Assembly (NCBI GenBank): GCA_023246225.1
Contig: JAHFIV010000001.1
Span: 46-64,045 of the forward strand
Source: a bacterium
GTDB lineage: Bacteria; Patescibacteriota; Patescibacteriia; SG8-24
Direction of reading: 5' to 3'
Length of the DNA: 64,000 bases
Shown here: positions 1 through 64,000 of the stretch, in pieces
How positions within the stretch are numbered: position 1 is the first letter of the stretch
Layout: each line of letters begins with the position of its first letter
Notes under the pieces: generated by a model
What the model was told of the DNA's origin: nothing
Seen by the model: the letters and a program-made list of their open reading frames with translations, nothing else
The model's database searches: none
Position numbers and translations under genes: made by a program

Positions 1-338
1 TCTATCTCCTTTGGTTTGAATACTATCCATCAATCCCCAAAACCCACCGCTTCACGCTCGGCCAGAGGATCGATGGTATTTTCATTGAAATCATCGAGAT
101 GACCAGCGTGGCCAGTTTTACACCTCGGCAGGAAAAGCTGCCCTACGTACGAGTAGCCATACGAAAATTAGATACAGCGAAAATTCTCCTTCTTGTTCTC
201 TGGGAAACCAAATCGCTTAATAACAAAAAGTATATCGTCTTGTCTGAAAAGCTCGAAGAGATTGGCAAGATGCTCGGAGGATGGCATGGACAGCTCATAA
301 AACAAAGCTCCCCCGAATCTGTTTCGAGGGAGCGATGA
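1..338 (+). CDS. four-helix-bundle protein (TIGR02436-like, 23S rRNA IVS-protein family), 5' partial at window edge
   Basis: Frame is open from nt 3 to the stop at 338. The C-terminal LDTAKILLLVLWETKSLNNKKYIVLSEKLEEIGKMLGGW resembles the conserved C-terminus of four-helix-bundle proteins. The true start lies outside the window. Confidence 0.4.
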   Translation, partial: YLLWFEYYPSIPKTHRFTLGQRIDGIFIEIIEMTSVASFTPRQEKLPYVRVAIRKLDTAKILLLVLWETKSLNNKKYIVLSEKLEEIGKMLGGWHGQLIKQSSPESVSRER

Positions 339-470
339 AGAGACTAGCGAGGATCGCGGGGTTCTGGCCGTCGAACTTGTTGTCGAGCCAGTTGTAGTTC
401 CAGTTCCACCTGTCGCCGTTCCAGTACAGGTAGCGGACGTACAGGTTGCCGTTCGAATCGCGATCTCACG
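338..470 (-). pseudogene. truncated 3' fragment, paralog of gene 837..1421
   Basis: About 125 nt (approx. 340-465) aligns at roughly 85% identity with 840-965, the C-terminal coding end of the 837..1421 gene. There is no upstream coding continuation in the same frame. Confidence 0.4.
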
Positions 471-836
471 TGAAAACGCCGTCCAGTACACTGCCCATCG
501 ACCCTGCTCTCGCAGCTGCTCTCCAGGCTGTATCGTATTCGCGATCTATAATCGCCTAGCGTTTCACGCCAAGTTTCTTCATGTTAAGACTCATATCCGC
601 CGCGCCATTCTAAGCCTTGACCAAAAATGTTCCGAGCAAGAGTGAGTCGGGCTTGGCAGCAAAAAGCCGTGACCTTTTGCATATTCGCCTCACCTACAGG
701 CATGGTATAAAAATTGTTGTAAAAAAGAAACGGGGCCCCGCACAGAAATCGTGCGAGGCCCCAATGTACGGAGCGGAAGGACTAAGGGCCAAGGATCAAA
801 GGGCAAAGGACTACCCAAGGTTCCAAGGCCTAAAGC

Positions 837-1421
837 CTAACTTGCGAGGATCGCGGGGTTCTGGCCGTCGAACTCGTCGTCGAGCCAGCCGTAGTCCCAG
901 TTCCACCCGTCGCCGCGCCAGTACAGGGAGCGGACGCACAGGCTGCCGTTCGAATCGCGATACACCGTATCCCAGAAGAAGTGGTACAGGGTCTCGCCCT
1001 TCTCGTTCTTCTTCCACGAATCCGGGATCAGATGCGTGTTCGCGAGAAGGTGGTCGAGGACGCAGGCGTTGAGCACCGGCTTGCCCTTGAGCTCCTTGCG
1101 GAGGTCGTGGCCGACGATCGTCTTGCCGTTCTTCTGCCTTTTGGAGAAGTACAGGGTGATCTTCGACGGGTCGAACTCGATCTGGCCGCCCTTCGTGTGC
1201 GACTCAACACTCCATCCGTTCGGGATGTACGGCGCGGCGTCGCAGTCGATGAGGCGGCCGGGCCCGGCGGGGATGGCGTCGAACGCCCCCTCGATCAGGC
1301 TCTGCAGTCCTCCGAGCACACGCTCGACGGGGAGCGTCCCCTCGCGGACGCGACGGAAAAGGTCGTTCTGACGGCGAGCCAGGATGCCCAGCTGCTCGTC
1401 CGTGACAACATTGGTCGTCAT
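837..1421 (-). CDS. hypothetical protein in a GC-rich patch
   Basis: A 194-aa ORF in a locally GC-rich segment (over 60%). Opposite-strand ORFs here are Arg-rich low-complexity artefacts. C-terminal WRGDGWNWDYGWLDDEF motif; no family recognised. Confidence 0.5.
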   Translation of the reverse strand: MTTNVVTDEQLGILARRQNDLFRRVREGTLPVERVLGGLQSLIEGAFDAIPAGPGRLIDCDAAPYIPNGWSVESHTKGGQIEFDPSKITLYFSKRQKNGKTIVGHDLRKELKGKPVLNACVLDHLLANTHLIPDSWKKNEKGETLYHFFWDTVYRDSNGSLCVRSLYWRGDGWNWDYGWLDDEFDGQNPAILAS

Positions 1422-1749
1422 GACAAGACTCCTTCTTTGATGCCGCTGGCTTGCTGATAACGGAGGGAATCCCCGTTTCCCAGATTGCTTTTTGTTTGAA
1501 AGCGGCGGCCTAGGGCCAAAAATAGACCTTATTTTGGCTGCAAAACGCTGATTTCAAACGAAAAAGCATGTAAAGGATCAACGAAATACTCTAGCAGAAA
1601 ATAAAGGTAATGTCAAGTTGGTGTAGTAGAATTGATCGGATTTTTTGATCGTCCAAAAAATATAACAAAATCCCAGCATGTGCTGGGACGTTGTTGGCTC
1701 CGGGTCGTGGAGGATGTTAGAACTGCAATCGAGACACAGACAACATACA

Positions 1750-2241
1750 TCAAGATTCCGATTCTCGTTTCAAAATAGTCACAATCTCTTTTTCTGTGTT
1801 TTTAAGAGAAACGTTTGCATCAACCATGATACTGACGATTCCCTGATCCAACACTTTTCTTTGCCATGTGACGTTGTCCATTATCCCGAGGCTTTCATTG
1901 TCTAATGTCGGATCGTTTTTCATTCGCTCTGCATTCCGTTTCAAGAGGATATCGAGTGGGCATTGCAATTGAATAATTTTGAAATCATCTTTCGTCATTG
2001 AGTGCAGCCTTTCATCAGGAAGATATGAAGTGAAGAAGATAACCTTTTCCATCCCGGCTACCGTATCATAAATTTTAGATGAGGATTGATGGCCATTATC
2101 CTCTGGCCACTCACCATCGTTGAGTTTTCTGATTTCCTCATCCATTTCTAAAACAGGAACAGCGAATTGTTGTGACTCTCGAATCAAATTAACCAGTGTT
2201 GTTTTACCAGAGCAAGGAGCTCCCAAGATCAAGAATTTCAT
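1750..2241 (-). CDS. P-loop NTPase (AAA_33 / nucleotide-kinase-like)
   Basis: Walker A GAPCSGKTT directly after the internal Met (MKFLILGAPCSGKTTLVNLI). About 163 aa. The start was trimmed to ATG at 2241. Confidence 0.6.
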   Translation of the reverse strand: MKFLILGAPCSGKTTLVNLIRESQQFAVPVLEMDEEIRKLNDGEWPEDNGHQSSSKIYDTVAGMEKVIFFTSYLPDERLHSMTKDDFKIIQLQCPLDILLKRNAERMKNDPTLDNESLGIMDNVTWQRKVLDQGIVSIMVDANVSLKNTEKEIVTILKRESES

Positions 2242-2329
2242 ACTCTGCAATGATACCAGTCCGAATCCCACTCGTGGTAGTGTCAGCATTCCCAAACTCA
2301 CGATGTCAGATTTGATTTATTGATTCTCC

Positions 2330-3466
2330 GGCGTTCATTCTTTAATTCTATCCTACAAACTATTCAAGCTGAAGTTCAATAAAGCACCAACCGATCGGGA
2401 TACATAATAGATAATTGTGCAATGATCTCCCCCCAGTCTTTAAGTGGCTTTCCTGTCCATTTTTTTGTGATATCCAACTGTGCCAGCCAAAGGTGGTGAC
2501 GCAAGGATTCGTCGCTTGTAAAAATATTCACCGTCTTAATTTCTCGACGGAACTGGCTGTGCAGACTTTCAATGGGATTGGTTGTGTAAATCAATCGTCT
2601 CACAGGCGCACTGTAAGCAAAGTATGGAGCGATTTCAGACCACTCTTTCTCCCAGCGCACCAAAAACGGCTTGAAGTCTGGCCATTTTTCCATCATGTCA
2701 GTAAGACCGACACGCCCCGCCTCCTCAGTTGGAGCGGTGTACACCTCTTTCAAATCGCCACAAAATTTCTCTTTTCGGTGACCCTTAACGAAATGGCCAG
2801 TGCTTCGAATCATGTGATTCACGCACTGCTGTATGGTTGCGTTCGGAAAAACAGCCTTTATGGCCTGTGAGAAACCTTTCAGACCATCGATGCAACAGAT
2901 CAAAATATCTTCGACTCCTCTATTTTTTAAATCAGTGAGAACCTGCATCCAAAACTTTGCGCCTTCAGTATCCGCGATCCATATACCCAAAAGTTCTTTT
3001 TCGCCATCCATGTTCACACCCAAGGCGTGATAGCTGCATTTGGCAACAGTTTTGCCACTCTCGCGCACGGAGCAACGCATGCCGTCGAGAAAGACGATCG
3101 GATAGACGCGTGCAAGTGGTCTTGTTACCCACTCATGCATTTGTGGAAGCGTTTCCTCTATTGCATGTCCAATTTGCGTGCGCGAAGCGTCAATCCCATC
3201 TGCTTTTAAAATCTGCTGGATTCCTCCAGTGGTCATGCCTTTGGTTTTCAACGCGAGTATCTTTGCCTCAATACCATTTTTAGATAACGCCAAGCGGCTC
3301 CCGACCTCTTTTTCAATCATGGACCCCAAATCGACACTAAAATGTTCTTTCATGAACACTGACATCTCTTCTGCCGTTTTGATACCCTGCATTCTTTCCT
3401 GTGTTGCGATCGATAAAGATTCCATAGATGTTTTTATGGTGATGTTAGTAGTCTCGTTGTCGAGTG
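2330..3466. mobile_element. IS256-family insertion sequence, approximate extent; terminal inverted repeats not resolved
   Basis: Single transposase ORF. The ends could not be defined by eye. The 41-nt gap to the adjacent ParB-like gene limits the right flank. Confidence 0.4.
2376..3425 (-). CDS. IS256-family (Mutator-type) transposase
   Basis: Transposase_mut hallmarks: DDE region and the characteristic C-terminal YTTNPIESLHSQFRR motif. 349 aa. Confidence 0.9.
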   Translation of the reverse strand: MESLSIATQERMQGIKTAEEMSVFMKEHFSVDLGSMIEKEVGSRLALSKNGIEAKILALKTKGMTTGGIQQILKADGIDASRTQIGHAIEETLPQMHEWVTRPLARVYPIVFLDGMRCSVRESGKTVAKCSYHALGVNMDGEKELLGIWIADTEGAKFWMQVLTDLKNRGVEDILICCIDGLKGFSQAIKAVFPNATIQQCVNHMIRSTGHFVKGHRKEKFCGDLKEVYTAPTEEAGRVGLTDMMEKWPDFKPFLVRWEKEWSEIAPYFAYSAPVRRLIYTTNPIESLHSQFRREIKTVNIFTSDESLRHHLWLAQLDITKKWTGKPLKDWGEIIAQLSIMYPDRLVLY

Positions 3467-4330
3467 TTAGGAAAAGCTGTGATCAAGAAGTTTTTTCAGC
3501 TCAGTGAGCAGTACTTTTTCATTGGAGGAGAAGTGCGTTTTCTCCTTACCTTTCAATTTTTGGATTACTTGCTCGATGCACAAAGAAAATCCTGACTGAA
3601 TGGTGTTTTGTTCAAGCGCCTTGACCGTCATGTCAGGGTCGGACAAAAACTCATAAATATGAGCGCTATTTGCGGTCGCTCGCAAAAAGATACGGCCCAC
3701 CGTCCTGAAATCCTTCGCGCTCCTGATTACGCTGTGACTCACCCGTTCGAAAAGCGTCTGAATGATTTGGTTGATCGTAAAATCTTTTATCGGACGCAGC
3801 TTTGGTTTGAGTTTAACGAATTCGACACGATAGCTCTCAGACAGACCGTACTGATCCATGAGCATTTTATAATCATCTTTTTCTTTTCCAAGATTCAATG
3901 AATTGCTGACAAGCGTAGTTGAGATGAAGAGAGAGTCGGCTAATTCCTTATTTGATGAGTAGCCGGCCGCCGCCTTGATCCTCAAAATCGCTTCCGCACG
4001 CTCCAATGGTTTCCAGGGGCGGCGGTTGTTTTGTATCTCGAAGCGCACGCGCTCAAGTTCTCCAGGCCTAAGAGCTGAGTAAATTCGACAGGGAATATTC
4101 TGCACGCCCAACTCTTTCGCGCAACGATAACGCCGATGGCCGTCGATGATGGTGTATTTCCCTTCGGAAGTCTTCGCGATAGCGAGAGGTTGTTGGATAC
4201 CCAATGTTCTCAAAGAAACGAGGAGACGGTTCTTCTCCCCATCCGTGTTGAAGCTTGTTCTTGGCTGATGCTCATCTTCTTGGATTGTGCTGAGCGGTAA
4301 CTCTCGAAATTCGATGTCGGTGTCTATCAT
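3467..4330 (-). CDS. ParB/Srx-like N-terminal domain protein (partition or nuclease-like)
   Basis: ParBc signature KYTIIDGHRRYRCAKELG. 287 aa. Lies only 41 nt from the IS256 transposase start. Confidence 0.7.
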   Translation of the reverse strand: MIDTDIEFRELPLSTIQEDEHQPRTSFNTDGEKNRLLVSLRTLGIQQPLAIAKTSEGKYTIIDGHRRYRCAKELGVQNIPCRIYSALRPGELERVRFEIQNNRRPWKPLERAEAILRIKAAAGYSSNKELADSLFISTTLVSNSLNLGKEKDDYKMLMDQYGLSESYRVEFVKLKPKLRPIKDFTINQIIQTLFERVSHSVIRSAKDFRTVGRIFLRATANSAHIYEFLSDPDMTVKALEQNTIQSGFSLCIEQVIQKLKGKEKTHFSSNEKVLLTELKKLLDHSFS

Positions 4331-4797
4331 AAAAAAATTTATTTATTGCGGGGCGTACCTTGGCACAAGCAAAAAAAATCGTCAAATATAAGACGGTTCT
4401 ATCAGTGCACGCGCCGCGATATGTTCACTGAACCTATTTCGCTCCTCCCCAGGCTCGCAACGTATATTAGGGAGCGCAATCGTCCCTAATTGGCGCAATT
4501 ATGAAAATTTGGTAGTAATTTTTTGCTAAAGATAAACAAGAAACGACGCTTCGCGGAAAAAATGGTGGCTTTACAATTGAGTCCACTTCCCTGCTCACTG
4601 CGACTTGAAGGGTCCTTGCACAAAAGATCTCTTGGCAGCTATCACCTCGACCGTGTTCTCTGCAAAAAGAAAACTCCCCACCGTGTTTTACGGTAGGGAG
4701 TTGAAGAAGTCGCGACGATCATGGTCTGCATTGAGAACGATGGAGATACGCGCGAGTGCACGTCGGAAGCACTTACTCGACCACGCGAGCCCCGCGC

Positions 4798-5238
4798 TTA
4801 CGGTCGTTTGGCGCGACGCTGGAGAGAACTGCCACCGATGAGGAGCCAAAGTTGGTTCCGCAAATCGGCCCACGTCGCCGGTCCCTCGCCAAAGACTTCT
4901 CGGATGGACCGGTTGCCCACGGGCTCGAAGTTGACGAGATCGACATCGTCAGCGTTGAAGGACCCGGTTTCGAACGCGGGTTCTTGATCGACGAGTTTTG
5001 GCATCGTCGACGCCGGACTGGGTGTGCCAGGTTGGTGCTCGTCGATTCGGACGCCGTTCCTTACAAGGAATTCCCACAGGCGGGAATCCACGAAATCGGC
5101 ATCGATGTCCTCGGCACCAAATACCTCTGCGAGCGTGCACGCGAGGACGGAGTCAAACGTCACGATGTACCGGGCTCCGAAACCCGTGAGGATGGGATTG
5201 CCCGCCGTGTGGTCCACGCTGATCGACTTCTCTGCCAT
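4798..5238 (-). CDS. hypothetical protein in a GC-rich patch
   Basis: Chosen over the overlapping plus-strand 224-aa ORF, which is Arg/Gly-rich. Same strand as the downstream genes. Local GC about 60% within the AT-rich block. Confidence 0.3.
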   Translation of the reverse strand: MAEKSISVDHTAGNPILTGFGARYIVTFDSVLACTLAEVFGAEDIDADFVDSRLWEFLVRNGVRIDEHQPGTPSPASTMPKLVDQEPAFETGSFNADDVDLVNFEPVGNRSIREVFGEGPATWADLRNQLWLLIGGSSLQRRAKRP

Positions 5239-5454
5239 TGGAGTCTTCCTTCTTGGGGATGGTCTGACATCTTCAACGCCTCCTCCCCCGGAAAGACCCC
5301 TCGTGTCGAGAGCGGAGGTTCCGGCGAGGGGGGCGGGGCGATGCTTATGTGGGAGGTACGGGGTTGCGGCGGGTGGACGAGATGGCGGCGAGCGTGTCGA
5401 CCGTTCCTTGTCGGTAGCCTTGCCGCCTGACTCTCCTACTTCGTGCAGGGAACC

Positions 5455-5940
5455 TTACAACAACGTAAGACTTGCCGCAAATTCCTCAAAACTTGGTTCT
5501 AGCGCCATGCTTTCTAGATGCATGGAGGATAGTTCGTACACGTTCCCATCCTTAAAAAAGATTAGAAAGTTTAAGAGTAAAAATATTCTTTCCTCACCTA
5601 GCTGAAGAGCATTTCTGATCACAAATTTGATCGCTGGAATGTCGAGGAAAGAAATAAATTCTTTACTGAGTAATTCGTTATCTCCTTTATTCATCGTTCC
5701 CACAACCATTTCTTCTAATCTCACCTGTGTATTGTAGGCAAGGTTATAGTCAGCTTCCTTTTGAGCATCGTACCGGTGACAATTTATGGAATAAAATACG
5801 AGACCGCCTGATGCTGTAGCTCTATAGGTAATACTGCTTCCCGGAGAATCGCTTTCTTCAATAAGCGTCTCTGTCCTTGTTGGTTCTTCTGGAAAATCCA
5901 CTTCAAAATCTGCCTCTTCCGAAACAATATGATATTTCAT
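5455..5940 (-). CDS. hypothetical protein, one copy of a novel paralogous domain (FEVDFP ... PxFEEFxxSF)
   Basis: Shares an N-terminal E(A/E)xFEVDFPEEP motif and a C-terminal (E/D)P(S/N)F(E/A)EF(A/K/T)(A/S)S(L/F) motif with 5937..6968 and 8527..9537. Overlaps the upstream gene by 4 nt. Confidence 0.6.
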   Translation of the reverse strand: MKYHIVSEEADFEVDFPEEPTRTETLIEESDSPGSSITYRATASGGLVFYSINCHRYDAQKEADYNLAYNTQVRLEEMVVGTMNKGDNELLSKEFISFLDIPAIKFVIRNALQLGEERIFLLLNFLIFFKDGNVYELSSMHLESMALEPSFEEFAASLTLL

Positions 5941-6968
5941 AAGCTTTTTTTTCTAAAAACAAAACTCGCCGTAAACTCCGCAAAGTTTGGCTCTGGAGTA
6001 TCTACGGGATACGTCACCGTCAATGTATAAGCATGGAGGTCCTTAAAAAAATTTGTGATTCTGCTGATATAAAAAAATTTCTCCGCGCCTACCGTCACAG
6101 AAAATTTAATTGCGAAGTTGACTGCTGGATAGCCAAGAAAGGAAATGTATTCTGCACTAAGTAGTTCAGAATCCTGGTACTGACTCAACATCCCCGTTAC
6201 CAACCCCACTAACCTTGCCTCCATGTTGTATGCAAGATCATATGCTACGGCTTTTTCATCGTCAAAGCTGTTGTACACGACGGAAAAAGTCGCTTGGTCG
6301 CGAATTGCTTCATAAAAAATTACGACACCTGAGGCAGTGATCCCTTCCTCGTGCTTTTCTGTCTTCTTTGGTTCTTCTGGGAAATCCACTTCAAATCCAG
6401 CCTCTTCACACACGAAGTGAAACTTCGAAAGAATTTTTTCTCTAAACTTGAAACTTGATTTAAACTCCTCAAAAGTCGGCTTCGCAGGAGCACGGAGTGG
6501 GTAAGTAATAGAGATCAGGTATGAATCCCGACCGTTAAAGAAAAAAGTGATTTTATATATCGTTGTATCAGATCTTAGTTCAGCATCGAGTGCCTGATGA
6601 CCAAGAAAGGAAGTGAAGCCTGAGTTCACCAATCGAGAACCCGCGCAGTCTCTCACTAGTGCTTTCAATGTATCTTCTAGAACTGCCTTCATGTTATACC
6701 GTGGATCACGCTCGTCGACATGCGCGCTCTCAAAACTGTAGTGCATTATAGAATAAAAAGAATCACCGAGCCCCGCTGTATACGAGATAGTCTTTGACCA
6801 ACCGCTTTCTGGATCTTCTTGTTTCTCTTCCTCCTTCCTAACTACGGAAGGAAAGTCCACTTCAAACCAAGAATCTTCGGCGATGTAATGGTGGCAACGT
6901 TCTTCTTCCTCGAGAACTTCCGGTGCGGGAGAGTTTTTACTGTTAAAAAATGATAAAAACTTTTTCAT
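5937..6968 (-). CDS. hypothetical protein with three tandem copies of the same novel domain
   Basis: Three repeats of roughly 110 aa, each starting xFEVDFPxxP and ending TPExNFxEFxxSFxF. The start was trimmed to ATG at 6968 (MKKFLSFF). The upstream extension would overlap the lipoprotein gene. Confidence 0.6.
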   Translation of the reverse strand: MKKFLSFFNSKNSPAPEVLEEEERCHHYIAEDSWFEVDFPSVVRKEEEKQEDPESGWSKTISYTAGLGDSFYSIMHYSFESAHVDERDPRYNMKAVLEDTLKALVRDCAGSRLVNSGFTSFLGHQALDAELRSDTTIYKITFFFNGRDSYLISITYPLRAPAKPTFEEFKSSFKFREKILSKFHFVCEEAGFEVDFPEEPKKTEKHEEGITASGVVIFYEAIRDQATFSVVYNSFDDEKAVAYDLAYNMEARLVGLVTGMLSQYQDSELLSAEYISFLGYPAVNFAIKFSVTVGAEKFFYISRITNFFKDLHAYTLTVTYPVDTPEPNFAEFTASFVFRKKSL

Positions 6969-7125
6969 AAGTCGTGATCTGCGTATTTTATTTTTATCTC
7001 GGTAATACGTGTATTCATGAAATTCGCGTTTATTTATGTTCTCCAAAAACTCGCGTGCATAGATGACTTTGGTTGATACTTCCACCAGGCATCTTGTTTT
7101 ATATACAGCACCCGTAGTGGCCACT

Positions 7126-7815
7126 CTAACCGTCACATGCGCATCCTGGAGGTTGATGACAAGTGTAGCTTCGACTGATACAGGAATTACCGCATGCTTT
7201 TCCTTTCGAGCATGTTTTGCAACAATAATTCTTTGGTGCTGGTCTAGGTGATGTTGAGGTTGTGGTAGGAACCGTGATTTTTTCCGCCACGTCCGGTAAT
7301 ACATTTATTCCGGGCAATTCCTGATTGAGTCGATAATTTCTTGAGGGAAACAGCAATGATGAAAGCCCATCATCACCTAGACCACCGAACCGATCAACTA
7401 CTCCTATGCATGGCCGCGAGTTAGTGATGTCCTCGTATAGATCTTCGGAAATCCGATATTCTCCAGTTTCCGAAACCGGGAAGTGTGTGTAACGTGTCTT
7501 TTCATAAGTGTAGAGATTCCCTTTCAAAGTCGAATAGCGCCTAAAAATAAGCGTGTTGCAATAATCAAACAGTCCGTTCGCACCCTGTGGATTCAACTGT
7601 TGAGTGTACCCTGAGCCATTCTCAACCTCTTTCAGTTGGCAATCTTTAAAAATAGATGGTAGCTCAGCCCATTCAAGCGGCAGTACACATTGCCGAACTG
7701 CAACTACTGGTGTCGTTGACGGTTGTAGTGAAGCGACTTCTTGACATCCGGCACCGATTAATATCAATGAAGTAACGATTAGGACAAACGTAGAATTAAT
7801 TTTTACATGCAGCAT
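7126..7815 (-). CDS. lipoprotein with Cys-rich C-terminal tail
   Basis: Signal peptide plus lipobox LIGAGC. The C-terminus NYCCKTCSKGKACGNSCISRSYTCHQPPGCACDG has 10 Cys in 34 aa. Confidence 0.6.
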   Translation of the reverse strand: MLHVKINSTFVLIVTSLILIGAGCQEVASLQPSTTPVVAVRQCVLPLEWAELPSIFKDCQLKEVENGSGYTQQLNPQGANGLFDYCNTLIFRRYSTLKGNLYTYEKTRYTHFPVSETGEYRISEDLYEDITNSRPCIGVVDRFGGLGDDGLSSLLFPSRNYRLNQELPGINVLPDVAEKITVPTTTSTSPRPAPKNYCCKTCSKGKACGNSCISRSYTCHQPPGCACDG

Positions 7816-7915
7816 AGTCAGCTTCTAGCCAATAAAATTTGCGCGTTCGTTAACGAGGAAACGCGAGTGACCACTGTTCCCTTACCATTTTACACCCGTG
7901 TCCCGTGTGGATGGG

Positions 7916-8530
7916 TTAATGTTGCCCGCTGATAACCAACAAATTTTCACTAAAAATAAATAACTCATGCTTCGCACTCTCAATTATTTCGTCTGCACGG
8001 CTTGAATCTTTTTTATTCCTCATATCAAGCATCTTCTCGTGCAACGCAACCATCTTTGGCAACAGATCATCATAATACTGTTTCTGATATTTTTCACCAA
8101 AATATTCCTTGAGAAATAACGGGTTTAATAAGTTTGTTTCATTCCACTGAGAAACAGATGTCATGTACTCCCTCCAAGTTTGATCTAGAGTAGACCTGGT
8201 CTCTCCAGCAACAAAATTTAGATAATATTTTTCTGAAAAATACACTCTACGTTGACCGACTACCGTGAAAGCATTAATAAAATTATACCTATTTTTGGTC
8301 AAGGTACTCAGATTCGTATAACGTTGCTGAATTTCTTGTTGTTTACTTTCAACGTAATAATTACCGATAAAAAGAGTAATCGAAAGCAAAATTAAACTCG
8401 AAAAAAAATTGTATAAATTTTCTTTGGTTGGCAAATTCTTACTATTTCGATTAATCCACTCAGAAAGATTTAATGATTTTCTAATTCGACCATTAATCAT
8501 GAGTGTCCTAATAAAAATTAGGAATCTCAC
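7916..8530 (-). CDS. hypothetical membrane-anchored protein
   Basis: An N-terminal hydrophobic segment. Overlaps the upstream gene by 4 nt (coupled). Confidence 0.45.
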   Translation of the reverse strand: MRFLIFIRTLMINGRIRKSLNLSEWINRNSKNLPTKENLYNFFSSLILLSITLFIGNYYVESKQQEIQQRYTNLSTLTKNRYNFINAFTVVGQRRVYFSEKYYLNFVAGETRSTLDQTWREYMTSVSQWNETNLLNPLFLKEYFGEKYQKQYYDDLLPKMVALHEKMLDMRNKKDSSRADEIIESAKHELFIFSENLLVISGQH

Positions 8531-9537
8531 CTTAACTTGAAACTCGACTTGAATCCCTCGAGATCTGGCTTCGAAGAAGCTCCGTTCGAATATTCAACTG
8601 CCACGAAATATGCATCTCTACCATAAAAGAAAAAAGTTCCTTCAACAGTTTTTTGATTAGAATCAACTGCAAAATCAATGGCTTGATGACCTAAGAAAAA
8701 AGAAAAATTTGAGCTTATTAACTTTGAACCCTTAATCCCATTGACCATTCCATTGACCGAACCTTCAAGTCCCGATTTTACATTATAAGTAGGCGACTTC
8801 TCGTCTATGCCTGGATCATCAAAACTGTAATGCATCACATAATAAATTGAATCGCCTTTATCCGCTTCATAAGTTACATAATTAGTTCCCAACTCCCCCG
8901 GCATCCCCTCACGATGTTCTTGTCTTGTTGGAGCAGTTGGAAAGTCTGCCTCAAAGCCTGAATCTATAGAAGTGTAATGATATCCAAGTTCTTTTTGCGA
9001 TAAATCATTGACCTTATCTGAAGATATTTTTTGGTAATCATGGACCCCAACCATCATCCAGACGAAAACCGCTCCGAGCAAAATAACAAAAATTGCTGTT
9101 ACGATCGCGAAAGTTTTCCAATACTTTTTGTCAGCAACCTTCCTTATTTTCTTTAATTCTTCGTCTGTATGATGGACCGGAAGTTTTTCTGGTGGCGCAA
9201 TTTTTCCAAGAATAATCTTGAGTGGTCTTGTGAGCGCTGGATAAAACCAAAACCAACTAAATGGAGCAAAAAAGACCGACCAAAAAGCTTGCGCCTTGGT
9301 TACGAGTCGGGTCAACTTGATCACCCGCATGCACTCAGTAACAAAAAATACCAATAAACCGAGATACACAAGCGACAGAAGCCCATATATCCCATCGTTG
9401 ATTCGGCCGATCAAACTTTTAATAATTATCAACGAAACAAAAACCGATACAAATAAAAATTGTATATCAATAAGAAGTTTTTGTGCCTCTTTAGTACTCT
9501 TAATATCGGTTGCCGCGAGGTATTCTTCTTTGGTCAT
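8527..9537 (-). CDS. polytopic membrane protein with a C-terminal copy of the novel FEADFP domain
   Basis: N-terminal half has at least 4 TM segments. C-terminal GFEADFPTAP...DLEGFKSSFKLR is homologous to the repeats in 5937..6968. Confidence 0.6.
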   Translation of the reverse strand: MTKEEYLAATDIKSTKEAQKLLIDIQFLFVSVFVSLIIIKSLIGRINDGIYGLLSLVYLGLLVFFVTECMRVIKLTRLVTKAQAFWSVFFAPFSWFWFYPALTRPLKIILGKIAPPEKLPVHHTDEELKKIRKVADKKYWKTFAIVTAIFVILLGAVFVWMMVGVHDYQKISSDKVNDLSQKELGYHYTSIDSGFEADFPTAPTRQEHREGMPGELGTNYVTYEADKGDSIYYVMHYSFDDPGIDEKSPTYNVKSGLEGSVNGMVNGIKGSKLISSNFSFFLGHQAIDFAVDSNQKTVEGTFFFYGRDAYFVAVEYSNGASSKPDLEGFKSSFKLR

Positions 9538-9563
9538 AATTATTTTTAATTTCTACTATGCCG

Positions 9564-11675
9564 CTAGTCGAGAATTCCTATCGGAATCTTTTCCAAATCA
9601 CTAGTTGTAATTCCCAGCCCAAGGGTGCGCATGAGATTGTATGCGTCTCCTGGCTTACCCATGAAATACCGCTTGCCGTTTGCTGGGTTCACATACCACG
9701 CGTCACCTGCATGTTCGACTTGTAATAATATTTTTCCACTCATTCTTTCAATTAATTTTTTGTCGCCAACTTTAAGATCATCATTAGCTGGTATTTTTGT
9801 AAGATCCTTGTCAGAAATACCTAGCGCGAAAGTTCTCATTAAACCAAACGCTGCCGACCCGTCTTTCATGTAATACCTTTTTCCATCATCCGGATTTACG
9901 TACCAAGCTTCACCATGAGATTCGACATCTAATAAGATTTTACCCCTAACATTCGCAGCTAGGCCTGGATCATAAATGGAAAAACCATAAAATGGCATTT
10001 GATTGTGGGATACGTACCATTGGAGCCCATACCAAACGTAATTATTCGAACCGAGAGGTTCAATGGCGCTCAATTCCTGTCTACTAATTTGGACAGTCAA
10101 GGCGTCGATGGCATGAAAAAGATTCGCGTCTGCATTTATCCAATTATCACCACCTTCTTGAATCGAACTAAAATTATACTCTTGCCCATTTCGAGGGTCG
10201 ATGTAGCAACCAAGGGCACAGCCCACATCTGTGGATTGACCCGCCGCCCCATCTTTAAAAACCGTTAAAAATTGACCCCACACGGTCCGAGGTTTTTTTA
10301 TGTAGTCCGAGTAAAAAATGCCAGTATTCGCGTTGAATCCATTCCATTCGCCATTAAAAAGACCTGACATGCGTTCAGCAAAATCACGCAACGACATCTT
10401 TTGGTCATAGACTAAATAACGAACCCCATCTTTCGGACTAAGCCACCAAATCGCGCCGCCCTGTTTAAGAAAAAGGCCGGAATATTTTTGCTTTATTTGT
10501 TGATTCGTTATTCTGTAGATGGATTTTTCTTTTTGATAAATTTGATTTAATCGTCCCAACTGCATAGGGGCAGGAGGTGCGACGATCGCATCGGAAATAT
10601 TCCCGACTGTATCCTGTAATTTAATAATGAAGTATTGCTTCGTCTGGTCAGTTAGTAAGAATTGTTCAGGAATAACCACTTTCGTAAGCCCCTCCTGAAC
10701 GACCAATTTTTTTCCGTCAACCGCCGGATCAGCTATTGGACTTGACCCAAAATAATAAAATATTCTCTTGACCGCACTATCCTCAACAATTTTAGTTAAC
10801 GGTATAGTATATCGAATACGACTTTGTTTCGAAGCGTCATCATTAATAACCTGATAATCGATGTCGAACCATTTTAAAAATGGTGGACTTGTGTCCGACT
10901 GTAATGCTCTCTGAGGTTTTTCAACTACTACAGGTTGCTGCGGAATTGTCTGTGAATAATTTTGTCCTAGTATTCCCAATAACCATTGCTTGATGCTGTT
11001 TACAGACAAAAGGTATCCAAGCGAATTTAATGTGCCAGCAATCACCATCGAAGGGATGCCCACGAATTCGCCTTTTGAGTTGTACGCGGCACCGCCGGAA
11101 TTTCCATGTTCAATCGCGGCAGTTGTTTTTAAATAGTTTTTTGTCCCATCGCTACTACTGCCAAATCCACTAAAATCTCCGGAAGAATAAGTGATCGTAT
11201 TTCCGCCGATCCCCGGGAAGCCAACGACTTCTATTTTTTCACCAAATTGTAGGGAGGCGGAATTGCTGTTCCAAATATTTATGCTAGGAAAAACTCTATT
11301 ATCCGTATTTTTGATATAAAGAATCGCGGCATCAAGCCCTTTTTCGTTGGTGAAATATTTTGTCTCGGCAACATTTCGACTTACTTCAGTACCAAAATTT
11401 GGCTCCTCTTCTGGACTAGAAGTAAATCCAATAAAACAAGCCCGAAGAGTTCCGCCATGCTCATCGGTTACGACGTGCTTATTTGTCAAAATGACTCCCT
11501 TGGAGTCAATAATTGTTCCTGTTCCGCTAAACCAATTGCCGTAGTTGTCGGGACAAACGATCTTAACAGCGGCACTAAGCTGACTCTTGGTAACAGCCCA
11601 TGCCGGAAAAACAAAAAATAAAAGTCCCAGCAGACTAAGTAAAGATGTGCTGATTAATAAAGATGGTTTTCTCAT
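9564..11675 (-). CDS. secreted trypsin-like (S1) serine protease with two C-terminal tandem repeats
   Basis: Signal peptide (MRKPSLLISTSLLSLLGLLFFVFPAWA). His region TNKHVV and Ser region GNSGGAAYN. Two roughly 51-aa repeats (KILLxVExxGxAWYVNPxxGKRYxM...LMRTxxLGI) at the C-terminus. Confidence 0.75.
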   Translation of the reverse strand: MRKPSLLISTSLLSLLGLLFFVFPAWAVTKSQLSAAVKIVCPDNYGNWFSGTGTIIDSKGVILTNKHVVTDEHGGTLRACFIGFTSSPEEEPNFGTEVSRNVAETKYFTNEKGLDAAILYIKNTDNRVFPSINIWNSNSASLQFGEKIEVVGFPGIGGNTITYSSGDFSGFGSSSDGTKNYLKTTAAIEHGNSGGAAYNSKGEFVGIPSMVIAGTLNSLGYLLSVNSIKQWLLGILGQNYSQTIPQQPVVVEKPQRALQSDTSPPFLKWFDIDYQVINDDASKQSRIRYTIPLTKIVEDSAVKRIFYYFGSSPIADPAVDGKKLVVQEGLTKVVIPEQFLLTDQTKQYFIIKLQDTVGNISDAIVAPPAPMQLGRLNQIYQKEKSIYRITNQQIKQKYSGLFLKQGGAIWWLSPKDGVRYLVYDQKMSLRDFAERMSGLFNGEWNGFNANTGIFYSDYIKKPRTVWGQFLTVFKDGAAGQSTDVGCALGCYIDPRNGQEYNFSSIQEGGDNWINADANLFHAIDALTVQISRQELSAIEPLGSNNYVWYGLQWYVSHNQMPFYGFSIYDPGLAANVRGKILLDVESHGEAWYVNPDDGKRYYMKDGSAAFGLMRTFALGISDKDLTKIPANDDLKVGDKKLIERMSGKILLQVEHAGDAWYVNPANGKRYFMGKPGDAYNLMRTLGLGITTSDLEKIPIGILD

Positions 11676-12000
11676 AAAAAATCCGTGTTGTTGTTTGGAA
11701 AAAGTAAAAACGGGCCACACATCTCACGTCCGTCTTTTGATAAAAATAAAAAGCGACACCCGGTGGTGTCTAGACCCAAGCCAAGCACGGATAGTGCGAG
11801 GTTTGTTTACCGGATGCCGCTTATTGCGCGCTATCCGGAAATAGGCAAAAATTGCCCTGTTTAGCTTGGTTCTAGACGAAGGAAGTATACCGTTAAGTGT
11901 TTAAAAAGGAAAAAACGCCATTTTTTACGAGTACGCGCCACGATGACTTGAAACGTTTTATTTTTTAGGCTAAATTTCTCTATGCAAGAAATGCTCAACT

Positions 12001-12882
12001 ATGACTAACGTTGATGAAGTTCGGACATCAAAAAGGATCCTCAAAATCCTTGCCGAATACGCCGATGGCTCGTCCAGGGTAAAAAATCTGACCGAAGAAC
12101 CTTTCAAATTGACCGCGATACCACCAGACTCCAAGACAACAATTCAAACACACTATTTTTTACCATCCAATGAATTTGATGGTCTAGAATTTTCCGTTAT
12201 TCAACAACGGCTAGGCCTCTCATTTAATGCCCTAAAGGAGGAACTTCTAAATTTTCTCAAGCTTGGTTTCGTACACATTTTTAGAAAAAGTTCGCGTAAT
12301 GATTTTTTAAACAGAATTTTTTCTCAAACGACCACACCGTCTTCTCGGACACTTACTTTAACAAATTGGAATTCGCCACAAAATTATCTCGTTTCAATAA
12401 CCGACGAGGGACGAAAAAATCTCAAAACTATACTTCGTCAACCGAATAAGCAAATACAGACCGAGAAGATAAAAAATGAGGTAACAAAAAAATATGACGT
12501 TGAAGAAGTCTATCGTATTAAGTTTAAGGATTTTAAAAATGTGGAAAAACAATCTTTTTTCCAATACGGTGAAAAAATTGCTCCTCTTCCTAGATACACA
12601 ATCCGAGCCAGAAGCCGTAGCATTCAACGATTGGTTGCGAAATTTCTGTATACGGGAACAAACTTAAAAAAGATTTCCTGTGAATGGGACGAGATCGAAG
12701 AATTTCTAACCGAAAACGGTATAGGACCGGTGGGTGGCGCAAAATCTGAAGGGTGGGGAGAGCACAAAAAAATACAAAAAATGATTCGAGATGCAATCAG
12801 GGCAATAAACAAAAAAACTAAAGAATGTTTTGGATTTAAAATCCTAAAACACTCTCGTGGTTTGATTATCAAATCAAAATAA
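12001..12882 (+). CDS. hypothetical protein (island cargo)
   Basis: A 293-aa ORF that is AT-rich and Lys-rich. Followed by a hairpin with a T-run. Confidence 0.5.
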   Translation: MTNVDEVRTSKRILKILAEYADGSSRVKNLTEEPFKLTAIPPDSKTTIQTHYFLPSNEFDGLEFSVIQQRLGLSFNALKEELLNFLKLGFVHIFRKSSRNDFLNRIFSQTTTPSSRTLTLTNWNSPQNYLVSITDEGRKNLKTILRQPNKQIQTEKIKNEVTKKYDVEEVYRIKFKDFKNVEKQSFFQYGEKIAPLPRYTIRARSRSIQRLVAKFLYTGTNLKKISCEWDEIEEFLTENGIGPVGGAKSEGWGEHKKIQKMIRDAIRAINKKTKECFGFKILKHSRGLIIKSK

Positions 12883-12943
12883 TTATTTCCTAAAAGTGAG
12901 TCACATTTCAAAAAGGTGAGTCACGCTCAGTCACATCCCCAAA

Positions 12944-12976
12944 GAGTAGTCTGCATTACGCAGGCTACTTTTTTAT
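12944..12976 (+). terminator. intrinsic terminator-like hairpin with T-run
   Basis: GAGTAGTCTGCATTACGCAGGCTACT followed by TTTTTTA. Preceded by direct repeats GTGAGTCAC x2. Confidence 0.45.
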
Positions 12977-13139
12977 TTACCCCGCCGAATCTAAAAAGCT
13001 CATCTAACAATATGTCCCCACAAAAATCTTCCCCAAACGCAACAGGACCGCCCGTTAAGGCGATCCTGTACGAAACGCAAGACTCTCTAAAAGCCACGTT
13101 TATAATTTTATTTTAACCTTATTACTTAACTAAAGCAAT

Positions 13140-13514
13140 ATGATCGTAAGCGCCCCAACATACAGCATTTGTCCTACCGGTCGATACAACCTATGTATTA
13201 TTGGCAACCCTGAAGAAATAAAAAATCCATTCGATCCAAACAAAAAACTTATTGAGATTCAATTCGAGGCTAAGTCTGTCGATGGGCAAAAATTCACCGT
13301 GTCTCTCCGGTGCAGTCCAGTGCTGCATCCGAAAGGGCATCTATTGCCTTTGGTGGAGGCTATTCTTGGTCGTCAGCTCACCATTCAAGAGCAGCTTCGT
13401 TTCGATCTCGACTCCATCAATGGCTGTGTTGTGAGTGGAGAGGTCACCCACCAGGCCTCGACTCGAGGAAACGTGTATCCCAAAGTAGGTAATTTCAAAA
13501 AAGCTGCTAGCTAA
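13140..13514 (+). CDS. hypothetical protein
   Basis: A 124-aa ORF immediately upstream of the primase gene. Confidence 0.4.
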   Translation: MIVSAPTYSICPTGRYNLCIIGNPEEIKNPFDPNKKLIEIQFEAKSVDGQKFTVSLRCSPVLHPKGHLLPLVEAILGRQLTIQEQLRFDLDSINGCVVSGEVTHQASTRGNVYPKVGNFKKAAS

Positions 13515-13522
13515 TCGTTCAT

Positions 13523-15820
13523 ATGACGGACAGTACAATACTAGCCGCAGCTCTCGAATACCGAAAAATGGGCTGGAGTGTAATCCCTGTTCGACTTTCT
13601 TTTGAGGAAGGAAGAACAGACAAGGCGCAGAAAAAACCTCTTATTGATTGGAAAGACCACCAAACACGCATCGCGAGCGAAGATGAGTTAAAAACCTGGT
13701 GGAAAAAATGGCCCGAAGCACAGATTGGTGTGGTGACAGGAAAAATTTCTGGACTCGTTGTTCTTGACGTTGACCCAGGTGCAACCATTGAAAAGATCAA
13801 TGAATTACGGATCCCTCCCACTCCGACCGTGAAAACACCGAGAGGCTTTCACTATTACCTGAAATACCCTGGAAGCCCGATGAAAAATGCGACTGATCTT
13901 TTTGGCAGAAATTCTCATATTGACCTTCGTGCTGATGGTGGGTTCGCAGTCATTCCGCCTTCTGTATATCCAGATGGAAGAACGTATGAGTGGGCTATTC
14001 ATCCTGACGCGGAGGATCTTGCCGCGGTGCCTGCCATCTTGCTTCTGAGTCAGGCGAGCGATAAAAATGGAACATTAAAATCCATCGCGAACGGTGTCAC
14101 TGAGGGTTCGCGTAATGATTCGGCAGCGAAATTCATTGGAGCGGTGATTTCACGCGCTCCTCAAGCTGAGTGGAAAAATGTTGGCTGGCAGGAGGCTGTT
14201 CGGTGGAATATGACTAATTCTCCACCACTCCCTAAAGAGGAGTTAGAACAGGTTTTTAGCAGTATCACCGCGCGAGAGGCCGCAAGGATTAAGTTTCCTG
14301 TAGAGGAAACTGAAGAAAATGTTCCATCGAAAGCAAGAAATTCTGAATCAGGAGCGGACAATCTCCTTGGAATCGCCAAAAGGAAAGGTGTTGACCTTTT
14401 CCATAATGAAACAGGAGAACCGTACGCTCGTATCCCTATCCACGACCATTTCGAGATCTGGCCTTGTAAGCACAGTCAGATGCAACGGTGGCTGTCATAT
14501 CTGTTTTATGAAAACACTGGATCCGCACCAAAAACAGATGTATTAACGCAAACCGTCAACATGCTGGAATCCATGGCCTCTTATGATGGAGAAAGGCGCA
14601 AGCTTCATAACCGTGTGGCTTGGTATGAAGGATCCTTTTGGTATGACCTTACGGATGCGGACTGGCGCGTGGTGAGAATAGATGGAAATGGCTGGGAGAT
14701 CGTTGCGGCACCTCCTATATTGTTTCAGCGATACGCGCATCAGCAACCACAGGTCGAGCCACAATCAGGCATGGACACAAAGAAAATTCTGGAGTTCGTA
14801 AACATTACGAATGAAGCTGATCAAATTCTGTTTCTGGTTTTCTTGATCTCCTGTTTCATTTCAGGATTTCCACATCCCATCCTCGTTCCCAATGGACAGC
14901 GCGGGTCGGCAAAGAGCACACTATTCCGACTCATCAGAAAAATTGTTGATCCGTCTATTCCTGAACTTCTGTCGCTTCCAAAAAGACCTGAGGAGCTCGT
15001 ACAACTTCTCTCACATCACTGGTTAGCGCCCTTCGATAATGTGACTGCGATCAATGATGCAACTTCCGACGCTCTTTGTCGCGCGATCACCGGTGATGGG
15101 TTCAGTAAGCGTCGCTTATATTCTGACGATGAGGACGTGATCTATGAATTCCTTCGCTGCCTCGGTCTCAATGCGATCAACAACATGGTCACAAAGCCAG
15201 ACCTTCTCGAGCGCTCGCTTCTCATTAATCTTGAAAGAATTCCAAATGAAAACCGCAGGGAAGAAAAGGTTTTTTGGGATGACTTTGCAAAAGCGAGACC
15301 GATGATCTTGGGTGGTATCTTCGACCTCCTAAGCCGCACCATACCCTTACATGAGTCCTTGGTGCTCAACGAGCTTCCCAGGATGGCTGACTTCACCCGC
15401 TGGGGCTGTGCTATCAGTGAGGCTTTGGGGTACGGCAAGGAGAAATTTCTTGATGCCTACAAACTGAACATCGCTGCACAAACGGAAGAAGCGATCAGGG
15501 AAAACCCAGTGGCAGACGCGCTCGTTCTCTTCATGGAAACACAGAAAGTTGTATGGAACGGTACCGCAAGTGTTTTGTTGGAAAAATTAAAAGAGGTTGC
15601 CGCAGGACAAGGGACAGACATGGATGACCGAGGTTGGCCGAAGGGAGCGAATGTTCTCTCCAAAAAACTGAAAGAACTAAAAACAACGCTCGTGGAAAAG
15701 GGCATACATATGTTCCAAGCAGGAAGAGAAATCACTCTCTATAAAAGTGATCTAAAAATGGACACGGGCGCGAGCGAGAAATCAGAGCCGGAATTCCCCA
15801 CCGAGACCTTTTTCAGGTGA
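13523..15820 (+). CDS. bifunctional DNA primase/polymerase (Prim-Pol N-domain) fused to a phage/plasmid P4-type primase C-terminal P-loop domain
   Basis: N-terminal Prim-Pol motifs: GWSVIPV, LVVLDVDP and FAVIPPSVYPDGRTYEW. Central D5_N-like region. Walker-A-like GQRGSAKST. Confidence 0.8.
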   Translation: MTDSTILAAALEYRKMGWSVIPVRLSFEEGRTDKAQKKPLIDWKDHQTRIASEDELKTWWKKWPEAQIGVVTGKISGLVVLDVDPGATIEKINELRIPPTPTVKTPRGFHYYLKYPGSPMKNATDLFGRNSHIDLRADGGFAVIPPSVYPDGRTYEWAIHPDAEDLAAVPAILLLSQASDKNGTLKSIANGVTEGSRNDSAAKFIGAVISRAPQAEWKNVGWQEAVRWNMTNSPPLPKEELEQVFSSITAREAARIKFPVEETEENVPSKARNSESGADNLLGIAKRKGVDLFHNETGEPYARIPIHDHFEIWPCKHSQMQRWLSYLFYENTGSAPKTDVLTQTVNMLESMASYDGERRKLHNRVAWYEGSFWYDLTDADWRVVRIDGNGWEIVAAPPILFQRYAHQQPQVEPQSGMDTKKILEFVNITNEADQILFLVFLISCFISGFPHPILVPNGQRGSAKSTLFRLIRKIVDPSIPELLSLPKRPEELVQLLSHHWLAPFDNVTAINDATSDALCRAITGDGFSKRRLYSDDEDVIYEFLRCLGLNAINNMVTKPDLLERSLLINLERIPNENRREEKVFWDDFAKARPMILGGIFDLLSRTIPLHESLVLNELPRMADFTRWGCAISEALGYGKEKFLDAYKLNIAAQTEEAIRENPVADALVLFMETQKVVWNGTASVLLEKLKEVAAGQGTDMDDRGWPKGANVLSKKLKELKTTLVEKGIHMFQAGREITLYKSDLKMDTGASEKSEPEFPTETFFR

Positions 15821-16256
15821 AAAAATCTAAAAACGATAGAACGATAGAAACGATCTTTTTATAGCCTTTGAAGATTAAAAGAGGGTTAAGAAGAGGGTAG
15901 TAGAGAGGTATAGAGATAGAAAAATCATCGTTTTGATCGTCCTATCGTCATGGAAAGGTTCTTCCGACTGAAAACTTGATTCAAATCAACCTCCTAAAGT
16001 TGAGTAAGAACTCATTCCAAGGCGAACCTCAGCCAAATAACAAAGATTACAAGATTCATATCTTAGTTTAATAGGTTTAAAACCTATGATTAGGACAACG
16101 CACCGTGCGCGACTAGACAAAAGACTAATTAATTGATTTTTAATCAATTTTAAACCATCAAAATAATCTGTTAAAGTAAGCAACGTTGACCAGAAGCGGT
16201 CAGATGACACCACTTGTTATCACCGCTCTCCAGCCGTTGCACTTTAACAACTTAAT

Positions 16257-16499
16257 ATGACCACCGATTCCACAAAAAATAACGATACGAGTATCCATGA
16301 GTATCTCAATGTGAAAGAGTTTGCTGCCGCTTTAAGACTTTCTGTAACCAGTTGTTACCGTCTTGTGCAACAAAGGCTCATTCCTTTCCATCGCTTACGA
16401 GGAGGACTCAGATTTCATCAAAAGGATGTCGATGCTTACTTCAAAGCATGCCGCGTGGAGTCGGTGACGAGGAAAGATTATGAGTGCAAGAAGGAATAA
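16257..16499 (+). CDS. excisionase/AlpA-like HTH DNA-binding protein
   Basis: An 80-aa ORF with an HTH (LNVKEFAAALRLSVTSCYRLVQQRLIPFHRL). Overlaps the integrase start. Confidence 0.6.
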   Translation: MTTDSTKNNDTSIHEYLNVKEFAAALRLSVTSCYRLVQQRLIPFHRLRGGLRFHQKDVDAYFKACRVESVTRKDYECKKE

Positions 16500-17595
16500 G
16501 AATAGAAATTCTTGGTCGGTCGATTTCCAAATCGATGGAATTCGTTACCGTCAACGAAGCCCTGAGAATACCGGGGCCGGTGCTAAGGCATACGAAGCCG
16601 TATTGCGACAAAGATTGGCGCGGGGTGAATCGATTCATGCGAAACCAGCACCAGTTGCTCAGGAGGTGAAGACCTTCGAAGTCTTTTGTAAGGAGTGGTT
16701 CAATACGTACGTGCTCACGAACAGCTCACCAAAAGAACGAGTGCGCAAAGAGTCTGCCCTGCGGGTGCACATCATTCCATTCTTTGGGGCTCGAAAACTC
16801 ACAATGATCACTAATCGCGCCATAGAAGAGTTCAAGGCTTCCCTCCAAAAGCAGGGTCTCGCACCGAACAGTGTAAATAACACCCTAAATGTTCTTACGC
16901 GATGTCTGCGGTCAGCAGTTGAATGGGGTGAGCTTGGTGTGCTGCCAAACGTCAAAAGAATGAAGGTCCCTCCTACTAAATTTGATTTTCTCTCCCCCGA
17001 AGAGACCGATCGACTCTTTGCTGCAACAAAAAAAGATATGCCTTGGCATCTCATGCTCATGATCGCCGCAAGAACAGGTATGAGATTCGGAGAAATTATT
17101 GTACTGGAGTGGGGAGATGTTGATTTTGAGCGGCGAACAATCACCATTCAACGCTCTCTTAGTAATCGAGTAATCACTGCACCAAAGAACAACAAAAAAA
17201 GATTTGTACCTATCGCTCCAGACCTCTTTCCCGTCTTGTGGGAGTATCGGCAACAGAGTGGGTTGGTACTCCCTGGACCACAGGGCGACTACTTAACTCA
17301 TTCAATGGGGAGAACGGCGCTCGAGAAGTATCGACGGAATGCGGCGATAAGAAAGATCGGGTGGCACACGCTTCGCCATTCCTTCGCGTCACAATTAGTC
17401 TCCAGAGGAGTTTCATTGCGGATTGTCCAGGAACTTCTTGGACATTCAGATATGCGGGTTACACTTCGTTATGCGCACCTCGCACCCTCTAGCCTGAGAC
17501 AAGCGATCAATCTCCTGACGTTGCCCGAGGTAGAAGAAGAAATGTCTACCGGCTGTCAACGCAACATCCTTGAAGACAAAAAATCATTACAATAG
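16480..17595 (+). CDS. tyrosine-type site-specific integrase
   Basis: C-terminal catalytic region HTLRHSFASQLVSRGVSLRIVQELLGHSDMRVTLRYAHL, covering the R...HxxR...Y motif arrangement. N-terminal SAM-like domain. Confidence 0.9.
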   Translation: MSARRNKNRNSWSVDFQIDGIRYRQRSPENTGAGAKAYEAVLRQRLARGESIHAKPAPVAQEVKTFEVFCKEWFNTYVLTNSSPKERVRKESALRVHIIPFFGARKLTMITNRAIEEFKASLQKQGLAPNSVNNTLNVLTRCLRSAVEWGELGVLPNVKRMKVPPTKFDFLSPEETDRLFAATKKDMPWHLMLMIAARTGMRFGEIIVLEWGDVDFERRTITIQRSLSNRVITAPKNNKKRFVPIAPDLFPVLWEYRQQSGLVLPGPQGDYLTHSMGRTALEKYRRNAAIRKIGWHTLRHSFASQLVSRGVSLRIVQELLGHSDMRVTLRYAHLAPSSLRQAINLLTLPEVEEEMSTGCQRNILEDKKSLQ

Positions 17596-17660
17596 CACCT
17601 CCTCTCACCGCCAGTTTCTTGCAAAAATAAGGCTAAAAATGTAGTATGGCGATACAACGT

Positions 17661-17748
17661 GGAGGGGTGGCCGAGAGGTTTAAGGCAACAGTCTTGAAAA
17701 CTGTCGTTCTGAAAGGAACCGTGAGTTCGAATCTCACCCCCTCCGCCA
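17661..17748 (+). tRNA. tRNA-Ser(TGA): tRNA-Ser (anticodon TGA)
   Basis: Manually folded cloverleaf: acceptor stem GGAGGGG/CCCCTCC, anticodon loop CTTGAAA, long variable arm, T-loop GTTCGAATC, discriminator G, encoded CCA. 88 nt. Confidence 0.85.
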
Positions 17749-17775
17749 CGACAATTTCTTATCGGTGTCATCCTT

Positions 17776-18381
17776 ATGAGGAAAATCATCACCACAACAT
17801 TTGTAACCTTGGACGGCGTTATGCAAGCTCCCGGTAGCTCCAAGGAAGATACCGCTGAAGGATTCAAGTATGGAGGTTGGCAGCAGCAGTCTGGCTGGGC
17901 GGATGACATAACGGGTAAGATCATCGAGGAGTTTATGACCATTCCTTTTGAGATGCTCTTAGGAAGGCTCACCTATGAGATATTTGCCGGGTACTGGCCC
18001 CATCATCCAGAAATTGAACTCATAGCAAAGCCGTTCAACGGCACGAAGAAATATGTTGTCTCACATAAACCCTTTAAACTTTCCTGGAACAATTCTGTGC
18101 TCATTACGGGAGACGTGGTGGCAGAAATAAAAAAACTTAAAACTTTAAATGGTCCCGATCTGTGGGTGTGGGGTAGCGGCAACCTCATTCAAACGCTCCT
18201 GCAGCACAACCTTATAGACCAAATGCACATTTGGACACATCCCCTCACTATCGGCACCGGCAAGAAATTATTCGCCGAAGGAACACAACCGGAGCGCCTT
18301 AAACTAGTTGACTCAAAAATCTCCACAACGGGTGTCATAATTGCAACGTACGAGCCGGCAGGGCCGCTGAAAAAAGGATAA
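17776..18381 (+). CDS. RibD C-terminal domain / dihydrofolate-reductase-family protein (YyaP-like)
   Basis: The N-terminal MRKIITTTFVTLDGVMQAPG...GGW is typical of the bacterial bifunctional deaminase-reductase C-terminal family. Confidence 0.7.
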   Translation: MRKIITTTFVTLDGVMQAPGSSKEDTAEGFKYGGWQQQSGWADDITGKIIEEFMTIPFEMLLGRLTYEIFAGYWPHHPEIELIAKPFNGTKKYVVSHKPFKLSWNNSVLITGDVVAEIKKLKTLNGPDLWVWGSGNLIQTLLQHNLIDQMHIWTHPLTIGTGKKLFAEGTQPERLKLVDSKISTTGVIIATYEPAGPLKKG

Positions 18382-18780
18382 TTCTGAAATAAAAATGCCG
18401 CAAAAGAAAAACTTGAAATCGTTCTTGGTTTTGGGAGCAATCCCCGCCGTTTTATAATATTTCCTATCGGAGACTGAAGCGGCGAAGCAAAACCAAGAAT
18501 TTCCTTTCCATTTTTTGTCGGCTCCCCCCACACCCCCCGCCGAATTAAATCAGAAAGGAAGGAAAATTTTTGGGTTTTGCCCGCGCGAGTCCGCGAGCGC
18601 GGCAGAGGCGCAATCGGAGCGTACGATCCAATCTAAAGCCACCACGCACTCGGAGCGTGCGATTAGTAGCGAGACTATTTAAGGACGAGACTCACACGCC
18701 TCAAATCCGCCCATCCGTCAGACCCCCAAAAAAGCCCTAACATATACAGAAGTCTGGGGTACTGAACTACCCCGCACCGC

Positions 18781-18823
18781 AAAGAAACAGCCGTCACCTC
18801 CTCGGGGTGACGGCTGTTTCTTT
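18781..18823 (-). terminator. strong hairpin terminator directly after the XRE gene stop
   Basis: 18-bp perfect stem AAAGAAACAGCCGTCACC / GGTGACGGCTGTTTCTTT with a 7-nt loop. The stop codon of 18830..19036 is 7 nt away. Confidence 0.55.
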
Positions 18824-18829
18824 GTCGTA

Positions 18830-19036
18830 TTACTCCTTTTTGTATTCTAAAATATCTCCTGGCTGACACTCCAAAGCTTTGCAAATCGCCTCCAACGTTG
18901 AGAAACGAACAGCTTTTGCTTTTCCATTTTTCAAAACGGAAATGTTGGCCATTGTAATACCGACTTTCTCCGCAAGTTCAGTGACGCTCATCTTCCGCTT
19001 TGCCAACATGACGTCGATGGTAATAGTAATCGCCAT
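18830..19036 (-). CDS. XRE-family (Cro/C1-type) HTH transcriptional regulator
   Basis: A 68-aa protein with HTH MSVTELAEKVGITMANISVLKNGKAKAVRFSTLEAICKAL. Confidence 0.8.
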   Translation of the reverse strand: MAITITIDVMLAKRKMSVTELAEKVGITMANISVLKNGKAKAVRFSTLEAICKALECQPGDILEYKKE

Positions 19037-19046
19037 AGTGGTTTGC

Positions 19047-19526
19047 TTATACCGTTAAGTCGTTCTCAGACTTTATATCCACTGCACTTTGTAAAGTTTT
19101 TTCAAACACAGCCGCGACAGTTGCGACAACGATAGAGACAAAGGAAATGAGAACACCCATAAAAACACCACCCGCAATGTCATCGCCGGGACGAACTATA
19201 AACAGGTAGGCTTCGAGCGGTGCGATAAAACCAACGATAATTATCGCGCAGTATTTTATAGTTCGCAAAGCTTTCACAGAACGTGGTGAGAATACTTTAT
19301 TTTGCCCGATGTATCCGAGCAACTTGCATGCTTGATAGAGCGCCGCAAAAAAAGGAATGGATCCGATATACACATACGCCAAGAATGGATCTTTAAAATA
19401 CATCTCGAAGAGCGTGGCGTGCGCGTTCCTTCCCTCAATGTGGGGTTCCCAAAGCAGAAGGGCAAAAGCACCGATACCCAGAGCCACGATTACTATCTGC
19501 AGAAATATCGTTGAGCTTCGTTTCAT
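19047..19526 (-). CDS. DUF2975-like membrane protein (usual partner of XRE HTH regulators)
   Basis: A 4-TM small protein. A gene pair with the downstream XRE regulator on the same strand, 10 nt apart. Confidence 0.6.
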   Translation of the reverse strand: MKRSSTIFLQIVIVALGIGAFALLLWEPHIEGRNAHATLFEMYFKDPFLAYVYIGSIPFFAALYQACKLLGYIGQNKVFSPRSVKALRTIKYCAIIIVGFIAPLEAYLFIVRPGDDIAGGVFMGVLISFVSIVVATVAAVFEKTLQSAVDIKSENDLTV

Positions 19527-19614
19527 AAAAAGTTTTTCAAGATGAGTAGTACTTTCATAGTAATTTCTTGTTTATCGTTTGTCAATATGTATTTATCGTT
19601 CTACATAATGGCAA

Positions 19615-19645
19615 GCCACAAAAAGACCGGCCAAGAAGGCCGGTT
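19615..19645 (-). terminator. intrinsic terminator-like hairpin
   Basis: GACCGGCC-AAGAA-GGCCGGT stem with a T-run on the minus strand. Follows the stop of 19659..20027. Confidence 0.4.
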
Positions 19646-19658
19646 ATACCATCGTAAA

Positions 19659-20027
19659 TCAGCGTGCGTGCGGATTTCGCGGTGGTGGAACAACGATGTC
19701 AAACTCGATCGCATCGTGCGTCACCGAGACTTTTTCCAACTCGTGAAGGACTTTTGGTAGCCACACGTCCCTGAGCTTCGCACACGTCGGTACGCGCAGT
19801 GCTTTGACCGCCGCGTTGTACTCGGCGAGAGAATCATCGCTCTCATCAACGCCTCCCCGCAACCCATCGAGTCGTGATTTCACCCTCTTGCGAATTTCTG
19901 CGAAAGAAATTTTTACTCGCACGGAATTTTTTCCATCACAACGCGCAATCGTTCGATGCTGAGTGATGATCCCGTTGAGCGACTCGTAAACAGCATCGGC
20001 GATAAGTTTTTCCGCGGACGCGTTCAT
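19659..20027 (-). CDS. hypothetical protein
   Basis: A 122-aa ORF with no recognisable motif. Confidence 0.4.
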   Translation of the reverse strand: MNASAEKLIADAVYESLNGIITQHRTIARCDGKNSVRVKISFAEIRKRVKSRLDGLRGGVDESDDSLAEYNAAVKALRVPTCAKLRDVWLPKVLHELEKVSVTHDAIEFDIVVPPPRNPHAR

Positions 20028-20147
20028 TTTTCCTCCTCATGCTCATGCACAACAACAAGTGTACTCGATGAATGATAAAGGAACGGGCACTTTAGTCAAC
20101 ATTTCCAAGGTGGATAAAACGGAATATCCGTCTGCTATACTAACGCC

Positions 20148-21935
20148 ATGATCAAGCGCATTCCAAAAAAGACGATCGCAAAAAATGAGGAGCGCCAAAA
20201 CTACCCGCTCCCGCAGCTCATGCGCGACCTCTGGAGCCATCTTTCACCGTACAAAGGTGAGCTCGCTTTCGCGACAACGATGCGTCTCATCGGGGACATC
20301 GCGCAGCTCTGGCCATGGTACGCCGTGAGCAAGGGAATCACGTCGCTCACGGCATGGCACACCGGTGATCCAACGCTACCTATCTTCCTGTGGTTCGCTT
20401 CATGGGCCGCCGCTGTACTGTTACGCCAAATCACGGTGTTCTTCGCCAAGACGAACGGATTCATGGTAGGAGAACGTGCCGCGCTCGACGTGCGTACGCG
20501 CAGCATGGAACGACTCCTCGCGCTCGACATCGCGTGGCATGAAAAAGAAAACGCCGGCAACAAAATGCAGCGCATCACGAGCGCGGCTGATGGTGTGTAT
20601 CGTTACGTACGCGCTTGGATCGGTAACATTATCGAAATTATCGTCTCGCTCATCGGGATACTCGTGATTATCGCCACAGTTGATTCTTTTATTTCGTTGT
20701 CTGCGCTCGGATTTCTCTGCATATACACTCCGCTCGCCATGCATTTCCGACGTGGCAGTAGCAGTGCTGCACGCGCGGTGAATGCGGAAATGGAAAAAGT
20801 ATCCGGCGCAATGTTTGAGTCGCTCAACAACGTACGCACAGCAAAGGTACTCTCCATGGCACCAGCGCTCCTACGCATCATCGGCGACTACACGAAAGGA
20901 ACCGTCAAAAAAATTCGTGTACGCTTGAATTCATTCCAGTTCGCAAACCTTTGTCTCAGCCTGCTTTCTATCGTCTTCAAACTCTGCGCATTGCTCTACA
21001 TTGTAAATGGCGTGATGCACGGGCGATACGAAACCGGATTCATCTTGCTCTTTCATGGATACTTCAACCGCCTCACTGACGCCGCAACTGAACTTTCTGA
21101 CGTGAGTCAAGATTTGGAAGTGGCGCGCCATGCGATCGGTCGACTCGCGGAGATGAACCGCACTCCTGTGATCGATCCGGGTACAAAATCGTATCCAAAA
21201 AATTGGAAAATTATTTCGCTTAAAAACGTCAGCTACTCCTACGCTGGCCAACAAGTTCTCCGAAATATCTCATTCAACATACGACGAGGAGAACGTGTTG
21301 GTCTCGTTGGTCTTTCTGGCGCCGGAAAATCGACGCTTTTTAAATTACTACTCAAAGAATTAGAAGACTATCAAGGAGATATAGTAGTGGATGGTTTACC
21401 ATTACGAGAAATTCGCAAACGAGATTGGTATCGCCACGCTGCGGTCGTGCTGCAAGAAACTGAGGTGTTCAACTTTCCCTTGCGTCAAAATGTAACGATC
21501 GCCGCAGAAAATGGTGGGCGCGATCGTGCACGTCTGAAACGCGCGCTCGACATCGCGCACGTCACTGACTTTCTCAGCAAATTACCAAAAGGTGTCGAAA
21601 CAGTGATCGGTGAAAAAGGAGTAAAACTCTCCGGGGGAGAACGTCAACGTGTTGGTATAGCACGCGCAGTGTTCAAACGACCGGACGTACTCTTTCTCGA
21701 TGAGGCAACTTCACATCTCGATCTTGAATCGGAAGAACGGATCCGCGACTCACTCCACGTCTTTTTCCGCGATGTCACCGCCGTGGTGATCGCTCACCGA
21801 CTCACCACTATCAAAGAAATGGATCGCATTTTCGTGCTGGAAAATGGACGTCTCATCGAGCAAGGTACGTTCGCGGAGTTGTATAACGCGCACGGCAGAT
21901 TCCATGATTTATGGGAAATGCAAAAGCTTGGGTAA
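20148..21935 (+). CDS. ABC transporter, fused permease/ATP-binding (type I exporter, MsbA-like)
   Basis: N-terminal 6-TM domain. NBD with Walker A GLSGAGKST, signature LSGGERQR and Walker B VLFLDEATSHLD. Confidence 0.9.
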   Translation: MIKRIPKKTIAKNEERQNYPLPQLMRDLWSHLSPYKGELAFATTMRLIGDIAQLWPWYAVSKGITSLTAWHTGDPTLPIFLWFASWAAAVLLRQITVFFAKTNGFMVGERAALDVRTRSMERLLALDIAWHEKENAGNKMQRITSAADGVYRYVRAWIGNIIEIIVSLIGILVIIATVDSFISLSALGFLCIYTPLAMHFRRGSSSAARAVNAEMEKVSGAMFESLNNVRTAKVLSMAPALLRIIGDYTKGTVKKIRVRLNSFQFANLCLSLLSIVFKLCALLYIVNGVMHGRYETGFILLFHGYFNRLTDAATELSDVSQDLEVARHAIGRLAEMNRTPVIDPGTKSYPKNWKIISLKNVSYSYAGQQVLRNISFNIRRGERVGLVGLSGAGKSTLFKLLLKELEDYQGDIVVDGLPLREIRKRDWYRHAAVVLQETEVFNFPLRQNVTIAAENGGRDRARLKRALDIAHVTDFLSKLPKGVETVIGEKGVKLSGGERQRVGIARAVFKRPDVLFLDEATSHLDLESEERIRDSLHVFFRDVTAVVIAHRLTTIKEMDRIFVLENGRLIEQGTFAELYNAHGRFHDLWEMQKLG

Positions 21936-22209
21936 TGTCTCAATAAAAAATGCGGACGGTGATCAGTTCAACGTCCGCGCACTGCTCAGAATACCCTTTC
22001 CCGCCGCGTCCGTTGCTTTCGCAACGCGCACATACACTTTTTCTCGCCGGGAGCCGAAGCTGCGGGCGGAAACTGACATGTGCGACCAGGCTGCAGCCTG
22101 GAGACTGAATGATGGAAGATCTCCTCCATTTAAGGAGGATACCCGCCAGAATCTTGCGACAACCGCGGTTGCGCAAGAAACCAAGGGATCAAATGAACTC
22201 GCTGAGACC

Positions 22210-22587
22210 CTACTCTGTATCGGGGTCTTTGTCAAGCATCAGAGACTCGTCTCCTGGGAGACCGGTGCCCCACAAATTCGCCGCGTCGACATTTGCGCCC
22301 GTACGGATCGCATTCATGACGCTTGAATCCGAAAGATCCGCTTCGGTGAGATCGGCATCGGTCAGATCTACGTCGCACAGGTTCGCACACGAAAGGTCTG
22401 CCTGACGCAGCTTCGCTTTGCAAAACTTTGCTCCGCGCAAATCTGCCCCACTCAGATCAACTCCACGCAAATCCAGCGAAGAAAAATCGACACCGCGCAA
22501 ATCGATCGCAGCGCCACTGTTTTTCTGACGCCAAAGATTCCACTCCGCAACAGACCGACGCAGACGCGCTTCTTGTTCTTTGTGCAC
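22210..22587 (-). CDS. pentapeptide-repeat protein
   Basis: Consecutive A(D/N)Lxx repeats (VDFSSLDLRGVDLSGADLRGAKFCKAKLRQADLSCANLCDVDLTDADLTEADLS). Confidence 0.75.
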   Translation of the reverse strand: MHKEQEARLRRSVAEWNLWRQKNSGAAIDLRGVDFSSLDLRGVDLSGADLRGAKFCKAKLRQADLSCANLCDVDLTDADLTEADLSDSSVMNAIRTGANVDAANLWGTGLPGDESLMLDKDPDTE

Positions 22588-22778
22588 TAGACGAGCTCCT
22601 TGTTCTTCCAGACGAAATTGTCTGGAATAGTCGAGTAGACGACGCTCTTAAAAAGAGCGAAGAAATGAATATAGCATCAGATCGTTTCTCTGTCAATCAT
22701 CCCCCACTTGCCGAGACAAGTGCCATAGTACCTGTCCCTCTCTCTGGTGCCAGGCATCGGAGGGACAGGTATGGTTGA

Positions 22779-23174
22779 TCAACTTTTTGATTGCACACTG
22801 AAGCGGTACATCCCCATACCGCAGGTGCCTTGGAGCGTACCGGGTTTGAGATCTCCTACCGCAACATCGGTCGTCCCTGATGACGGCAAACTCTGAGTGA
22901 TGCCGAGACTCGGGATACGAATTGTCGACGTGCAGTCGAACGTGCCGTTCGTTTCAAAACGCAACACCGTCGGAATTCCCGTTTTTGCTTCGCTCATTCC
23001 TGGCTGATAACCGCCTTTTACTTTGATTCGTACCACCTGCGTGCCGTTTTCCATCGTCACGTTTGCACCGCTCGTTGGTGACGCTTGCACCTTAGCGCCG
23101 TCTCCGCGCAACAACACCCACGCACCGAGCGCGAGTACGATCACTATGGCAAATCCTGCGAGAGCTGATTTCAT
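22779..23174 (-). CDS. membrane-anchored cupredoxin-like / copper-binding protein
   Basis: N-terminal TM anchor followed by a beta-rich domain ending TCGMGMYRF. Sits in the copper cluster. Start taken at the internal ATG (MKSALAG). Confidence 0.45.
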   Translation of the reverse strand: MKSALAGFAIVIVLALGAWVLLRGDGAKVQASPTSGANVTMENGTQVVRIKVKGGYQPGMSEAKTGIPTVLRFETNGTFDCTSTIRIPSLGITQSLPSSGTTDVAVGDLKPGTLQGTCGMGMYRFSVQSKS

Positions 23175-23184
23175 ATATTTTTGA

Positions 23185-24216
23185 TTAAAAATTGAAGAGC
23201 GGAGGAAGATATCCTGCCGCAACAAGACTGTTCGTGATGTTGAAGAGCGCAAACAAGATAACGATCAATCCTGCGGTCTTGAAGAACACACCTTTGCGCG
23301 CACTTTTCTCCACGCTGAACGAACTGAAACTGATAAGCGCAAGAACTGGCAACGTGCCGAGCGCGAATGAAAGCATCGTCAGTCCTCCTTTCAGAAAACT
23401 TCCAGTCGAGAGCGTGTAAATCTGCATGGATTGCGTGAAACCACACGGGAGAAAAAACGTCGCGATGCCGACGAGTAGTGGCGTCAGCCGATGGTTCATC
23501 TTATGAAGACTTGTGACTCGTCGCGAGACGAACTTCGGCATCGATATCTGCCATCGTTTCGTCCAATCAAAAACATCGAGAAGGTTGACCCCGAGCACGA
23601 GCATAACAAAACCGATCACGAGACCAAGGATCAATGATGCAACGCCGCGCAGTTGGAACGCTGATCCAACCGCACCGATCACCCCTCCGAGCAAAAAAAA
23701 CGAAACGATTCTCCCGCCATGAAAGAGAAGTTGCGGCCTCACCTTGTCACCTTCTTTTGCGAACGTCGCAGAGAGAGAAAGCAGGAGTCCGCCAACAACC
23801 GCCATGCACGTGGAAAGCGAAGCGATGATACCGATGACAAACGCTGTGCCGTAGGAGACTTTTGTTGCGGTCACAAGATTGACCAGACCGATCTTCTGCA
23901 ATGCAAGGAAGATGATAACAAAGGCGAATGTGATCGGAACGGCATACTTGAAGTCGCTCCAATTCTTTTTTTGTATCGGCTTGTCGACCGATAGTGCGTA
24001 TCCGTTTTTTTCGAGAACACGCGTAAGTTCCTCTGCGATCTGCGCCGGTGATCTCTCGCCGAAATTACCGGTCACCTCTATGGTGTTCGTCGCTAAACTT
24101 GATTTCGCAAACATCACATGGGGAAGATCCTGCAGTTCACTCTCTGTCATCAAAATGCAGGCGTTGCAATGCATGCCCGTCACATGAAAAGTAACGGTTT
24201 TATTTTTTTCTTCCAT
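23185..24216 (-). CDS. HMA-domain protein fused to a CcdA/DsbD-like (or TauE-like) polytopic membrane domain
   Basis: N-terminal heavy-metal-associated motif GMHCNAC. At least 6 TM segments, with paired TM cysteines (STCMAV and FLPCGF). Confidence 0.65.
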   Translation of the reverse strand: MEEKNKTVTFHVTGMHCNACILMTESELQDLPHVMFAKSSLATNTIEVTGNFGERSPAQIAEELTRVLEKNGYALSVDKPIQKKNWSDFKYAVPITFAFVIIFLALQKIGLVNLVTATKVSYGTAFVIGIIASLSTCMAVVGGLLLSLSATFAKEGDKVRPQLLFHGGRIVSFFLLGGVIGAVGSAFQLRGVASLILGLVIGFVMLVLGVNLLDVFDWTKRWQISMPKFVSRRVTSLHKMNHRLTPLLVGIATFFLPCGFTQSMQIYTLSTGSFLKGGLTMLSFALGTLPVLALISFSSFSVEKSARKGVFFKTAGLIVILFALFNITNSLVAAGYLPPLFNF

Positions 24217-24221
24217 AGAAT

Positions 24222-26489
24222 CTACAACGACTTCGTTTTAAGTCGAAGCGAATTGCCGACAACCGATACGCTTGAGAACGCCATCGCGAGCCCGGCGAAG
24301 GCGGGATTCAGCAGCCAACCAAATATCGGGTAGAACAGCCCCGCAGCAAGTGGAATACCGATGATGTTATAGATGAACGCCCAAAACAAATTCTGTTTAA
24401 TGCCACGCATCGTTATTTTGGAAAGCTTGATCGCTTTCACGAGCTTAGAAATATCACCATGAAGAAGAGTGACGCCAGCAGATTCTATCGCGACGTCCGT
24501 TCCGGTCGCCATCGCGATGCCGACATCCGCCTGCGCGAGCGCTGGCGCATCGTTCACGCCGTCCCCTGCCATCGCAACAACATGGCCACCTGACTGAAGC
24601 GTCTTAATCTTTTCGAGCTTCCCTTCGGGTAGCACCCCAGCGACCACTTCATCGATACCGACCTGCTCTGCGATGTACTTCGCTGTGTTGTGATCGTCAC
24701 CGGTGAGCATCACCACAGTGATGCCGAGTTTGTGGAGCCGAGAGATCGCTTCTTTGGCTTCGGGTTTGATCGCATCAGCCACAAAAAATACGCCGAGCAA
24801 AGCATCTTTCGATGCGAGCATCACCGGTGTTTTTCCTTCTCGCGTCTCGCGCTCAAGAGCTGCGGTATCGAATGTGCGCCCGAGCGATGTCATCAATTTT
24901 ACATTCCCGGCGTAATATTCGTGTCCATCGATCATCCCTCGCAATCCTTGTCCTTTTATCGCTTCAAAATTTTCGACAGGTCGCAGCGACAGTCGCTTGT
25001 TCTCGGAATATTTCACAATGGCGTTCGCGATCGGATGTTCAGATTTTTTTTCGAGCGAGGCGAGAATTGCAACAAGTTCGTCATCGCTCTTCTTCGACAA
25101 GTTGCGGATGGAAATCAATTCGGGATTGCCTTTCGTGATCGTCCCTGTCTTGTCGACAACGACCGTATCAACCTTGTGCAACTTTTCCAAAATCGCCGCA
25201 TCTTTAATAAGAATGCCTTCCTTTGCGCCCTTGCCCACACCAACGATGATCGCGGTCGGCGTCGCAAGACCGAGCGCGCACGGACAAGCGATAACGAGCA
25301 CGCCGACAAAGGAGACGAGGCCACTCGATAACGCTTGGGAAAAACCGAGGTATCTCGTTCCGATGATCAGCCAGAATGCGAGCGTGGCAAAAGCAACAGC
25401 GAGCACTGTCGGCACGAATATCGAGGAGATCTTGTCTGCGAGGGCCTGAATCGGCGCCTTGCTCCCCTGCGCTTCTTCGACCATCTTGATGATACGCGCA
25501 AGCATCGTCTCTGCGCCGACCTTCGTCGCTTTGAACATGAAAGCGCCGCTGGTGTTCATCGTTCCAGAAATCACGAAATCACCAACAGATTTTTTTACCG
25601 GCATCGGCTCACCAGTGACGACAGCCTCGTCCACATACGACGATCCTTCTGTGACTGTGCCGTCGACAGGGATGCGGCCCGCAGGTTTCACAACGATGAC
25701 ATCGCCATGAACAACTTGCTCGACGGGGATCGCAATTTCTTTTCCGTCGCGCACAACCACCGCGATTTTTTCCTGCAAATTCAGCAACTTCTCGATCGCA
25801 TCGCCCGTTTTTATTTTTGAACGAGCCTCAAGATATTTACCGAGCGAAATAAATGCGATCACTACGATCGTCACATCATAATACACATGCGCCGTGTTGA
25901 TGAACGGTTTGAGTGCGTCCTCGAACGCGTTCACGATGAAACTATACAGGTACGCCGCCGACGTACCGATGCCGATGAGTGTGTCCATGTTCGCTTTGCC
26001 GTAGCGGAGAAAACGATACACGCCGAGCAGATACGGTTTTCCCACGACGAACAACGCGTACGTCGCCATGAGTGGCATCAGGTGATGGAAAAATTCGCTC
26101 CAAAAATAAGGAATCGCAGGAAGCGCACCGAGCTGCGCCACGATTTCCCATGTCATGATGACGATACTGATCGCGGCGAGCGGCATAATCGACAAAACTT
26201 TCGTGCGCATGCCTGCAACTTCCATCATTTTCTCGCGCTTTGATTGATCCACACCCGCGTGCATGGAATGATCTTGTGAAAGTATGAATGAGTACCCGAG
26301 CGGTTCGATTTTTTTTGATATCTGCTGCGGATGTATCTTTGCAGCATCAAACGAAATCTTTGCGGTTTCGGTGCCGTAGTTTACCTCTGCTGAATTCACC
26401 CCGTCCGTTTTTTTGAGCGTCTTCTCGATGATGCCTGCGCAAGAAGCGCAGTGCATGCCCTTGACCTTGTAGGTCGCTGAACTGTCCAT
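24222..26489 (-). CDS. copA: copper-translocating P1B-type ATPase
   Basis: N-terminal HMA GMHCASCAG. TM CPC motif (ACPCALGLATP). Phosphorylation site DKTGTIT. Hinge GDGVNDAPAL. Confidence 0.95.
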   Translation of the reverse strand: MDSSATYKVKGMHCASCAGIIEKTLKKTDGVNSAEVNYGTETAKISFDAAKIHPQQISKKIEPLGYSFILSQDHSMHAGVDQSKREKMMEVAGMRTKVLSIMPLAAISIVIMTWEIVAQLGALPAIPYFWSEFFHHLMPLMATYALFVVGKPYLLGVYRFLRYGKANMDTLIGIGTSAAYLYSFIVNAFEDALKPFINTAHVYYDVTIVVIAFISLGKYLEARSKIKTGDAIEKLLNLQEKIAVVVRDGKEIAIPVEQVVHGDVIVVKPAGRIPVDGTVTEGSSYVDEAVVTGEPMPVKKSVGDFVISGTMNTSGAFMFKATKVGAETMLARIIKMVEEAQGSKAPIQALADKISSIFVPTVLAVAFATLAFWLIIGTRYLGFSQALSSGLVSFVGVLVIACPCALGLATPTAIIVGVGKGAKEGILIKDAAILEKLHKVDTVVVDKTGTITKGNPELISIRNLSKKSDDELVAILASLEKKSEHPIANAIVKYSENKRLSLRPVENFEAIKGQGLRGMIDGHEYYAGNVKLMTSLGRTFDTAALERETREGKTPVMLASKDALLGVFFVADAIKPEAKEAISRLHKLGITVVMLTGDDHNTAKYIAEQVGIDEVVAGVLPEGKLEKIKTLQSGGHVVAMAGDGVNDAPALAQADVGIAMATGTDVAIESAGVTLLHGDISKLVKAIKLSKITMRGIKQNLFWAFIYNIIGIPLAAGLFYPIFGWLLNPAFAGLAMAFSSVSVVGNSLRLKTKSL

Positions 26490-26546
26490 ATCATGGTCTC
26501 TGGTAATTATAAAAACCGAACAAAATCGCGCGCGATTCGATTCGGT

Positions 26547-26916
26547 TTAATTACGCAAAATGACGGTCGATAAATTTTTGTGACGAAGAAATTTTCCTAT
26601 ACCCTCTCGCAAACGTCTTCGCGGATCATCAATCGATGCGTCACACAAAAAAATCTGAGAGAGAAAAATAACAAAAGAAAAAAACAGGGCAATAGACTCG
26701 ATCGCGACCATGGTTGCCGCAGGCGACACCGATCTCACGCAATGATCCAGGCAATTAGTGTCGCTGCCGTGCGACATCGGTAAAGAACTGCACGCGTCCC
26801 CCATACATTGTCCCATCCCCATGTCAGTGCCAGGCATACCAAAAAATGCCATGCCCGCAAAAGAGAGGGTCATGAGAAGCAATGAGGCGAATACCGTGTA
26901 GGAAATAAGTCGACGC
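26547..26916 (-). CDS. small Met/His/Cys-rich membrane-anchored protein (putative copper-binding)
   Basis: MPGTDMGMGQCMGDACSSLPMSHGSDTNCLDHC region rich in Met/Cys/His. Immediately upstream of copA on the same strand. Confidence 0.4.
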
Positions 26917-26967
26917 ATATCTACATTCACTATAGCAGATTTCAAAAAATAAACCTTGCATGCTCTC

Positions 26968-27250
26968 TTTGTCATTCCAGCTTCCTTCTATTGTCATTCC
27001 GGACCCCTCTTCTTGTCATTCCGGCCTCCGAGCCGGAATCCATGCGAACAAAATAACCAAACAAATTTTGTTTGATCTTTTTTTACGTTCTGGATTCCGG
27101 GTCACGGCCCGGAATGACAAAAAAGAAGGGTCGGAATGACAAAAGAATGATGGCGGAATCCAGAATAAAAAAAGGCCAAACGAAAATTGTTTGGCTTTAC
27201 GGTTCTGGGTCCTGAATCCCCCGGACCTGATCCGGGGTCAGGATGACAAT
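26968..27250. repeat. MITE-like palindromic repeat cluster R1 (TGTCATTCCGG family)
   Basis: Three 22-nt tandem units starting TGTCATTCC, then hairpin modules (CCGGCCTCCGAGCCGG; CCAAAC-N-GTTTGG with a T-run; TTCTGGATTCCGGGTCACGGCCCGGAATGACAA). Shared with loci R2-R5. Confidence 0.8.
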
Positions 27251-27259
27251 AGTGAGCTA

Positions 27260-27622
27260 CTACTTCGTGCTGCGTGCCTCGTCGACGCAGCGCTGGTAGT
27301 CGCTCCTCGCCTCGACGCAGTCGGTGGCGAGTCCACCTTCGCAGATCGAGGTTCCTGAGGCGCACGCAGTGACGCGCTTGAGCGTACTCGTGCACGCGTT
27401 CGTGAGCTTCTGGATGCCGAGGCACTCACGCACGCAGTCATCGTTCACGAGCGCGAGCTCGCAGCGTCGACGCGCGATGCAGTACGACACGCACGGATCC
27501 TCCTCGAGCGCCTGACCGGCGAGCGACGGCGAGTTGGAGCACGCAGAGAGTGAAACACCGATGGAGACGACGATGGCGCCAGCGATGCAAAGACCGATAT
27601 GATCGACGAATGACCTTCTCAT
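27260..27622 (-). CDS. small Cys-rich lipoprotein
   Basis: Signal peptide plus lipobox LSAC. 10 Cys in 120 aa. A GAGG motif 5 nt upstream of the ATG. Confidence 0.5.
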   Translation of the reverse strand: MRRSFVDHIGLCIAGAIVVSIGVSLSACSNSPSLAGQALEEDPCVSYCIARRRCELALVNDDCVRECLGIQKLTNACTSTLKRVTACASGTSICEGGLATDCVEARSDYQRCVDEARSTK

Positions 27623-27654
27623 TTTTCCTCATTTCTCCAGAACATTCTGGGGTT

Positions 27655-27816
27655 GGGACCTCTGGAAAAGTATATTCCGAAGCTGAAAACGAGGGATTTT
27701 TTCCGATCCGTATCGGGGACACGCCACAAACGATATGGAGTATCGTTGAGGACGCGGCACTGATACGGGCGGAAAAAATAACCGTTTTCTGCCGGAAGAG
27801 ACTTTTTCAGCGGTCC
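27655..27816. ncRNA. conserved ~163-nt structured intergenic element, copy E1
   Basis: About 80% identical to 61931..62093, with compensatory changes in three stems. Bounded by GGGACC...GGTCC. Confidence 0.45.
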
Positions 27817-27927
27817 AGATACTTATACCTGATCCATAAGTATTTGCAACACCGCGCCTTATGCGCGCCGTTCTCAATACCAGATAGAAACAACATATGC
27901 TAAAATCTACACTTAGAACCTTCCCCT

Positions 27928-28494
27928 ATGAAAAAAGTCTTTATCGTCCATGGCTTAGGGAGCAGCCCGAACGGCGGTTGGCGTCCTTGGCTTATGGGTG
28001 AACTCAAAAAACATCACGTCTACGCGTGCGCGCTTGCAATGCCCACTCCCGATGAACCGGTTTGTGCTGAGTGGGTCGAGGAGATCGCGAGACATGTAGA
28101 AAAAAATGCGAATGATGAAATTTTTCTTGTCGGGCACAGCCTCGGTGTTTCTGCGATCCTGCGCTATCTAGAAACTGCGCCAGAAAAAATTCGTGTGTCT
28201 GGTGTCGTACTTGTATCTGGACGCTGCACTTCTCATCCGAATAAAAAATTGGCCAATTTTTTTGAACCAGCTTTTCATTTTGCAACGATCGCTTCTCGAG
28301 CGCGTTCGTTTACTATCATTCACGGCGATGACGACCAGGTCGTTTCTTTCGATAACGCCGAAATACTCTCACGGGAGTTGCACGCAGAGCTTATCGTGAT
28401 ACCGAAAGGTGGACATCTGAACGGTGGAAGCGGTTGGCAAACGCTCCCCGCGTGTCTCGATACGCTCATGAAAATGATTGGCTCATCCTCTTAG
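27928..28494 (+). CDS. alpha/beta serine hydrolase, RBBP9/YdeN family
   Basis: Nucleophile elbow GHSLG plus a C-terminal HGDDDQVVS and GGHL arrangement typical of the family. 188 aa. Confidence 0.8.
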   Translation: MKKVFIVHGLGSSPNGGWRPWLMGELKKHHVYACALAMPTPDEPVCAEWVEEIARHVEKNANDEIFLVGHSLGVSAILRYLETAPEKIRVSGVVLVSGRCTSHPNKKLANFFEPAFHFATIASRARSFTIIHGDDDQVVSFDNAEILSRELHAELIVIPKGGHLNGGSGWQTLPACLDTLMKMIGSSS

Positions 28495-29226
28495 GAGCGT
28501 AATCCCCCACACACTTCCTGCTCCCGATTTTTTTAAAATTCTTGCGCATTCTTGTAATGTTGCTGACGATGTCGCCACGTCATCGATCAGAACGTAACGA
28601 CCGCCCTCGCGCACACGAGAAGTGACGTGAAAAATGCCGACCACGTTCTCGGTTCTTGCGCGACGATCTTGAATCGCCGCTTGCGACTGCCGACCATGAC
28701 TTCGACGTAAGAGATTCATCGCAACCGACGCATGCATCACTTTTCCAAACGACCGCGCAAGCGCTTCTGATTGATTGAACCCGCGCGTGGCACGACGAAA
28801 AAAAGCGAGCGGCACCGGAATAATTTTTGCGTCCTGCGCAACGATACCCATGAGTGCTCGGTGGCGCTCAATAAACAGAGAAAAAATTGTCTGCAATGTT
28901 CGTCCTGCAGCTTCGACCCTTTCGTACTTCCACAGCTGCAATAAACGCCGTAGCGTTCGATCGCTGTACGGTGCAACAGAGAGAAGACCGTCGAGTGGTG
29001 CCGCGCGACACTTGCGCGCATCACACGCAACACCGAGCGGGGTCGCTGTTCCGCAGAGCGCGCAAGCAAAAAGCCCCTTTCGGGGGCTTTTCAATTCTTC
29101 GAAACATTCGCTGCAGAGCACCTCGCCTTCTTTTTCACACGCGACGCAGTGATGAGGAAATAACGCGCGAAAAAAGAGATCGATCACGCCGGGTTTCACT
29201 TCCACGTTGCGGAATTCACCTTCCAT
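28483..29226 (-). CDS. comFC: ComF-family protein (competence protein ComFC-like, phosphoribosyltransferase domain)
   Basis: N-terminal 4-Cys zinc-finger (CVACEKEGEVLCSEC ... CALCG). C-terminal PRTase motif VLIDDVATSSATL. Confidence 0.8.
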   Translation of the reverse strand: MEGEFRNVEVKPGVIDLFFRALFPHHCVACEKEGEVLCSECFEELKSPRKGLFACALCGTATPLGVACDARKCRAAPLDGLLSVAPYSDRTLRRLLQLWKYERVEAAGRTLQTIFSLFIERHRALMGIVAQDAKIIPVPLAFFRRATRGFNQSEALARSFGKVMHASVAMNLLRRSHGRQSQAAIQDRRARTENVVGIFHVTSRVREGGRYVLIDDVATSSATLQECARILKKSGAGSVWGITLLRG

Positions 29227-29816
29227 ACTCCATCTTCTTTCACAAAAGCGATATCAACATCCTGATACTTCACCGTACCGTTCGGTGTGTTCCCCACAAA
29301 CTCCTGCCGTTGTGTCTTCACACTGATCTCCGCTCGACCATCCGCATCTGCAAACGCGGTTGTTGTCGTATTGATTGCGCGAGTGGTGATGCCGTAGTGC
29401 TCCTTCGCGGGCGGCTTACCTTGCTCTTTTGCGATGTAGGCGTCGGTGCGGCCGATCATGCCAGAGCTCATAAATACTTTCAAGGCCACCAAATTTGCGA
29501 AGTCGTTGTCAAGATTTGAGTAGCTACCATAACGTTCCGCAAACGCTGCGGCGAGTCGACCGAGGTTTGCTTCAGCGGCGGGTTTTGGAGCCTGAGTCGT
29601 CACGGGATGCGTCACTGGAGCCGGTGCAGTATTCACCGAGGTGGTCGTACCAGTGTTCAACAAAAAAGTATTAGGCGTGCCGCTCGTCGCGTTCACCGCT
29701 TGGTTCGTTGCGGGAGTCGACGTGGTGTGCCGACCCAAAAACAACAACAACAGTAACAAAAGTACGAGGATGATCGCGGCGATAATAATTTTTGTGCGGC
29801 GAGGCATGGGAGACAA
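29196..29816 (-). CDS. bitopic membrane-anchored protein (VirB8-like placement)
   Basis: N-terminal TM anchor (IIIAAIILVLLLLLLLFLG), Thr/Pro-rich linker, globular C-terminal domain. Immediately downstream of VirB4. Confidence 0.4.
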   Translation of the reverse strand: MSPMPRRTKIIIAAIILVLLLLLLLFLGRHTTSTPATNQAVNATSGTPNTFLLNTGTTTSVNTAPAPVTHPVTTQAPKPAAEANLGRLAAAFAERYGSYSNLDNDFANLVALKVFMSSGMIGRTDAYIAKEQGKPPAKEHYGITTRAINTTTTAFADADGRAEISVKTQRQEFVGNTPNGTVKYQDVDIAFVKEDGVWKVNSATWK

Positions 29817-31712
29817 TTATTTTTCCAATGACGCTTCGTACTCCTTCTTCGCAGCTTCGATTTCAAGAAGTTGTTGTGGATTTGTAGTGACTACTTGATC
29901 TTCTGCATATGATGCCACCACCTTGATCGCCGCGTGTTTGTTTCCCGCAAAGAAAATTCCTTCACCGACGCCACACTCAAGTAACAAATACTTTTCACCT
30001 TCTGTGAGCAAAAACGTTTTTGCGATATTATCGATCGCCGCCGGTGATTGCTTGAGCAGTAACTGCATGGCGGAGTTCGTCACAATCGCCTGACCGTACG
30101 TATTGCGAAGGAAGTCGTTCACGTCCTGCGTGATCGTCGTGACACCGAGATAATATTTTCGACAACGCTTCACGAGTGCAAAGATGAACTTCGCAGAGTC
30201 CTCGTTTTGCATCAGCCACCACGCTTCGTCAATAACTAAGATACGTTTCTTTCGTTCAGACCGAACGGTGTTCCAGATGTAGTTCACGATCGCATAAATA
30301 CCGAGAGGGCGTAGCTCATCTTCAAGGTCACGCACAGAAAAAGTAACGAGTGTATTCTTCATCGCGACAGTGGTTGGCGAATTGAACAACCCCGCAAACG
30401 TTCCTTCTGTGAACTTTTTAAGGCGAATAACGAGATCTTTTGTGCCTTCCATACCCTCGAGCACATCCACGAAATCTTGAATGATCGGTGGTTCAACTGT
30501 TGCGAGATCAGAGTCAGGAGTAATATCTTTTTTTGCGTACGTTTCAAGAAGCGCACGATCAAGAATGGAATCCTCTTGCGCTGTGACAGCACCGAGCATG
30601 ATACGCAGCAATCCTTTCACGGTGATCACCGCGCTACGAATAATGTCCTCTGTCGTGACCTGCTCTCCTATCGCTCGTGGCAAATCAAACGGATTAATCT
30701 TCGCTTCTGAAGCGAGCGATACATTGATGTACGTTCCACCAACCGCATCAGAAAGATGTTTGTATTCCATTTCTGGGTCGATCACGATCACTTCGGTGCC
30801 GAGCATGAGCGAGCGAAGAATTTCTAGCTTCACTGTGTAGGATTTTCCTGCGCCCGATGTTGCAAACACGATGTAATTCGCATTTTGCATCGAAAACCTA
30901 TCAAACAAAATCAAACTGTTATTGTGACGATTCACTCCGAACAGCACACCGTTATCTGAAGTGAGATCTGCAGAAATAAAAGGAAACGACGATGCGACCG
31001 GCGAGGAGTTCATGTTGAACGTGATCATTAGCTCGTCATTTCCTTGAGGAACTGTCGAGTTAAAACCTTGCTCAGACTGATAAAATACTCGCTTCGTGTA
31101 AATCAACTTCCCACCGAACAATGATTCGACTTCTTCGGACAGTCGGTCTAGTTCTTTTTTGTCTTTCGCGTACACGGTGACGTACAACGCGAACTGGAAA
31201 AAATGCTCAGTCCCCTGCGAAAGCGAGTCGCGCAATTCTTCGATGTCGCGAAGTGCGGTTTCTCGAATCGGATCGCGCGGCGAGCCCTTCTCGTTATCAG
31301 AAAGAATCTGCGCTTCAAGCGTACCGACTTTTTTCTTGAGTTGTTTCAAAATGACTTCCGGTTTCACTGGATAGAAAAACATCGCAATATCCAGCGGATA
31401 GTTCAAGTTGACGATCGGTGCGAACCAACCGAGTGAGATGTAACGCGGATACGTCACCACAAAAATCGTTCGCACGTAACTTTCGTTCAACACTAAATAG
31501 GTCGGCTCGATTTTAAAACCTGCAGGCGCGACGATATCTTTAATGGAGACAACGCCCTTGCGATAAATCCGTTCCTCTTCGAGCAGTTCTTTTTCTTTTG
31601 CAAGTGTTGCAGTTTCTACGACTCGTTTTTGTGCCGTTCCTGAAAGTTTCCGCGGTGTTTGCGGAACGTTCACTGGTTCGAGTGATCCAATTTTTCCTGG
31701 TTCAAATGCCAT
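29817..31712 (-). CDS. VirB4/TrbE/CagE-family type IV secretion ATPase (ATPase portion)
   Basis: Walker A GAGKSYTVK and Walker B ILVIDEAWW. Conserved C-terminal TQDVNDF region. 631 aa. Confidence 0.9.
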   Translation of the reverse strand: MAFEPGKIGSLEPVNVPQTPRKLSGTAQKRVVETATLAKEKELLEEERIYRKGVVSIKDIVAPAGFKIEPTYLVLNESYVRTIFVVTYPRYISLGWFAPIVNLNYPLDIAMFFYPVKPEVILKQLKKKVGTLEAQILSDNEKGSPRDPIRETALRDIEELRDSLSQGTEHFFQFALYVTVYAKDKKELDRLSEEVESLFGGKLIYTKRVFYQSEQGFNSTVPQGNDELMITFNMNSSPVASSFPFISADLTSDNGVLFGVNRHNNSLILFDRFSMQNANYIVFATSGAGKSYTVKLEILRSLMLGTEVIVIDPEMEYKHLSDAVGGTYINVSLASEAKINPFDLPRAIGEQVTTEDIIRSAVITVKGLLRIMLGAVTAQEDSILDRALLETYAKKDITPDSDLATVEPPIIQDFVDVLEGMEGTKDLVIRLKKFTEGTFAGLFNSPTTVAMKNTLVTFSVRDLEDELRPLGIYAIVNYIWNTVRSERKKRILVIDEAWWLMQNEDSAKFIFALVKRCRKYYLGVTTITQDVNDFLRNTYGQAIVTNSAMQLLLKQSPAAIDNIAKTFLLTEGEKYLLLECGVGEGIFFAGNKHAAIKVVASYAEDQVVTTNPQQLLEIEAAKKEYEASLEK

Positions 31713-31713
31713 A

Positions 31714-32418
31714 TTATACCGTGGTGATTTCTTCGGTCACCCGAATTTTGGACTGATCGACCATTTTTTCATTGTCGTACAAATCAGGGTTGTACACGCG
31801 ATAGTACAGCTCGATAAGACTTTGCGTATCGAGTTGCACCGCCTTGAGACCCATGCTCCCGAGCGACCCCTGGATGTGGTCGACGCGCGTCTGAAGATCG
31901 TTCTTACGCTGACGAAATCGTGACTCCGCGAGTCGTACAGACAAGGCTGGAGTAAACGCTTCTGACAAGCGAGAAAAAAATCCTTTTGCTTTGTCGGAGA
32001 GTGGGTTGTATGGCACCACCACAAAAAATTGTTTCTGCATGATCTGTCCGAGGGTCACCAGTTCTTGCACGAAACTTCGGTAGTCCGCGATCTGAAATCG
32101 TAACAATTCGTTCGTTTGATTTTTTTGAGATTCCTTTAAGCGCTCGAGATACGTATCGATATTCAATTTTCGTGATTGGATGACGATCTGCAGTGGAAAT
32201 TCGAGTGCATTTAAAAAACCGATGTACGCAGAAATAATCGCGTTCTGCTCATCCTCTGATTTGAGTGCGAAGTTGATGCTCGCAACGAGAAGCACTGCGC
32301 GCATCGTGCCATCTTTCATAATGACGACATCTTCTTTGATTTCGTTGATATCCAAATACCGCTGGGTCGCCGGACCCGGCTTTGCTCCTGCGAGTTTTTT
32401 GGATTGCATTTCTGGCAT
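31714..32418 (-). CDS. VirB4 N-terminal domain encoded as a separate ORF (split VirB4)
   Basis: VLLVASINFALKSEDEQNAIISAYIGFLNALEFPLQIVIQSRKLNID resembles the N-terminal domain of Gram-positive VirB4 (PrgJ/TcpF-like). Its stop TAA is followed after 1 nt by the ATG of the VirB4 ATPase ORF. Confidence 0.55.
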   Translation of the reverse strand: MPEMQSKKLAGAKPGPATQRYLDINEIKEDVVIMKDGTMRAVLLVASINFALKSEDEQNAIISAYIGFLNALEFPLQIVIQSRKLNIDTYLERLKESQKNQTNELLRFQIADYRSFVQELVTLGQIMQKQFFVVVPYNPLSDKAKGFFSRLSEAFTPALSVRLAESRFRQRKNDLQTRVDHIQGSLGSMGLKAVQLDTQSLIELYYRVYNPDLYDNEKMVDQSKIRVTEEITTV

Positions 32419-32496
32419 ACGTTTGAACTATGGATCCCGGATCGGCCGTCGCCGCGCGACGCCCGCCCGGGATGACGCGCGCAAAGGAAATGCGCG

Positions 32497-32928
32497 TCAA
32501 TCAGCGTCAGGGTTGTACACACCACCAGTGTTCACCACAAGAGAAAGTTCGGTGAGTTTCGTTGCGGCGAGCGGTTCTTTTCTAATACGCACCACTGGCG
32601 GAGCCGGCGGTGGCGCTTTGATGATCTCACGCAACTCACTGTCGGTGTACTCTTTGTCCCACAATCGAAGGCTCGGGCGGCGCACGGTCTGCACCAGATT
32701 CAAACAAAAAAAATGAAACGGCTGACCGTTCACGCGCAAAAAAGCAAAAATTCCACCAATCATAATGGTTGGAATACCTGTTGCGAGAAACGCAGTGAAA
32801 TCGAAAAGTTTATATTCAATGAACATGACAAACGACGTGGCGAGCATCAAAAGAAACTGTCGAACGGTGAGTGGTCCGAGGATTTTATCCTCCACATCGA
32901 TGAACTGCGGGACAGTGAACTTGTTCAT
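32497..32928 (-). CDS. PrgI/VirB3-like small membrane protein
   Basis: The N-terminus FIDVEDKILGPLTVRQFLLML plus 2 TM segments is typical of PrgI-family proteins that precede VirB4 in Gram-positive-type T4SS. Confidence 0.55.
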   Translation of the reverse strand: MNKFTVPQFIDVEDKILGPLTVRQFLLMLATSFVMFIEYKLFDFTAFLATGIPTIMIGGIFAFLRVNGQPFHFFCLNLVQTVRRPSLRLWDKEYTDSELREIIKAPPPAPPVVRIRKEPLAATKLTELSLVVNTGGVYNPDAD

Positions 32929-32964
32929 ACGCTACATGTAGCATACCACAATCTACACCTCTTT

Positions 32965-33888
32965 TCATCCGAAGCGCACCGTGCGATTAAGCTCCATTAT
33001 CGCTGCGAATTCGTCCTTATTCAGCGCCGGTTCACGCTTTTTTTCGAGCTCGGCGATAACATCGAGAATCGGCTTACCTTCGAGACCACCACGAAGCATG
33101 GAGAGGTAGAGTTTGTTCACCTCGCTGTCCTGCCACGCTTTTATCCCCTGCGTTTTTATTTCGAAACCAAGATCATCGAGCAAATCGATCTTATCTTTAA
33201 TCTTGAGCGTGGCTTCGCGAGGATCTTTAGAGAGTCTACGAAAATCTTTGAGCGTGAGTGCGCGGAGTTCTTCGACTGGACCGGTTAGTCGCGGAGTAAA
33301 TTTTACGTCGGAGATCGTTTGCGCTGGTGGTGTTACTGTTGGCGCGGCTGCCGGTGTCGCGCGGGGCACGGGCGCGCTTGCTACTGGTTTCGGCGCAACA
33401 GGTTGCGGTTCATTTTTTGCGATCGGAGCAACAGGTAAATTCGGTGGTGCTGGTGCTTTTTCTTGCGGGGCAGCGGGTGACGTTACTGCGATAACGCGCG
33501 GTTCTGCAGGCGGCGTTTCTGATAGCGATTTTTGTGGCGTGGTTTGTGCAGCGCCACTTACTTTCGTCACCAATTTTGCAAACGCGCTATCGTTCGCTGC
33601 TTTTTCTTTTTGTTGCTGCTCGTCGGCTTCGTTCATCATCTTCGCTGTACGCACTGCGACATACTCCGCTTTTTCATTTGCGACACGACGCACATCTTTT
33701 GCGTGATACGCCGCATTTTTTTCTTTAAAAACCACCATCGCTTTCTCGGCGTCTGCGTCACTCACCCCCATTCCCCCACTTGCGATCGGCATAGTAAGTT
33801 TCGACGTCGTTTCCAGGACGTCACGGAGATCGCGAAAATACATCGACACAAGCATACGAAAGCGACGCCGCTCATCATCATCTTTCAC
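32965..33888 (-). CDS. hypothetical protein with long Pro/Ala-rich linker (T4SS-like cluster)
   Basis: A 307-aa ORF. The annotated start is GTG, overlapping the upstream stop by 1 nt; an alternative ATG lies 11 codons downstream. Confidence 0.5.
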   Translation of the reverse strand: MKDDDERRRFRMLVSMYFRDLRDVLETTSKLTMPIASGGMGVSDADAEKAMVVFKEKNAAYHAKDVRRVANEKAEYVAVRTAKMMNEADEQQQKEKAANDSAFAKLVTKVSGAAQTTPQKSLSETPPAEPRVIAVTSPAAPQEKAPAPPNLPVAPIAKNEPQPVAPKPVASAPVPRATPAAAPTVTPPAQTISDVKFTPRLTGPVEELRALTLKDFRRLSKDPREATLKIKDKIDLLDDLGFEIKTQGIKAWQDSEVNKLYLSMLRGGLEGKPILDVIAELEKKREPALNKDEFAAIMELNRTVRFG

Positions 33889-35126
33889 TACGATTCCAGA
33901 TGCGGCGATCGCTTCGTCTGCGGCGGTATCGTATGGGGTTGCTGATGGGACGATTTTTTTTCTGGATTCCGGCTCGGGGGCAGGAATGACAGAAGATAGA
34001 GGGGTAGGGGTGATTGAAGAAGTGGATGGCGGAATGACAACGGTTTTGGTCCTGGTGCGGGGGCAGGAATAACAGATGGAGGTGTTACGGGTTTTGGTGG
34101 TGGTACGGCTTTTTTTTCTGGATTCCGGCTCGGAGGCCGGAATGACATGTTCCGGGTCAAGCCTGGAATGACAAGAGAAGTGGTAGCCGGAATGACAGAA
34201 GTGACAGACGGAACGACAGGAGCAGGAGAGGCTGGGATGACAGAAGAAAGAGCAGGCAGAGTGACAGGAGATGGGGGCGTTGCTGGTTGCGGTGGTTTTG
34301 GTGGTGGTACAACCACTGGTTTTTTCACTTCTTCTTTTACGATTCTGGATTCCGGCTCGGAGGCCGGAATGACAATAGACGAAGGGGTTGGCGAGGCTGC
34401 GAGGCTTACTTTTCGCCCAAATCGGCCGGCGAGTTCCTTGGTTTTCTGCAGGAACCTCTCTTTTGTTTGGCGCTCTCGCTCTTCTCGCTCCTTTGCATTT
34501 TTTATCGCTTCCTCTTTGAGCGCAGGTAACTTTGGAGCGGCTTCGTGCAGTAACGCGATAACCGCAGCGCTCTGTTCGGGAGAAAATTCAGACCCCCCGG
34601 TTTTCACCGGCTTCTCAAGCATCTCCTTCGTTGCATTTTCATCATGAATACCTTTCAACTGTGCGGTCACGATCGTCTCAAACCGACGACGCAGCACGTG
34701 ATCACTCGGCGCGTATCCGCTTTTCTCCACAATCCCCCGTGCCATCACCTCGATCGGATCGACCGCGGGAGGTAGCGGCGGAAGAAATTCATCAGCGTGC
34801 AGATCTTTGTAAATCTTTTGCTGCTCTTCAAGAAGCTCTGTAGCATCAGCGAGCACATCAGCGAACGCATCACCTTGCACATCGAGCGCTTTTTCAAAAG
34901 GTATCCCTGCGTTGTCCTCAAGCCAGCTCGCAAGATCATCATCAGAAATTTTTCCGAGCGCAATCATGCGCACACCGCTCAAAAATTCGTTTGTCTGTAC
35001 GGGAGTGAGCTCGTGTCGCACCGCGATCTCGTCAAATTTTTTCTGTCGCTCAGACGCAGCGAAAAAGGTCTCCAGCTCCGGGAGTACCCACTCGTCCTCC
35101 TTGAACGTGAAGACCGGTTCGGTCAT
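33888..35126 (-). CDS. hypothetical acidic protein whose C-terminal ~140 aa are encoded by palindromic repeat cluster R2
   Basis: Continuous ORF. Residues after about 245 read VIPASEPES / SFRPPSRNPEKK, the translation of GTCATTCCGGCCTCCGAGCCGGAATCC-type repeats. Confidence 0.5.
   Translation of the reverse strand: MTEPVFTFKEDEWVLPELETFFAASERQKKFDEIAVRHELTPVQTNEFLSGVRMIALGKISDDDLASWLEDNAGIPFEKALDVQGDAFADVLADATELLEEQQKIYKDLHADEFLPPLPPAVDPIEVMARGIVEKSGYAPSDHVLRRRFETIVTAQLKGIHDENATKEMLEKPVKTGGSEFSPEQSAAVIALLHEAAPKLPALKEEAIKNAKEREERERQTKERFLQKTKELAGRFGRKVSLAASPTPSSIVIPASEPESRIVKEEVKKPVVVPPPKPPQPATPPSPVTLPALSSVIPASPAPVVPSVTSVIPATTSLVIPGLTRNMSFRPPSRNPEKKAVPPPKPVTPPSVIPAPAPGPKPLSFRHPLLQSPLPLYLLSFLPPSRNPEKKSSHQQPHTIPPQTKRSPHLES
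33958..34376. repeat. MITE-like palindromic repeat cluster R2, located inside a reading frame
   Basis: At least four TTCTGGATTCCGGCTCGGAGGCCGGAATGACA-type units within the 33888..35126 ORF. Confidence 0.8.
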
Positions 35127-35141
35127 AAAATACTACGGACC

Positions 35142-37787
35142 TCATTCTATCGAGTTTTTTATTTCAGCAATTTGTGCTGCCAGCTCTCCAATCTGCTTTT
35201 CCATTGTAGCATCCAGCGCGCTCGAATTCTTCATCGCGGTAATTTTTCTGAGATTATTTTTTAATACTTTGAGTTTTGCTATGGCTTGCTCTGAAAGCGT
35301 GCCGGAAGGACCACTTTCAAGAGTATCGATCGCTGTTAATGTTTTGTTGGCACCCTTACGAGCTGCTGCAAACTTTTCATCGGGCGATAGCGGCGCCATC
35401 GATCTTCCAAATTCATTTTCAGCATTACCAAAGCTGGTCCTTCCGCGTTCGATTGCTTTATTCATCGCATTACGTTCCGCTGGTGAGAGATTGCCTCGCT
35501 GAATAGCTTGTGCTAAACCCTCCGCTGCAGAAGCAAGACGATTCGCTGCGGCGATAGGACTCGTTGCAGACTGTACCGCAGCTAGCTCTTCGGCGATCTT
35601 GCCGGTTCCATCTCCACCCATGTCCGCATATTGTTTTGCAAGATCTGCCGCTTGTTTTTTAACGGTATCAAGATCAACGCCGGCACTAGCGCCACCAGAA
35701 TCTTCCTCATGCGCACGTGCTAATTGCTCCGTGTCCGCAAGAAGTTTTGTGGCGTTGGGATCTTTTGCCAACATTTTTTCATTGCGTTCTTGATCGACCG
35801 TTGCCCGCTCAATAGGGTTGGTCGCCACTCTATTTAACTCATCAATCTTCTTCTCGTTCTCAACACCTCCTGCCTCTTCAAGCATCTTAAGAATTTTTTG
35901 TTGATCCTTATCTGAATATTTCTCAAATTGATTCGCGTCAATATTTTTCAGGTATGTACTCTGAAATTCTCCTTTCCTTTCAAGCGCGGCGAGTTGTTTT
36001 TCTGGTCCAGCCCTCCGGAACCAACTTGCCGCCTTGTCGGCATTTTCAAATGCCGCGTCCTGATTTCCGCCCGCAGCGAGCGCTTTGTCAAATTGCTTCA
36101 CCGTATCTTTATCTTTTTCAGTATAGGCAAGAATTGGCTTGCCCTCCTCATCCTTTTTTACATTTCCGTTTTCATCTTTCACCTCAACCCGAACAATACC
36201 CATAACGTCTTTGAGAAGTTTTGCCTTGCCTTCTGGCCCAAGATTTTTCATTGAATCCGCACCTCGTTCAGCGTTCACAAGCATCGCTGCTTGGCGGTCA
36301 ACTTTTGAAGCTTTCTCGTCGCGTATGGTCTTCTCGTTCTCTTGCGTACTCTTGGTGTTTTCCTTCGCCTTTTCGGCAGCCAACCTATCAACCGCAGCCC
36401 GACGCTTTGCAGGGTCCGAAATATTAGCAATGTCACGCTTCTTTTCACGCGCTTCGGTAAATTTTTTGTCCATTCCTATAAATCTTCCAAACCCGGATTC
36501 CGTGAGCTTTTGTTTGTAGCCACGACCCATCGAAGCGAGACTTTGACGTTCGCCTGTCACTGGATCTTTTGCGCTAAGTATTCCCGCATTCGCTGCAGCA
36601 CCGCCCGCGAACTTCCCGAGACTCACTGCTCCTCTTTTGAGTTTCTGTGCGACTTTCTGTGCCATGCCTCCGCTTTCCGCGGCCATTTGCGATGACATTT
36701 TATATCCTGCCGCGAGCAAGACGATCATCACAATGAAACTTTTCACTTGATTGAAATCGCCAAATTGCGTGACGCCTGCGCTGAATGTTTCTGCCGCGCT
36801 TTGCGATGAGGTGAACCCGCTATCTAACTGATTTCCTGAAGCGACAAGGAGCGCGAGCCAAAGCACAAACGCCATGATCGGACCGAAGACGACTTGCCCG
36901 GTAAATTTTTTCCACCACTCTGCGTAGTATCCTGACGCAGCTTTTGTCGGCACCGCGCGAAGAAAAAACGCGAGTGGTGAGAGCACGATCAGCAGCCACA
37001 GAGTGACGATGCGTGCGATCAGTGAAAGCGACAGGACGATCAAAATTCCGCACGATACCGCAAGCGCGATCACTGCGAGTACGGAGGATATAACGATGCC
37101 GAGTGAAAACTTGAGGGGGTCAGATTCACCTATCGCTTTAAGCGTATCTTTGAGTGCAGATGCTGACGGCGAAAGAAGTTGAGTAAGATGCAAACCGTTC
37201 GCAAAGTTTCCACCTGCCGCTTCTTTGAAACCGTAGACGAACGTGAGCATCACCACCTGACCGAAGTCGATCAGCACTCCGCAGATCGTTCTCGTGAAGT
37301 TCACGAGCACCGCCATGATCAGCAGGCTCGAAAGGTTTTTATTTTTATAGCTGTACTGATCGACGCCGAGCATCGTGCCGAATGCGATGAGTAGCAGCAC
37401 CAAAATAAAAAACATGTTGGTGACATCGCGCACGATCGTCCAACCGTTCGTGACCACGGCTGCGTTCACGAAGTCGTTATACTGCGCAACGCTCACGAGA
37501 ATGCTCACGAGTCCGAGCATTAGTTGCCCAAGTACCATCACGATCACTTGGAGGATGTTCGCTATCAGGAGGAGGACGAAGCTGCCCATGAAGTTTCCTC
37601 CTGCAGCTGCTGCTCCGGACTTTACAGCGGCGTAGCCCGCCGCAGCAACAACAACCGGACCAAGAGCCTGTACCGGCCGTGCAGCAATAAACAAGAAAAC
37701 AAAAGAAAAACACGCGCACACGACATGCCGTCTGTTATCGCTTATCCAGCGAAAAAATTTTGCGGACTTTTCCCTCAAAAAAGGCAT
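35142..37787 (-). CDS. VirB6/TrbL-like polytopic membrane protein with ~500-aa charged coiled-coil C-terminal extension
   Basis: N-terminal signal. At least 7 TM segments in the first ~380 aa. Lies between the giant surface protein and the VirB3/VirB4 genes. No certain sequence signature. Confidence 0.5.
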   Translation of the reverse strand: MPFLREKSAKFFRWISDNRRHVVCACFSFVFLFIAARPVQALGPVVVAAAGYAAVKSGAAAAGGNFMGSFVLLLIANILQVIVMVLGQLMLGLVSILVSVAQYNDFVNAAVVTNGWTIVRDVTNMFFILVLLLIAFGTMLGVDQYSYKNKNLSSLLIMAVLVNFTRTICGVLIDFGQVVMLTFVYGFKEAAGGNFANGLHLTQLLSPSASALKDTLKAIGESDPLKFSLGIVISSVLAVIALAVSCGILIVLSLSLIARIVTLWLLIVLSPLAFFLRAVPTKAASGYYAEWWKKFTGQVVFGPIMAFVLWLALLVASGNQLDSGFTSSQSAAETFSAGVTQFGDFNQVKSFIVMIVLLAAGYKMSSQMAAESGGMAQKVAQKLKRGAVSLGKFAGGAAANAGILSAKDPVTGERQSLASMGRGYKQKLTESGFGRFIGMDKKFTEAREKKRDIANISDPAKRRAAVDRLAAEKAKENTKSTQENEKTIRDEKASKVDRQAAMLVNAERGADSMKNLGPEGKAKLLKDVMGIVRVEVKDENGNVKKDEEGKPILAYTEKDKDTVKQFDKALAAGGNQDAAFENADKAASWFRRAGPEKQLAALERKGEFQSTYLKNIDANQFEKYSDKDQQKILKMLEEAGGVENEKKIDELNRVATNPIERATVDQERNEKMLAKDPNATKLLADTEQLARAHEEDSGGASAGVDLDTVKKQAADLAKQYADMGGDGTGKIAEELAAVQSATSPIAAANRLASAAEGLAQAIQRGNLSPAERNAMNKAIERGRTSFGNAENEFGRSMAPLSPDEKFAAARKGANKTLTAIDTLESGPSGTLSEQAIAKLKVLKNNLRKITAMKNSSALDATMEKQIGELAAQIAEIKNSIE

Positions 37788-37868
37788 TGCAATGGGGGGA
37801 CGACTATACGCTTATAGTAGCACAAATCTCGACGGGGATGAATATGCTGTCTTCTCGGCCCTCTCCTC

Positions 37869-38087
37869 TGTCATTCCGGCCTCCGAGCCGGAATCCAGAA
37901 AAATTAAAAAGACCAAACGGAAATCGTTTGGCTTTACGGTTCTGGATTCCGGGTCACGGCCCGGAATGACAATAAAGGAGGCCGGAATGAAAGAGGGGTG
38001 GCTGGGTTCCACTCAACAAAAAGACCAAACGATTTCCGTTTGGTCTTTTTTACGTTTCTGGATTCCGGGTCAAGCCCGGAATGACAA
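37869..38087. repeat. MITE-like palindromic repeat cluster R3 (two adjacent elements) between the giant gene and the VirB6-like gene
   Basis: Starts TGTCATTCCGGCC and ends CCCGGAATGACAA. Contains two AAAAAGACCAAACG-N5-CGTTTGG-T-run bidirectional terminator-like hairpins. Confidence 0.8.
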
Positions 38088-38099
38088 AGCGAGAAAAAC

Positions 38100-41000
38100 C
38101 TATGGCAGTGGGGGGTACACCTCGATCGTTCCTGCGAAACTTGTCCAGGGGTTAGTCTTGTCGGGCGGAATCTGCACGCATTCATCCGCAGCACCGGTGT
38201 TGTTCATGCAAAGATTACCGAGGCCTCCGTTTCCAGGACATGTTCCGTTACACGTCTGCCAGTTATCCATAATCTGCACGCGTGGTTTAAACACACAGGC
38301 GGTGTGTGCATTGTTCACGCAATCGGTAACGATACCTTTGCTCTTGTCGCACTCCTGTTTATCAGCGATGAGTTTGGCAAGTTTTTCCTTACTGCACGTA
38401 TACGTATGCGTCTCCTCAAAAAACTCGCTCTGGCACTGTTTTCCACCACCCCATCCGAGCGCAGGATCATCACAAATCTTCTTACTGCTCCCCCCACCAA
38501 GGTTGATGCTGCCACGGCGGTTCTTGTACCAACCGGTCAACTCAAGAATTTCCAAATTATCACCCCAATCAACGATCTTATGCCGAATTGGCATGTGATC
38601 TCTATCGGCATACGCGTAGTACGTGAGCGTTGCTTTTAACTTACCGCTGTGCGACGCAACCGGCACCGCAGCCATAATTTTATTCACCGTGAGACCCGCT
38701 GGTCCTTCCTGACAATTCCTACTCCCGAAACAGAAACTGTAATCAACGGCAACTACCTTCGGTGCGTTGTGTTCCGTCGCATATCTCTCACGGAAATCCC
38801 AACCGCCGTCACCACCAAGCGCGCGCGCCGTCACGTCAACTTTTGCCAGATCGCCGTTTGCCAAACGGTACGCATCGTAGGACCAACGCGGCTCGTAATC
38901 GGCGCCGCGAGGAACAGTGACGGAAGGATCGGAGGGATTATTCCATAAAGGAGACCCTTGTCGCCACTCATACACATTAAACGCAGCGGCAAAGTACTGA
39001 CTGAGGTGCAACGCGCCGAGTGCGCGCGCGCCGAAACCTGCATTCCTCCACCCTGCATCTGGCGCACCCTTCCCTTTATCGCTGCCGCAATCACCGATGC
39101 ACGCGTATGGCGTCCCTGAAGCTGTAGATCCCGCGTTGAATATGAACTGCCTCTCATTCGGCTTATCTTTTTTCGGTCGAACGTCCACATGCGTGAACAC
39201 ACTGCCTCCCTCCGAGTCGTACACCGGCAAAATTCGGTTCCACACCTTGTTGATCTTCTCATCATCAGGAGCAGCAGGATTGAGACTAAACAAAATGCGA
39301 CCATTCTTTGGATCTGGTGAAAAATCTTCGATCGGTTGGGCGATCGCGCCGTAGGGAATCATTGGAAGCTGGGTCACTCCCACTGCGTTGTGTTGTTGTA
39401 TGTCCGTACCTGCGTTAGAGAATCGATCAGACTTATGATCTTTTTGATACGGCGGCGCGTCAAGATACGCATTCGCGAGCCGATCGGTCCATGCATAATT
39501 TTTAAAATCACTATCGAGCCCACGCGAAACATCGTTCACAAACGCGATCTCTTGGCACCAATCGCGAAGTTCGACATACACCGTTGCGAGGGTATTGGGG
39601 CAATAATCCTTGCTCCCGATAGCCTCTATGGCCTTGAGGAGAGCAGCGCCGATACAAGCCGTGGGATTAAAAAATGGATTAGGAGCAAGAGGAGTGGGCG
39701 GGGTACAGACGCCACCTACGAACGCCTCTGAAAGCTGGGCGCAATGTACTTCATTATTACAACTCACCGTCGCAAACCCTGCGAGCTTACGGTCAACAAA
39801 GTGCGCCCTAATACCGAGCACTGCAAGGTTCATGCAACCACCATCTGCCAACGGCTCGTCGATATCTGTTGTATGAGAATCATTCACCCCCAGCCCCGCA
39901 AATGGACAACTCGTTGAGGCAATAATTTCATGGTTACCTTTGATACTCTCGTCAAAATATTGACCGTTGTCTGGCCCTGGTTCACCTGAAGATTTATTTG
40001 GATAACGGATACAAATGGTCCACTGATTCTTTTCCGTAAGATAGAAATCGAATTTTCTTCCTGAGGCAACCGTACTCTTAAAGTATCCGGCATTTCCAAA
40101 AACATGGATACCGGCGATCTCATCCTCAAACAGATCTCTCTGCGGAAATTTATAAAGATTAGGCTTTGGAGGTGGCGTCGTGTGTACTGGGTACGGTATC
40201 CACTTCGCGTTTACCTTTCCATCATCCAAACCAAGAAGATCCCCAATACCAATTTTACACCCCACAGCTGCATAACATTCATTACTCCACCACCCCCAAC
40301 CGGGCAACCGAGGCACATCGGCCGGTATCGAACCGATCTGATCTTCAATTTTCATTGAATAACTAAGTATCCCAGGTGTACCAACGCGAGTACCTTGCGC
40401 AACCTGGCAATACAAAAGGTTGCCGGAGTTGACATACCCTGCCTCTTCGTTTTGGTTACCGAGGTCGCTCCCTCCGGAGAGCTGATCTTGAGGGAGCCAC
40501 AAGTTGCACGTATGCCGATCGGGGTTTGCGTTCACAAACCGACCAAAATCAGGATCGAGACAGAACCCGTACCAGCCCTTCGCTGTCACGTCTTTTGTCC
40601 AGCGCGAACACACGCCACCCTCGCTACTTACACATGGATCTGTTGCAGCATCCGTTGGCACTGGCCTTGCGCTCGGCACGCAAGTTTTCCCATCATTCGG
40701 TCCACCAACGCATACTCCTTTGTCCTCACCATGAATCCCCGGTGCAAGACGCGGATCGTGCAGCGAAACGTAGCGGACGGTAGTGCCGTTCACGCCATAC
40801 CCAAGCTTGCGATATGAACAATCACACGCATTTTCTTTGGTGCAGATGTTTGCGTTACCAAATCCCGACTTAATTTCCTTCGGAAGGCCGGTGTCATTAT
40901 CATACTTCACCACCACGCTCGGCGGGAAAGGCGCGTCATCTTCAGGATACCCTCGGCAAGAGGGTGCGTTAATGAAGTCGCTACGAAGCGGTCCGCCTTT

Positions 41001-44000
41001 CATGTCATACATGCACAGATTCGCGATGCATTTTCCTTGTGCCTGCGATCCTGCCGGACAATCGTACGTCCCACTGCACCCAAGACTGAGTTTACAATCC
41101 GCATCACTGCGACACTGCCGATTGTTGGTACTGAGCATCGCACCGACGCGCTGCGTTGCCGAGATCGACGCGTTGCAAATACCATCCGAACCGCACTGCG
41201 CGCTCGTATCACACGGCTTGAGTTGTGCGCTGTCGAGCGACGACTCACAGAATCCCACGAATTTTTTTCCACAGCGGAACCCCCACGAGAGCGGATCGCT
41301 CCCTGGCGGGTTGCACGTGCCGTCCGACCAGCACAGTGTATCGTTGAGCGTCCCTGTTTTCTTGTCCGCACATCGTCCCATGCGGAAATCGACCGGAAGC
41401 GCATACTGCGCCGGATACTGGCCGGGAATAGTAAACCCTGAATACTCCACTCCCTTGTAAGTGATGTCGCGCTGCGCATACAGATCCGCGGTGACGCGTT
41501 TTACATTCTCTACTTTTTCAGGACGCTCCACCCAATTACTGCATTCCTGCGACTCACCGAACGTGCGCTGTTCATCGCATGCATCAAATCCGGAACACCT
41601 ATACTTGTATCGTCCGGTTGCCTCATCAGAAACCGCGTCCGTGGATCTACACGTGAGCCACTCTGCACATTCGCGATCCGCACCCACTTTAATAACGATG
41701 TTCGCGTCATTTTTTGTGACGTCGCGCCCCGCGGGACTCACACCCTTCTCTGACAGATCACATTTTTCTTCTTTTCTCTTGTCACAATCGGTGTCCGCCC
41801 CGCATGCAGTCGTGTGCCCACCGTCCACGGAGAAGCACCGACCTTCACAGAACGGACTTCGCGGATCGAGATTGCAGTTGAGCGGGTTCACCTTGCCACC
41901 GTTCACTGTTTTTTCGCTAAGGAAATACGTCGCAGCAGACGCGAACAACCTTGAGGGGTCGCTAGTTTTAGTAAACAACACACACCCTTCTTTGAGCGAA
42001 GCGGAGCCCCCGCACGACGTGAGGTCCAACTTGTTGTTCATGATGTAGTAGTACGGCTTTCCTTTTGGATGCACCTTCGATGTCGCGGCGGGATCAATAA
42101 ATTCTTCGCAACGATCGTACTGCGGATCGCACTGCCCCACCCAACCTTGATACCCACACGTGGTATTGCCGCGCGCAACTCTGCATACTTGCGTCGTGAT
42201 CGGCGGATTCGTGCATCCGCACGTGGACGTCGACGCGTCCCATCCGATCGTGGTCGGTCCGCACGTCAAACCGTCCGGCAGCTGGCAGAGCGCGTCGGCA
42301 TTTTTATACAAATTGTAGAATTCACCGTTCTGCAACAACTCTGGATAGCACGGAATATCTTTTCCTGCAGCGCTCGCCCGGAACCAACCGTAGCTCGCAG
42401 TGCCGCTAATGTTTACTCCTTCTTTATATTGGCACGTGCGATCGAACGGCTCTTTGAAATAATACTTTCCGTCGATCGCAGTGAACTCTTCGCAAGAAAT
42501 CGCCGGTTGCGTACACAAAGTTTGCCCGTACTGCGCGGGATCATCTTTGAGCGCTTTGACGTTCCAATTTCCTGGCACGCCGTTTTCAAACGAGAGCGTG
42601 CAGGTGCTCAGTCCTTTTGCGACCGTACAGTTTGCGTTAAATATCGGTCCGCATGTGCATCCCGACGCATCGTCGCACTTGCCCGCAACGATCCCCGCTC
42701 CGACGTTCGGGAGCGTGCACTCGCGTTCGTAAGTGATCTGCGGATTCGCGACGCTCTTGCAACCGATCGCTGTCGCCGCGCAAAGATTCTCACTGCGCGC
42801 AACGAGGAACCGACGATCGTCCGCAGAAACGTTTACGCGATCAGGATGCGAAGATTGCGGAGTGTTGTCGTCCCATCCATCGAGTTTGAACTGGCATGCG
42901 TTCTCTCCGATCGCGACGCGGCAGATATCCGCGATATCCGGAACGTTATCGGTGTACCAAGGATGGCGCACGTTGTAGTCGCACTTACAGTTCGACGCTT
43001 CATCTGCGACAACCGCGCAATCTTTCGCGCCTTTCGCGACAATACAAGAATTGATGCCATCGTTACATGCGCACGACGCTCCCAAACATGTGGCACCTCC
43101 CGCGAGCGTGCATTTTCCACATGTACGCGGCTCCGGCGTTGCTCGTTTATCAACGAGCTGACACACCGCGTTATACGATTCCTCGTACGGTGTCTGCACG
43201 TTGTTTTGTGTGAACGAGTACGCCTGACAACCGACCGCTTTGTCGCGACACAACTGTGCGAACGATCGCAGATATGCTTTTTTATTTGCACTGTTCGTGT
43301 ACTCCTTACACCCCAACATCTCTTGTGGCGACGGCACGCCAGCGAGCGTTTGGTCGCACGCTGCGGGCGTGTTCCACGAATCGCGAACGACGTACAAATT
43401 TTCTGGAACTTCTTTTACGATAACGTTATCGATGTACGCTTCGCCAACACCGGATTTGGCGAACACGAGGCTCGTCGGCGCAGTGCCCCACAGAGGATCG
43501 ACCGCGCTCACCGGACCGAGTGAATACTGTTTCCAGTCCGCTCCGAGCGTAAGCGTCGGCGCAGACGTTGTGGTGTCGGCATCACTAAAATGCAGACTGA
43601 GCGGCTTATCTGGCGCTGTCGTCCCTTTCTTTGCAACAACACAATCGGATTTCATTTTTTCGACAAGACACACGAGCCCTGTAGGCGAGACGCATCCGCA
43701 ACCCGCGTCCTGATCGCACACCGTTTTGTTTGTACACGTGACATCTTCTGCGCCATCTTCAAAGCCGATGTCGAGCGTGCCGCTTCCCCGCGCCCAGAAC
43801 GTGAGTGTATAGCTGCGACCCGCAGCGACCGTACCGCCAACTTCTTTTGTCGCGGTCACGGATCCTGGAGCGAACTTCAACGAGTGTCCGCCGACAATCA
43901 CGGATTCTGATGACTGCTTCACATCCTTGCTCATCCACGCATCGACACCAGCCTCAAACGTGTCGCGCACAATACTCCGCACGTTGCTCGACGCGTTTCC

Positions 44001-47000
44001 TTTATATGGTCGGCAACCGTTGTACGCCTTACCGCAGTTCTGACTCGCTGTGACGTCTGCGTTGTAAATACACTGGCCCTTATCAGCGATCCACTGACCG
44101 TTTGATTTTTTACAATCATTTTCAGTTGCGGTGGTGATGCGATACTGGTGACATTCCGCGGTGAGGACGATCGTCTTTGATAATTTGCGGAAGTGGCGGT
44201 TGCCGTCGGCGTCATAAAATTCTCGGCAATCCAGATCACCACTATCGATATCTGCGCGACTGCACAAACCGTCGGTGGAACCGGCAGGAAGATCAGTGCT
44301 CACACTCGCGCAGTTGAGAGCGTTATCATCAAGCCGCGTACACGGTGCAACACCGGCGTTCTTGCACGTAGCCGGATCTGCGCACTCATCTGCAGCCTTT
44401 CCTTCTCCGATCTCTGTCATACTACACGCGCCGCACACGCCTGCAGCGCAGCACGTCTCTTCGTGCGCGACCGTGGTGTCACCACCCGCCGCGTCAGTCA
44501 CCTTCTTAAAGTTCCATACTTTCAACTGATATCCTGCAGTGTCTGAACCTTCCCAGCTATAGAACACTGTTTTCGGATCGGTCGACGGCTTTTGACACAA
44601 ACGAAGTTTCGAAAAGTACGCGACTTTTTCGTTCTCAACGTTGGTGAATTCAGAACAACCCGACTCCGCTTGCGTACACTGCTTCGCGGTCGTCGGAATA
44701 AAATACACAGGGAATTTTTCTGTATCAAATTCCGTTGCTTCTTGCTTGAAAATGTCATATCCCGCGCACTGCGCCGGACACGCGTCTTGCGGACCGGTCA
44801 CTGCAGGAAGTGAAGGATCGCCGTTCGTTGGTGTGAACCGATCACACCCGACTTCTTGCTCGCGACACACGCCTGCGAACGATGCACACTCTGGGCGGTC
44901 GGTCTCGTCACCTGTGCAACCAAGAAACGCGGGAGGAATTTTCGCGTCCACCATAGTGTTTGCCGAACCATACCCCTCGTGGAACGGCGTCAAACTCCCC
45001 TGCTCGAACTGCACTTCATCAACGTAGTCACCACCGCCGATCTCAAGCAAACCGTGCACCACTTTCTTTGGCAGCTTCGTGTCATCAACAACGAGCGTGC
45101 ATGACGCGCGGACTTCATCTGCGTTGCTCGTAAACGCGAAACGTAATACACCCGGCGCGTCAACTTTGCAGAAGTCGCTCGTCGGTGTTACCGGATTGCC
45201 GTTCTTATCTTGATACGCAGTGTTCGAAATAATCGCACCTGCCGGAAGCACGATCACGTTTCCGTTCAGATCGGTGAACGTCATTTGCATCGTCCCACTC
45301 GCTGAAGAAGCGCCGCTAAGGAACGTCGCTGAGAGGGTGTATGTGGTGTTTCCTTTTACCGGGACGCTGTCCTGGATGACGCGATCGGTGTACGCACATT
45401 CGGTCTGTCCTTTTATAACCTTACAAGTGTAATCGCCATCTTTGCAGGTGCACCCGGCATCGTTTGTACATACCGCAATCGTACAAGATTTTGGCGCGGA
45501 CCCCGTGAGACCCTGTATCTTCATCGCACTCGAGCCGCTCTTTATATTTGCCGCGGTCGTGGTTAAGACACCGCTGCTTGCAGATGCAGGAACCGCACCG
45601 AATGGCGCCCAATATTTCGCATGGTCAGGCGTGCCGTCACCATCGCCGTCCTCCAACTCTTCAAATCCCCCGTTTCGCACGAGGTTCAAAGATTGTCCGG
45701 TCGCGAGCGGAACGAGCGCAGAGCATCCGTTGTCTGTCGCCGAACACGTTTGCGCATTCTTATTAAAGTATCGCTGCGGCTGCACACGCCAATCATCGGC
45801 GACGTTCTGATCATCTCCCATCGTTGATGCGCAAGAATCCTGCCCCTTTGCAACGCGACACGTGCTGAGGTAGCAGCTACACCCGCCAGCGCTCGCGCAT
45901 TTCGCTTCGAGCGTGCACACGCTGCCATCATCGACTTTGCAAAGCGTTTTTCCGTTCGCGACGACGCAGCCGTCATTCCCTGACGCGTTGCCGGCGAGAC
46001 AACCTTTTTCAAGCGGACAAGTGTCGACGCACACGCTCCCGGGACAATCTGCATCCTTCGTACACTGCGTGCCGGCGTTCGCGCCTGCTTTGCAGAAATT
46101 TTTCTTCTGCGCAGAGATGGCGTTGGTTTGCAGCGAATACGCAAGACAACCGACGTTGTCAGCGTTACACACATCGACATCGATCGTGTTGACCAAGAAA
46201 TTTTCTGTGCCGCCCGTGCGAGTTTTGAGCGTTCGACAACTACTATAGTAGGCAGGACACTGCTCACCCTGGAATCGCCACACATTCCGCTCTTTCTGAC
46301 AGTACCCCCATCCACCGACGCACTTCCCGAAATCGTCCTGACGTAAACACGTCGGCGAATCAACACACACCTCTGCACGCGAGGACGTTTCGCTTGTCAC
46401 AAGCGTCGGTCCAAACGCTGTCGCGCGGCATTGCGTTGGTGGAACTTTGAGAACCCAGTCAGGATCGATCAGATGACACCACGGATGAGCCGAGTCGATC
46501 GTGCCGTTCGCGTTGCAATCATTAAAATGCGCGACAACCTCGCCGAGTGTCACTGGCGTCGCACCGACTTTGCTCGCGGCGATCTCCCAGCCGATCGAAA
46601 TGATACGCGCGGCACGAAGCTGTTTGAGGTTGCTCTCACAGTACGCGTACGTGTAGCAAAACGGATCGGTGTCGCGCTGTTTCTCTGTGGCAGGGAACAT
46701 CCGCCAATCGCTATGAAGCATCCCTCGCTTCAGCGCTTCTCTCACAGAGAGCGGTGTCGCATCGCCGATGCGAACAATGTCAGCAAACTGCTGGTCCATG
46801 ACGCAGTTGTTCGGGGCAGGATTCGACGGCGGGCAGGTCGTAAAATTGGTAAGCGGATCGTACTCCCCCGCTTCGTGCGTGGTAAGTGGGACGATTCTTG
46901 ACTGCTGAATCACCGCGGAGGCTGTTGCGCCCGGTTGTTGCACGATCCCTTCTGGACTAAGAATGATGTCGGGTTGTACAGAAAGCAGTTCTCCTGTGGA

Positions 47001-47942
47001 GAGCAGACCGCTCACCAGTTTATTCCACAATCGTGCGGTAAGTGTCGAGACAAACGTATTTGTCGCAGTAAGAACGACGGACTTCACCGCTCCTTTTGCG
47101 ATACTACCGGTCGTCGCCATTCTCGTACCGTCGAGTTGAGAGGCTTCACCATTTTTTGAACGACGGAATTCTTCTTGCGTCACTGCGCCTGGAGATTTTA
47201 TGCGACCAGAAACAGGATCTTTAATCGGAGAGAATCCTCCGCTCGACGCATTGGCGAGTCTCTCAACAACGCTGTCTCGCTGCGCGTTGCTGATAATATC
47301 TTGCTTGATGCCGAGCGCGGCGATGGAGACGCTGAGCGGACTCTGTCCCAATGAAAATTGGGGTTTTAATTTATTCAAAATCTCTCCTGTTGAAAATGAG
47401 GTAGCTATCGAATCCCAATTTTTAATCAGCTGATCGAAATTACACTTTGGCGGACTAGGAACGATCTCTTTCATGAAGCTGAGCTGCAACGCCAGCCCCG
47501 AAAGTCCTGGATCGCAAAGAAAATTGTTGCCGAACAACCCTTGCGAAAGGGAACCGACACTTTCACCGATCGCCCCTTGCCATGCTTGTCGGAAACCGTC
47601 CTTAAATCCCTTACTGTCCCAACACGCCACCTGACCAGGACAATCAGAGGTCAACGCTTTTGCTGCTTGATACGCGAGTTGCTGCGTAAAATAATTTGTA
47701 CCGTTAACGACCGCGATCACCGCTGACTCAACCAAAAGATGTTCGATCTTGTCGCTAGCAGCATTACCTGCAACTAAAGAAGTTAGCGGCGCATCCGCAA
47801 CAGGAAGCACGGCGAGCGCCGGCTTCGGCACAGTGAGCGTCGTTATCGTCACAACGCCCGCAACAAACATCGCGAGAAGCGCGCTGAGTTTCAGCGTTCT
47901 CTTTGTTGTGTGCGATTTTTCCGATCGCGGTTGTGGTTTCAT
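38100..47942 (-). CDS. giant (3280 aa) secreted/anchored Cys-rich surface protein with CBM-like modules
   Basis: Uninterrupted 9.8-kb ORF with N-terminal signal/anchor. Repeated Cys module C-x-C-x(4-7)-C-x-VAKG-x(2-3)-C at least 6 times. NGGFE and RDTFEAG segments resemble CBM4/9-type starts. Its ATG overlaps the upstream stop. Confidence 0.85.
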   Translation of the reverse strand: MKPQPRSEKSHTTKRTLKLSALLAMFVAGVVTITTLTVPKPALAVLPVADAPLTSLVAGNAASDKIEHLLVESAVIAVVNGTNYFTQQLAYQAAKALTSDCPGQVACWDSKGFKDGFRQAWQGAIGESVGSLSQGLFGNNFLCDPGLSGLALQLSFMKEIVPSPPKCNFDQLIKNWDSIATSFSTGEILNKLKPQFSLGQSPLSVSIAALGIKQDIISNAQRDSVVERLANASSGGFSPIKDPVSGRIKSPGAVTQEEFRRSKNGEASQLDGTRMATTGSIAKGAVKSVVLTATNTFVSTLTARLWNKLVSGLLSTGELLSVQPDIILSPEGIVQQPGATASAVIQQSRIVPLTTHEAGEYDPLTNFTTCPPSNPAPNNCVMDQQFADIVRIGDATPLSVREALKRGMLHSDWRMFPATEKQRDTDPFCYTYAYCESNLKQLRAARIISIGWEIAASKVGATPVTLGEVVAHFNDCNANGTIDSAHPWCHLIDPDWVLKVPPTQCRATAFGPTLVTSETSSRAEVCVDSPTCLRQDDFGKCVGGWGYCQKERNVWRFQGEQCPAYYSSCRTLKTRTGGTENFLVNTIDVDVCNADNVGCLAYSLQTNAISAQKKNFCKAGANAGTQCTKDADCPGSVCVDTCPLEKGCLAGNASGNDGCVVANGKTLCKVDDGSVCTLEAKCASAGGCSCYLSTCRVAKGQDSCASTMGDDQNVADDWRVQPQRYFNKNAQTCSATDNGCSALVPLATGQSLNLVRNGGFEELEDGDGDGTPDHAKYWAPFGAVPASASSGVLTTTAANIKSGSSAMKIQGLTGSAPKSCTIAVCTNDAGCTCKDGDYTCKVIKGQTECAYTDRVIQDSVPVKGNTTYTLSATFLSGASSASGTMQMTFTDLNGNVIVLPAGAIISNTAYQDKNGNPVTPTSDFCKVDAPGVLRFAFTSNADEVRASCTLVVDDTKLPKKVVHGLLEIGGGDYVDEVQFEQGSLTPFHEGYGSANTMVDAKIPPAFLGCTGDETDRPECASFAGVCREQEVGCDRFTPTNGDPSLPAVTGPQDACPAQCAGYDIFKQEATEFDTEKFPVYFIPTTAKQCTQAESGCSEFTNVENEKVAYFSKLRLCQKPSTDPKTVFYSWEGSDTAGYQLKVWNFKKVTDAAGGDTTVAHEETCCAAGVCGACSMTEIGEGKAADECADPATCKNAGVAPCTRLDDNALNCASVSTDLPAGSTDGLCSRADIDSGDLDCREFYDADGNRHFRKLSKTIVLTAECHQYRITTATENDCKKSNGQWIADKGQCIYNADVTASQNCGKAYNGCRPYKGNASSNVRSIVRDTFEAGVDAWMSKDVKQSSESVIVGGHSLKFAPGSVTATKEVGGTVAAGRSYTLTFWARGSGTLDIGFEDGAEDVTCTNKTVCDQDAGCGCVSPTGLVCLVEKMKSDCVVAKKGTTAPDKPLSLHFSDADTTTSAPTLTLGADWKQYSLGPVSAVDPLWGTAPTSLVFAKSGVGEAYIDNVIVKEVPENLYVVRDSWNTPAACDQTLAGVPSPQEMLGCKEYTNSANKKAYLRSFAQLCRDKAVGCQAYSFTQNNVQTPYEESYNAVCQLVDKRATPEPRTCGKCTLAGGATCLGASCACNDGINSCIVAKGAKDCAVVADEASNCKCDYNVRHPWYTDNVPDIADICRVAIGENACQFKLDGWDDNTPQSSHPDRVNVSADDRRFLVARSENLCAATAIGCKSVANPQITYERECTLPNVGAGIVAGKCDDASGCTCGPIFNANCTVAKGLSTCTLSFENGVPGNWNVKALKDDPAQYGQTLCTQPAISCEEFTAIDGKYYFKEPFDRTCQYKEGVNISGTASYGWFRASAAGKDIPCYPELLQNGEFYNLYKNADALCQLPDGLTCGPTTIGWDASTSTCGCTNPPITTQVCRVARGNTTCGYQGWVGQCDPQYDRCEEFIDPAATSKVHPKGKPYYYIMNNKLDLTSCGGSASLKEGCVLFTKTSDPSRLFASAATYFLSEKTVNGGKVNPLNCNLDPRSPFCEGRCFSVDGGHTTACGADTDCDKRKEEKCDLSEKGVSPAGRDVTKNDANIVIKVGADRECAEWLTCRSTDAVSDEATGRYKYRCSGFDACDEQRTFGESQECSNWVERPEKVENVKRVTADLYAQRDITYKGVEYSGFTIPGQYPAQYALPVDFRMGRCADKKTGTLNDTLCWSDGTCNPPGSDPLSWGFRCGKKFVGFCESSLDSAQLKPCDTSAQCGSDGICNASISATQRVGAMLSTNNRQCRSDADCKLSLGCSGTYDCPAGSQAQGKCIANLCMYDMKGGPLRSDFINAPSCRGYPEDDAPFPPSVVVKYDNDTGLPKEIKSGFGNANICTKENACDCSYRKLGYGVNGTTVRYVSLHDPRLAPGIHGEDKGVCVGGPNDGKTCVPSARPVPTDAATDPCVSSEGGVCSRWTKDVTAKGWYGFCLDPDFGRFVNANPDRHTCNLWLPQDQLSGGSDLGNQNEEAGYVNSGNLLYCQVAQGTRVGTPGILSYSMKIEDQIGSIPADVPRLPGWGWWSNECYAAVGCKIGIGDLLGLDDGKVNAKWIPYPVHTTPPPKPNLYKFPQRDLFEDEIAGIHVFGNAGYFKSTVASGRKFDFYLTEKNQWTICIRYPNKSSGEPGPDNGQYFDESIKGNHEIIASTSCPFAGLGVNDSHTTDIDEPLADGGCMNLAVLGIRAHFVDRKLAGFATVSCNNEVHCAQLSEAFVGGVCTPPTPLAPNPFFNPTACIGAALLKAIEAIGSKDYCPNTLATVYVELRDWCQEIAFVNDVSRGLDSDFKNYAWTDRLANAYLDAPPYQKDHKSDRFSNAGTDIQQHNAVGVTQLPMIPYGAIAQPIEDFSPDPKNGRILFSLNPAAPDDEKINKVWNRILPVYDSEGGSVFTHVDVRPKKDKPNERQFIFNAGSTASGTPYACIGDCGSDKGKGAPDAGWRNAGFGARALGALHLSQYFAAAFNVYEWRQGSPLWNNPSDPSVTVPRGADYEPRWSYDAYRLANGDLAKVDVTARALGGDGGWDFRERYATEHNAPKVVAVDYSFCFGSRNCQEGPAGLTVNKIMAAVPVASHSGKLKATLTYYAYADRDHMPIRHKIVDWGDNLEILELTGWYKNRRGSINLGGGSSKKICDDPALGWGGGKQCQSEFFEETHTYTCSKEKLAKLIADKQECDKSKGIVTDCVNNAHTACVFKPRVQIMDNWQTCNGTCPGNGGLGNLCMNNTGAADECVQIPPDKTNPWTSFAGTIEVYPPLP

Positions 47943-48625
47943 TATTTTGTCGGCGACGGCGCGGGTGGCGCAGTCGACATTGATGCAGCGATCTCTACAA
48001 GAGTGTCTTCAACTAACTTTCGCAGCGTCGCATCATCAGCCTTTGCAAGCGCATCTTCAGGAATTCCCAACTCGGTAATAAATGATCGCAATTCTACCGA
48101 ACTCATCGCGTCGAGTTTTGTGGTGATTTTTTCTTTTGTGAGCAGTGTCGGGTCACCGAAGGTTGTGATGATCGCCTGCATCGATCGTTCTTGTGCAGTT
48201 GCTGTTGGCGCGGGTGCAGGCGGTTGTTCTGTCGCCGGTGCAGCGTTCGTACTTGCTGTGCCACTCACCACAACTTGTCGACATATTTTTCCTTTCGGAC
48301 AATTCGGATCGGCGCCGGCGGCAACCTCTGTGCCATCGTTCGTACCATCAGAGTCTGAGTCCGCAAGAAAAGGGCTGGTGTGAAAAACGTACAGCTCGTC
48401 GTAATCAGAGAGCCCGTCTTTATCAGTATCTTCTGTCTTCAGTCGATCCATCTGCTCTTGCTCCAACTCATCTGAGCTTTTGTACGTAATCGGCTTGCGA
48501 ACAAAAGGAACCCAGATCGATCTCTTGATTTGCGCATACGCTAAAACCGCTGTCGTGATGCCGATGAGCAAGAAAACGACGAGCGCGATTTTTTCATGCG
48601 ATTTCGATGGAGATGTTTGAGTCAC
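47942..48625 (-). CDS. membrane-anchored protein with thrombospondin-type-3-like Ca-binding repeats
   Basis: TM anchor KIALVVFLLIGITTAVLAYA. DTDKDGLSDYDE and DSDSDGTNDGTE match the DxDxDGxxDxxE motif. Start taken as GTG at 48625; the ORF is open to 48745 but that would overlap rsmA. Confidence 0.5.
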   Translation of the reverse strand: MTQTSPSKSHEKIALVVFLLIGITTAVLAYAQIKRSIWVPFVRKPITYKSSDELEQEQMDRLKTEDTDKDGLSDYDELYVFHTSPFLADSDSDGTNDGTEVAAGADPNCPKGKICRQVVVSGTASTNAAPATEQPPAPAPTATAQERSMQAIITTFGDPTLLTKEKITTKLDAMSSVELRSFITELGIPEDALAKADDATLRKLVEDTLVEIAASMSTAPPAPSPTK

Positions 48626-48699
48626 ATGATAAAGAGACCTCAGAGGTTCCCTTATGAAAAGTATACCATGCGAATAAGGGGTGGTCGACCTTACTGTGT

Positions 48700-49548
48700 C
48701 TACCGTTTTTTCGCTGGTCGCAACGCGTTTGAAAGCGCAGCCCACTCGACGACAGAAAGTTCCTCCGGACGAGCGGACGGTAAAATTTTTGCCTCAACGA
48801 AGGCGGTTTCTAAGGCTGACGGGATCGTTGTGGTGGATTTCAGGCTGTTGCGAAGTTGTTTGCGACGCTCTCTGAACGCTTGCCGAACGATCTCGAAGTA
48901 ACGAATCGCGGTTGTCTCTCCAAAAAATTTCTGCAACTCTTCGTCGCTGCGTCGACTCATGTGGATAACCGCCGAAGCAACTTTTGGTGGCGGAAAAAAC
49001 GCTCCAGCCGCAACATTTTTCACTCGCTCCACACGCGCAAGCGTTTGCATAAACACCGCGAGCGAACTCATGTCGCCAGGTTTTGCGAGAATGCGATCAG
49101 CGACTTCTTTTTGCACCATCACCGTGATCGACGTCGGTGCCGGAGATTCGAGAAGAAGTTTTTGCAGTATCGCCGAAGTGATCGCATAAGGAAGATTCGC
49201 GATCACGACGTAGTGGTCGCGCGCAAATATGGAATTGGCTACAGAAAATGCGAGCGCATCACCTTCAACAAGATGAAAATTTTTGTACGAACCAAAACGC
49301 TCGCGAAGCACGGTGCAAAGTTTTTTATCGATTTCAATCGCGAGAACTTCTGCGCCGCAGCGAAGAAGTTCTGCGGTAAGAATTCCCGGACCAGGACCGA
49401 TCTCAAAAACCCGTGTCCCCTTTTGCACGCCTGCGGCGTCTACCATCCCCGCAACAACTTTTTCATCCAACAAAAAATGCTGGCTTCGATCTTTGAGAGG
49501 ACGGATGCCGAGCGGTTCGAGAAGTTGACGAAGCTCTGTCGGGGTCAT
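48700..49548 (-). CDS. rsmA: 16S rRNA (adenine1518/1519-N6)-dimethyltransferase
   Basis: SAM-binding motif region and IANLPY motif. Start ATG at 49548 (MTPTELRQLLE) overlaps the upstream stop (ATGA). Confidence 0.9.
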   Translation of the reverse strand: MTPTELRQLLEPLGIRPLKDRSQHFLLDEKVVAGMVDAAGVQKGTRVFEIGPGPGILTAELLRCGAEVLAIEIDKKLCTVLRERFGSYKNFHLVEGDALAFSVANSIFARDHYVVIANLPYAITSAILQKLLLESPAPTSITVMVQKEVADRILAKPGDMSSLAVFMQTLARVERVKNVAAGAFFPPPKVASAVIHMSRRSDEELQKFFGETTAIRYFEIVRQAFRERRKQLRNSLKSTTTIPSALETAFVEAKILPSARPEELSVVEWAALSNALRPAKKR

Positions 49549-50726
49549 GACTGTGGGATCTTCCGCGGCATCAATGCATACAACGCCGTAAATGCACCGG
49601 CGAGAACGAACACCGTGGGCCATGCGTTCGGAAATTTCCAAAGAATCATTGCGGCGCTTGTAGCAGCGATAATTTTCCCGAGCGCGAGCGCCATCTCAAA
49701 ATGAATCACCGTTTCCATCACCACTCCCTCGCGCGCATCATCGTAAATAGTAGAAAGCAACGGCACGTTCAACATATTTTTTGAAATACGATAGAACGTA
49801 TCCATCAAAAATACGCCGGGCGCTCCCGATACGATCGGTCGAAGCACCCATGAAGCGACAGAATACAGTACGCCGCTACGGAGTATGCCGCTCCGCTCCC
49901 CTTCATCACTCATGCGACCAACGTATAAAATTACCAAAACGTTTATGAACATCGCGAGAGAGACGATCATGCCGAGCGAGGCGAAGTTTGCGATGATCGT
50001 TATCATAAAAATTGGCCACACGACAAGCGTGATCAATTCTTCGCCAAACCCCAAGAACGCAAGCGTTCGGCGTCGCGCACTTTTTTTGAACGGACGAATT
50101 AATGCGGAAAAATATTTGAATTCCTGTGGCACGTACAGCTCCGGCGTACGAAGAAGAGGGACATTAGAGAGCAAAATCAAAGCAGCAACGATAAGAAGCA
50201 GAACTTTGAACCCAAAAAATACCACGATAAAACCACCGAACGTCGGCGCAAGGATCGATGCGAGACCGACCACGGCCGCCATGTTTGAAACCTCCCGCCC
50301 CCGCTCCTGCTTTGAGCTCCATGTCGCAAAATTCGCATGATATCCCGGCCAATAAAGAATTTTTTGCATCACGAGTGACAGGAGTGCGATACCGATAAAC
50401 GCGTTATTCCATGGAATGGCGTAGAGCGAGATGTACCACAGCACGAGGAACGGCGAACTAAACAGCATCGTGTGCTCGTATCCGTGCCGCCGACAAATCC
50501 GACCGCCGAGCGGGAGAAGAAAAAAATATAATACGTACAACGCCGCGTTAAAAAGAAGAATTTGCGGAACAGAAAATCCGATCGAATGCAGATAGATCGG
50601 TTCAAACAAACTTACCGAACCGGTCGCGAAACTGAGCATGCCGCTCGCAATAAAAAGTTCTTTCACTTCTTGCGAAGGGTGCGGAGCGAAATAATGTTCG
50701 ATGTAGTGTCTGATGTGGCCGATCAT
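49545..50726 (-). CDS. MFS transporter
   Basis: 12 predicted TM segments in 393 aa. Confidence 0.7.
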   Translation of the reverse strand: MIGHIRHYIEHYFAPHPSQEVKELFIASGMLSFATGSVSLFEPIYLHSIGFSVPQILLFNAALYVLYFFLLPLGGRICRRHGYEHTMLFSSPFLVLWYISLYAIPWNNAFIGIALLSLVMQKILYWPGYHANFATWSSKQERGREVSNMAAVVGLASILAPTFGGFIVVFFGFKVLLLIVAALILLSNVPLLRTPELYVPQEFKYFSALIRPFKKSARRRTLAFLGFGEELITLVVWPIFMITIIANFASLGMIVSLAMFINVLVILYVGRMSDEGERSGILRSGVLYSVASWVLRPIVSGAPGVFLMDTFYRISKNMLNVPLLSTIYDDAREGVVMETVIHFEMALALGKIIAATSAAMILWKFPNAWPTVFVLAGAFTALYALMPRKIPQS

Positions 50727-51301
50727 ACTCTTAATACTTCTATTGTATCGTTTTTTACACGAACGATCGTGGATGCGCGTCGCTTGGGTAACACTCCTGC
50801 GTTTAAAAAAAGATCTGGTGTACGATCGCGCCCTGCGAATGACCGCGCAATACCGCGAGAATTATACACCGCTGATTCACCAGAGATGTTCGCGGAAGTT
50901 GAAGTAACGAGTCCACCTGCAGCGTGCGCGATTGCGCGCGCCCATGCAGAAGACGGCACACGTACCGCACCAGTTTTCCTTCCTTTTTTAAATGATAACA
51001 CGAGAGTGAGCGGTCCGGGCCAATATCGGAGCGCGAGCGCGCGTGCTTTTCCACGCAACGTAAACATTTTTTCTACCGCCTGCCACGATGACGCAATAAA
51101 CGGAAGCGGTTTTCGTCTGGATCGCTCTTTAATGGCATACACGCACCGCACCGCTTTTGGATTCGATGGGTCTGCGGCGAGACCGTAGGAAGTTTCGGTG
51201 GGAAAAACGACTACGCCGCCGCCGCGCAGTACGTCAGTCGCTTCTTTAAGCGCACGTTTTGACACGCGAGTACGCGCGATCTTGATCGTTCGCATGGTCA
51301 T
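50723..51301 (-). CDS. tsaC: L-threonylcarbamoyladenylate synthase (YrdC/Sua5 family)
   Basis: VVVFPTETSYGLAAD motif. Start uncertain by 2 codons. Confidence 0.8.
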   Translation of the reverse strand: MTMRTIKIARTRVSKRALKEATDVLRGGGVVVFPTETSYGLAADPSNPKAVRCVYAIKERSRRKPLPFIASSWQAVEKMFTLRGKARALALRYWPGPLTLVLSFKKGRKTGAVRVPSSAWARAIAHAAGGLVTSTSANISGESAVYNSRGIARSFAGRDRTPDLFLNAGVLPKRRASTIVRVKNDTIEVLRV

Positions 51302-52227
51302 GAAGAGTTCGCGCGGAACCAAGCAACCGTCCGCTTGATCCCCTCCTCAAGACCCACACGCGGTCGCCACCCCAGACCTTTTTTTGCAGCAGTGCAGTCG
51401 AGTGCGGCGCGTCGCTCTTCACCGGGATTCGCAGGGCCATGCGCAGGACGAATGCGGCCGCCGAGTGCTGCACGAATCAACGCATCGACACGATTCACCG
51501 ACACCTCCTTGGCCGTGCCGATGTTGAACGCGCCGTGCACACCGTTCTTCATTGCAAGAATGTTCGCTTCGATAACATCATCAACGTACACAAAGTCTCG
51601 CGTTTGTTTGCCATCACCAAAAATTGTTGGGCGCACGCCCCGCAGCATTTTCTGGATAAAAATTCCGATGACGCCAGCTTCGCCTTTTAAGCCCTGACGC
51701 GGACCGTATACGTTCGCATACCGCAAAGCGACATACTTAATGCCGTAATTATGGCATGCGGCGTGCAGGTATAACTCAAAAGCGAACTTTGCGACACCAT
51801 ACGGCGACATCGGCATGCAAGGAACGTTCTCCGGTGTCGGTCGAATGTTCAACCCATGATAGATCGCTCCGCCCGAAGAAGAAAAAATAATTTTTTTCAC
51901 GCCCGACCGCACGCAAGCCTCAAGAATGCGAAGCGAGCCGTGAATGTTTGTTTCTGCATCACTGATCGGATCCTCAACCGATTTACGCACATCGATCTGT
52001 GCCGCGAGATGAAACACGAGTGCCGGTTTCTCACGAAGAAAAATCTTTGCGATGCGTGGGTCGCGGATGCTCATGCAAACAAATTTTGCTCCCTTCGGCA
52101 CAAACTCCCGCCGACCCGTGGAAAGATCATCGATCACCACAACATGGCACCGTTCTTTAAGAAGTCGCTGTACGAGCTGGGAGCCGATGAAGCCGGCGCC
52201 ACCGGTGACAATGACTGTTTGACGCAT
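51298..52227 (-). CDS. NAD-dependent epimerase/dehydratase (UDP-glucose 4-epimerase-like SDR)
   Basis: N-terminal TGGAGFIGS Rossmann motif. Catalytic YxxxK region (YGVAKFAFE). Confidence 0.85.
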   Translation of the reverse strand: MRQTVIVTGGAGFIGSQLVQRLLKERCHVVVIDDLSTGRREFVPKGAKFVCMSIRDPRIAKIFLREKPALVFHLAAQIDVRKSVEDPISDAETNIHGSLRILEACVRSGVKKIIFSSSGGAIYHGLNIRPTPENVPCMPMSPYGVAKFAFELYLHAACHNYGIKYVALRYANVYGPRQGLKGEAGVIGIFIQKMLRGVRPTIFGDGKQTRDFVYVDDVIEANILAMKNGVHGAFNIGTAKEVSVNRVDALIRAALGGRIRPAHGPANPGEERRAALDCTAAKKGLGWRPRVGLEEGIKRTVAWFRANSS

Positions 52228-52245
52228 AGGAAGGCGAGTTTAATA

Positions 52246-52320
52246 AGGTTGAGAGGTTTAGAGGTGTAAAGGTTAAGAGGTTTAGAGGGCCGGATCTTTT
52301 AACCTTACACCTCTAAACCT
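52246..52320. promoter_or_regulatory. ~75-nt imperfect inverted repeat with tandem GAGGTTTAGAG units between prfB and the epimerase gene
   Basis: GAGGTTTAGAGGTGTAAAGGTTAAG pairs with CTTTTAACCTTACACCTCTAAACCTC. No T-run. Confidence 0.4.
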
Positions 52321-52329
52321 CTACACCTT

Positions 52330-53437
52330 TTATCCCTTCTTCCCGGCATTCTGTCGCAGATATGCTTCGACAAATTGATCGAGGTCGCCATCGAGAACTT
52401 CCTGGGTGTTCTGCGTTTCGTACTTTGTGCGATGATCTTTCACCATCTGGTACGGATGGATCACGTACGAACGAATCTGATTCCCCCACTCCGCGCTCGT
52501 GAATTCGCCGCGCAGTTTCTTTTTTTCTTCTGCGCGTTCTTCGAGATACACCTTGTGCAACTTCGCACGCAAAATGCGCATCGCGGTTTCTTTATTCTGT
52601 GTTTGTGAACGCTCGTTCTGACAGGTAACGACGATGCCGGTCACGAGGTGTGTGATGCGCACCGCAGAATACGTCGTCTGTACACCTTGGCCACCGTGAC
52701 CGCCAGCGAGATATGTATCGATGCGCAAATCCTGCGGAAGAATTTTTACTTCTTCGATGTCACCGAGTTCGGGGAGAACTTCGAGTAGCGCGAACGATGT
52801 TTGGCGAAGTTGATCTGCATTGAACGGCGAGAGACGCACGAGTCGATGCACGCCCGCTTCGGCTTTGAGAAAACCGTATGCGTAACGACCTTCAACAGAA
52901 AACGTTGCGCTTTTGATCCCCGCTTCATTTCCTCGCGACTCGTCGAGCAGTTTCACCTTCCAACCTTTGCGCTCAGCATAACGAAAATACATACGCATCA
53001 GCATCTCCGCCCAATCCTGTGCATCGGTTCCTCCCGCGCCGGCGTGAATCGCAAGGATCGCGTCGTTCTCATCGAACTTATCGCCCATCAGCGTCGCAAA
53101 TTCGAGCTTTGCAAACTTCTGCAGCAACTCCTCCAATTGTTTTTTTGCATCGGCTTCCGCGGTCGTGTCATTTTCATCTTCCGCAAGACGCGCAAAATCT
53201 AAAAGTTCATCGGTGTCTGCGCGCAACTGATCCCACTCACTGTAATATGATTTGATATCTGCGAGTCGACGGCTCACGCGCTGCGCATGTTCCTGATTTT
53301 TCCAAAAATCTGGCTGCTGCGTTTCCCACTCGGTTGCGTCGATGTCCGCCTTGGTTTTTGCGAGGTCAAAGTAACCCCCAAGTATCGGAGATCCGGCCGC
53401 GGAGATTCTCGATATCCTGGAGGTGTGGCTTTATCAT
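52330..53437 (-). CDS. prfB: peptide chain release factor 2, requires programmed +1 frameshift
   Basis: SPF and GGQ motifs. Frame 0 (ATG at 53437) ends ...GLL-TGA at 53366. The +1 frame continues FDLAKTKADI... to 52330. Confidence 0.85.
53366..53381 (-). promoter_or_regulatory. RF2 autoregulatory +1 frameshift site
   Basis: Minus strand reads TGGGGGTTACTTTGACC: SD-like GGGGG, then TTA CTT TGA C. Confidence 0.85.
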
Positions 53438-53775
53438 AACGTTATCTTTTGTGCGTACTTGCCGACGAGCGGAAGTTCCCACTTCACGCCCTGGAGTGTG
53501 CGCACGACGGCGATGATTGAAACGATGAACATTGTGAAACTCAGGACTGCACCGACCCATGCGTGAAGAAATCCGAAACTGAGTATGACATCGATTGCGA
53601 ACAGCACGATCCCTTGCCGAACGTGATACTTACAAAACTCACTATCCTTCCTGACGAGCATCGGGATGAGAAAAAGAATGCCGAGATACGCGAGCGCGGC
53701 GAGAATGCGCTCTTCGGTATCCTTTTTTGGCGCTGGCGGTGTCGATTGATGAAGAGTCTCTTCCATATATGCCAT
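53434..53775 (-). CDS. small DUF4870-like membrane protein
   Basis: AALAYLGILFLIPMLVRKDSEFCKYHVRQGIVLF motif with 2-3 TM segments. Start trimmed to ATG 53775, because the upstream extension runs into repeat R4. Stop overlaps the prfB ATG (ATGA). Confidence 0.55.
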   Translation of the reverse strand: MAYMEETLHQSTPPAPKKDTEERILAALAYLGILFLIPMLVRKDSEFCKYHVRQGIVLFAIDVILSFGFLHAWVGAVLSFTMFIVSIIAVVRTLQGVKWELPLVGKYAQKITL

Positions 53776-53814
53776 GCTACAGCGGTACGCCGTTTCTTTC
53801 AACGGACCACCCAT

Positions 53815-53960
53815 TGTCATTCCGGCCCGCCTTTTTGTCATTCCAGCCTCCTCTTCTTGTCATTCCGGGCCGTGACCCGGAATCCAGAACCGTAAAGCCA
53901 AACGATTTCCGTTTGGCCTTTTTATTTTTCTGGATTCCGGCTCGGAGGCCGGAATGACAA
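53815..53960. repeat. MITE-like palindromic repeat cluster R4
   Basis: Three 22-nt TGTCATTCC units, then CGGGCCGTGACCCGGAATCCAGAA, a CCAAACG-N5-CGTTTGG hairpin, and TTCTGGATTCCGGCTCGGAGGCCGGAATGACAA. Confidence 0.8.
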
Positions 53961-53965
53961 AATAA

Positions 53966-53996
53966 TGAAAAAGAGGCCCGTGCAGGGCCTCAAAAA
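53966..53996 (-). terminator. intrinsic terminator after the small-paralog/groEL transcription unit
   Basis: GAGGCCC-GTGCA-GGGCCTC stem followed by a T-run on the minus strand. Confidence 0.55.
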
Positions 53997-53997
53997 T

Positions 53998-54345
53998 TCA
54001 ATCGTCAGGGCCGCAATTGCCCATGTGTCGTCCGAGCATCACCATCGCGTTGTGATCTCTTGTGGCTTGCTCGCGCGTGGCGATCAGCACCTCGCGCATC
54101 TCAGCGATAATCAACCTCATCATCGCCGGTCTCGGACGCGAAACGCCGAGCGCATAACGTGCAAATGACGTTCCTCCGACCTCGGTCTTTTCCACGAGCA
54201 TGCTCATGAAACGCTCGCCACGACCGAGCAGCATCGCCTGCATGAGTGCGGATCGCACCAACTCATCGAATGGTGGGCTCGCGCCGTCCCAATCTTTCAT
54301 GTGAACGATCAGCATGTTGAAGTTGCACTCCACGTTTCTTTCCAT
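53998..54345 (-). CDS. small putative HTH protein, paralog C of a tandem trio
   Basis: Shares the N-terminal KDWDGASPPFDELVRSAL motif and an ALGVS HTH-like segment with 54364..54657. Confidence 0.5.
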   Translation of the reverse strand: MERNVECNFNMLIVHMKDWDGASPPFDELVRSALMQAMLLGRGERFMSMLVEKTEVGGTSFARYALGVSRPRPAMMRLIIAEMREVLIATREQATRDHNAMVMLGRHMGNCGPDD

Positions 54346-54363
54346 GGTGGACTCCTCGACTCG

Positions 54364-54657
54364 CTACGTTGTCTTGTTGCTCGACGCTTCTTCGCGCAGA
54401 GCGATAAGCGTCCTACGCACTGTGGCACCGATCCATTGCAGCAGCAACGGATGCGGCTCCGTTTGCTGATGCGCCCAACGGACGATGGTTGGCGACGAAA
54501 CTCCTAAGGCTTCCGCCAAATCGCGAACGAACGAAGCGTCGTTACGAACCAATCTCAAGGCTGAACTGATCACCTCGTGCAAGGGAGGGGTCTTTCCATC
54601 CCAGTGTTCGAGCGACGCGATGAGCGTATCGAGGGGGGTCTCTTCTTCTTTCTTCAT
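54364..54657 (-). CDS. small putative HTH protein, paralog B
   Basis: LEHWDGKTPPLHEVISSAL plus HTH-like DLAEALGVSSPTIVRWA. Confidence 0.5.
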   Translation of the reverse strand: MKKEEETPLDTLIASLEHWDGKTPPLHEVISSALRLVRNDASFVRDLAEALGVSSPTIVRWAHQQTEPHPLLLQWIGATVRRTLIALREEASSNKTT

Positions 54658-54669
54658 TGTGTTCTCCTC

Positions 54670-55032
54670 CTATTCCTCGAAACCGTCGGGTCCGGGGAGA
54701 TCTCGCTTCATCTCGTCGATCAAAGCCTGAAGCCGCTTTTCGACCTCGGCCCTGCATTCGATGACTCGAGCACGGACTGATTCCACAATTTTCGGCTGTG
54801 ATTCCTTGAACCAGCTGTCACCCCGCGCGCATCCGATGATGGTATGTTTCTCGTTCTTGGTATCCTGCGCCACGCCGGTGAGAAAACGGTTCGTCTCCTC
54901 CATCGTCGCTGCGAGAAAAAGACCGGAAGCAACGCACTCAGAGAAGGATGGCTTCTTACCGTTCCAATTCTTGATCGACGAAAGAAAAGTCGTCTCGTCG
55001 GTCTCGATTCTGATTTTGCTCGACTTCTTCAT
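54670..55032 (-). CDS. small protein, paralog A
   Basis: IKNWNGKKPSFSECVASGL N-terminal motif. Start taken at MKKSSKI (ATG 55032); the ORF is open to 55053. Confidence 0.45.
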   Translation of the reverse strand: MKKSSKIRIETDETTFLSSIKNWNGKKPSFSECVASGLFLAATMEETNRFLTGVAQDTKNEKHTIIGCARGDSWFKESQPKIVESVRARVIECRAEVEKRLQALIDEMKRDLPGPDGFEE

Positions 55033-55131
55033 GAAAAGACCTCCTTCACTCATGCTAGGCTAGCATTTCTCGCACATAAGTCAATACAGAAAACGCCCCA
55101 CAGTATTGCGAGGCGTTTTCGTTACTCTTCC

Positions 55132-56784
<1,653 letters not shown>

Positions 56785-56798
56785 TCAAGTGAGGTTCA

Positions 56799-57089
56799 TT
56801 AGGCAAGGACAGCGAGAATGTCGCCTTCCTCCAATATCAATAATGTCTGCCCGTCGATTTTAAATTCATCTGGTGCGTATTTCTTAAACATCACCTTGTC
56901 GCCCGGCTTCACGGTCATCGGTGCGCGCTGTCCGTTCTCAAGCAGCTTACCTGGTCCGGTTGCAACGACCTCCCCCTTCTCCGGTTTTTCTTTCTCTACA
57001 GTGTCAGGAATGATGATCCCCGATTTTGTTGCCTGCTCCTCAGAAAGCGCCTTCACAAGAACGCGGTCGGATAACGGATTCACCTGCAT
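56799..57089 (-). CDS. groS: co-chaperonin GroES
   Basis: A 96-aa Hsp10 with a mobile-loop region. Confidence 0.95.
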   Translation of the reverse strand: MQVNPLSDRVLVKALSEEQATKSGIIIPDTVEKEKPEKGEVVATGPGKLLENGQRAPMTVKPGDKVMFKKYAPDEFKIDGQTLLILEEGDILAVLA

Positions 57090-57111
57090 AAAAACAATAA
57101 AAAAAATTTAC

Positions 57112-57138
57112 TTAGCACTCATGAACATAGAGTGCTAG
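57112..57138 (-). promoter_or_regulatory. CIRCE operator (HrcA binding site) upstream of groES
   Basis: TTAGCACTC-ATGAACATA-GAGTGCTAG, a perfect 9-N9-9 inverted repeat, 23 nt upstream of the groES start. Confidence 0.85.
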
Positions 57139-57203
57139 TACATAGTGAGCTATAAGCGTGATGACTGTCAAGACGCCCGTTTTTAGAGAAACTCACTGTG
57201 GGC

Positions 57204-58535
57204 TCAACGTTTATTCTCCACTGTTTCGAAGTGAAAAAAAGCGGCGCGGAGCAATCCGGCGATCGACCAAAAAAGCAGCTGGCCGAACCAAGAACTCCAC
57301 AAAAAATGATCGAACATCGCAGCGATGAGAAGCGCGATGAACGCAGCGGCATACACAGTGACGCCGGTTGAGACCGTTGCTTTGTGATGCAGTAATCGTC
57401 GGCGGATGATATCGATCGTAAACCATACAAACCCGAGCCAGGCAACAAGACCGAGAACACCGGTTTCAACTGCGATGAGCGCGGGAACATTGTGCACATA
57501 ATCATACAACCACCAGTCGCGCTCGGTTGCAGATTCTCGCGCGAGCGCGATCGGCATCTGTCCGACACCGACACCGGTGAACGTGTGTCGCGCAAAAAGC
57601 GCCAACGCATCTTCGTACTGACTTCCACGCTGTTGAATCGATTGTGTCTCCAATCTTCCTATTGCAGTTGAGCGAGTGCGTAGCGGTTCAGCGTACAAAT
57701 ATCCGATGACGGAAAACGTGACCGTTGTGATCATGAACGCGGGGATCATGATCCGCCGAAAAGTCGGTGCGGCCTCGCTGCCAAAAGCACTGATCGTCAT
57801 CCACACGAATCCTGCAGCGACAGCAAGGAGTGCGCTTCGTGAAAAAGAAAATAACAATCCCATGGTGATGATCGGCATGAGCGCGTAGTACACGAGATGC
57901 TTGCCGTGACCGCGAAATGCGGCGAGACCGATGCAGGTGAGAAGACCGACACCGACATACAAACCAAAAATATTTGGATGCGAAAGTGATCCGTATGCGC
58001 GAAGCCAGCGACCACTGTCGGTCTCGACAACGAAAGCGCCGAGCTGATCAGCAGAATGCATCGCCATGCCGAGCCACTTTGACGCAAAGGCTGATTGGGT
58101 AAAAAATTGATAACCGCCGAGCGCGACCTGAAACACCGCGCCACCAACGAATGCAGTGAGTACTTCTCGTGGATCTGGTCGAAACATGCTGATCGCGAAG
58201 TAGACCGCGACGCCGAGCAACAACGAAAATGCAGCGACCACACCCGCAAGTGCATCGCTCGCCTGCATAGCGGAGAGCGCGGCGAACACCGCAACGATCG
58301 CCGCGCACATCGCTGCCCTGCTTTTAAATGTTTCTAGGAAACCGCGCCATCCGTACGTAAAAAAAACGAGCGAGACAAAAAGTAACGCGACAATTTGCAT
58401 ACCGAAAATACTGACGGTTCCCGGCTCAACAGAATGATCGAGAATTTTTCCGGTATAAAAAATGTACCGCGTGCCGCTCGGCGCAAAGGCGATTAGGGCA
58501 GTAAGCAGCAAAGAGATCAGGTAACGACGTTTCAT
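57204..58535 (-). CDS. O-antigen ligase (Wzy_C) family polytopic membrane protein
   Basis: At least 10 TM segments. A periplasmic loop with SLSHPNIFGLY...SFSRSALLA, typical of the family. Confidence 0.7.
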   Translation of the reverse strand: MKRRYLISLLLTALIAFAPSGTRYIFYTGKILDHSVEPGTVSIFGMQIVALLFVSLVFFTYGWRGFLETFKSRAAMCAAIVAVFAALSAMQASDALAGVVAAFSLLLGVAVYFAISMFRPDPREVLTAFVGGAVFQVALGGYQFFTQSAFASKWLGMAMHSADQLGAFVVETDSGRWLRAYGSLSHPNIFGLYVGVGLLTCIGLAAFRGHGKHLVYYALMPIITMGLLFSFSRSALLAVAAGFVWMTISAFGSEAAPTFRRIMIPAFMITTVTFSVIGYLYAEPLRTRSTAIGRLETQSIQQRGSQYEDALALFARHTFTGVGVGQMPIALARESATERDWWLYDYVHNVPALIAVETGVLGLVAWLGFVWFTIDIIRRRLLHHKATVSTGVTVYAAAFIALLIAAMFDHFLWSSWFGQLLFWSIAGLLRAAFFHFETVENKR

Positions 58536-59509
58536 AAAGATGCGATCTGTTTCTCTTTGATAGGGACCTCTGCAAAAGTCTCTTCCGGCTGAAAATGAGA
58601 GATGCCGAGCTCATGAAGTCGTGCAAAAAATTTCTTTTGAAACTCTTCACGACGATCTACGACATGAAACTTGAGGATGTCGTCTGAGATAACGACGCGG
58701 CTGTCGTGATTTGCGAGTGTGCGGATTTCGGCAGGAAAAAGCCGACGCTGTATTTTTTTTGCGAACGGCTCTGCAGCACGGAGAATGGGTAGAAAAATAC
58801 GGACCCAGCGCAAAGTGTGTGCCGAGCAAGAACGACGCGCAGAAAGCGCGCCGGGAATTCGCTGCTGTACCCAACTATTCTTTGCGAGAAACGCTGCAAA
58901 TACCCCACCAGCATCGTACAGCGGAATAAGTGATGCGATCCAATAGTGGAGATACGCATCTCCCCCACCCACCGCAACACACGAAAGGTCGAGTGCGTTT
59001 TCAGAAACAAAAAAACTCATACACACTTTGTCGGCATGAGAAGCGTGATTCGGTCGATGGCCGAGCAAAGTTAACGCACTCACGACGATAAACCGCGTCA
59101 CCCATAAAAATCCCGGTCGAACGACCACAAAAAGATCGATGTCGCTTTCGGCATCTGCATTGGAAAGCGCCAGACTGTTGCACACCGCAACGAGCCTGAC
59201 GGATGGGATGAAACTCAACCAACGTGAAACACGACGCGCTTTGCTGAATTTTGATTCCGCAAGTCGATACCGCCGCTGCCGTGTGCGAACGATGGAATCC
59301 CTTCCGGCGAGATGCCAGAATCCGTCATGCACCGCGATCTGTTCAGTTACGCCGCGAAGCGCTTCAAGTATGTGTTGAACGGTCGGTTTTTTTTCTTCTG
59401 AGGAAAAACAATACCGATGCCGCTGAAGTTCCATAAGATTCAGCGGGTAATCAAACAAGTCAAAGTATGCAAGCGTTGCAACGAGAGAACGCTGAAGTGC
59501 GGTGTGCAT
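58532..59509 (-). CDS. hypothetical protein with putative nucleotidyltransferase-fold motif
   Basis: CNSLALSNADAESDIDLFVVV fits the GS...DxD Pol-beta-like NTase pattern. Start taken at ATG 59509 rather than TTG 59512. Confidence 0.4.
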   Translation of the reverse strand: MHTALQRSLVATLAYFDLFDYPLNLMELQRHRYCFSSEEKKPTVQHILEALRGVTEQIAVHDGFWHLAGRDSIVRTRQRRYRLAESKFSKARRVSRWLSFIPSVRLVAVCNSLALSNADAESDIDLFVVVRPGFLWVTRFIVVSALTLLGHRPNHASHADKVCMSFFVSENALDLSCVAVGGGDAYLHYWIASLIPLYDAGGVFAAFLAKNSWVQQRIPGALSARRSCSAHTLRWVRIFLPILRAAEPFAKKIQRRLFPAEIRTLANHDSRVVISDDILKFHVVDRREEFQKKFFARLHELGISHFQPEETFAEVPIKEKQIASL

Positions 59510-59510
59510 C

Positions 59511-59558
59511 AAAAAAGGTGATGAGTGAGCAGCTTACTGTCACTTTATCACCTTTTTT
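59511..59558 (-). terminator. bidirectional terminator-like hairpin between the PRC-barrel gene and the NTase-like gene
   Basis: AAAAAAGGTGAT ... ATCACCTTTTTT with a 24-nt loop. Confidence 0.45.
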
Positions 59559-59592
59559 GATTACCCGTGGACTCTTAGGGAGCCTAAGGAAT

Positions 59593-59913
59593 CTAATTTT
59601 CAACTTCCATGTGGCTTGCGGTACCGCCTGCGGTCTCTACGAGACTTTTCGGAATAATCGCCGCCGCAACGCGCTCGTGCACAGCCGAATCTTCAACTAC
59701 CATCTTTTCAGTATCGATCGATACGACTTGAGAATGGTGAATCAACAAATCATCGGGGAGTAGAGCAGAAAGTAATCTAGATTTTGACACGACATATTGT
59801 TCGACCGCATGCGTGTCGGTATCGAGAACGAATCCCGCGAGCTTCCCTAGCTTCTCGCCACTTTTTTTCGTCACGACTGGGATGTTGCGGAGATCTTCGT
59901 ATCGAACTTTCAT
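59593..59913 (-). CDS. PRC-barrel-like small protein (YlmC/YmxH-like)
   Basis: VVTKKSGEKLGKLAGFVLDTDTHAVEQYVV pattern. Start trimmed to MKVRYEDL. Confidence 0.45.
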   Translation of the reverse strand: MKVRYEDLRNIPVVTKKSGEKLGKLAGFVLDTDTHAVEQYVVSKSRLLSALLPDDLLIHHSQVVSIDTEKMVVEDSAVHERVAAAIIPKSLVETAGGTASHMEVEN

Positions 59914-59915
59914 AA

Positions 59916-60650
59916 TTATTTTGTGCTCGACACCGTTTTTTTCTTGAAAAAAACGTATTGCTGAAAGACGGTGAGCAAATTCATCACGAACCAATACAGC
60001 GCGAGGCCGCCAGGAAGTTTCCAACCAAGAACGACGGTGAGCACCGGCATCATGTACACCATCTGTTTATTCATAACCGCAAGCATTTCCTCATCCTTTG
60101 CTCCAGGTGTTCCTTTTGGTTGGGGACGAGACACCATCATCTTTGCTTGCACATACTGGGTTGCGCCTGCGCAAAGTGCGAGCATAATGTTCGGTTTCGC
60201 GAGATCGATCACACCGAACAACGCAGGGTGAATCACGCCCGGGTGCGGAACAAAGGAATACAAATATTCGAATCCCCCTGATTTTAAACTATCTGACAAC
60301 GCGCGATACAAACCGATGAATACGGGGAGTTGAATCAACACCGGAAGACAGGACGCTGCAGGATTAACTTTCTCCTCCGAATACAACGCCATCGTGGCTT
60401 TCGCAAGCTCCTCCTGCTGATCCTTCGCTGGATATTTTTTCTTTAGTTCATTGATCTTTGGCTGAAGATCAGCCAAAGCTTTTTGGGAACGAAGTGCGCT
60501 CGCTGAAAGTGGCCACATGACCAGCTTCACGATAACGGTAAGCAAAATAATGGCGATGCCGATGTCCTTACCAGGCACGATATCGTACAAACCGATAAGC
60601 AAGTTGAAAATCGGATCGAAAACGATTGCGTGAAAAAGGGCTGAGATCAT
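59916..60650 (-). CDS. yidC: membrane protein insertase YidC (short, Gram-positive/Oxa1-like form)
   Basis: A 244-aa protein with 5 TM segments. Conserved segments IVKLVMWPL and NPAASCLPVLIQLPVFIGLYRAL. Confidence 0.9.
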   Translation of the reverse strand: MISALFHAIVFDPIFNLLIGLYDIVPGKDIGIAIILLTVIVKLVMWPLSASALRSQKALADLQPKINELKKKYPAKDQQEELAKATMALYSEEKVNPAASCLPVLIQLPVFIGLYRALSDSLKSGGFEYLYSFVPHPGVIHPALFGVIDLAKPNIMLALCAGATQYVQAKMMVSRPQPKGTPGAKDEEMLAVMNKQMVYMMPVLTVVLGWKLPGGLALYWFVMNLLTVFQQYVFFKKKTVSSTK

Positions 60651-60665
60651 AACGCGTAGTGACGA

Positions 60666-61898
60666 TTATTCCTCCTTAGACGGTTCCGTTTCGGTAATTG
60701 TGACCACTTCTTCGGGGATACCCTCCGCGATCGCCGGCGCATCTGCAGGAGCGTTCGCTTCGCGAATATTGATCCGCCATCCGGTCAAACGCGATGCAAG
60801 ACGAACGTTCTGTCCACCCTTACCGATCGCGAGCGATAGTTGATCTTCCGGCACCATGACGTCCGCGACTCGCGCGTTTTCATCGAGAGTGATCTGTGTC
60901 ACTTTTGCTGGCGAAAGCGCGTTCGTGATAAACCGCGTCGCATCTTCATCAAACTGAATGATGTCGATCTTCTCGCCGCCAAGTTCGCTGATCACCGTCT
61001 GAATGCGCGTGCCGCGTTGACCGATGCACGAGCCGATCGGATCGACGTTCTCTTGCGTAGAAGACACCGCAACCTTAGAACGAGAACCTGCCTCGCGAGC
61101 GATCATATGAATGTTCACGATTCCACCTGCCACTTCAGGAATTTCCAACATGAACAATTTCTTTACGATCTCTGGATGTGCGCGTGACACCACAACCTCA
61201 GGACCTTTTGTGGTCATGCGTACGTCGGTCACAAAAACCTTCACGCGATCTCCTGATGCGTATCGCTCCGTCGGAATCTGTTCTTCTGGCGGGAGCACGG
61301 CGGTTGTGCGACCGAGATCGATCAACACCATCTTACCATCACGACGCTGCACGGTCGCGTTGATCAGTTCCTTTTCGCGATCCTTGAATTCGTTAAACAA
61401 TTTATTGCGTTCCGCTTCACGAATTTTTTGAATGATCACCTGCTTGGCGGTTTGCGCAGCCATGCGACCGAAAGCAGACGGCACTTCAAGTTTCGTTTTA
61501 ATCTCCTCGCCGATCTCCGCATCCTTCTTCAGCGACTCTCGCGCTGCGGTGACCATGATCTCTGTTTTTGGATTGAACTTTTTTTCTTCCTCGCCTTCCG
61601 CGACACCAGTTTCCTGGCGGCGAGGTCGTTCGTCGCGCATGTTGCGTACGATCTCCGGTTCATTCCCCTCGAGAAGTTCCGTTGGTAACTCCTGATCTTC
61701 TACAACAGTTTTAATATCAAATACTTCAAATTCTCCACTTTCTGGATCGAATGCGACTTTCAAATTCTGATTTTTGGTACCGAAATCTTTTCGGTATGCC
61801 GCAGCGAGTGCGGCTTCGATCGTTTCGATGACCGACTCTGCCGGAATATTTTTTTCCTCGCTAATTTGTGTGATCGCTTGGAGTAATGGTGACGACAT
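60666..61898 (-). CDS. nusA: transcription termination/antitermination factor NusA
   Basis: N-terminal NusA domain, an S1 domain, and two KH domains (GSCIGQRGTRIQ; GKGGQNVRLASRLTGW). Confidence 0.95.
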   Translation of the reverse strand: MSSPLLQAITQISEEKNIPAESVIETIEAALAAAYRKDFGTKNQNLKVAFDPESGEFEVFDIKTVVEDQELPTELLEGNEPEIVRNMRDERPRRQETGVAEGEEEKKFNPKTEIMVTAARESLKKDAEIGEEIKTKLEVPSAFGRMAAQTAKQVIIQKIREAERNKLFNEFKDREKELINATVQRRDGKMVLIDLGRTTAVLPPEEQIPTERYASGDRVKVFVTDVRMTTKGPEVVVSRAHPEIVKKLFMLEIPEVAGGIVNIHMIAREAGSRSKVAVSSTQENVDPIGSCIGQRGTRIQTVISELGGEKIDIIQFDEDATRFITNALSPAKVTQITLDENARVADVMVPEDQLSLAIGKGGQNVRLASRLTGWRINIREANAPADAPAIAEGIPEEVVTITETEPSKEE

Positions 61899-61930
61899 AA
61901 GTTGTTCTTACGATTTAATTGTCCTCCTAA

Positions 61931-62093
61931 GGAACCTCTGAGAAACTATATTCCGAAGCGGGAAACGAGATATTTTTTCTGTCCCGCTTTGATGACGCGC
62001 CACAGACGATGCAGAGCATCGTCGAGGACGCGGCGTCGAAGTGGGCGGGAAAAATAGCCGTTTCTCGCCGGAAGAGAGTTTTGAGGAGGTTCC
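61931..62093. ncRNA. conserved ~163-nt structured intergenic element, copy E2
   Basis: Aligns with 27655..27816. Bounded by GGAACC...GGTTCC. About 35 nt upstream of the nusA start on the minus strand. Confidence 0.45.
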
Positions 62094-62208
62094 TAAATGG
62101 CTGCCTTTTCGATTTTAAGGCAGAAAAAAGACCAGTTTCATTCAGAAACTAGTCATTAACCGAAGTATACATGACAGTGGTCGCTTTGGCAAGGCCACGT
62201 CGGTCGTG

Positions 62209-62778
62209 TCAGTTTCTCAGATCCACCCGAGCGATGCGCGACCCGAAACGAGACATCAGTCGCGTGAGATGCGTATCGGCAAGAAATGGCGTCTCAGAGA
62301 GGCGCTCACGCTCCTCGCGAAGAAACGCTTCCACTTCGCCGACCGATGCCGCTCCGAGAAGCAGGAAATCACGCACGCCCCGTGCGAGCGCGGTGATGTC
62401 ATCATCAGAGAGCGCGATGAAGTACGCAACGACGGTCTCGCGACTCATCGTGTGCGCGTTCACAAGCGGCGGCGATCCACCGCCGTCGTTCTGCACCACT
62501 CGGATATACGCGTCTAAATACGCGTCTTGAAGGAGCGAAAGCAGTCTAGTGTACCGTTTAAATTGCGCGATGTCTGTGGTGACGCGCTCACGCTCACGCT
62601 TGAGTTCGGGGTCACGCCACGCACGAAATCGTGCGGGGATGCCTCGACACCAGGCGACGATGTGCTGCACGAATGCAACCTTCGCCTGCCACCCGGTCAC
62701 CGTGACACCGATCAGCAAAAGAACACCGATGACCACGAGCAGTGCGGCCTTCACGTAGACGAGAAAGAGATCATCCAT
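62209..62778 (-). CDS. hypothetical membrane-anchored protein
   Basis: A 189-aa ORF with an N-terminal TM anchor. Confidence 0.45.
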   Translation of the reverse strand: MDDLFLVYVKAALLVVIGVLLLIGVTVTGWQAKVAFVQHIVAWCRGIPARFRAWRDPELKRERERVTTDIAQFKRYTRLLSLLQDAYLDAYIRVVQNDGGGSPPLVNAHTMSRETVVAYFIALSDDDITALARGVRDFLLLGAASVGEVEAFLREERERLSETPFLADTHLTRLMSRFGSRIARVDLRN

Positions 62779-62830
62779 TATGTACTCCCTATAGCGCTAT
62801 ATCGAACATCATCATAAAAATCGTTCTTTG

Positions 62831-63199
62831 TCAATCTTCGTCGCCAACAGCTGACCGAATGTGGGTAATGCACGGAGACTCGTTCACGAACACCTCGATA
62901 GCAACGACATCGATACGAAATCGCGCACGCGGGCGGTGTGTGGAGGAAAGATACGCAAAAGCGACCGCACGAAGATGCGCACGTTTGGTACGCGTGACCG
63001 ATTCTTCTGGCGTACCAAATCGCGCAGAGCGTCGCGTTTTCACTTCTACAAAAACGACCTCATCACCATCCATGGCAATGAGGTCGATCTCTCCGGCACG
63101 AGTGCGGAAACGTCGAGCGATGATCTTGAGTCCCGATGCGCGGAGAAATTTTTCCGCGAGACGTTCTCCTGCGAGTCCAAGTACATCTTTGGAGTTCAT
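62831..63199 (-). CDS. yraN: YraN-family (UPF0102) endonuclease
   Basis: GEIDLIAMDGDEVVFVEVKTRRS core motif. 122 aa. Confidence 0.8.
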   Translation of the reverse strand: MNSKDVLGLAGERLAEKFLRASGLKIIARRFRTRAGEIDLIAMDGDEVVFVEVKTRRSARFGTPEESVTRTKRAHLRAVAFAYLSSTHRPRARFRIDVVAIEVFVNESPCITHIRSAVGDED

Positions 63200-63621
63200 C
63201 GTTTCTTGGGGAGATATTTTTCAAGCTGCAGACGCTCTTCAATAGACAACCGCAGCGCGGGATAGTCACGCACAATAAATAACGCGACGCGTCCGAGCCA
63301 CACAACAAACAAAAAGAGGGTGCACAGGAACCACAGTCGCATTTGGAAAAAAGGCACTTGTTCGTAGCTCACAAATAATGCGAGAAGACCGAGTGCGCCT
63401 GTCCAAAAAAGTAAACGTGCAAAACGTTTGAGAATATCTGTGCGAAGCGAATCTTTTTTTCTCAAAACATGCGCGGTGATACGAAGCGCGATAGCGGCAA
63501 CGATAAAAAAACCAAAAAACGTCAAAATTTGACTCACGAGCGATGGTCCAAGCGGAACGGGGTTGGGATTGAACCAGTAGTGAACATTAAGGAAGGCGGA
63601 ATATCCACGAAGAAAACCCAT
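63196..63621 (-). CDS. hypothetical polytopic membrane protein
   Basis: A 141-aa ORF with 4 TM segments. Overlaps yraN by 4 nt. Confidence 0.45.
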   Translation of the reverse strand: MGFLRGYSAFLNVHYWFNPNPVPLGPSLVSQILTFFGFFIVAAIALRITAHVLRKKDSLRTDILKRFARLLFWTGALGLLALFVSYEQVPFFQMRLWFLCTLFLFVVWLGRVALFIVRDYPALRLSIEERLQLEKYLPKKR

Positions 63622-63710
63622 AGCAAGCGTACGGAGTGATACCCTTTAATCTGCACATGGTAAAAGAGCGGCGCGAAAAAGGCAAGTTATTACATTTCGA
63701 ACAACCACTT

Positions 63711-63915
63711 TGTCATTCCGGCCCCATCTCTGTCATTCCTCTCTTCTGTTGTCATTCCGGGCCGTAACCCGGTCCTTTTCCTTGTCATTCCGGGCCGTGA
63801 CCCGGAATCCACGTAACAAAGTAACCAAACAGTTTTTGTTTGGTCTTTTTTTACGTTCTGGATTCCGGCTCGGGGGCCGGAATGACATGTTCCGGCTCGG
63901 AGGCCGGAATGACAA
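63711..63915. repeat. MITE-like palindromic repeat cluster R5
   Basis: Four tandem TGTCATTCC units, CGGGCCGTGACCCGGAATCC, a CCAAACAG-N-TGTTTGG hairpin with a T-run, and a TTCTGGATTCCGGCTCGGGGGCCGGAATGACA terminal palindrome. Confidence 0.8.
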
Positions 63916-64000
63916 AAGAGGAGGTGTAAAACGACAAAGGAGGGGTCGCGCAAAGGTTTTATTTCACGTACACGAGTCCGTAATGATACGGCCCCGGCGT

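What the first reader, a model, noticed from the sequence alone, without database searches (positions are those of the whole stretch)
31700..32418. VirB4 split into an N-domain ORF and an ATPase ORF at a TAA-T-ATG junction
The 234-aa ORF carries the VirB4 N-terminal-domain-like motif (VLLVASINFALKSEDEQ...). Its TAA stop at 31714-31716 is followed after a single base by the ATG of the 631-aa Walker-A/B ATPase ORF. Three explanations are possible: a genuine two-gene VirB4 as seen in some Gram-positive-type systems, a recent frameshift (pseudogenisation), or a homopolymer sequencing error in an AT-run (ATATTATACC region).
Basis: seen in the sequence. Interest (0 to 1): 0.5.

Follow-up and report, generated by a model that had tools for sequence, protein, structure and literature searches.

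The report
Native two-gene VirB4 (TrsD-like plus ATPase)

Summary
On the minus strand, a 234-aa ORF (31714-32418) ends in TAA. One base later comes the ATG of a 631-aa Walker-A/B ATPase (29817-31712).

The split is native and old.
- Eight independent metagenome assemblies carry the identical junction.
- In 77 diverged Patescibacteria genomes the small ORF always ends in a stop. All three stop codons occur, the spacer runs from -19 to 348 nt, and all three relative frames are about equally common. No single indel could restore one frame.
- None of the 150 nearest cluster representatives of the small protein is fused to an ATPase. None of the 120 nearest ATPase homologues is fused to the small protein.
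- Both genes show low dN against saturated dS.

The two proteins tile collinearly onto fused VirB4 models and onto a real 866-aa fused Clostridium botulinum plasmid protein. The break lies inside the VirB4 N-terminal domain, not at the border between that domain and the ATPase.

The small protein belongs to the TrsD/TraD ("TraC-like", PF26593) family. The same PrgI/VirB3 - TrsD - VirB4 order occurs in pSK41 and other Bacillota plasmids.

Quinonero-Coronel et al. 2025 (PMC12102498) already report TrsD homologues beside virB4 as the most abundant type IV secretion component in Patescibacteria.

Verdict: real, functional, already known, low interest.

The parts
31714..32418 (-). ORF-A, 234 aa: a TrsD/TraD-like ('TraC-like', PF26593) protein, equivalent to the first subdomain of the VirB4 N-terminal domain. 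It is soluble, with no predicted TM segment.
   Evidence: NCBIfam hits: residues 19-160 match conju_CD1110 VirB4 profile 2-145/752, residues 18-135 match VirB4_plasma 104-233/894 (E 7.9e-12), and TrsD/TraD NF041427 gives E 2.3e-6. PF26593 is precomputed for the identical protein P0001. hhalign to pSK41 TrsD gives prob 84%. hhalign to residues 64-228 of a fused 866-aa VirB4 gives prob 94.5%.
32245..32295 (-). Conserved motif VLLVASINFALKSEDEQ (ORF-A residues 42-58).
   Evidence: These are invariant columns in the 42-sequence alignment. The same block aligns to TrsD of pSK41 and to the fused C. botulinum VirB4.
31710..31716 (-). Gene junction TAA-T-ATG: the stop of ORF-A, one spacer base, then the start of ORF-B.
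   Evidence: Read directly from the sequence. It is identical in 8 independent assemblies. One-nucleotide spacers recur in relatives L013, L016, L023, L030 and L071.
29817..31712 (-). ORF-B, 631 aa: VirB4-type ATPase lacking the first ~150 positions of full-length VirB4. It has a variable N-terminal linker, then the second half of the N-terminal domain (~60-250), then the ATPase domain (250-609).
   Evidence: conju_CD1110 profile 152-730/752 at 336.8 bits, above the 325-bit cutoff. P-loop_TraG, AAA_10, DUF87 and CagE_TrbE_VirB hits. PDB 4AG5 VirB4 C-terminal domain E 2.7e-47, and TrwK residues 446-740. BLASTP to residues 283-853 of the fused 866-aa VirB4, E 6e-56.
30840..30863 (-). Walker A (ATSGAGKS, ORF-B residues 284-291).
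   Evidence: G287, A288, G289, K290 and S291 are invariant. The block aligns to the P-loop of 4AG5 and TrwK.
30225..30245 (-). Walker B (RILVIDE, ORF-B residues 490-496).
   Evidence: R490, I491, L492, D495 and E496 are invariant.
32497..32928 (-). PrgI-family (VirB3-like) small membrane protein, 143 aa, immediately upstream of ORF-A.
   Evidence: Pfam PF12666 PrgI at 28.2 bits against a cutoff of 27. The same gene sits upstream of the TrsD-like gene in public contigs and in Bacillota plasmids.
35142..37787 (-). 881-aa polytopic membrane protein with a long charged C-terminal half. It is a candidate VirB6-like translocon subunit (inferred).
   Evidence: No HMM hit. There is weak BLASTP similarity (E 2e-5 over 334 aa of the TM region) to the 779-aa protein at the equivalent position of the Pontibacillus plasmid cluster.
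32965..35126 (-). Two cluster genes of unknown role (307 aa and 412 aa, the latter Pro-rich), abutting each other by one base between the 881-aa gene and the PrgI-like gene.
   Evidence: ORF list. No Pfam hit.
29196..29816 (-). 203-206-aa protein directly downstream of ORF-B: an N-terminal TM helix, a Thr/Pro-rich linker and a ~110-aa C-terminal domain. VirB8-like architecture is a guess only.
   Evidence: ORF list. It is called as a gene directly after the ATPase in all public contigs. No Pfam hit.

Best explanation
This is the normal two-gene form of VirB4 in the chromosomal, monoderm-type (MPF-FATA-like) type IV secretion system of a Patescibacteria (Uhrbacteria/ABY1-like) genome.

ORF-A is a TrsD/TraD-family protein that corresponds to the first subdomain of the VirB4 N-terminal domain. 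ORF-B is the remainder of VirB4: the second half of the N-terminal domain plus the Walker A/B ATPase domain.

Shown:
- The two proteins tile collinearly onto fused VirB4.
- The break sits in a poorly conserved linker.
- The split layout is conserved across Patescibacteria and occurs in Bacillota and Actinomycetota plasmids.
- Both genes show low dN against saturated dS.

Inferred:
- The genes are co-transcribed in the order PrgI/VirB3 - TrsD-like - VirB4.
- The 1-nt TAA-T-ATG spacing couples their translation, with the ribosome terminating and re-initiating. This would favour near-equimolar synthesis.
- The two polypeptides reassemble non-covalently into a complete VirB4 N-terminal domain. In fused systems that region mediates dimerisation, membrane embedding and contacts with VirB3 and VirB8.
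- ORF-A would thus dock the ATPase hexamer onto PrgI/VirB3 and the membrane translocon.
For: - Junction read directly and identical in 8 independent assemblies.
- Profile tiling: ORF-A matches CD1110 profile 2-145 and ORF-B matches 152-730.
- Tiling on a real fused 866-aa protein: the ORF-A family matches residues 64-228 (prob 94.5%, E 8e-8) and ORF-B matches 283-853 (E 6e-56).
- 77 diverged loci have stop codons TAA 41, TAG 22, TGA 14; spacers of -19..348 nt (median 16, 32 of them <=10 nt); relative frames 28/24/25.
- ORF-A has 6267 homologues; the best 120 are all 225-251 aa.
- The 150 nearest 50%-identity cluster representatives are 116-443 aa and none matches ORF-B.
- The 120 nearest ORF-B homologues are 571-666 aa.
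- dN is 0.07-0.28 with dS saturated; the one estimable omega is 0.08.
- The same gene order occurs in pSK41 (trsC-trsD-VirB4, 14-nt gap), Pontibacillus, C. botulinum pRSJ2_3 and C. difficile BI1 plasmids.
- Literature: TrsD homologues are the most abundant T4SS component in Patescibacteria. 1,664 of 2,272 lie next to virB4, they show remote homology to the VirB4 N-terminus, and the homologue is essential in S. epibionticum ML1 (PMC12102498).
- The role of VirB4 N-terminal domains in dimerisation, membrane embedding and VirB3/VirB8 contacts comes from PMC12857230.
Against: - No structural confirmation. The AlphaFold2 models of both proteins are poor (pLDDT 55.7 and 47.8).
- The Foldseek top hits to TrwK/VirB4 chains are not significant (E 0.6).
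- hhalign of the ORF-A family against TrwK is insignificant (prob 2.3%).
- ORF-A scores far below the curated NCBIfam cutoffs (27.6 vs 200 bits for TrsD).
- Physical association of ORF-A with ORF-B or PrgI, and translational coupling, were not tested. This genome hardly uses Shine-Dalgarno sequences, so the lack of one before ORF-B says nothing.
- Many TrsD homologues carry long disordered C-terminal tails. This hints at roles beyond simple domain complementation.
Confidence: 0.88

Rival explanations
1. Recent frameshift: a formerly single virB4 gene was broken by a 1-nt indel and is decaying (pseudogenisation).
For: Stop and start are only 1 nt apart and the two ORFs are in different frames. 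A fused 866-aa form exists in one C. botulinum plasmid.
Against: All 77 relatives at 55-88% identity have the split, with spacers of -19 to 348 nt and all three relative frames. No fused form appears among the nearest 150 ORF-A cluster representatives or the 120 nearest ORF-B homologues. dN is low with dS saturated in both ORFs. ORF-B starts with a conserved MAF.P N-terminus.
Confidence: 0.01
2. Sequencing or assembly error in an AT-rich run created an artificial stop and frame change.
For: The junction is AT-rich (TATAATATG).
Against: There is no homopolymer at the junction. Eight contigs assembled independently from different ENA and Logan samples have the identical junction. Diverged genomes have the same two-gene layout.
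Confidence: 0.01
3. Programmed ribosomal frameshifting or stop bypass at TAA-T-ATG makes a full-length fused VirB4 in addition to the two separate products.
For: The ORFs are adjacent and 1 nt out of frame. Fused and split forms are both viable in C. botulinum plasmids.
Against: There is no conserved slippery sequence. Spacer length, stop codon and relative frame are not conserved among relatives, with frames 28/24/25 and spacers up to 348 nt. This is incompatible with a conserved recoding signal.
Confidence: 0.01
4. ORF-A is an independent accessory factor: a diverged duplicate of the VirB4 N-terminus rather than the missing piece. ORF-B would be a self-sufficient VirB4.
For: ORF-B keeps ~250 residues ahead of the ATPase domain, including a CagE_TrbE_VirB match. 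Many TrsD homologues have long disordered tails. In Gracilibacteria the TrsD genes are not next to virB4 (PMC12102498). No function is assigned to TrsD.
Against: ORF-B alignments to full-length VirB4 models begin only at profile position ~152 (CD1110) or later, while ORF-A covers 2-145. Both map collinearly and without overlap on a fused protein. A 25-nt indel converts the split form to the fused form in C. botulinum plasmids at exactly this point.
Confidence: 0.08

Closest known systems
TrsD homologue + VirB4 pair of the Patescibacteria T4SS (Quinonero-Coronel et al. 2025, Microb Genom, PMC12102498; TrsD homologue essential in Ca. Southlakia epibionticum ML1)
   Same: Same lineage; the nearest relatives are Uhrbacteria, Parcubacteria and Patescibacteria MAGs. 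The small TrsD-like gene sits directly upstream of a ~630-aa VirB4, with PrgI/VirB3 upstream. The context is chromosomal, among housekeeping genes. No relaxase hit was seen among the neighbouring proteins that were scanned (not every ORF was scanned).
   Different: Nothing substantive; this window is one more instance. [quoted passage not shown] Here the collinear, non-overlapping tiling and the position of the break inside the N-terminal domain are shown explicitly.
TrsD / TrsE of Staphylococcus aureus pSK41/pGO1 (NCBIfam NF041427 TrsD/TraD family; MPF-FATA pGO1 subclass)
   Same: The gene order is trsC (VirB3-like) - trsD (227 aa) - VirB4 (672 aa) with a 14-nt gap. ORF-A aligns to TrsD residues 33-156 (hhalign prob 84%, E 7.5e-6).
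   Different: pSK41 is a conjugative plasmid with a relaxase and a VirD4 coupling protein in the cluster. The window's cluster is chromosomal and has neither nearby. Sequence identity is very low: ORF-A scores 27.6 bits against the family's 200-bit cutoff.
Full-length (fused) VirB4: CD1110 family, C. botulinum pRSJ10_1 866-aa protein, R388 TrwK (PDB 7O41/8RTB)
   Same: ORF-A plus ORF-B together cover the whole protein in order. The ATPase domain is clearly homologous (4AG5 E 2.7e-47; TrwK 446-740; hhalign TrwK 299-741).
   Different: The polypeptide is broken after roughly the first 150 VirB4 positions. About 80 residues of non-conserved sequence surround the break (the ORF-A tail and ORF-B residues 1-60).
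Other VirB4 N-terminal rearrangements: PrgI+TrsD-like fusion in Embleya plasmid; SCO6880 family; VirB3-VirB4 fusions in some conjugative systems
   Same: They show that the VirB3 / VirB4-N-terminal / ATPase modules are repeatedly fused and split in evolution (PMC12102498).
   Different: In Embleya the TrsD-like domain is fused to PrgI (349 aa) and is separated from the ATPase by another gene. In this window all three are separate genes.

Membership tests
TrsD/TraD - 'TraC-like' (PF26593 / NF041427) family (ORF-A) | Sequence match to the family model. | tested here: met
   PF26593 is recorded for the identical protein P0001 and for all 120 best homologues. NF041427 gives E 2.3e-6 but only 27.6 bits against a 200-bit cutoff, so the protein lies outside NCBI's narrow TrsD definition. 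hhalign to pSK41 TrsD gives prob 84%.
TrsD/TraD - 'TraC-like' (PF26593 / NF041427) family (ORF-A) | A small (~200-270 aa) stand-alone protein encoded between a VirB3-like gene and virB4. | tested here: met
   ORF-A is 234 aa, with PrgI upstream and VirB4 downstream. The same layout occurs in pSK41 and in C. botulinum, C. difficile and Pontibacillus plasmids.
TrsD/TraD - 'TraC-like' (PF26593 / NF041427) family (ORF-A) | Homology to the N-terminal portion of VirB4. | tested here: met
   Matches VirB4_plasma 104-233/894 (E 7.9e-12), CD1110 2-145/752 and PRK13853 15-140/789. Matches residues 64-228 of the fused 866-aa VirB4. The match to TrwK is not significant.
VirB4 ATPase (ORF-B) | Walker A and Walker B motifs in a VirB4-type C-terminal domain. 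| tested here: met
   SGAGKS at 286-291 and ILVIDE at 491-496 are invariant. 4AG5 gives E 2.7e-47. CD1110 scores 336.8 bits, above the 325-bit cutoff.
VirB4 ATPase (ORF-B) | A complete N-terminal domain on the same polypeptide. | tested here: not met
   ORF-B alignments start at CD1110 position 152, TIGR00929 position 236 and TrwK position ~299. The first ~150 positions are supplied by ORF-A.
Patescibacteria MPF-FATA-like T4SS | VirB3/PrgI, TrsD and VirB4 clustered on the chromosome. | tested here: met
   The flanks hold housekeeping genes: KsgA, Sua5, a release factor, GroEL and ComFC-like.
Patescibacteria MPF-FATA-like T4SS | A VirB6-like polytopic protein near virB4. | tested here: inconclusive
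   An 881-aa polytopic protein lies upstream. It has no HMM hit and only a weak pairwise match to its positional counterpart in the Pontibacillus cluster.
Patescibacteria MPF-FATA-like T4SS | VirB2-like pilins; absence of a relaxase or T4CP in the cluster. | not tested
   Small ORFs were not screened for pilins. No relaxase or VirD4 domain appeared among the 30-odd window proteins scanned with Pfam, but the scan did not cover every ORF.
Frameshifted pseudogene / programmed frameshift site | Relatives have one continuous ORF, or the frame relation and a slippery site are conserved. | tested here: not met
   77 of 77 informative loci are split. Frames are 28/24/25 and spacers run from -19 to 348 nt. 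dN is low with dS saturated.

The most novel reading that the evidence does not exclude
Detaching the first VirB4 subdomain as a separate TrsD-like polypeptide may be more than a neutral fission. In about a third of the nearest cluster representatives, TrsD homologues carry 50-220-residue disordered Pro/Gln/Ala-rich C-terminal tails. The free module could act as a tunable adaptor whose stoichiometry or partners (PrgI/VirB3, a VirB8-like protein, other cargo or receptors) differ from the fixed 1:1 arrangement of fused VirB4. That could contribute to the repurposing of the T4SS for the epibiotic lifestyle.
Probability: 0.12. Interest if true: 0.45.

Novelty: already known. Interest (0 to 1): 0.12.

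Why it matters
For annotation, the practical point is that this junction must not be flagged as a pseudogene or 'corrected' into one ORF. It is the standard TrsD-like + VirB4 gene pair of Patescibacteria.

Biologically, it shows that the first subdomain of the VirB4 N-terminal domain can be supplied as a separate polypeptide. The 25-nt indel between two C. botulinum plasmids shows that split and fused states interconvert easily.

This is useful background for structural work on monoderm and Patescibacteria type IV secretion systems. In those systems TrsD has no assigned function, yet its homologue is reported as essential in S. epibionticum. It does not open a new question.

Tried and rejected
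- AlphaFold2 on ORF-A (42-sequence alignment) and ORF-B (41 sequences) gave low-confidence models (pLDDT 55.7 and 47.8), so no structural mapping of the break was possible.
- Foldseek of the ORF-A model against the PDB ranked three R388 TrwK/VirB4 chains first, but at E 0.6 and TM 0.32. This is not significant and is not used as evidence.
- phmmer of ORF-A against PDB sequences gave only chance hits.
- hhalign of the ORF-A family against TrwK was insignificant (prob 2.3%). The short aligned piece (ORF-A 125-150 against TrwK 115-140) does agree with the NCBIfam mapping.
- dN/dS could not be computed for most pairs because dS is saturated. Only dN and one omega value (0.08) are reported.
- I looked for a Shine-Dalgarno motif before ORF-B to argue for or against translational coupling. 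The test is uninformative because almost no gene in the window has one.
- Permissive Pfam scans of the four unannotated cluster proteins found nothing.
Full report
**Observation**

The feature lies on the minus strand. ORF-A (31714..32418, 234 aa) ends with TAA, the complement of 31714-31716. Base 31713 is a single spacer. ORF-B (29817..31712, 631 aa) starts with ATG, the complement of 31710-31712.

The quoted motif VLLVASINFALKSEDEQ is ORF-A residues 42-58 and is the most conserved block of the family. ORF-B has invariant Walker A (SGAGKS, 286-291) and Walker B (ILVIDE, 491-496) motifs. The 'ATATTATACC' string is the plus-strand reading of the junction. It contains no homopolymer.

**What the two proteins are**

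Against NCBIfam, ORF-A residues 19-160 match positions 2-145 of the 752-position CD1110 VirB4 model. They also match VirB4_plasma (E 7.9e-12), PRK13853 VirB4 (positions 15-140) and the TrsD/TraD family (E 2.3e-6). ORF-B residues 21-592 match positions 152-730 of the same CD1110 model at 336.8 bits, above the curated cutoff.

Pfam gives P-loop_TraG, AAA_10 and DUF87 in ORF-B. It also gives a CagE_TrbE_VirB hit at residues 75-202. ORF-B residues 250-609 align to the crystallised VirB4 C-terminal domain 4AG5 (E 2.7e-47) and to TrwK 446-740.

The two ORFs therefore tile one VirB4 end to end. The break falls inside the VirB4 N-terminal domain, after about 150 positions, not at the border between that domain and the ATPase. 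The gene upstream of ORF-A (32497..32928) is a PrgI-family, VirB3-like protein.

**Artefact or recent frameshift?**

No. The exact 234-aa protein followed by the 631-aa protein at the same 1-nt spacing occurs on eight contigs. These were assembled independently from different ENA and Logan samples.

A scan of one genome per GTDB species returned 80 loci at 55-88% identity. In the 77 informative ones:
- ORF-A always ends in a stop (TAA 41, TAG 22, TGA 14).
- The spacer to the VirB4 ATG ranges from -19 to 348 nt (median 16; 32 loci at <=10 nt).
- The relative reading frames are 28/24/25.

No single indel could therefore restore one frame, and no recoding signal is conserved.

ORF-A has 6267 homologues in the 90%-clustered database, and the best 120 are all 225-251 aa. 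In the exhaustive 50%-clustered library there are 2470 hits. The best 150 (35-72% identity) are 116-443 aa and none has any similarity to ORF-B. The longer ones carry Pro/Gln/Ala-rich low-complexity C-terminal tails. The best 120 ORF-B homologues are 571-666 aa.

Pairwise dN is 0.07-0.28 while dS is saturated. The one estimable omega is 0.08.

**Outside Patescibacteria**

- In S. aureus pSK41 the order is trsC (VirB3-like), trsD (227 aa) and a 672-aa VirB4, with a 14-nt gap. The ORF-A family aligns to TrsD (hhalign prob 84%).
- tblastn of ORF-A against plasmids found 63 records, mostly Bacillota.
- Pontibacillus has 274 aa + 621 aa, C. difficile BI1 has PrgI - 322 aa - 640 aa, and C. botulinum pRSJ2_3 has PrgI - 261 aa - 620 aa. 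All of these are split.
- The related C. botulinum plasmid pRSJ10_1 has a single 866-aa protein. The two plasmids differ at the junction by a 25-nt indel that removes the stop and start region.
- On that fused protein, the ORF-A family aligns to residues 64-228 (prob 94.5%, E 8e-8) and ORF-B aligns to residues 283-853 (E 6e-56). This is collinear and non-overlapping.
- An Embleya plasmid has the TrsD-like domain fused to PrgI instead.

**Literature**

Quinonero-Coronel et al. 2025 (PMC12102498) report TrsD as the most abundant T4SS component found in Patescibacteria. They found 2,272 homologues, of which 1,664 are associated with virB4. They describe it as remotely homologous to the N-terminal portion of VirB4, without assigned function, and essential in Ca. 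S. epibionticum ML1.

The 2025 FEMS review (PMC12857230) summarises that VirB4 N-terminal domains link protomers, embed in the membrane, and contact VirB3 and VirB8. The finding is thus a further instance of a published arrangement.

**Mechanism**

Shown: the two-gene layout, the collinear tiling and the conservation.

Inferred:
- The genes are co-transcribed as PrgI - TrsD-like - VirB4.
- The 1-nt spacer gives translational coupling.
- The two polypeptides assemble non-covalently into a complete VirB4 N-terminal domain, with ORF-A providing the membrane-proximal piece that contacts VirB3.

The genome hardly uses Shine-Dalgarno motifs, so their absence before ORF-B carries no information. Structural support could not be obtained. 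The AF2 models were poor, and the Foldseek top hits to TrwK were not significant.

**Context**

The cluster is chromosomal. It is flanked by KsgA, Sua5, a release factor, GroEL and a ComFC-like gene. Upstream it includes an 881-aa polytopic protein that is a candidate VirB6-like subunit. The only support is a weak match to the positional counterpart in Pontibacillus. A 3280-aa giant ORF lies further upstream.

**Verdict**

The feature is real, native and functional. It is already known and of low interest. Two small additions were made here: the break is placed inside the N-terminal domain, and a split/fused plasmid pair differing by a 25-nt indel was identified.

Noticed in passing
L088:4300-4800 vs L091:3806-4306 (C. 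botulinum plasmids pRSJ2_3 and pRSJ10_1): These are two closely related plasmids (about 91% mean column identity over the ~500-nt aligned stretch). One has TraC-family 261 aa + ATPase 620 aa, with an AGGAGG-ATG start overlapping the upstream stop. The other has a single 866-aa VirB4. They differ by a 25-nt indel exactly at the junction. This is a natural split/fused pair that could be used to test whether the covalent link matters.
   Followed up: partly
L092:3123-4172 (Embleya sp. plasmid NZ_CP108778): A 349-aa 'PrgI family protein' contains the TrsD-like domain, so here VirB3 and the first VirB4 subdomain are fused. It is separated from the 643-aa ATPase by an XF1762-family gene. NCBIfam also shows that the SCO6880 family matches ORF-B residues 124-224. 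This suggests yet another break point in actinomycete systems.
   Followed up: no
representatives P0254-P0389: 47 of the 150 nearest TrsD-like cluster representatives are >=280 aa. Most of these carry 50-220-residue Pro/Gln/Ala/Thr-rich low-complexity C-terminal tails; a few are longer at the N-terminus instead. The window's ORF-A has no such tail. The function of the tails is unknown.
   Followed up: partly
window 38100-47942 (-) and 47942-48745 (-): A 3280-aa giant ORF lies directly upstream of the T4SS-like cluster. Its only Pfam hit is a weak CBM_4_9 match at 1324-1390. It is preceded by a 267-aa protein with bacterial TSP3 repeats. Together they are probably a giant surface protein.
   Followed up: no
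window 13523-17748 (+): A Prim-Pol/PriCT primase-polymerase (765 aa) and a tyrosine integrase (371 aa) lie immediately next to the only tRNA in the window (tRNA-Ser-TGA, 17661-17748). This looks like a small integrated mobile element.
   Followed up: partly
window 29196-29816 (-): The 203-206-aa protein right after the ATPase has an N-terminal TM helix, a Thr/Pro-rich linker and a compact C-terminal domain. That is a bitopic architecture like VirB8/PrgL, but it has no HMM hit.
   Followed up: partly
window, all gene starts: Almost none of 34 likely genes has a Shine-Dalgarno-like motif upstream. This genome appears to initiate translation largely without one.
   Followed up: partly
L007, L008, L013, L026 and other loci: Many MAG records holding close homologues are titled 'uncultured Gammaproteobacteria bacterium' (binchicken co-assemblies). 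Others are titled Vicinamibacterales, Acutalibacteraceae or Nanoarchaeota. The locus is otherwise found in Uhrbacteria, Parcubacteria and Patescibacteria, so these record titles look like placeholder names, mislabels or bin contamination.
   Followed up: no
window 23185-26489 (-): A heavy-metal P-type ATPase (HMA + E1-E2 ATPase, 755 aa) is followed by an HMA-DsbD_2 membrane protein (343 aa). This is a metal-handling pair a few kb downstream of the cluster.
   Followed up: no
PMC12857230, section 12 vs L089: The 2025 review says that the pIP501 VirB3 candidate traC is immediately adjacent to the VirB4 gene traE. In pSK41, trsD lies between the VirB3-like trsC and the VirB4 gene. The review text contains no mention of TrsD, so the TrsD/TraD module seems to be overlooked in current T4SS overviews.
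   Followed up: partly

Follow-up and report, generated by a model that had tools for sequence, protein, structure and literature searches.

TGTC-tagged palindromic repeats probably absorbed into the linker of a T4SS-cluster protein, whose gene is split in one assembly

How does a cluster of palindromic repeats come to be read in frame inside a protein-coding gene, and where does that gene end? The question is raised by one locus in a stretch of 64 kb (the window, meaning the whole DNA analysed). A preliminary description had placed the repeats in a 412-aa ORF with the frame preserved through to a coupled downstream start, and had called the insertion RPE-like after the Rickettsia palindromic elements. 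This observation was partly confirmed, and its interpretation partly supported. The stop-free run across 33958-34376, reading VIPASEPES and SFRPPSRNPEKK, was borne out, as was the TAG ending at 33888 on the first base of the GTG of a 307-aa ORF (32965..33888), with an ATG 11 codons further on. The 412-aa ORF (33888..35126) does exist, on the minus strand, but it covers no more than the 5' portion of a 720-aa gene. We consider it probable (about 0.85) that the repeats at 33960-34374 are a part of linker 1 of a single 720-aa protein, which has absorbed units of a dispersed REP family. The coordinates are collected in Table 1.

Table 1. Features of the gene and of its repeat array, in window positions.
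Feature	Position	Strand	Remarks
720-aa gene, T4SS-like cluster	32965..35126	minus	split in the window: 412-aa ORF 33888..35126 and 307-aa ORF 32965..33888
Frameshift site	34044..34047	minus	A4 on the coding strand (T4) in the window, A5 in L001 and L002, CCAGGACCAAAA[A]CCGTTGTC
TAG stop of shifted frame	33888..33890	minus	its G is base 1 of the GTG, an internal Val in the intact protein
REP unit			TGTC + ATTCCGGC + CTCCGA + GCCGGAAT + CCAGAA; 32-nt palindrome
REP copy 1	33960..33991	minus	2 mismatches; intact allele reads VIPAPEPESRKK, shifted frame of the window SFLPPSRNPEKK
REP copy 2	34116..34147	minus	exact 32-mer; read SFRPPSRNPEKK, also in the intact 720-aa allele
REP copy 3	34343..34374	minus	exact consensus match; read VIPASEPESR
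Variant/partial REP TGTCATTCCAGGCTTGACCCGGAAC	34149..34173	minus	read VIPGLTRN; abuts copy 2
TGTCATTCC half-site array	34031..34242	minus	sites 34031, 34066, 34165, 34189, 34210, 34234 (<=1 mismatch)
A8 run	34110..34117	minus	coding strand, directly after tail of copy 2; sequence read directly
A8 run	33954..33961	minus	coding strand, directly after tail of copy 1; sequence read directly

The 32-mer TTCTGGATTCCGGCTCGGAGGCCGGAATGACA was found seven times in the 64-kb window (0.00 expected), at 27014, 33960 (two mismatches), 34116 and 34343 (both exact), 37869, 53928 and 63856; three of the seven copies fall at 33960-34374. The motif GGAATGACA occurred 24 times in the window against 0.8 expected, grouped in five clusters. 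Folded as RNA, the 32-mer gave four unpaired nucleotides, a stem of 8 bp in which ATTCCGGC pairs with GCCGGAAT, and a loop of 6 nt (-12.5 kcal/mol). The TGTC preceding the stem was unpaired in this fold, and the CCAGAA tail was invariant among the aligned copies. A tag variant, CGTCAT, was observed between the PrgI and TraC-like genes and also in other genomes, while the orthologous contig L003 carries the unit TGTC ATTCCGGG CTTGA CCCGGAAT, whose loop, judged by sequence, would be of 5 nt. All three forward frames of the unit are without stops and give Pro/Ser-rich peptides. No match was obtained in Rfam at the repeats, and literature searches with the motif and its peptides (VIPAKAGIQ, SFPRRRES and others) returned primer matches only, or none.

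The four other repeat clusters of the window are intergenic and consist of inverted dimers flanking a terminator-like hairpin (ccaaacg...cgtttgg); the composite at 37869-37971 folds end to end (-58.5 kcal/mol, z -9.75). The copies at 34116 and 34343, within the gene, have exactly the sequence of those at 37869 and 53928, between genes, and the similarity reaches into the half-site arms, as seen in alignment with the intergenic arms at 26960, 53805 and 63700. The double arrangement of copy 2 and its abutting variant recurs in the intergenic stretch 63856-63914. Among the 25 Pfam families listed, of 45 found in the 52 ORFs of the 64-kb window, there was no Y1 transposase of the RAYT type. The sole transposase in the window, a truncated IS256-like ORF at 2376-3425, is far from every cluster and has no evident link to the repeats. 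A NusA gene (60666-61898) was first suspected and then rejected, having no flanking inverted repeats that resemble the family.

The limits of the gene were established from three near-identical metagenome assemblies (99.9% over 12-22 kb), where protein P0001 (720 aa) is encoded by a single ORF on three contigs; the DNA identity to the window was 99.98% for L001 and 99.94% for L002. A conceptual fusion of the 412- and 307-aa ORFs matched P0001 with 100% identity (rounded) and 100% coverage, the sole difference in this sequence comparison being the residue at the chosen splice point. The frameshift site was located by comparing the window base by base with L001 and L002, and the intact allele reads ...APAPGPKTVVIPPSTSS... 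at this site. Since the window lacks one A of A5, the last 51 codons of the 412-aa ORF are out of frame, giving the tail peptide LSFRHPLLQSPLPLYLL...; the other frame of the same region continues the conserved protein. The two ORFs and their TAG/GTG overlap follow mechanically from the missing base, and in the intact protein the GTG "start" encodes an internal residue, Val number two of GIVVKDDD. The claim of a frame preserved to a coupled start thus did not hold, as three independent assemblies have one nucleotide more and the junction comes from its absence in the window. From these sequence comparisons we conclude that this is one 720-aa gene, and that its 412/307 split is a by-product of the missing A. 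Programmed -1 ribosomal frameshifting at the deletion was considered and rejected, as no X XXY YYZ heptamer could be read in CCAAAACC.

Mis-assembly of the repeats had been named as a possible source of error. The region is free of it: two independent short-read assemblies agree with the window here base for base bar one indel and one SNP, and the 720-aa protein encoded by the third is identical. The statement that two plus-strand frames are open had to be corrected, as both stop-free frames across 33958-34376 are on the minus strand, and the plus-strand frames hold 2, 8 and 5 stops.

Within the gene all units have one orientation, head to tail, in a cluster of ~415 nt (~138 aa). Between six and nine TGTCATTCC half-sites accompany them, every one on the minus (coding) strand. 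The half-sites at 34031..34242 are separated by pyrimidine-rich spacers, in the same layout as the arms of the intergenic clusters. Copies 2 and 3 differ in reading frame, i.e., a single 32-mer is read in two frames inside one protein, with predicted peptides such as SSIVIPASEPESR and NMSFRPPSR. As described earlier, a protein from a T4SS-like cluster has members of the genome-wide palindromic family, in frame, in its Pro/Ser/Val-rich linker. Parts of this linker look duplicated, e.g., KK-(V)VPPPKP-TPPS after copies 3 and 2.

The orthologues P0002 (683 aa) and P0003 (653 aa), with 77% and 55% identity, are each encoded by a single ORF. The frame is kept through linkers of 166, 126 and 97 aa with conserved domains on either side, and linker lengths differ by multiples of three despite many indels. 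None of the three orthologues has a stop between the N-domain and the repeats. This frame conservation in three close orthologues points to translation of the linker. A block of 162 nt (54 codons) with copy 2 is present in L001 and in the window and absent from L003, the 77% orthologue, so that for this block the repeat-less allele asked after in the preliminary description was indeed found. In the first MAFFT alignment a compensated shift had brought copy 2 of L001 opposite the final REP of L003; once long gaps were favoured, a single 162-nt block difference was seen in its place. Presence and absence of the block, together with the identity to intergenic copies, suggest that the repeats were inserted. 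At the first repeat of L003 the loop is shorter by 1 nt and the A-run longer by 4 nt; this causes the 3' arm to be read NPEK and not PESR, after which the frame is restored.

The 720-aa gene is neighboured by PrgI, TraC-like and VirB4/DUF87 genes. Pfam gave no family for the 412-, 307- and 881-aa ORFs, the 143-aa neighbour alone being assigned to PrgI. The family of the C-terminal 307 aa comprised 2138 cluster representatives (E<=1e-3), and among the matches listed most were proteins of 400-800 aa with a C-terminal match to the 307-aa part. The same palindrome was found in frame in linker 2 of the distant family members P0144 and P0096. A protein-alignment search of GTDB genomes found no relative, and a scan of JGI metagenomes gave distant relatives only, which at 29-46% identity are too far for tracing at the DNA level. 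A word-indexed search gave no match for the N-terminal 239 aa although P0001 contains this segment, which we judged to be a quirk of tool sensitivity. An AlphaFold2 model, built on an alignment of three sequences and with a mean pLDDT of 50, placed residues 237-395 at pLDDT ~28-35, devoid of secondary structure, as against 66-89 in the helical N-domain; linker 1 (residues ~237-395) is tentatively predicted to be disordered.

Several other explanations have to be weighed against a single gene with absorbed repeats. That the window holds two genes, one for a 412-aa protein with a repeat-derived C-terminal tail and another downstream whose translation is coupled by the TAG/GTG overlap, fits the geometry of the ORFs, and a few family members of ~300 aa do exist, e.g., P0005. 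We give it hardly any credence: every relative examined has a single ORF of 720, 683 or 653 aa, including the three near-identical assemblies, the 51-aa tail is an out-of-frame reading of sequence encoding conserved protein, the GTG is an internal Val codon, and P0005 (~300 aa), beginning with Leu within a conserved region, looks truncated and not like a natural short form. Least credible of all is the idea that the repeats form an untranslated spacer, open by chance, that separates a gene for the N-domain from one for the C-domain. The family is otherwise intergenic, the coding strand has two open frames out of three, and the unit itself is stop-free in every forward frame; against this stand the stop-free orthologues, the linker lengths in multiples of three, and the distant relatives P0004 and P0007, in which N- and C-domains are joined in single proteins. 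The related suggestion that the tail is untranslated and the ORF over-extended is contradicted by the conserved C-terminal domains, which every orthologue has further downstream within the same gene. The VIP motifs might also be an ordinary protein-level tandem repeat, arisen by intragenic duplication and unrelated to dispersed DNA, to which the common orientation and the duplicated look of the linker would be suited. This is highly improbable, considering that the 32-mers are identical to copies at four intergenic sites, that the same unit is read in two frames and is present in at least 72 stretches from many phyla, and that the signature peptide is absent from 149 of 152 family members. Still, the single orientation could reflect local duplication and not repeated insertion, and local duplication may have amplified the units after a first insertion.

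The missing base itself is slightly more probably a consensus error than a real, very recent mutation. Loss of one base from a homopolymer is a classic consensus error. The shifted allele is known from the window alone, the exact 412-aa product is absent from the gene-call collection, and the gene has no disabling change besides the frameshift; an exact-pattern scan of JGI metagenomes gave no match to either allele of the site. A real frameshift, by which the gene would be a fresh pseudogene or be rescued by transcriptional slippage or by a future compensating indel at the A8 run 33954-33961, is somewhat less probable. In its favour, the site falls inside the indel-prone, lineage-specific 162-nt block, a compensated frame change beside a REP is seen between orthologues, one REP is already in the 'wrong' frame in the intact protein, and the deletion is followed by the A8 run before the frame-A stop is reached. 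Slippage might occur at such a run, and one A added there would restore ...NPEKK|IVPSATPYD... with only 28 linker residues altered. If the frameshift is real, the gene in this strain could be a pseudogene or a split gene.

Returning to the single 720-aa protein, we propose that linker 1 took up forward-orientation units of the dispersed family, each with an unpaired TGTC tag, 8-bp stem, 5-6 nt loop and CCAGAA tail, and with truncated TGTCATTCC half-units alongside, and that it is now largely made of them. The in-gene units would be transcribed and translated. Selection would act only on an open frame and on flexibility of the segment, and not on the peptide, because all three forward frames are stop-free and Pro/Ser-rich. 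The region would evolve by events at the DNA level, i.e., gain and loss of repeat blocks and changes in the length of the loop and of the A-run after the tail, and only combinations of indels summing to a multiple of three would survive. With an A lost from A5 in such a linker, the 412-aa ORF would end in 51 nonsense residues, and a 307-aa ORF would begin at an internal GTG.

The repeats were also found in many Patescibacteria MAGs and in other phyla, and this wide distribution argues against derivation of the intergenic copies from the 720-aa gene. In UvrA of other genomes the palindrome is in frame as a 35-aa insert between residues that are contiguous in a solved UvrA structure, and further in-frame cases in other genomes are the inter-domain linker of a carboxyltransferase, a MurT-like ligase and a PMT-family transferase. 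A broader reading, which we regard as doubtful, is that TGTC-REP arrays and A-runs are a general source of fast-evolving disordered linkers in small Patescibacteria-like genomes. Units would enter genes for the T4SS protein, UvrA, MurT and glycosyltransferase, be read in whichever frame is open, and have their frames swapped by paired indels at A-runs; the A5-to-A4 allele would then be a real intermediate, possibly rescued by slippage at A8 33954-33961. An annotation should join the 412- and 307-aa ORFs into a single gene marked as frameshifted, and should not pass the coupled start on.

Three known systems invite comparison. Some MITEs (ERIC/RU elements, Delihas 2007), as summarized in PMC10969869, carry ORFs and make in-frame fusions. 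The intergenic composites of the window, ~100-170 nt with inverted arms and a long hairpin, agree with MITEs in terminal repeats and size. In contrast, the in-gene copies are single arms and not whole composites, and neither a consistent flanking target-site duplication (inspected by eye) nor a parent IS with matching ends was found in the window. RPEs (Ogata et al. 2000, 2002, as summarized in PMC10969869 and PMC3733652) are palindromic, occur between genes and in frame within ORFs, and do not destroy the protein; by the same summaries, RPE-1 units of ~100-150 bp encode a conserved peptide in one frame. The window shares with them in-frame ORF copies alongside non-coding copies of the same family. 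Its units, however, measure 32 nt, use more than one reading frame and are piled in a single predicted-disordered linker, and the host is not Rickettsia; the link to RPEs is drawn from the published class of RPE-4 and RPE-6.

That class is the CGTC-tagged REP superfamily (Di Nocera, De Gregorio & Rocco 2013, PMC3733652), in which RPE-4 is CGTC-4 and RPE-6 is CGTC-1. It is defined by an unpaired CGTC (or TGTC/CCTC) tetranucleotide at one palindrome end, a stem of 8-9 bp with complementary A/T in positions one and two, a loop of 4-5 nt in four described families (exceptions are noted) and a short unpaired tail fitting CCA. These REPs occur in multiple copies, for the most part in the spaces between unidirectional genes. 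There they often form inverted dimers whose spacer, 20-100 bp long, can contain a stem-loop, and they are reported without a dedicated transposase. Some copies lie within ORFs, including uvrA, and clusters that encode 43-82 aa are on record; the repeats were reported in five phyla, mostly in alpha-Proteobacteria. The unit of the window carries the unpaired TGTC tag, has A and T in the first two pairs of its 8-bp stem, ends in a CCAGAA tail that fits CCA, and is present in multiple copies with four intergenic inverted-pair clusters around a hairpin. It differs in the 6-nt loop of its main 32-mer, in the longer tail, often followed by an A-run, in the arrays of truncated half-units flanking the palindromes, in a host probably outside the phyla listed in 2013, and in an in-gene cluster larger than those reported, with all units head-to-tail. 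The locus would extend intragenic CGTC/TGTC-type REPs to a genome likely, by its gene cluster and by the places where its relatives turned up, to belong to the candidate phyla radiation, and it is an unusually clear case, with a 32-nt unit in two frames, a 54-codon presence/absence between relatives, and interruptions of UvrA and other conserved enzymes in other MAGs. REPs and RPEs in genes, tolerated in loops and linkers, were described in 2000-2013, and the case therefore refines known biology and overturns nothing. As the palindrome fits the superfamily that includes RPE-4 and RPE-6, the RPE analogy holds at this level, and the label "RPE-like" is apt.

The palindromes between 33958 and 34376 are physically present in an open reading frame, as claimed in the preliminary description, but the strand and identity of the open frames needed correction. 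Two frames of the minus strand cross this segment free of stops; the three plus-strand frames contain 2, 8 and 5 stops, respectively. One of the open frames is that of the 412-aa ORF, the product of which has an N-terminal helical, acidic domain of about 235 residues and reads ...SSIVIPASEPESRIVKEEVKK...VIPGLTRNMSFRPPSRNPEKK... across the repeats, and the other continues directly into the 307-aa ORF (...VVIPPSTSSITPTPLSSVIPAPEPESRKKIVPSATPYDTAADEAIAASGIVVKDDDERRRF...). Base 33888 is both the end of the TAG of the 412-aa ORF and the first base of the GTG of the 307-aa ORF, with an ATG 11 codons further on. A conceptual fusion of both frames with an arbitrary splice residue was used as query for the protein search, and retrieved a protein of exactly 720 aa (P0001) at 100% identity (rounded) and 100% coverage. 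Sequence comparison placed their single difference at the arbitrary splice residue. Three contigs, each from a different ENA assembly, carry P0001 as a single ORF; the protein of a neighboring gene (881 aa) is recorded only on the same three contigs, and the 720-aa gene follows it in each. The DNA comparison took in two of the three, the near-identical metagenome contigs L001 and L002, which matched the window at 99.98% over 22.2 kb and 99.94% over 12.8 kb. Within the gene, the sole difference from L001 is one A fewer in an A5 run, CCAGGACCAAAA[A]CCGTTGTC, and L002 differs by the same indel and one SNP. The exact 412-aa product had no gene on record in the gene-call collection. Because P0001 is a single ORF on three contigs and the window has A4 in place of A5, the final 51 residues of the 412-aa ORF (LSFRHPLL...HLES) are read out of frame, the GTG is the second valine of GIVVKDDD, and the two ORFs are one gene. 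The coupled downstream start and the ORF boundaries initially proposed are artefacts of this single-base frameshift.

The missing A is a homopolymer contraction in an otherwise undamaged gene, and we put a consensus error against a real, very recent mutation at about 55:45. Past the deletion, but ahead of the frame-A stop, is an A8 run (33954-33961). Speculatively, one A added there by slippage or mutation would restore ...NPEKK/IVPSATPYD... with only 28 linker residues altered, and such a restored reading would resemble the existing one of copy 2. Separately, a second cluster of differences from L001 covers 9 nt at 27907-27915, just upstream of ORF 27928..28494; it consists of one C fewer in a CC run and two A-to-G changes, and is more suggestive of genuine strain variation than of random error.

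The 32-mer TTCTGGATTCCGGCTCGGAGGCCGGAATGACA was found seven times in the window at up to 3 mismatches (0.00 expected), and the 9-mer GGAATGACA 24 times (0.8 expected), in five clusters. The in-gene cluster comprises nine TGTCATTCC sites with 1 mismatch allowed, all on the coding strand. The four intergenic clusters are built alike, from two to four TGTCATTCC half-units, spaced about 20-22 nt apart and each followed by about 13 pyrimidine-rich bases, together with a full palindrome, a hairpin resembling a terminator (ccaaacg...cgtttgg, with A- and T-run flanks) and a mirrored first arm. The composite at 37869-37971 forms a single end-to-end fold of -58.5 kcal/mol (z = -9.75), and a terminator-like site was predicted at 37932..37912; the four composites may serve as bidirectional terminators. 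When in-gene and intergenic arms were aligned, their layout was identical and the likeness reached 5' of the palindrome, e.g., ACCCCTCT.TCT/TGTCATTCC, and the 34116 and 34343 copies are identical to those at 37869 and 53928. In the intact protein the 34343 unit is read VIPASEPESR, the identical 34116 unit SFRPPSRNPEKK, and the 33960 unit VIPAPEPESRKK. Since the same unit is read in two frames, the in-gene units are, judged from their sequences, DNA-level members of a dispersed repeat family and not a protein repeat. The minus-strand ORFs 26547..26975 and 53434..53841 have their ATG (26973-26975 and 53839-53841, respectively) inside a GGAATGACA half-unit, and their starts are probably over-extended into the repeat; for the former, translation more plausibly starts a few codons further on, at MRRLISYTVF....

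Reading frames, repeat copies and clusters (window positions), and loci in other genomes with the palindrome in frame
Feature	Position or locus	Strand	Remarks
412-aa ORF	33888..35126	minus	ATG start
307-aa ORF	32965..33888		GTG start
Frameshift site	34044-34047		T4 on plus strand; base comparison with L001, L002
32-mer, in ORF, copy 1	33960		2 mismatches
32-mer, in ORF, copy 2	34116		exact
32-mer, in ORF, copy 3	34343		exact
32-mers outside ORF	27014, 37869, 53928, 63856		
Intergenic clusters (four composites)	26970-27141 (as composite, 26970-27245), 37869-38086, 53815-53959, 63711-63914		between same-strand genes
Carboxyltransferase	L009		GTDB MAG
MurT-like ligase	L034		GTDB MAG
PMT-family glycosyltransferase	L052		GTDB MAG
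Membrane protein	L014		GTDB MAG

Two orthologues of the intact protein, P0002 (683 aa, 77% identity; contig L003) and P0003 (653 aa, 55% identity; contig L004), are encoded in a common gene order: giant protein, 881-893-aa membrane protein, 720-aa-type gene, PrgI and TraC-like, with a VirB4-like ATPase also reached in L001 and L003. In all three proteins, two variable Pro-rich linkers separate three conserved parts, an N-domain, a middle domain and a C-domain. Linker 1 measures 166, 126 and 97 aa, respectively, and every lineage keeps it in frame with the downstream part. The C-terminal 307 aa belong to a large family, with 2138 cluster representatives at E<=1e-3; most of the matches listed are proteins of 400-800 aa, matched at their C-terminal end. 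In an AlphaFold2 model the helical N-domain reached pLDDT 66-89, and residues 237-395 only about 28-35 with no secondary structure; the model, weak as evidence because its alignment had three sequences only, is consistent with a flexible linker. We infer that the repeats belong to the coding sequence and are translated, and that the linker is disordered.

In an alignment favoring long gaps against the L003 linker, a block of 162 nt (54 codons) was present in L001 and the window only, comprising the VIPGLTRN variant unit, copy 2 with its A8 run, two half-units and the frameshift site. L003 for its part carries a segment of 49 nt (VIPDRDPGP...) that a 13-nt gap partly offsets, a net difference of 36 nt. 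At its first palindrome the loop is shorter by 1 nt and the A-run longer by 4 nt, and therefore the 3' arm is read NPEK instead of PESR, after which the frame is restored. Selection appears to act on frame continuity only, not on the peptide. None of these units was found in the P0003 gene, which carries the palindrome GGGTCTGACCCCAGAGGGTCAGACCCC, read GSDPRGSDP, in linker 1 (L004 9816-9927) and a GGAGCCAGGCAC-flanked CCGGGACCGCGGTCCCGG, read EPGTPGPRSREPGT, in linker 2 (L004 10478-10600); on its contig, a TGTCATTCCGGCCTTGAGCCGGAATCCAGAA dimer also lies between PrgI and the TraC-like gene. Among 152 family members, the signature peptides of the unit occurred in P0001 and P0002 only. Linker 2 of two distant members reads VIPAKAGIQ...PGFPIKSGMT...GRND (P0144, 573 aa) and IPSEARNL...GRND (P0096, 607 aa), both of them translated sister palindromes of the TGTCATTCCCGC...GCGGGAATCCAG type, inserted in frame independently. 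The linkers of this family apparently take up any palindromes that are present in the host genome. At the PrgI/TraC-like intergenic site, the palindrome of the window (~32425-32480) and of L001 is a diverged CGTCATCCCGG...CCGGGATCCA, and the orthologous sites in L003 (12537-12650) and L004 (11551-11635) have TGTCATTCC dimers; turnover of repeat variants is seen at this one site.

Searching species-representative genomes for TGTCATTCCGG-N8-CCGGAATCCAGAA gave at least 72 stretches. The matches listed are labelled as many classes of Patescibacteria (Saccharibacteria, Moranbacteria, Uhrbacteria, Gottesmanbacteria, Doudnabacteria, Kerfeldbacteria, Nomurabacteria and CPR2) as well as Cloacimonadota, Spirochaetia, Dehalococcoidia, Gammaproteobacteria, Zixibacteria, Omnitrophota and others. 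The majority of those listed have an inverted partner 20-40 nt away, the stem of which is different yet self-complementary, e.g., CTGGATCCCGGGTCAAGCCCGGGATGACA. Several matches lie inside long ORFs. In UvrA from a Patescibacteria MAG (L062, JAQTPI010000009.1, ~2166-2270), unit and partner form a 35-aa in-frame insert, ...SFRPESRNPEKMIPGSRVKPGMT..., and in solved structures of UvrA its flanking residues are contiguous (query 70-261 to chain 420-609, query 297-520 to chain 607-816). The palindrome lies in frame between the CT_A_B and CT_C_D domains of a gammaproteobacterial carboxyltransferase, and interrupts domains, also in frame, in the MurT-like ligase and the glycosyltransferase. The membrane protein looks O-antigen-ligase-like. 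In a Cloacimonadota MAG (L044 6057-6334), four copies of the palindrome follow one another in tandem every 82 nt, a different higher-order arrangement.

Taken at sequence level, the block of units is present or absent between orthologues, the frame is maintained across them, and the family is inserted in frame in other proteins too. The units would have come into the gene through insertion or recombination, and may later have been amplified or lost locally. The Pfam families listed for the window ORFs did not include a RAYT. The sole transposase in the window, an IS256-like (Transposase_mut) ORF at 2376-3425, covers only profile positions 101-376 of 379 and is thus truncated at its N-terminus; nothing was seen to connect it with the palindromic family. 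The stretch 12001-17745 groups genes for a Prim-Pol protein (13523-15820), a tyrosine integrase (16480-17595) and a tRNA (17661-17745), and may be a mobile element integrated at the tRNA gene.

No Rfam family matched the repeat unit, and a literature search found no match to its peptide signatures. The CGTC-tagged REP superfamily (Di Nocera et al., 2013; PMC3733652) consists mostly of dimers with 20-100 bp spacers, possibly with stem-loops within, and has no dedicated transposase. Our unit, TGTC-ATTCCGGC-CTCCGA-GCCGGAAT-CCAGAA, agrees with it in every defining feature except loop length, which is 6 nt here and would be 5 nt in one variant as read from the sequence. The Rickettsia palindromic elements RPE-6 and RPE-4 were assigned to the same superfamily as CGTC-1 and CGTC-4 (PMC3733652), so the label "RPE-like" given earlier is well founded at superfamily level. 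The same paper reports REPs inside genes of several species, above all in uvrA and further repair genes, including clusters that encode 43-82 aa; its authors argued that flexible linkers or loops tolerate inserts of this kind. A 2024 review of MITEs (PMC10969869) restated the RPE case and suggested that similar protein evolution might occur elsewhere. The feature is an intragenic cluster of CGTC/TGTC-type REPs, a known phenomenon, and what sets it apart is its size of about 415 nt, the dual-frame reading, a host that probably belongs to the candidate phyla radiation, and the wide spread of the family among phyla.

Follow-up and report, generated by a model that had tools for sequence, protein, structure and literature searches.

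Palindromic clusters in a type IV secretion-like region

The locus at 37869-38087 lies between a giant gene and a VirB6-like gene, in a region whose genes encode PrgI-like, TraC-like, VirB4-like and VirB6-like proteins, a T4SS pilin and a 3280-aa Cys-rich protein. It is one of five clusters of palindromic sequence in the window (the whole 64-kb stretch of DNA that was analysed, to which all positions refer unless a contig is named). Exact-protein matches place the window in a species that is also represented by the NCBI MAG GCA_023246215.1 and by several assemblies from ENA and Logan. To judge by its gene content the host is probably a bacterium of the candidate phyla radiation (CPR, or Patescibacteria), and the MAG record suggests that it comes from groundwater.

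The basic unit of the clusters is an oriented hairpin of ~32 nt, with the window consensus TGTCATTCCGGCCTCCGAGCCGGAATCCAG and two main loop types, CCTCCGAG and GCCGTGAC. Two inverted hairpins, one per loop type, flank a module consisting of an A run, CCAAACG-N5-CGTTTGG and a T run (the T module), or a variant of it, and form with it a doublet of ~105 nt. Half-sites, which are tandem 21-22-nt sequences made of TGTCATTCCRGCC and then a pyrimidine-rich tail, adjoin these units. A preliminary description had given the elements 13-nt terminal inverted repeats; the actual arms are ~32 nt long and each of them is a hairpin. That description had otherwise recognised a composite family with shared modules at five loci, and all of the modules indeed lie where it had placed them, but it had missed a divergent hairpin inside the window; a further cluster lies to the left of the window. 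The sites are as follows.

Cluster 1, 26968-27250: downstream of the copper ATPase operon, with a small minus-strand ORF on either side
26970 and 26992: 22-nt half-sites
27014-27119, plus strand: canonical doublet, copy 1 (hairpin with loop CCTCCGAG, T module, inverted hairpin with loop GTCACGGC; -33.1 kcal/mol, z = -8.3)
27014-27045, plus strand: full hairpin, F type 1
27050-27084 and 27166-27197: T modules
27088-27119, minus strand: full hairpin, type 2
27120-27141, minus strand: half-site
27152-27165: 3' fragment GGCGGAATCCAGAA
27203-27250, minus strand: variant hairpin GTCATCCTGA...CCCAGAA
32419-32496, minus strand: sixth, divergent site, GTCATCCCGG-(inner hairpin)-CCGGGATCCAT, in the PrgI-like/TraC-like intergenic region
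Cluster 2, 33958-34376, minus strand: inside a coding sequence; hairpins at 33960-33991, 34116-34147, 34150-34175 (partial) and 34343-34374, with several half-sites
Cluster 3, 37869-38087: flanked by the giant gene (3280 aa) and the VirB6-like gene
37869-37971, plus strand: doublet (hairpin 37869-37900, plus; T module 37906-37935; hairpin 37940-37971, minus)
~37973-37992: degenerate half-site
38018-38051: T module
38056-38086, minus strand: hairpin
Cluster 4, 53815-53960: between a trio of small paralogs and the DUF4870/MamF_MmsF gene; 22-nt half-sites at 53815 and 53836
53858-53960, minus strand: doublet (type 2 hairpin 53858-53889, plus; T module 53894-53927; type 1 hairpin 53928-53959, minus)
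Cluster 5, 63711-63916: half-sites at 63711 and 63731; variant hairpin 63750-63782
63783-63887, minus strand: doublet (hairpin, plus; T module 63816-63852; hairpin, minus)
63890-63916, minus strand: overlapping partial hairpin
Contig L142, 8573-8702: further cluster, left of the window and ~2.6 kb from it

We found the core of the hairpin, TGTCATTCCGG-N8-CCGGAATCCAGAA, in 12 full and four partial copies in the window, all of them confined to the five clusters. Pattern searches of the window for ATTCCGG-N8-CCGGAAT, allowing at most one mismatch, returned 12 matches against 0.02 expected, none of them outside the five loci, and TGTCATTCC was found 24 times against 0.53 expected, again at the five loci only. 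A covariance model built from 24 copies of the hairpin and run unfiltered on the window recovered the 12 full copies at 46-57 bits and four partial or variant ones at 16-30 bits, with nothing elsewhere. The hairpin is strongly polar, since this model scores the correct strand at ~50 bits and the opposite strand at ~10. All of the full copies (12 of 12) read TGTCATTCCGG-N7-8-CCGGAATCCA(G/T/C), that is, they carry oriented, conserved 5' GTCAT(TCC) and 3' (GGA)ATC-YRG boxes. In the stem 94% of cells are paired, four of the eight pairs show two-sided changes and no shuffle equals the observed score; whole-stem swaps, from CCGG/CCGG to CTGAA/TTCAG, are found in relatives. This pattern of substitution indicates that the hairpin is under selection.

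The ~105-nt doublets occur in both orientations at ~80-96% identity and have distinct left and right arms, the doublets of clusters 3 and 4 being 96% identical reverse complements. Each is predicted, as single-stranded DNA, to form one long hairpin with a folding energy of -33 to -41 kcal/mol (z = -8 to -11). CCAAACG-N5-CGTTTGG, which had been described as a module common to the family, is present in its exact form, with A and T runs, in clusters 3 and 4 only (three copies) and in variant forms (CCAAACA..TGTTTGA, CCAAACG..TGTTTGG and CCAAACA..TGTTTGG) in clusters 1 and 5, but cluster 2 has no T module. The half-site tandems comprise just two or three copies with a period of 21-27 nt, so we rejected a CRISPR array, which requires regular repeat-spacer periodicity with unique spacers and which the preliminary description had likewise not seen. 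That description had placed the clusters between convergent or co-directional genes; the four intergenic clusters are each flanked by co-directional minus-strand genes, follow minus-strand genes and are never between convergent ones.

In ~19 kb of extra flanking sequence we found just one further cluster, the one on L142. This makes six clusters and one divergent site in ~83 kb, or about one cluster per 14 kb, which extrapolates to several dozen copies in the whole genome. The repeat also affects annotation: the predicted ATGs of a 142-aa and a 135-aa ORF (26973-26975 and 53839-53841) fall within GGAATGACA half-sites, and in the gene call of another assembly the DUF4870 gene starts 21 nt further downstream. 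The repeat is a supplier of spurious start codons (GGAATGACA) and spurious ORFs.

Relation to the Neisseria Transformation Sequence

The Neisseria Transformation Sequence (NTS), CGTCATTCCCGCGMAVGCGGGAATCYRG, was described by Chenal et al. in 2025 as an extension of the classical dRS3 repeat; SsnA, a GIY-YIG nuclease of 94 aa, binds and cuts it solely in single-stranded form and on just one of the strands, and Ssn-related motifs (SRM) are known from many phyla (PMC11893778). The flanks of the window hairpin, with 5' box GTCATTCC and 3' box GGAATC-CAG, are identical to those of NTS (CGTCATTCCCGCG...GCGGGAATCYRG), and seven of the eight stem pairs are the same, one base pair being flipped. The window hairpin differs from NTS in that its stem is CCGG and not CCCGCG, the ninth pair is absent and the loop is 6 nt long. 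The flipped pair, the missing pair and the 6-nt loop are the reason why the published SRM pattern, HGTCWYN(0-2)YYVSBRHN(0-5)WNVSBRGN(0-2)RNCYNB, hand-built from 29 genomes (PMC11893778), matched none of the repeat copies in the window when applied literally. The mismatch is limited to two loop-proximal positions, R and W: once these were changed to N, the pattern recovered all 12 full copies (13 matches against 0.9 expected).

The likeness extends to organisation: as with NTS/SRM, the window has a ~30-nt oriented hairpin that is multi-copy, clustered, mostly intergenic and distributed over many phyla. Unlike NTS/SRM, however, the window copies are paired around a terminator-like module with half-site arrays beside them, the sequence searched here holds no Ssn gene, and the host is a probable CPR bacterium.

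We scanned one genome per species (596 Gb) for exact matches to GTCATTCCGG-N8-CCGGAATCCAG, which has 21 specified bases, and obtained at least 115 genome stretches from at least 10 phyla, against ~0.3 expected. Among the matches listed are Dehalococcoidia, Methylococcaceae, Chromatiaceae, Prevotella, Elusimicrobia, Desulfobacterota, Spirochaetia, Nitrospirae, Fibrobacter, Pirellulaceae and several Patescibacteria; the motif also occurs in 12 viral contigs, whose contexts are uninformative. The preliminary description had reasoned that a mobile-element interpretation would weaken if the clusters were unique to the window and absent elsewhere in the genome; the family is present beyond the window. 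Similarity between the window and the loci from other phyla is confined to the 30-35-nt hairpin. Doublets of inverted hairpins are found again in Prevotella, Methylococcaceae, Gottesmanbacteria and others, there with lineage-specific spacers, and in one metagenome contig (L132) a doublet combines one canonical NTS arm with one CCGG-type arm. A metagenome scan for the lineage-specific composite of hairpin and T module gave seven matches and no close relatives. By all-against-all ORF clustering of 115 loci among the matches listed we found no recurrent gene family beside the motif; the ORF clusters around it were just repeat-derived pseudo-ORFs and housekeeping genes.

The near-identity with NTS, together with the wide cross-phylum occurrence, indicates that the window hairpin is, on sequence grounds, a stem variant of the known and very widespread NTS/SRM class. 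This extends the class to a genome that is probably of the candidate phyla radiation and adds a stem variant missed by the published pattern. As that pattern misses the CCGG stem, current censuses of the family probably undercount it.

Remodelling between relatives and the coding cluster

In strains 98.6-100% identical to the window the five clusters are present and unchanged in all contigs, without any empty site. More distant relatives were reached via two homologues of a 720-aa protein whose gene lies in the window, one on L145 (~93% nucleotide identity) and one on L146 (55% protein identity). In the intergenic region between the giant gene and the VirB6-like gene, L145 has a rebuilt cluster that includes a GTCATCCTGAA...TTCAGGACCCAGAA hairpin; the repeat is absent from the same region of L146, which has a GC-rich hairpin with a short T tract, and the downstream promoter-like box is conserved. 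Between the PrgI-like and TraC-like genes both relatives carry full hairpin-T-hairpin doublets where the window has the divergent hairpin at 32419-32496. Between relatives, site positions appear conserved and site content variable, as in Neisseria NIME arrays and not as in cut-and-paste insertion.

In NIMEs, dRS3 inverted repeats flank RS elements, and syntenic arrays vary in repeat number and composition (PMC1797815). The window clusters resemble them in being arrays of 20-30-nt palindromes with 20-200-nt spacer modules, syntenic yet variable between relatives and situated beside surface or secretion genes. They differ in that the literal dRS3 sequence, ATTCCC-N8-GGGAAT, is absent (the copies here being ATTCCGG-N8-CCGGAAT), in that the arrays are short (146-420 nt) and show no phage or recombinase link, and in that the spacer is mostly one conserved terminator-like hairpin, as opposed to more than 100 RS families.

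We also noted that nucleotide identity with L145 falls sharply, to 42-63%, at 35100-36600 and 38100-40300. The drops affect the VirB6-like gene in its 3' half and the giant gene at its 3' end, and suggest recombined mosaic alleles of surface or secretion proteins. The independent metagenome contigs L122, L125 and L127 end within repeat clusters (at window positions 27112, 27730, 33977 and 34003), which shows that the assembly risk raised in the preliminary description is real and that the clusters fragment metagenome assemblies.

Cluster 2 lies inside a coding sequence, as had been described. Its host gene (32965-35126, minus strand) belongs to the type IV secretion-like cluster and forms one uninterrupted 720-aa ORF in each of four other assemblies, among them L123 (4802-6964), L126 and L124. 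The window lacks one nucleotide of an A-run in this gene (A5 to A4 at ~34043), a deletion that may be a strain variant or an assembly error and that breaks the frame into ORFs of 412 and 307 aa. The cluster encodes a Pro-rich linker of ~155 residues (VIPASEPESR, VIPA..., SFRPPSRNPEKK) between two well-conserved domains, and all of its repeats are forward on the coding (minus) strand. A hairpin in forward orientation is free of stops in all three frames (VIPASEPESR, SFRPPSRNPE and CHSGLRAGIQ), and one in reverse orientation has a TGA in one frame. The flanking domains are conserved in both homologues; the linker is rearranged in one of them (P0002) and lacks the modules in the other (P0003). 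These comparisons of predicted proteins show that forward hairpins have been absorbed into a hypervariable coding linker. A literature search for the repeat-derived peptides (IPAFAGMT and similar) gave no match.

Rickettsia palindromic elements (RPE) are inserted in frame within protein genes. As with RPE, a palindromic repeat in a coding sequence is here read through without stops and adds a peptide segment between conserved domains. The two are unrelated in sequence, however, and here several hairpins and half-sites make up a ~155-aa Pro-rich linker that varies between close relatives. Cluster 2 is a clean example of NTS-type hairpins turned into a hypervariable protein linker.

Candidate mechanisms of spread

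We lean towards the explanation that the elements are mosaic clusters of a ~32-nt oriented hairpin of the NTS/SRM class, spread by a hairpin-specific enzyme and by recombination; their organisation is best described as REPIN-like doublets in NIME/BIME-like mosaics. The hairpins would be non-autonomous and would be recognised as single strands during replication, transformation or conjugation, the single-stranded hairpin (TGTCATTCCGGCCTCCGAGCCGGAATCCAGAA) being the proposed substrate of the candidate enzyme. Like a REPIN, the ~105-nt doublet can extrude into a single long hairpin. The recogniser would be encoded elsewhere in the genome, and its best precedent is the small Ssn-type GIY-YIG nuclease specific for single-stranded DNA, a single-domain protein of the cd10448 type whose gene is often flanked by the motif. 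Such an enzyme, together with recombination or gene conversion between copies and not cut-and-paste transposition, may have spread and remodelled the family, and the embedded T module may serve as an extra intrinsic terminator.

We found no GIY-YIG or Ssn-like ORF in the window (64 kb), its flanking contigs (~19 kb) or ~140 other motif loci: a tblastn probe validated against Pfam GIY-YIG gave no match, and a GIY-YIG pattern search in six-frame translations of the window and 115 listed loci returned UvrC only. By our own rough estimate an ssnA gene would adjoin just a few percent of the copies. With no such gene in ~83 kb of this genome or at the ~140 loci, we can only infer the partner enzyme. 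The presence of an Ssn-type nuclease would suggest that bacteria which depend on DNA uptake also control the single-stranded DNA that enters them. It is also conceivable, although rather doubtful, that the CCGG-stem hairpins form a sub-class of NTS, with exact 21-base identity across at least 10 phyla including ultra-small CPR, which is served by something other than Ssn, such as an unrecognised hairpin-specific enzyme or an inter-phylum vector. In DNA-scavenging CPR cells this sub-class might be a self/non-self mark on incoming single-stranded DNA, and here it would be, in addition, the building block of terminator-carrying doublets and of a fast-evolving secretion-protein linker.

Chenal et al. 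drew a parallel between Ssn/NTS and RAYT/REP (PMC11893778), and the elements could be REP/REPIN doublets that owe their spread to a RAYT, a domesticated tyrosine (HUH) transposase of the IS200/IS605 type with a single gene in the genome. Inverted hairpin doublets that fold into one long hairpin, intergenic positions at 3' gene ends, BIME-like mosaic clusters and a presumed single-strand, hairpin-specific enzyme are common to both. We nevertheless consider this origin unlikely: no Y1 transposase or RAYT is present among the 30 window ORFs scanned, and the enzyme shown to act on NTS, from which the motif hardly differs, is a GIY-YIG nuclease. Moreover, REPs typically carry a GTAG box and are lineage-specific, whereas the conserved 5' box here is GTCAT and the hairpin is shared across phyla.

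The clusters might instead be recombination sites, either targets of a site-specific recombinase (IS110/Piv-type), as when filamentous phages integrate into Neisseria dRS3, or patches of homology through which surface and secretion genes are exchanged. Phage integration at dRS3 is documented, and allele exchange has been linked to NIME arrays (PMC1797815). Here the clusters are found within and next to the block of type IV secretion-like genes and the giant surface-type gene, their arrays have been rebuilt between relatives, and neighbouring genes show the sharp mosaic drops in identity to the ~93% relative. None of the clusters, however, has a recombinase or a prophage junction, and the divergent blocks do not consistently abut clusters, so that we regard recombination sites as an improbable primary explanation. 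It is compatible with the favoured spread by enzyme and recombination and does not exclude the NTS/SRM reading.

The elements had first been called MITE-like, a label that did not hold. As classical MITEs they would be deletion derivatives of an IS, mobilised in trans by a DDE transposase via terminal inverted repeats, and the ~105-nt units have indeed long inverted ends with distinct ~32-nt arms, both orientations and ~80-96% identity; the most distant relative, L146, lacks the repeat at one syntenic site, and an IS256/Mutator-family transposase is encoded in the window. We rejected this gene (2376-3425, the sole transposase of the window) as the mobiliser because the IS256 copy terminates in sequences unrelated to GTCATTCC. 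A search for target-site duplications found none at any unit or cluster; the 12-nt flanks of one cluster out of the five have a 5-mer in common. Occupied and empty sites differ just with respect to the ~93% and 55% relatives, the 98.6-100% identical strains being occupied throughout, although a different TIR element of ~170 nt is polymorphic among those strains. Sharing across phyla that is limited to the 32-nt hairpin, with unrelated spacers, would be unexpected for a single IS family. A MITE origin thus seems hardly likely.

The element that is polymorphic is ~165-175 nt long and unrelated to the hairpin family, with terminal inverted repeats GGGACCTCTGCAAAAGT / ACTTTTGCAGAGGTCCC. It is found at 27652-27819 and 61927-62101 of the window and at ~7905-8075 of L137, and is absent from L120 at the first site and from L139 and L141 at the second. 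This is true presence/absence polymorphism, which makes it a better MITE candidate than the hairpin family.

A purely regulatory role, in which immobile host terminators, insulators or sites for a DNA-binding protein (with iteron-like half-sites) were selected in place, is very unlikely in our view. The terminator-like modules noted in the preliminary description are there, as A-run/hairpin/T-run modules in four clusters; they fit the intrinsic-terminator consensus and two of them score on the gene strand. Every intergenic cluster follows minus-strand genes, and the half-site period of 21-22 nt is about two helical turns. However, terminator-like sites show no overall enrichment in the region (15 against 16.3 expected), and the T module is found solely within these elements, in orientations independent of gene direction. 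Cluster 4, moreover, is directly downstream of a separate hairpin and T-run (53969-53999), cluster 2 is translated, and the hairpin is shared by at least 10 phyla, in which its neighbours are unrelated. The elements have no Rfam match, an Rfam search giving only a tRNA. A terminator role for the T module, weakened by its restriction to the elements, by its orientation and by the separate hairpin and T-run at cluster 4, is therefore plausible but would be secondary. We also rejected the T module as a DNA-uptake sequence, because it is bound to the elements and far too sparse.

Several other features of the neighbourhood were noted. An 8-nt tandem, AGGTTTAG (5.4 copies, 52246-52288), is followed by its inverse, AACCTCTA (3.6 copies, 52301-52328), just upstream of a release-factor gene. 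A low-GC block at 8000-17750 (37-42% GC), with a primase-polymerase gene at 13523-15820 and an adjoining tRNA-Ser at 17661-17748, looks like an integrated element. A 122-nt direct repeat (343-464 and 840-961, 90% identical) is common to two neighbouring small ORFs. To the left of the window, at a distance of ~60 nt to 1.1 kb and near a T4SS pilin gene, L142 encodes a 337-aa reverse transcriptase (RVT_1; 6021-7034), which could be part of a diversity-generating retroelement, a retron or a group II intron. To the right of the window end, L137 carries at 7885-8824 a third palindromic family, ACGTGG...CCACGT hairpins around tRNA-like sequences, in a region where L137 and L139 differ in length by 115 nt.

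Follow-up and report, generated by a model that had tools for sequence, protein, structure and literature searches.

The window analysed here, 64,000 nucleotides of Patescibacteria DNA, carries on its reverse strand a gene encoding a protein of 3,280 aa (hereafter the giant), with a gene for a TSP3-repeat protein immediately upstream and a string of T4SS-type genes downstream. The coordinates of these genes, and of the regions distinguished within the giant, are listed in Table 1.

The initial annotation had described the giant gene as a single 9.8-kb ORF, and the reading frame is indeed uninterrupted. A frameshift or stop, or the collapse of internal repeats during assembly, had been named as findings that would undermine this description. 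Neither was observed: there is no internal stop, a 3,268-aa relative with 85% identity is collinear with the giant over its entire length, and near-identical cluster members of 3,280 and 3,272 aa are present on other ENA contigs, which represent independent assemblies. At least 577 species genomes, exclusively of Patescibacteria, encode relatives of approximately 2,800 to 3,700 aa, labelled 'hypothetical', and 80 full-length relatives show 25–85% identity to the giant. The number of Cys residues, which had been put at hundreds, is in fact 172 (5.2%); these are largely invariant, dozens of them among relatives with as little as 25% identity. It is apparent that the giant ORF is a genuine, ancient and Patescibacteria-specific gene.

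Table 1. Genes and features of the giant locus, in the direction of transcription
Feature	Position	Strand	Remarks
TSP3 partner gene	47942..48625	(-)	Predicted single-pass membrane protein; two TSP3 repeats, DPNCPxGKxC motif, Pro-rich linker, helical tail
Giant gene	38100..47942	(-)	3,280 aa, 172 Cys; ATG start, no internal stop
Predicted signal peptide, aa 1-44	47811..47942	(-)	Basic KR-rich n-region, 20-residue h-region, A-L-A↓V cleavage motif
N-terminal region, aa 45-360	46863..47810	(-)	Low-confidence long helices, AF2 pLDDT 25-60; conserved motifs
Most conserved core, aa 361-620	46083..46862	(-)	Carries YCESNLKKLRAARIIPIGWEIAA, HLIDPDWVLK and many invariant Cys
Degenerate seventh Cys module, aa 640-668 (approx.)	45939..46025	(-)	
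Cys module 1, aa 676-706	45825..45917	(-)	
CBM4/16/22-like jelly roll 1, aa 745-1000	44943..45710	(-)	Module 2 inserted in loop
Cys module 2, aa 820-851	45390..45485	(-)	Within CBM-like 1; beta-hairpins in the AF2 model
CBM4_9-like jelly roll 2, aa 1320-1520	43383..43985	(-)	Module 3 inserted; Pfam CBM_4_9 match
Cys module 3, aa 1403-1436	43635..43736	(-)	Within CBM4_9-like jelly roll 2
Cys module 4, aa 1609-1644	43011..43118	(-)	
Cys module 5, aa 1740-1783	42594..42725	(-)	
Cys module 6, aa 1886-1931	42150..42287	(-)	
Hypervariable segment, aa 2521-2760	39663..40382	(-)	240 residues, lowest conservation family-wide
C-terminal Ig-like/E-set beta-sandwich, aa 3050-3280	38103..38795	(-)	Pattern WGDG…HTY…DNWG; AF2 pLDDT 85-94
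Terminator-like hairpin	37912..37932	(-)	In 312-nt gap past the giant; followed by promoter-like site at 37832-37803
881-aa polytopic membrane protein	35142..37787	(-)	About 7 predicted TM plus long hydrophilic tail; VirB6/PrgH position
412-aa Pro-rich protein	33888..35126	(-)	
307-aa Pro-rich paralogue	32965..33888	(-)	
PrgI family protein (VirB3 equivalent)	32497..32928	(-)	Pfam PrgI 28.2 bits vs 27
TraC-like/TrsD-type protein, related to VirB4 N-terminus	31714..32418	(-)	TraC_F_IV 22.8 bits, under cut-off of 28.1
VirB4-type T4SS ATPase	29817..31712	(-)	P-loop_TraG 85.7 bits, AAA_10 42.9 bits
206-aa single-pass membrane protein	29196..29816	(-)	VirB8/PrgL position, candidate only
ComF-like protein	28483..29226	(-)	Double zinc ribbon and phosphoribosyltransferase matches, sub-cut-off

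Domains of the giant protein and its TSP3 partner

The initial annotation had placed a signal peptide or anchor at the N-terminus of the giant. The only hydrophobic or TM-like segment detected in a TM scan lies at aa 15-40 and is followed by A42-L-A44↓V; Ala44 is invariant, and the cleavage-site consensus derived from 27 relatives is P-x-P-A-x-A↓Q. The succession of n-, h- and c-regions, with small residues at positions -3 and -1, conforms to a Sec signal peptide of the SPase I type, and the N-terminus reads as such a cleavable peptide rather than as an anchor. The possibility that the giant is a T4SS-translocated effector was also considered, and was rejected because of this Sec signal peptide.

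The ATG of the giant gene had been reported to overlap the stop codon of the upstream TSP3-repeat gene, and this was confirmed, the two codons sharing the sequence TAATG. The TSP3 gene is situated directly upstream of the giant in all 64 of the 64 loci, typically with a 4-nt overlap or a gap of 0. In the window its start was set at GTG 48625 on the basis of homologue alignment and sequence, as the mechanically assigned GTG at 48745 lies too far upstream. The match to Pfam TSP3_bac (PF18884) scored 26 bits (cut-off 25) and covers two repeats of the form DxDxDGxxDxxE; 40 homologues share the motif DTDxDGLxDYDELYVYxTSPxLxDSDSDG, and the protein is predicted to bind Ca. A single TM segment was found in it by TM scan.

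Family-wide conservation of the giant peaks at aa 361-620. This core yielded no Pfam, PDB or fold match, and a profile built from it retrieved, outside the giants, only two fragments, one of them from a copy of the giant gene that is disrupted by a frameshift. AF2 models were obtained for two 960-aa tiles, with aa 1001-2320 lying outside them; mean pLDDT was approximately 60, about 40% of residues scored below 50, and only aa 361-500 (pLDDT 74-90), 751-985 and 3050-3280 were usable.

Segments resembling CBM4/9 had been noted previously, and two CBM-type jelly rolls were indeed identified. Pfam CBM_4_9 (PF02018) matched aa 1324-1390 with 26.0 bits against a gathering score of 25.9, which is borderline, and PF02018 is precomputed on many of the relatives. 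Within the giant, aa 730-849 are similar to aa 1300-1434, and the modelled fold is the beta-sandwich jelly roll of the CBM_4_9/CBM16/CBM22 clan. Unlike CBM4, CBM16 and CBM22 domains, those of the giant carry a six-Cys module in a loop and have no attached glycoside hydrolase. The model of aa 3050-3280 matched only Ig-like/E-set sandwiches (3hc2, 5u5o, RhoGDI and CTLA-4), with a best E value of 3.7e-3 and low TM scores, and a search of aa 2981-3280 at E≤10 gave no Pfam match, whether to PKD, Ig-like E-set or other profiles.

When the whole giant was searched against Pfam, NCBIfam, PHROGs and PDB sequences, only the borderline CBM_4_9 match and a sub-threshold GTA_spike_fiber match were returned. 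No enzyme, catalytic or toxin family was found in these collections or in fold searches of the modelled tiles, a result consistent with the presence in the giant of binding-type folds only. Between the jelly rolls and the C-terminal sandwich, aa 2521-2760 show 32-45% identity to P0002, compared with approximately 95% in the flanking regions. Given these values, a diversity-generating retroelement is unlikely to be responsible for the variation.

The six-Cys module

The pattern C-x-C…C-x-V-x-K-G-x3-C was matched six times in the giant, against a mean of 0.001 and a maximum of 1 in 2,000 composition-preserving shuffles. The six matches, with C-x-C at aa 688, 831, 1415, 1624, 1762 and 1908, include all of the copies quoted in the initial annotation, to which a degenerate seventh may be added. 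Spacing of the Cys residues follows C-x(4-13)-C-x(4-13)-C-x-C-x(4-9)-C-x8-C. The relatives of the giant contain from 0 to 8 copies, situated at orthologous sites and at some extra sites.

The module had been considered undescribed, provided that it did not belong to a known EGF- or TNFR-like family, and this holds as far as it was tested. No EGF family was detected at E≤0.1 with the whole protein or at E≤10 with the six isolated modules, and the TNFR cysteine-rich domain profile matched neither. The isolated modules gave nothing in Pfam at E≤10 apart from a meaningless Cyclotide match (E 0.22), and neither they nor the giant matched PDB sequences. A 33-position profile of the module, run against 1.84 billion proteins, retrieved 27 at E≤1e-3, of which 25 are members or fragments of the giant family. 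The modules do resemble EGF-like, laminin-EGF and TNFR modules, which are likewise small, have six Cys residues including a C-x-C, and end in a Gly-containing hairpin closed by a disulfide, but the C-x-C of the giant's modules falls at Cys 3-4 rather than at Cys 4-5.

The modules may be viewed as six-Cys hairpin mini-domains of approximately 30-45 residues, inserted into loops of other domains, with a number and location that differ from lineage to lineage. Rather than contributing to the core function, they most likely stiffen or decorate exposed surfaces. A compact unit that is apparently restricted to one family and tolerates insertion into loops holds some interest for work on protein evolution and protein engineering.

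Gene order at the giant locus

Downstream of the giant gene, and on the same strand, are found in order the genes for a 7-TM protein, two Pro-rich proteins, PrgI, a TraC-like protein, VirB4, a 1-TM protein and ComF. This T4SS-type string, which the giant gene heads, had been missed in the initial annotation. In addition to the matches shown in Table 1, the VirB4-type protein matched CagE_TrbE_VirB with 20.9 bits, just below the cut-off of 21; orthologues of the TraC-like protein carry PF26593 (TraC-like); and the ComF-like protein matched DZR_2 with 25.3 bits (cut-off 27) and Pribosyltran with 20.0 bits (cut-off 26.3). For the family of the 881-aa protein, Pfam returned no VirB6/TrbL match to any of 14 members and a profile found nothing in PDB, and a profile search of PDB with the 206-aa protein revealed no VirB8 homology.

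Patescibacteria have an MPF-FATA-like T4SS without a relaxase, which is essential in the sole species tested genetically, a Saccharibacterium (PMC12102498, PMC10633639, PMC11665869). In class ABY1 it adjoins ksgA and comF (PMC12102498). The window resembles the chromosomal systems described previously (Quinonero-Coronel et al. 2025; Wang et al. 2023) in that VirB4, with PrgI/VirB3 and TrsD/TraC-like genes adjoining it, is found next to ksgA and comF, and no relaxase was seen in the cluster. The genes between 28483 and 37787 follow one another without a break, which leaves the cluster no room for VirB2-like pilin genes. Where the window differs is in the giant, as neither paper mentions a giant Cys-rich protein (PMC12102498, PMC10633639); the giant would, together with its TSP3 partner, extend the system by lineage-specific components.

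The extent to which this arrangement is retained was determined in other loci. Among the 36 with at least 9 kb of flanking sequence, the 7-TM gene was present within 10 kb downstream of the giant in 27 and absent from that interval in nine. The stop codon of the giant lies 0-14 nt from the start of the 7-TM gene in six loci, and the full gene order is kept in loci whose giants share only 27-48% identity. In the distant relative L083 the TSP3, giant and 7-TM genes are together, with no VirB4 nearby, and the giant and T4SS genes of Uhrbacteria are 2-10 kb apart, with housekeeping genes (encoding a Ser/Thr kinase and aminoacyl-tRNA synthetases) in between. Housekeeping genes around the giant (KsgA, in 58 of 59 loci, Sua5, MFS, RF and GroEL) are equally syntenic, and conserved order is therefore weak evidence of shared function. 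In the window itself, the hairpin past the giant is the top-ranked terminator-like site between 28 and 48 kb, a region in which the total of such sites is not above that in shuffles; together with the promoter-like site that follows, it makes separate transcription of the giant and 7-TM genes possible.

Possible roles of the giant protein

The interpretation that we favour, with middling confidence, is that the giant forms part of a surface recognition or adhesion complex serving the adjoining T4SS, the link to the latter being drawn from gene order alone. In support of that link are the close spacing of the giant and 7-TM genes and the retention of the order down to 27% identity; counting against it are the nine loci in which the 7-TM gene was not found, the situation in L083 and the intervening genes of Uhrbacteria. 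The suggestion in the initial annotation of a surface adhesin or partner-recognition factor is consistent with the signal peptide, the CBM-type jelly rolls, the Ig-like sandwich, the hypervariable segment and the lack of a catalytic fold, but is not proven by them.

According to this interpretation, the giant would cross the membrane by way of Sec, lose its signal peptide by cleavage and fold extracellularly as an extended series of beta-rich domains, with some 86 disulfides to be expected from its largely invariant Cys residues. Having no apparent membrane anchor of its own, it would probably be tethered by the single-pass, Ca-binding TSP3 protein, and translational coupling would ensure that the two are made in fixed proportion. 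Together with the polytopic membrane protein they would constitute the partner-contacting extracellular part of a relaxase-less chromosomal T4SS, in which the two jelly rolls and aa 2521-2760 may recognise targets, conceivably glycans, on the partner cell. The role of the giant would then be that of the adhesins and mating-pair-stabilisation proteins of other T4SSs.

Several known proteins invite comparison. TraN of the F plasmid is a Cys-rich mating-pair-stabilisation adhesin of an F-type T4SS, approximately 600 aa in length and located in the outer membrane; it is Sec-exported and T4SS-encoded, and a variable central region recognises the partner cell. No sequence similarity of the giant to it was found, and the comparison is one of analogy alone. 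CagY of Helicobacter pylori is a very large T4SS protein, and strains differ in how many Cys-containing repeat modules it has; it is the VirB10 homologue of a diderm system, and its repeats change by within-species recombination. The number of modules in the giant family, in contrast, varies between lineages, and no similarity to VirB10 was seen. PrgB, the aggregation substance of pCF10, resembles the giant as a large surface protein that is encoded with a monoderm PrgH-PrgI-PrgJ-type T4SS and acts in cell-cell contact. It differs in being LPXTG-anchored and not Cys-rich, and there is no homology; the C-terminal residues of the giant, …VYPPLP, include no sortase motif. No PrgB- or TraN-type Pfam family was detected on the giant at E≤0.1, only CBM_4_9 being returned, and PrgB profiles gave no match in Patescibacteria (PMC12102498).

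An attachment role for large Cys-rich extracellular proteins of CPR bacteria has already been raised in general terms (PMC4736985), a precedent not noted in the initial annotation. The proteins in question, from Peregrinibacteria, are of approximately 1,650 aa with signal peptides and about 7% Cys, are strain-variable and were suggested to function in attachment (Anantharaman et al. 2016; PMC4736985). The Cys-rich set belongs to a 14-gene cluster and shows weak similarity to Cys-rich repeats of Myxococcus (PMC4736985). Compared by description, they differ from the giant in lineage, and neither a C-x-C…VAKG module nor a connection to a T4SS was reported for them (PMC4736985).

It is conceivable, if rather doubtful, that the giant and its TSP3 partner act as a stand-alone surface adhesin or recognition complex, and that their proximity to the T4SS genes merely reflects inherited gene order in small, stable genomes. 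This would accord with the equal synteny of the housekeeping neighbours, with the housekeeping genes inserted in Uhrbacteria, with the absence of VirB4 near the giant of L083, with the terminator- and promoter-like sites in the window, and with the fact that adjacency is invariable only for the TSP3 gene. Such a complex would not, however, be expected to lie within 14 nt of a 7-TM gene in six loci, to retain the entire gene order among highly diverged giants, or to remain beside the 7-TM gene in the absence of VirB4; moreover, a 2025 survey of Patescibacteria T4SS detected no adhesins (PMC12102498).

A structural envelope protein, S-layer-like or forming a cell-wall scaffold, that maintains the integrity of ultra-small cells rather than recognising a partner, is improbable. 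The core-genome position, very wide conservation and rigid disulfide-rich architecture of the giant would suit such a protein, as would its predicted Ca-binding partner, since Ca-binding partners occur in some S-layer systems. On the other hand, a hypervariable segment between flanks of approximately 95% identity points to diversifying external interaction, CBM-type domains are typical of binding proteins, and a single 3,280-aa copy would make an unusual lattice unit.

Still less credence is given to a secreted toxin, effector or polysaccharide-degrading enzyme acting on the host: the CBM-like fold is, according to the fold search, shared with Vip3 toxins, phage tail and baseplate proteins and domains attached to glycoside hydrolases, and one relative has an Rhs/Tc-toxin gene in the vicinity, but neither the database searches nor the fold searches of the two modelled tiles returned a match of catalytic or toxin type. 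That the ORF is an artefact of assembly or annotation, with repeats collapsed or genes fused, is of negligible probability, as no point in its support was found, collinear full-length relatives come from hundreds of independent assemblies, near-identical copies occur on further contigs, and the modules have diverged from one another (24-46% identity in the module alignment) instead of being identical repeats.

If the giant does serve the T4SS, a further and tentative proposal can be made for systems of the ABY1/Parcubacteria type. The giant, its TSP3 tether and the polytopic protein might there form the host-contacting apparatus, with the giant as the 'missing adhesin' that replaces the VirB2-like pilin arrays of other classes; the hypervariable segment would set host range, and the presence of ComF may hint at import of host DNA or nucleotides, not at DNA export.

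Patescibacteria represent a large share of bacterial diversity and apparently live on other cells. Should the link to the T4SS prove wrong, the giants would still have few equals, in size or in distribution, among the uncharacterised families of surface proteins in these organisms. The giant is a concrete candidate for an element of host contact, being conserved, predicted to be exported, equipped with domains of binding type and a hypervariable patch, and encoded at the head of a T4SS cluster, and as such it offers a marker for the prediction of host specificity from metagenomes.

The giant cysteine-rich protein and its family

The ORF for the giant cysteine-rich protein is uninterrupted from its ATG start through all 3,280 aa, in agreement with the single long ORF of the initial annotation. 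Assembly artefact as the origin of the gene was ruled out by cluster members of 3,280 and 3,272 aa on other contigs, and is contradicted also by a 3,268-aa relative that is 85% identical and collinear with it from end to end. Many long ORFs, of up to 484 aa (42069-43523), lie antisense to the gene on the plus strand; nothing suggests that these are genes.

A word-indexed search identified 80 relatives of 2,100-3,900 aa, with identities of 25-85%, all of which are annotated as 'hypothetical'. Those with a named source derive from Patescibacteria, Parcubacteria and Uhrbacteria MAGs. When a single genome was scanned for each species, at least 577 genomes proved to encode a relative; their titles name Uhrbacteria, Falkowbacteria, Magasanikbacteria, Parcubacteria and 'Patescibacteria group', and some few are evidently MAGs with wrong labels.

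The giant contains 172 Cys (5.2%), fewer than the 'hundreds' first estimated. Dozens of these are invariant down to 25% identity in an alignment of 27 family members, and the cysteines therefore represent a conserved framework of the family. Elsewhere in the window, at 23185-26489, a heavy-metal P-type ATPase is encoded beside a DsbD_2-type membrane protein that carries an HMA domain; a connection with thiol-disulfide chemistry for the many exported cysteines is speculative.

The only hydrophobic segment of the giant, aa 15-40, is followed by A-L-A44|V, with Ala44 invariant and a consensus of PxPAxA|Q in the same alignment. This is the pattern predicted for a cleavable Sec signal peptide and, as it is the sole hydrophobic segment, the mature protein would have no anchor of its own. 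The N-terminal signal/anchor proposed initially is thus retained as a signal and not as an anchor.

Residues 45-360 were modelled as long helices with low confidence. The most conserved part is aa 361-620 (pLDDT 74-90 for residues 361-500), for which Pfam, PDB and fold searches gave no match; outside the giants, a profile of this region found only fragments of the same gene. The C-terminus (aa 3050-3280) was modelled confidently (pLDDT 85-94), and its predicted fold shows a weak likeness to Ig-like/E-set sandwiches only. Searches of the giant turned up no catalytic fold or family, the modelling having covered two tiles on either side of aa 1001-2320, each with about 40% of residues at pLDDT <50. 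Identity to the relative P0002 is about 95% over most of the length and 32-45% across aa 2521-2760, a zone that is also the least conserved and most gapped across the family. Such variability is the signature that would be expected of a specificity-determining surface.

A six-cysteine module inserted in loops

An older repeat of the giant, the hairpin C-x5-[GSR]-C-x2-[YF], occurs in 10 copies versus 0.47 expected, and its Cys are invariant family-wide in the 27-sequence alignment. The module described initially is younger. All six of the copies quoted were found, with C-x-C at aa 688, 831, 1415, 1624, 1762 and 1908, as was a degenerate seventh at about aa 640-668. The module regex matches six times in the giant, compared with a mean of 0.001 and a maximum of 1 in 2,000 shuffles of that protein. 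The consensus is CTSAAGCPCTDDTGGSCTVAKGQTSCT with one more Cys before it, giving six Cys within 30-45 residues.

Copy number among relatives, a comparison suggested in the initial annotation, ranges from 0 to 8: there are six copies in the giant and eight in the relative P0005; the closer clade carries 2-8, except for one member that lacks the module, and distant relatives carry 0-1. The copies are mostly at orthologous sites, with additional sites in P0009 (aa 490-520) and P0025 (aa 2840). Modules 2 and 3 are insertions within two CBM-like jelly rolls, which in P0017 and P0020 are without modules; module 2 is predicted to form beta-hairpins (pLDDT 72-82). The module is probably dispensable for the core function of the family.

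At E<=10, Pfam gave no match to isolated modules. Among 1.84 billion representative proteins, a profile of 33 positions matched only 27 at E<=1e-3, 25 of them members or fragments of the giant family. The remaining two, P0090 (682 aa) and P0092 (611 aa), are unrelated repeat proteins that align only to the terminal half of the module, the C-x-[IV]-x-x-G-x3-C disulfide hairpin, e.g. APSCTIAAGASTCNV; this hairpin may thus occur more generally than the module as a whole. The full module is accordingly real, restricted to the family and, as first supposed, undescribed as far as these libraries extend.

The TSP3 partner and the T4SS gene cluster

In the TAATG at the junction of the two genes, the upstream stop codon overlaps the giant's ATG, bearing out the translational coupling first noted. 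The upstream product contains two bacterial TSP3 repeats (26 bits vs a cut-off of 25), and its gene lies directly upstream of the giant in 64 of 64 loci. As aligned homologues and a GAGG lying 12 nt before it indicate, the start is probably GTG 48625 (227 aa) and not the mechanical GTG 48745, from which the ORF (47942-48745) overruns into KsgA (stop at 48700).

Features of the window, with the cluster numbered in order of transcription
No.	Feature	Position	Strand	Remarks
1	KsgA		minus	upstream of TSP3 partner
2	TSP3 partner		minus	between KsgA and giant
3	Giant	38100-47942	minus	
4	881-aa protein (7-TM)		minus	about 7 TM segments, long hydrophilic tail
5	Two Pro-rich proteins, 412 and 307 aa	32965-35126	minus	
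6	PrgI		minus	28.2 bits vs 27
7	TraC-like protein		minus	
8	VirB4		minus	P-loop_TraG, 85.7 bits
9	206-aa protein		minus	single-pass
10	ComF-like protein		minus	last of cluster listed
	Trypsin-like protease	9564-11720		
	Prim-Pol protein	13523-15820		
	Tyrosine integrase	16480-17595	plus	
	tRNA-Ser	17661-17748	plus	

The neighbours were profiled across 82 related loci, the denominators being loci with enough flank. KsgA is upstream in 58 of 59. Downstream counts, within 10 kb, refer to the same 36 loci with at least 9 kb of flank: the 7-TM gene is present in 27, and PrgI, TraC-like and VirB4 genes in 14, 13 and 11, respectively, the latter three counts being constrained by how far the flanks extend. 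Only 0-14 nt separate the giant stop from the 7-TM start in six loci. The entire gene order is kept in L084, where the giant relative is only 27% identical. The locus of the most distant relative, P0080, which has a PA14 domain (L083:10001-23108), keeps TSP3, the giant and a 1,264-aa 7-TM version; no PrgI, TraC-like or VirB4 gene was found there within 10 kb. The Pro-rich proteins are paralogues, since at other loci their two profiles match identical ORFs; they contain no TM segment and match no Pfam family, and we know of no role for them in T4SSs. No sequence tie was found between the 7-TM or 206-aa protein and VirB6 or VirB8.

These genes make up the Patescibacteria T4SS that is chromosomal, relaxase-less and MPF-FATA-like, described in 2025 as VirB4, TrsD, PrgI/VirB3 and VirB6 near ksgA, adjoining comF in class ABY1 (PMC12102498). 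This T4SS is essential for the epibiotic growth of a Saccharibacterium (PMC10633639). The 2025 paper states that no adhesins were detected and mentions no giant or cysteine-rich protein (PMC12102498); such a protein is absent from a later T4SS review as well.

Away from this cluster, the G+C content drops to 0.37-0.47 at 6000-20000, where the integrase abuts tRNA-Ser, with the Prim-Pol protein and protease nearby; the region has the appearance of a mobile element inserted at that tRNA gene.

Proposed role of the giant

Gene order alone is weak evidence for a T4SS link, because housekeeping genes are as syntenic with the giant as the T4SS genes are. In Uhrbacteria, a Ser/Thr kinase and aminoacyl-tRNA synthetases intervene between giant and T4SS genes, as does, in one locus (L072:20915-26665), the gene for a 1,917-aa Rhs/Tc-toxin-like protein (SpvB, TcdB_toxin_midN, RHS and FG-GAP repeats), which lies about 2 kb beyond the giant in the downstream direction. 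In two loci (L024:25677-27755, L003:20617-22335), the 7-TM gene is immediately preceded by a Peptidase_M23 gene, a candidate VirB1-like wall hydrolase; in L037 (25128-26396), in which a 7-TM gene was not detected, this gene lies downstream of the giant. The window's cluster lacks it. The 312-nt gap after the giant holds a terminator-like hairpin (37932-37912), top-ranked among such sites in 28-48 kb, whose number is not above chance, and a promoter-like site (to 37803). The giant-TSP3 pair may be transcribed apart from the T4SS genes. The main alternative, that the pair forms a surface complex working independently of the T4SS, is considered less likely than a role in that system.

The T4SS adhesins TraN (cysteine-rich, with a variable centre) and PrgB, and the modular CagY, are functionally similar to the giant, with no homology. 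Large cysteine-rich exported CPR proteins were reported from Peregrinibacteria in 2016, with a proposed role in attachment (PMC4736985), so the general kind of protein was already known. New here are the definition of this very widespread family, the six-Cys module inserted in its loops, and the giant's constant association with a TSP3 protein and place at the head of a T4SS cluster.

In the mechanism favoured here, the giant would be exported by Sec and cleaved, as its N-terminal sequence suggests, and oxidative folding, to which the invariant Cys point, would turn it into a chain of beta-rich domains stapled by disulfides. The TSP3 protein, putatively Ca-binding and translated together with it, would be its tether, consistent with the 64/64 adjacency and the gene overlap. 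The CBM-type domains and hypervariable segment, identified by fold and by variability, would recognise the partner cell, and the giant would serve the T4SS as a contact or adhesion element, as gene order suggests. This chain as a whole is given an even chance. The signal peptide, CBM-type folds and variable segment are consistent with the initial proposal of a surface adhesin or partner-recognition factor, in which it is the binding that we infer; in the narrower sense, the giant is quite probably an exported binding or recognition protein.
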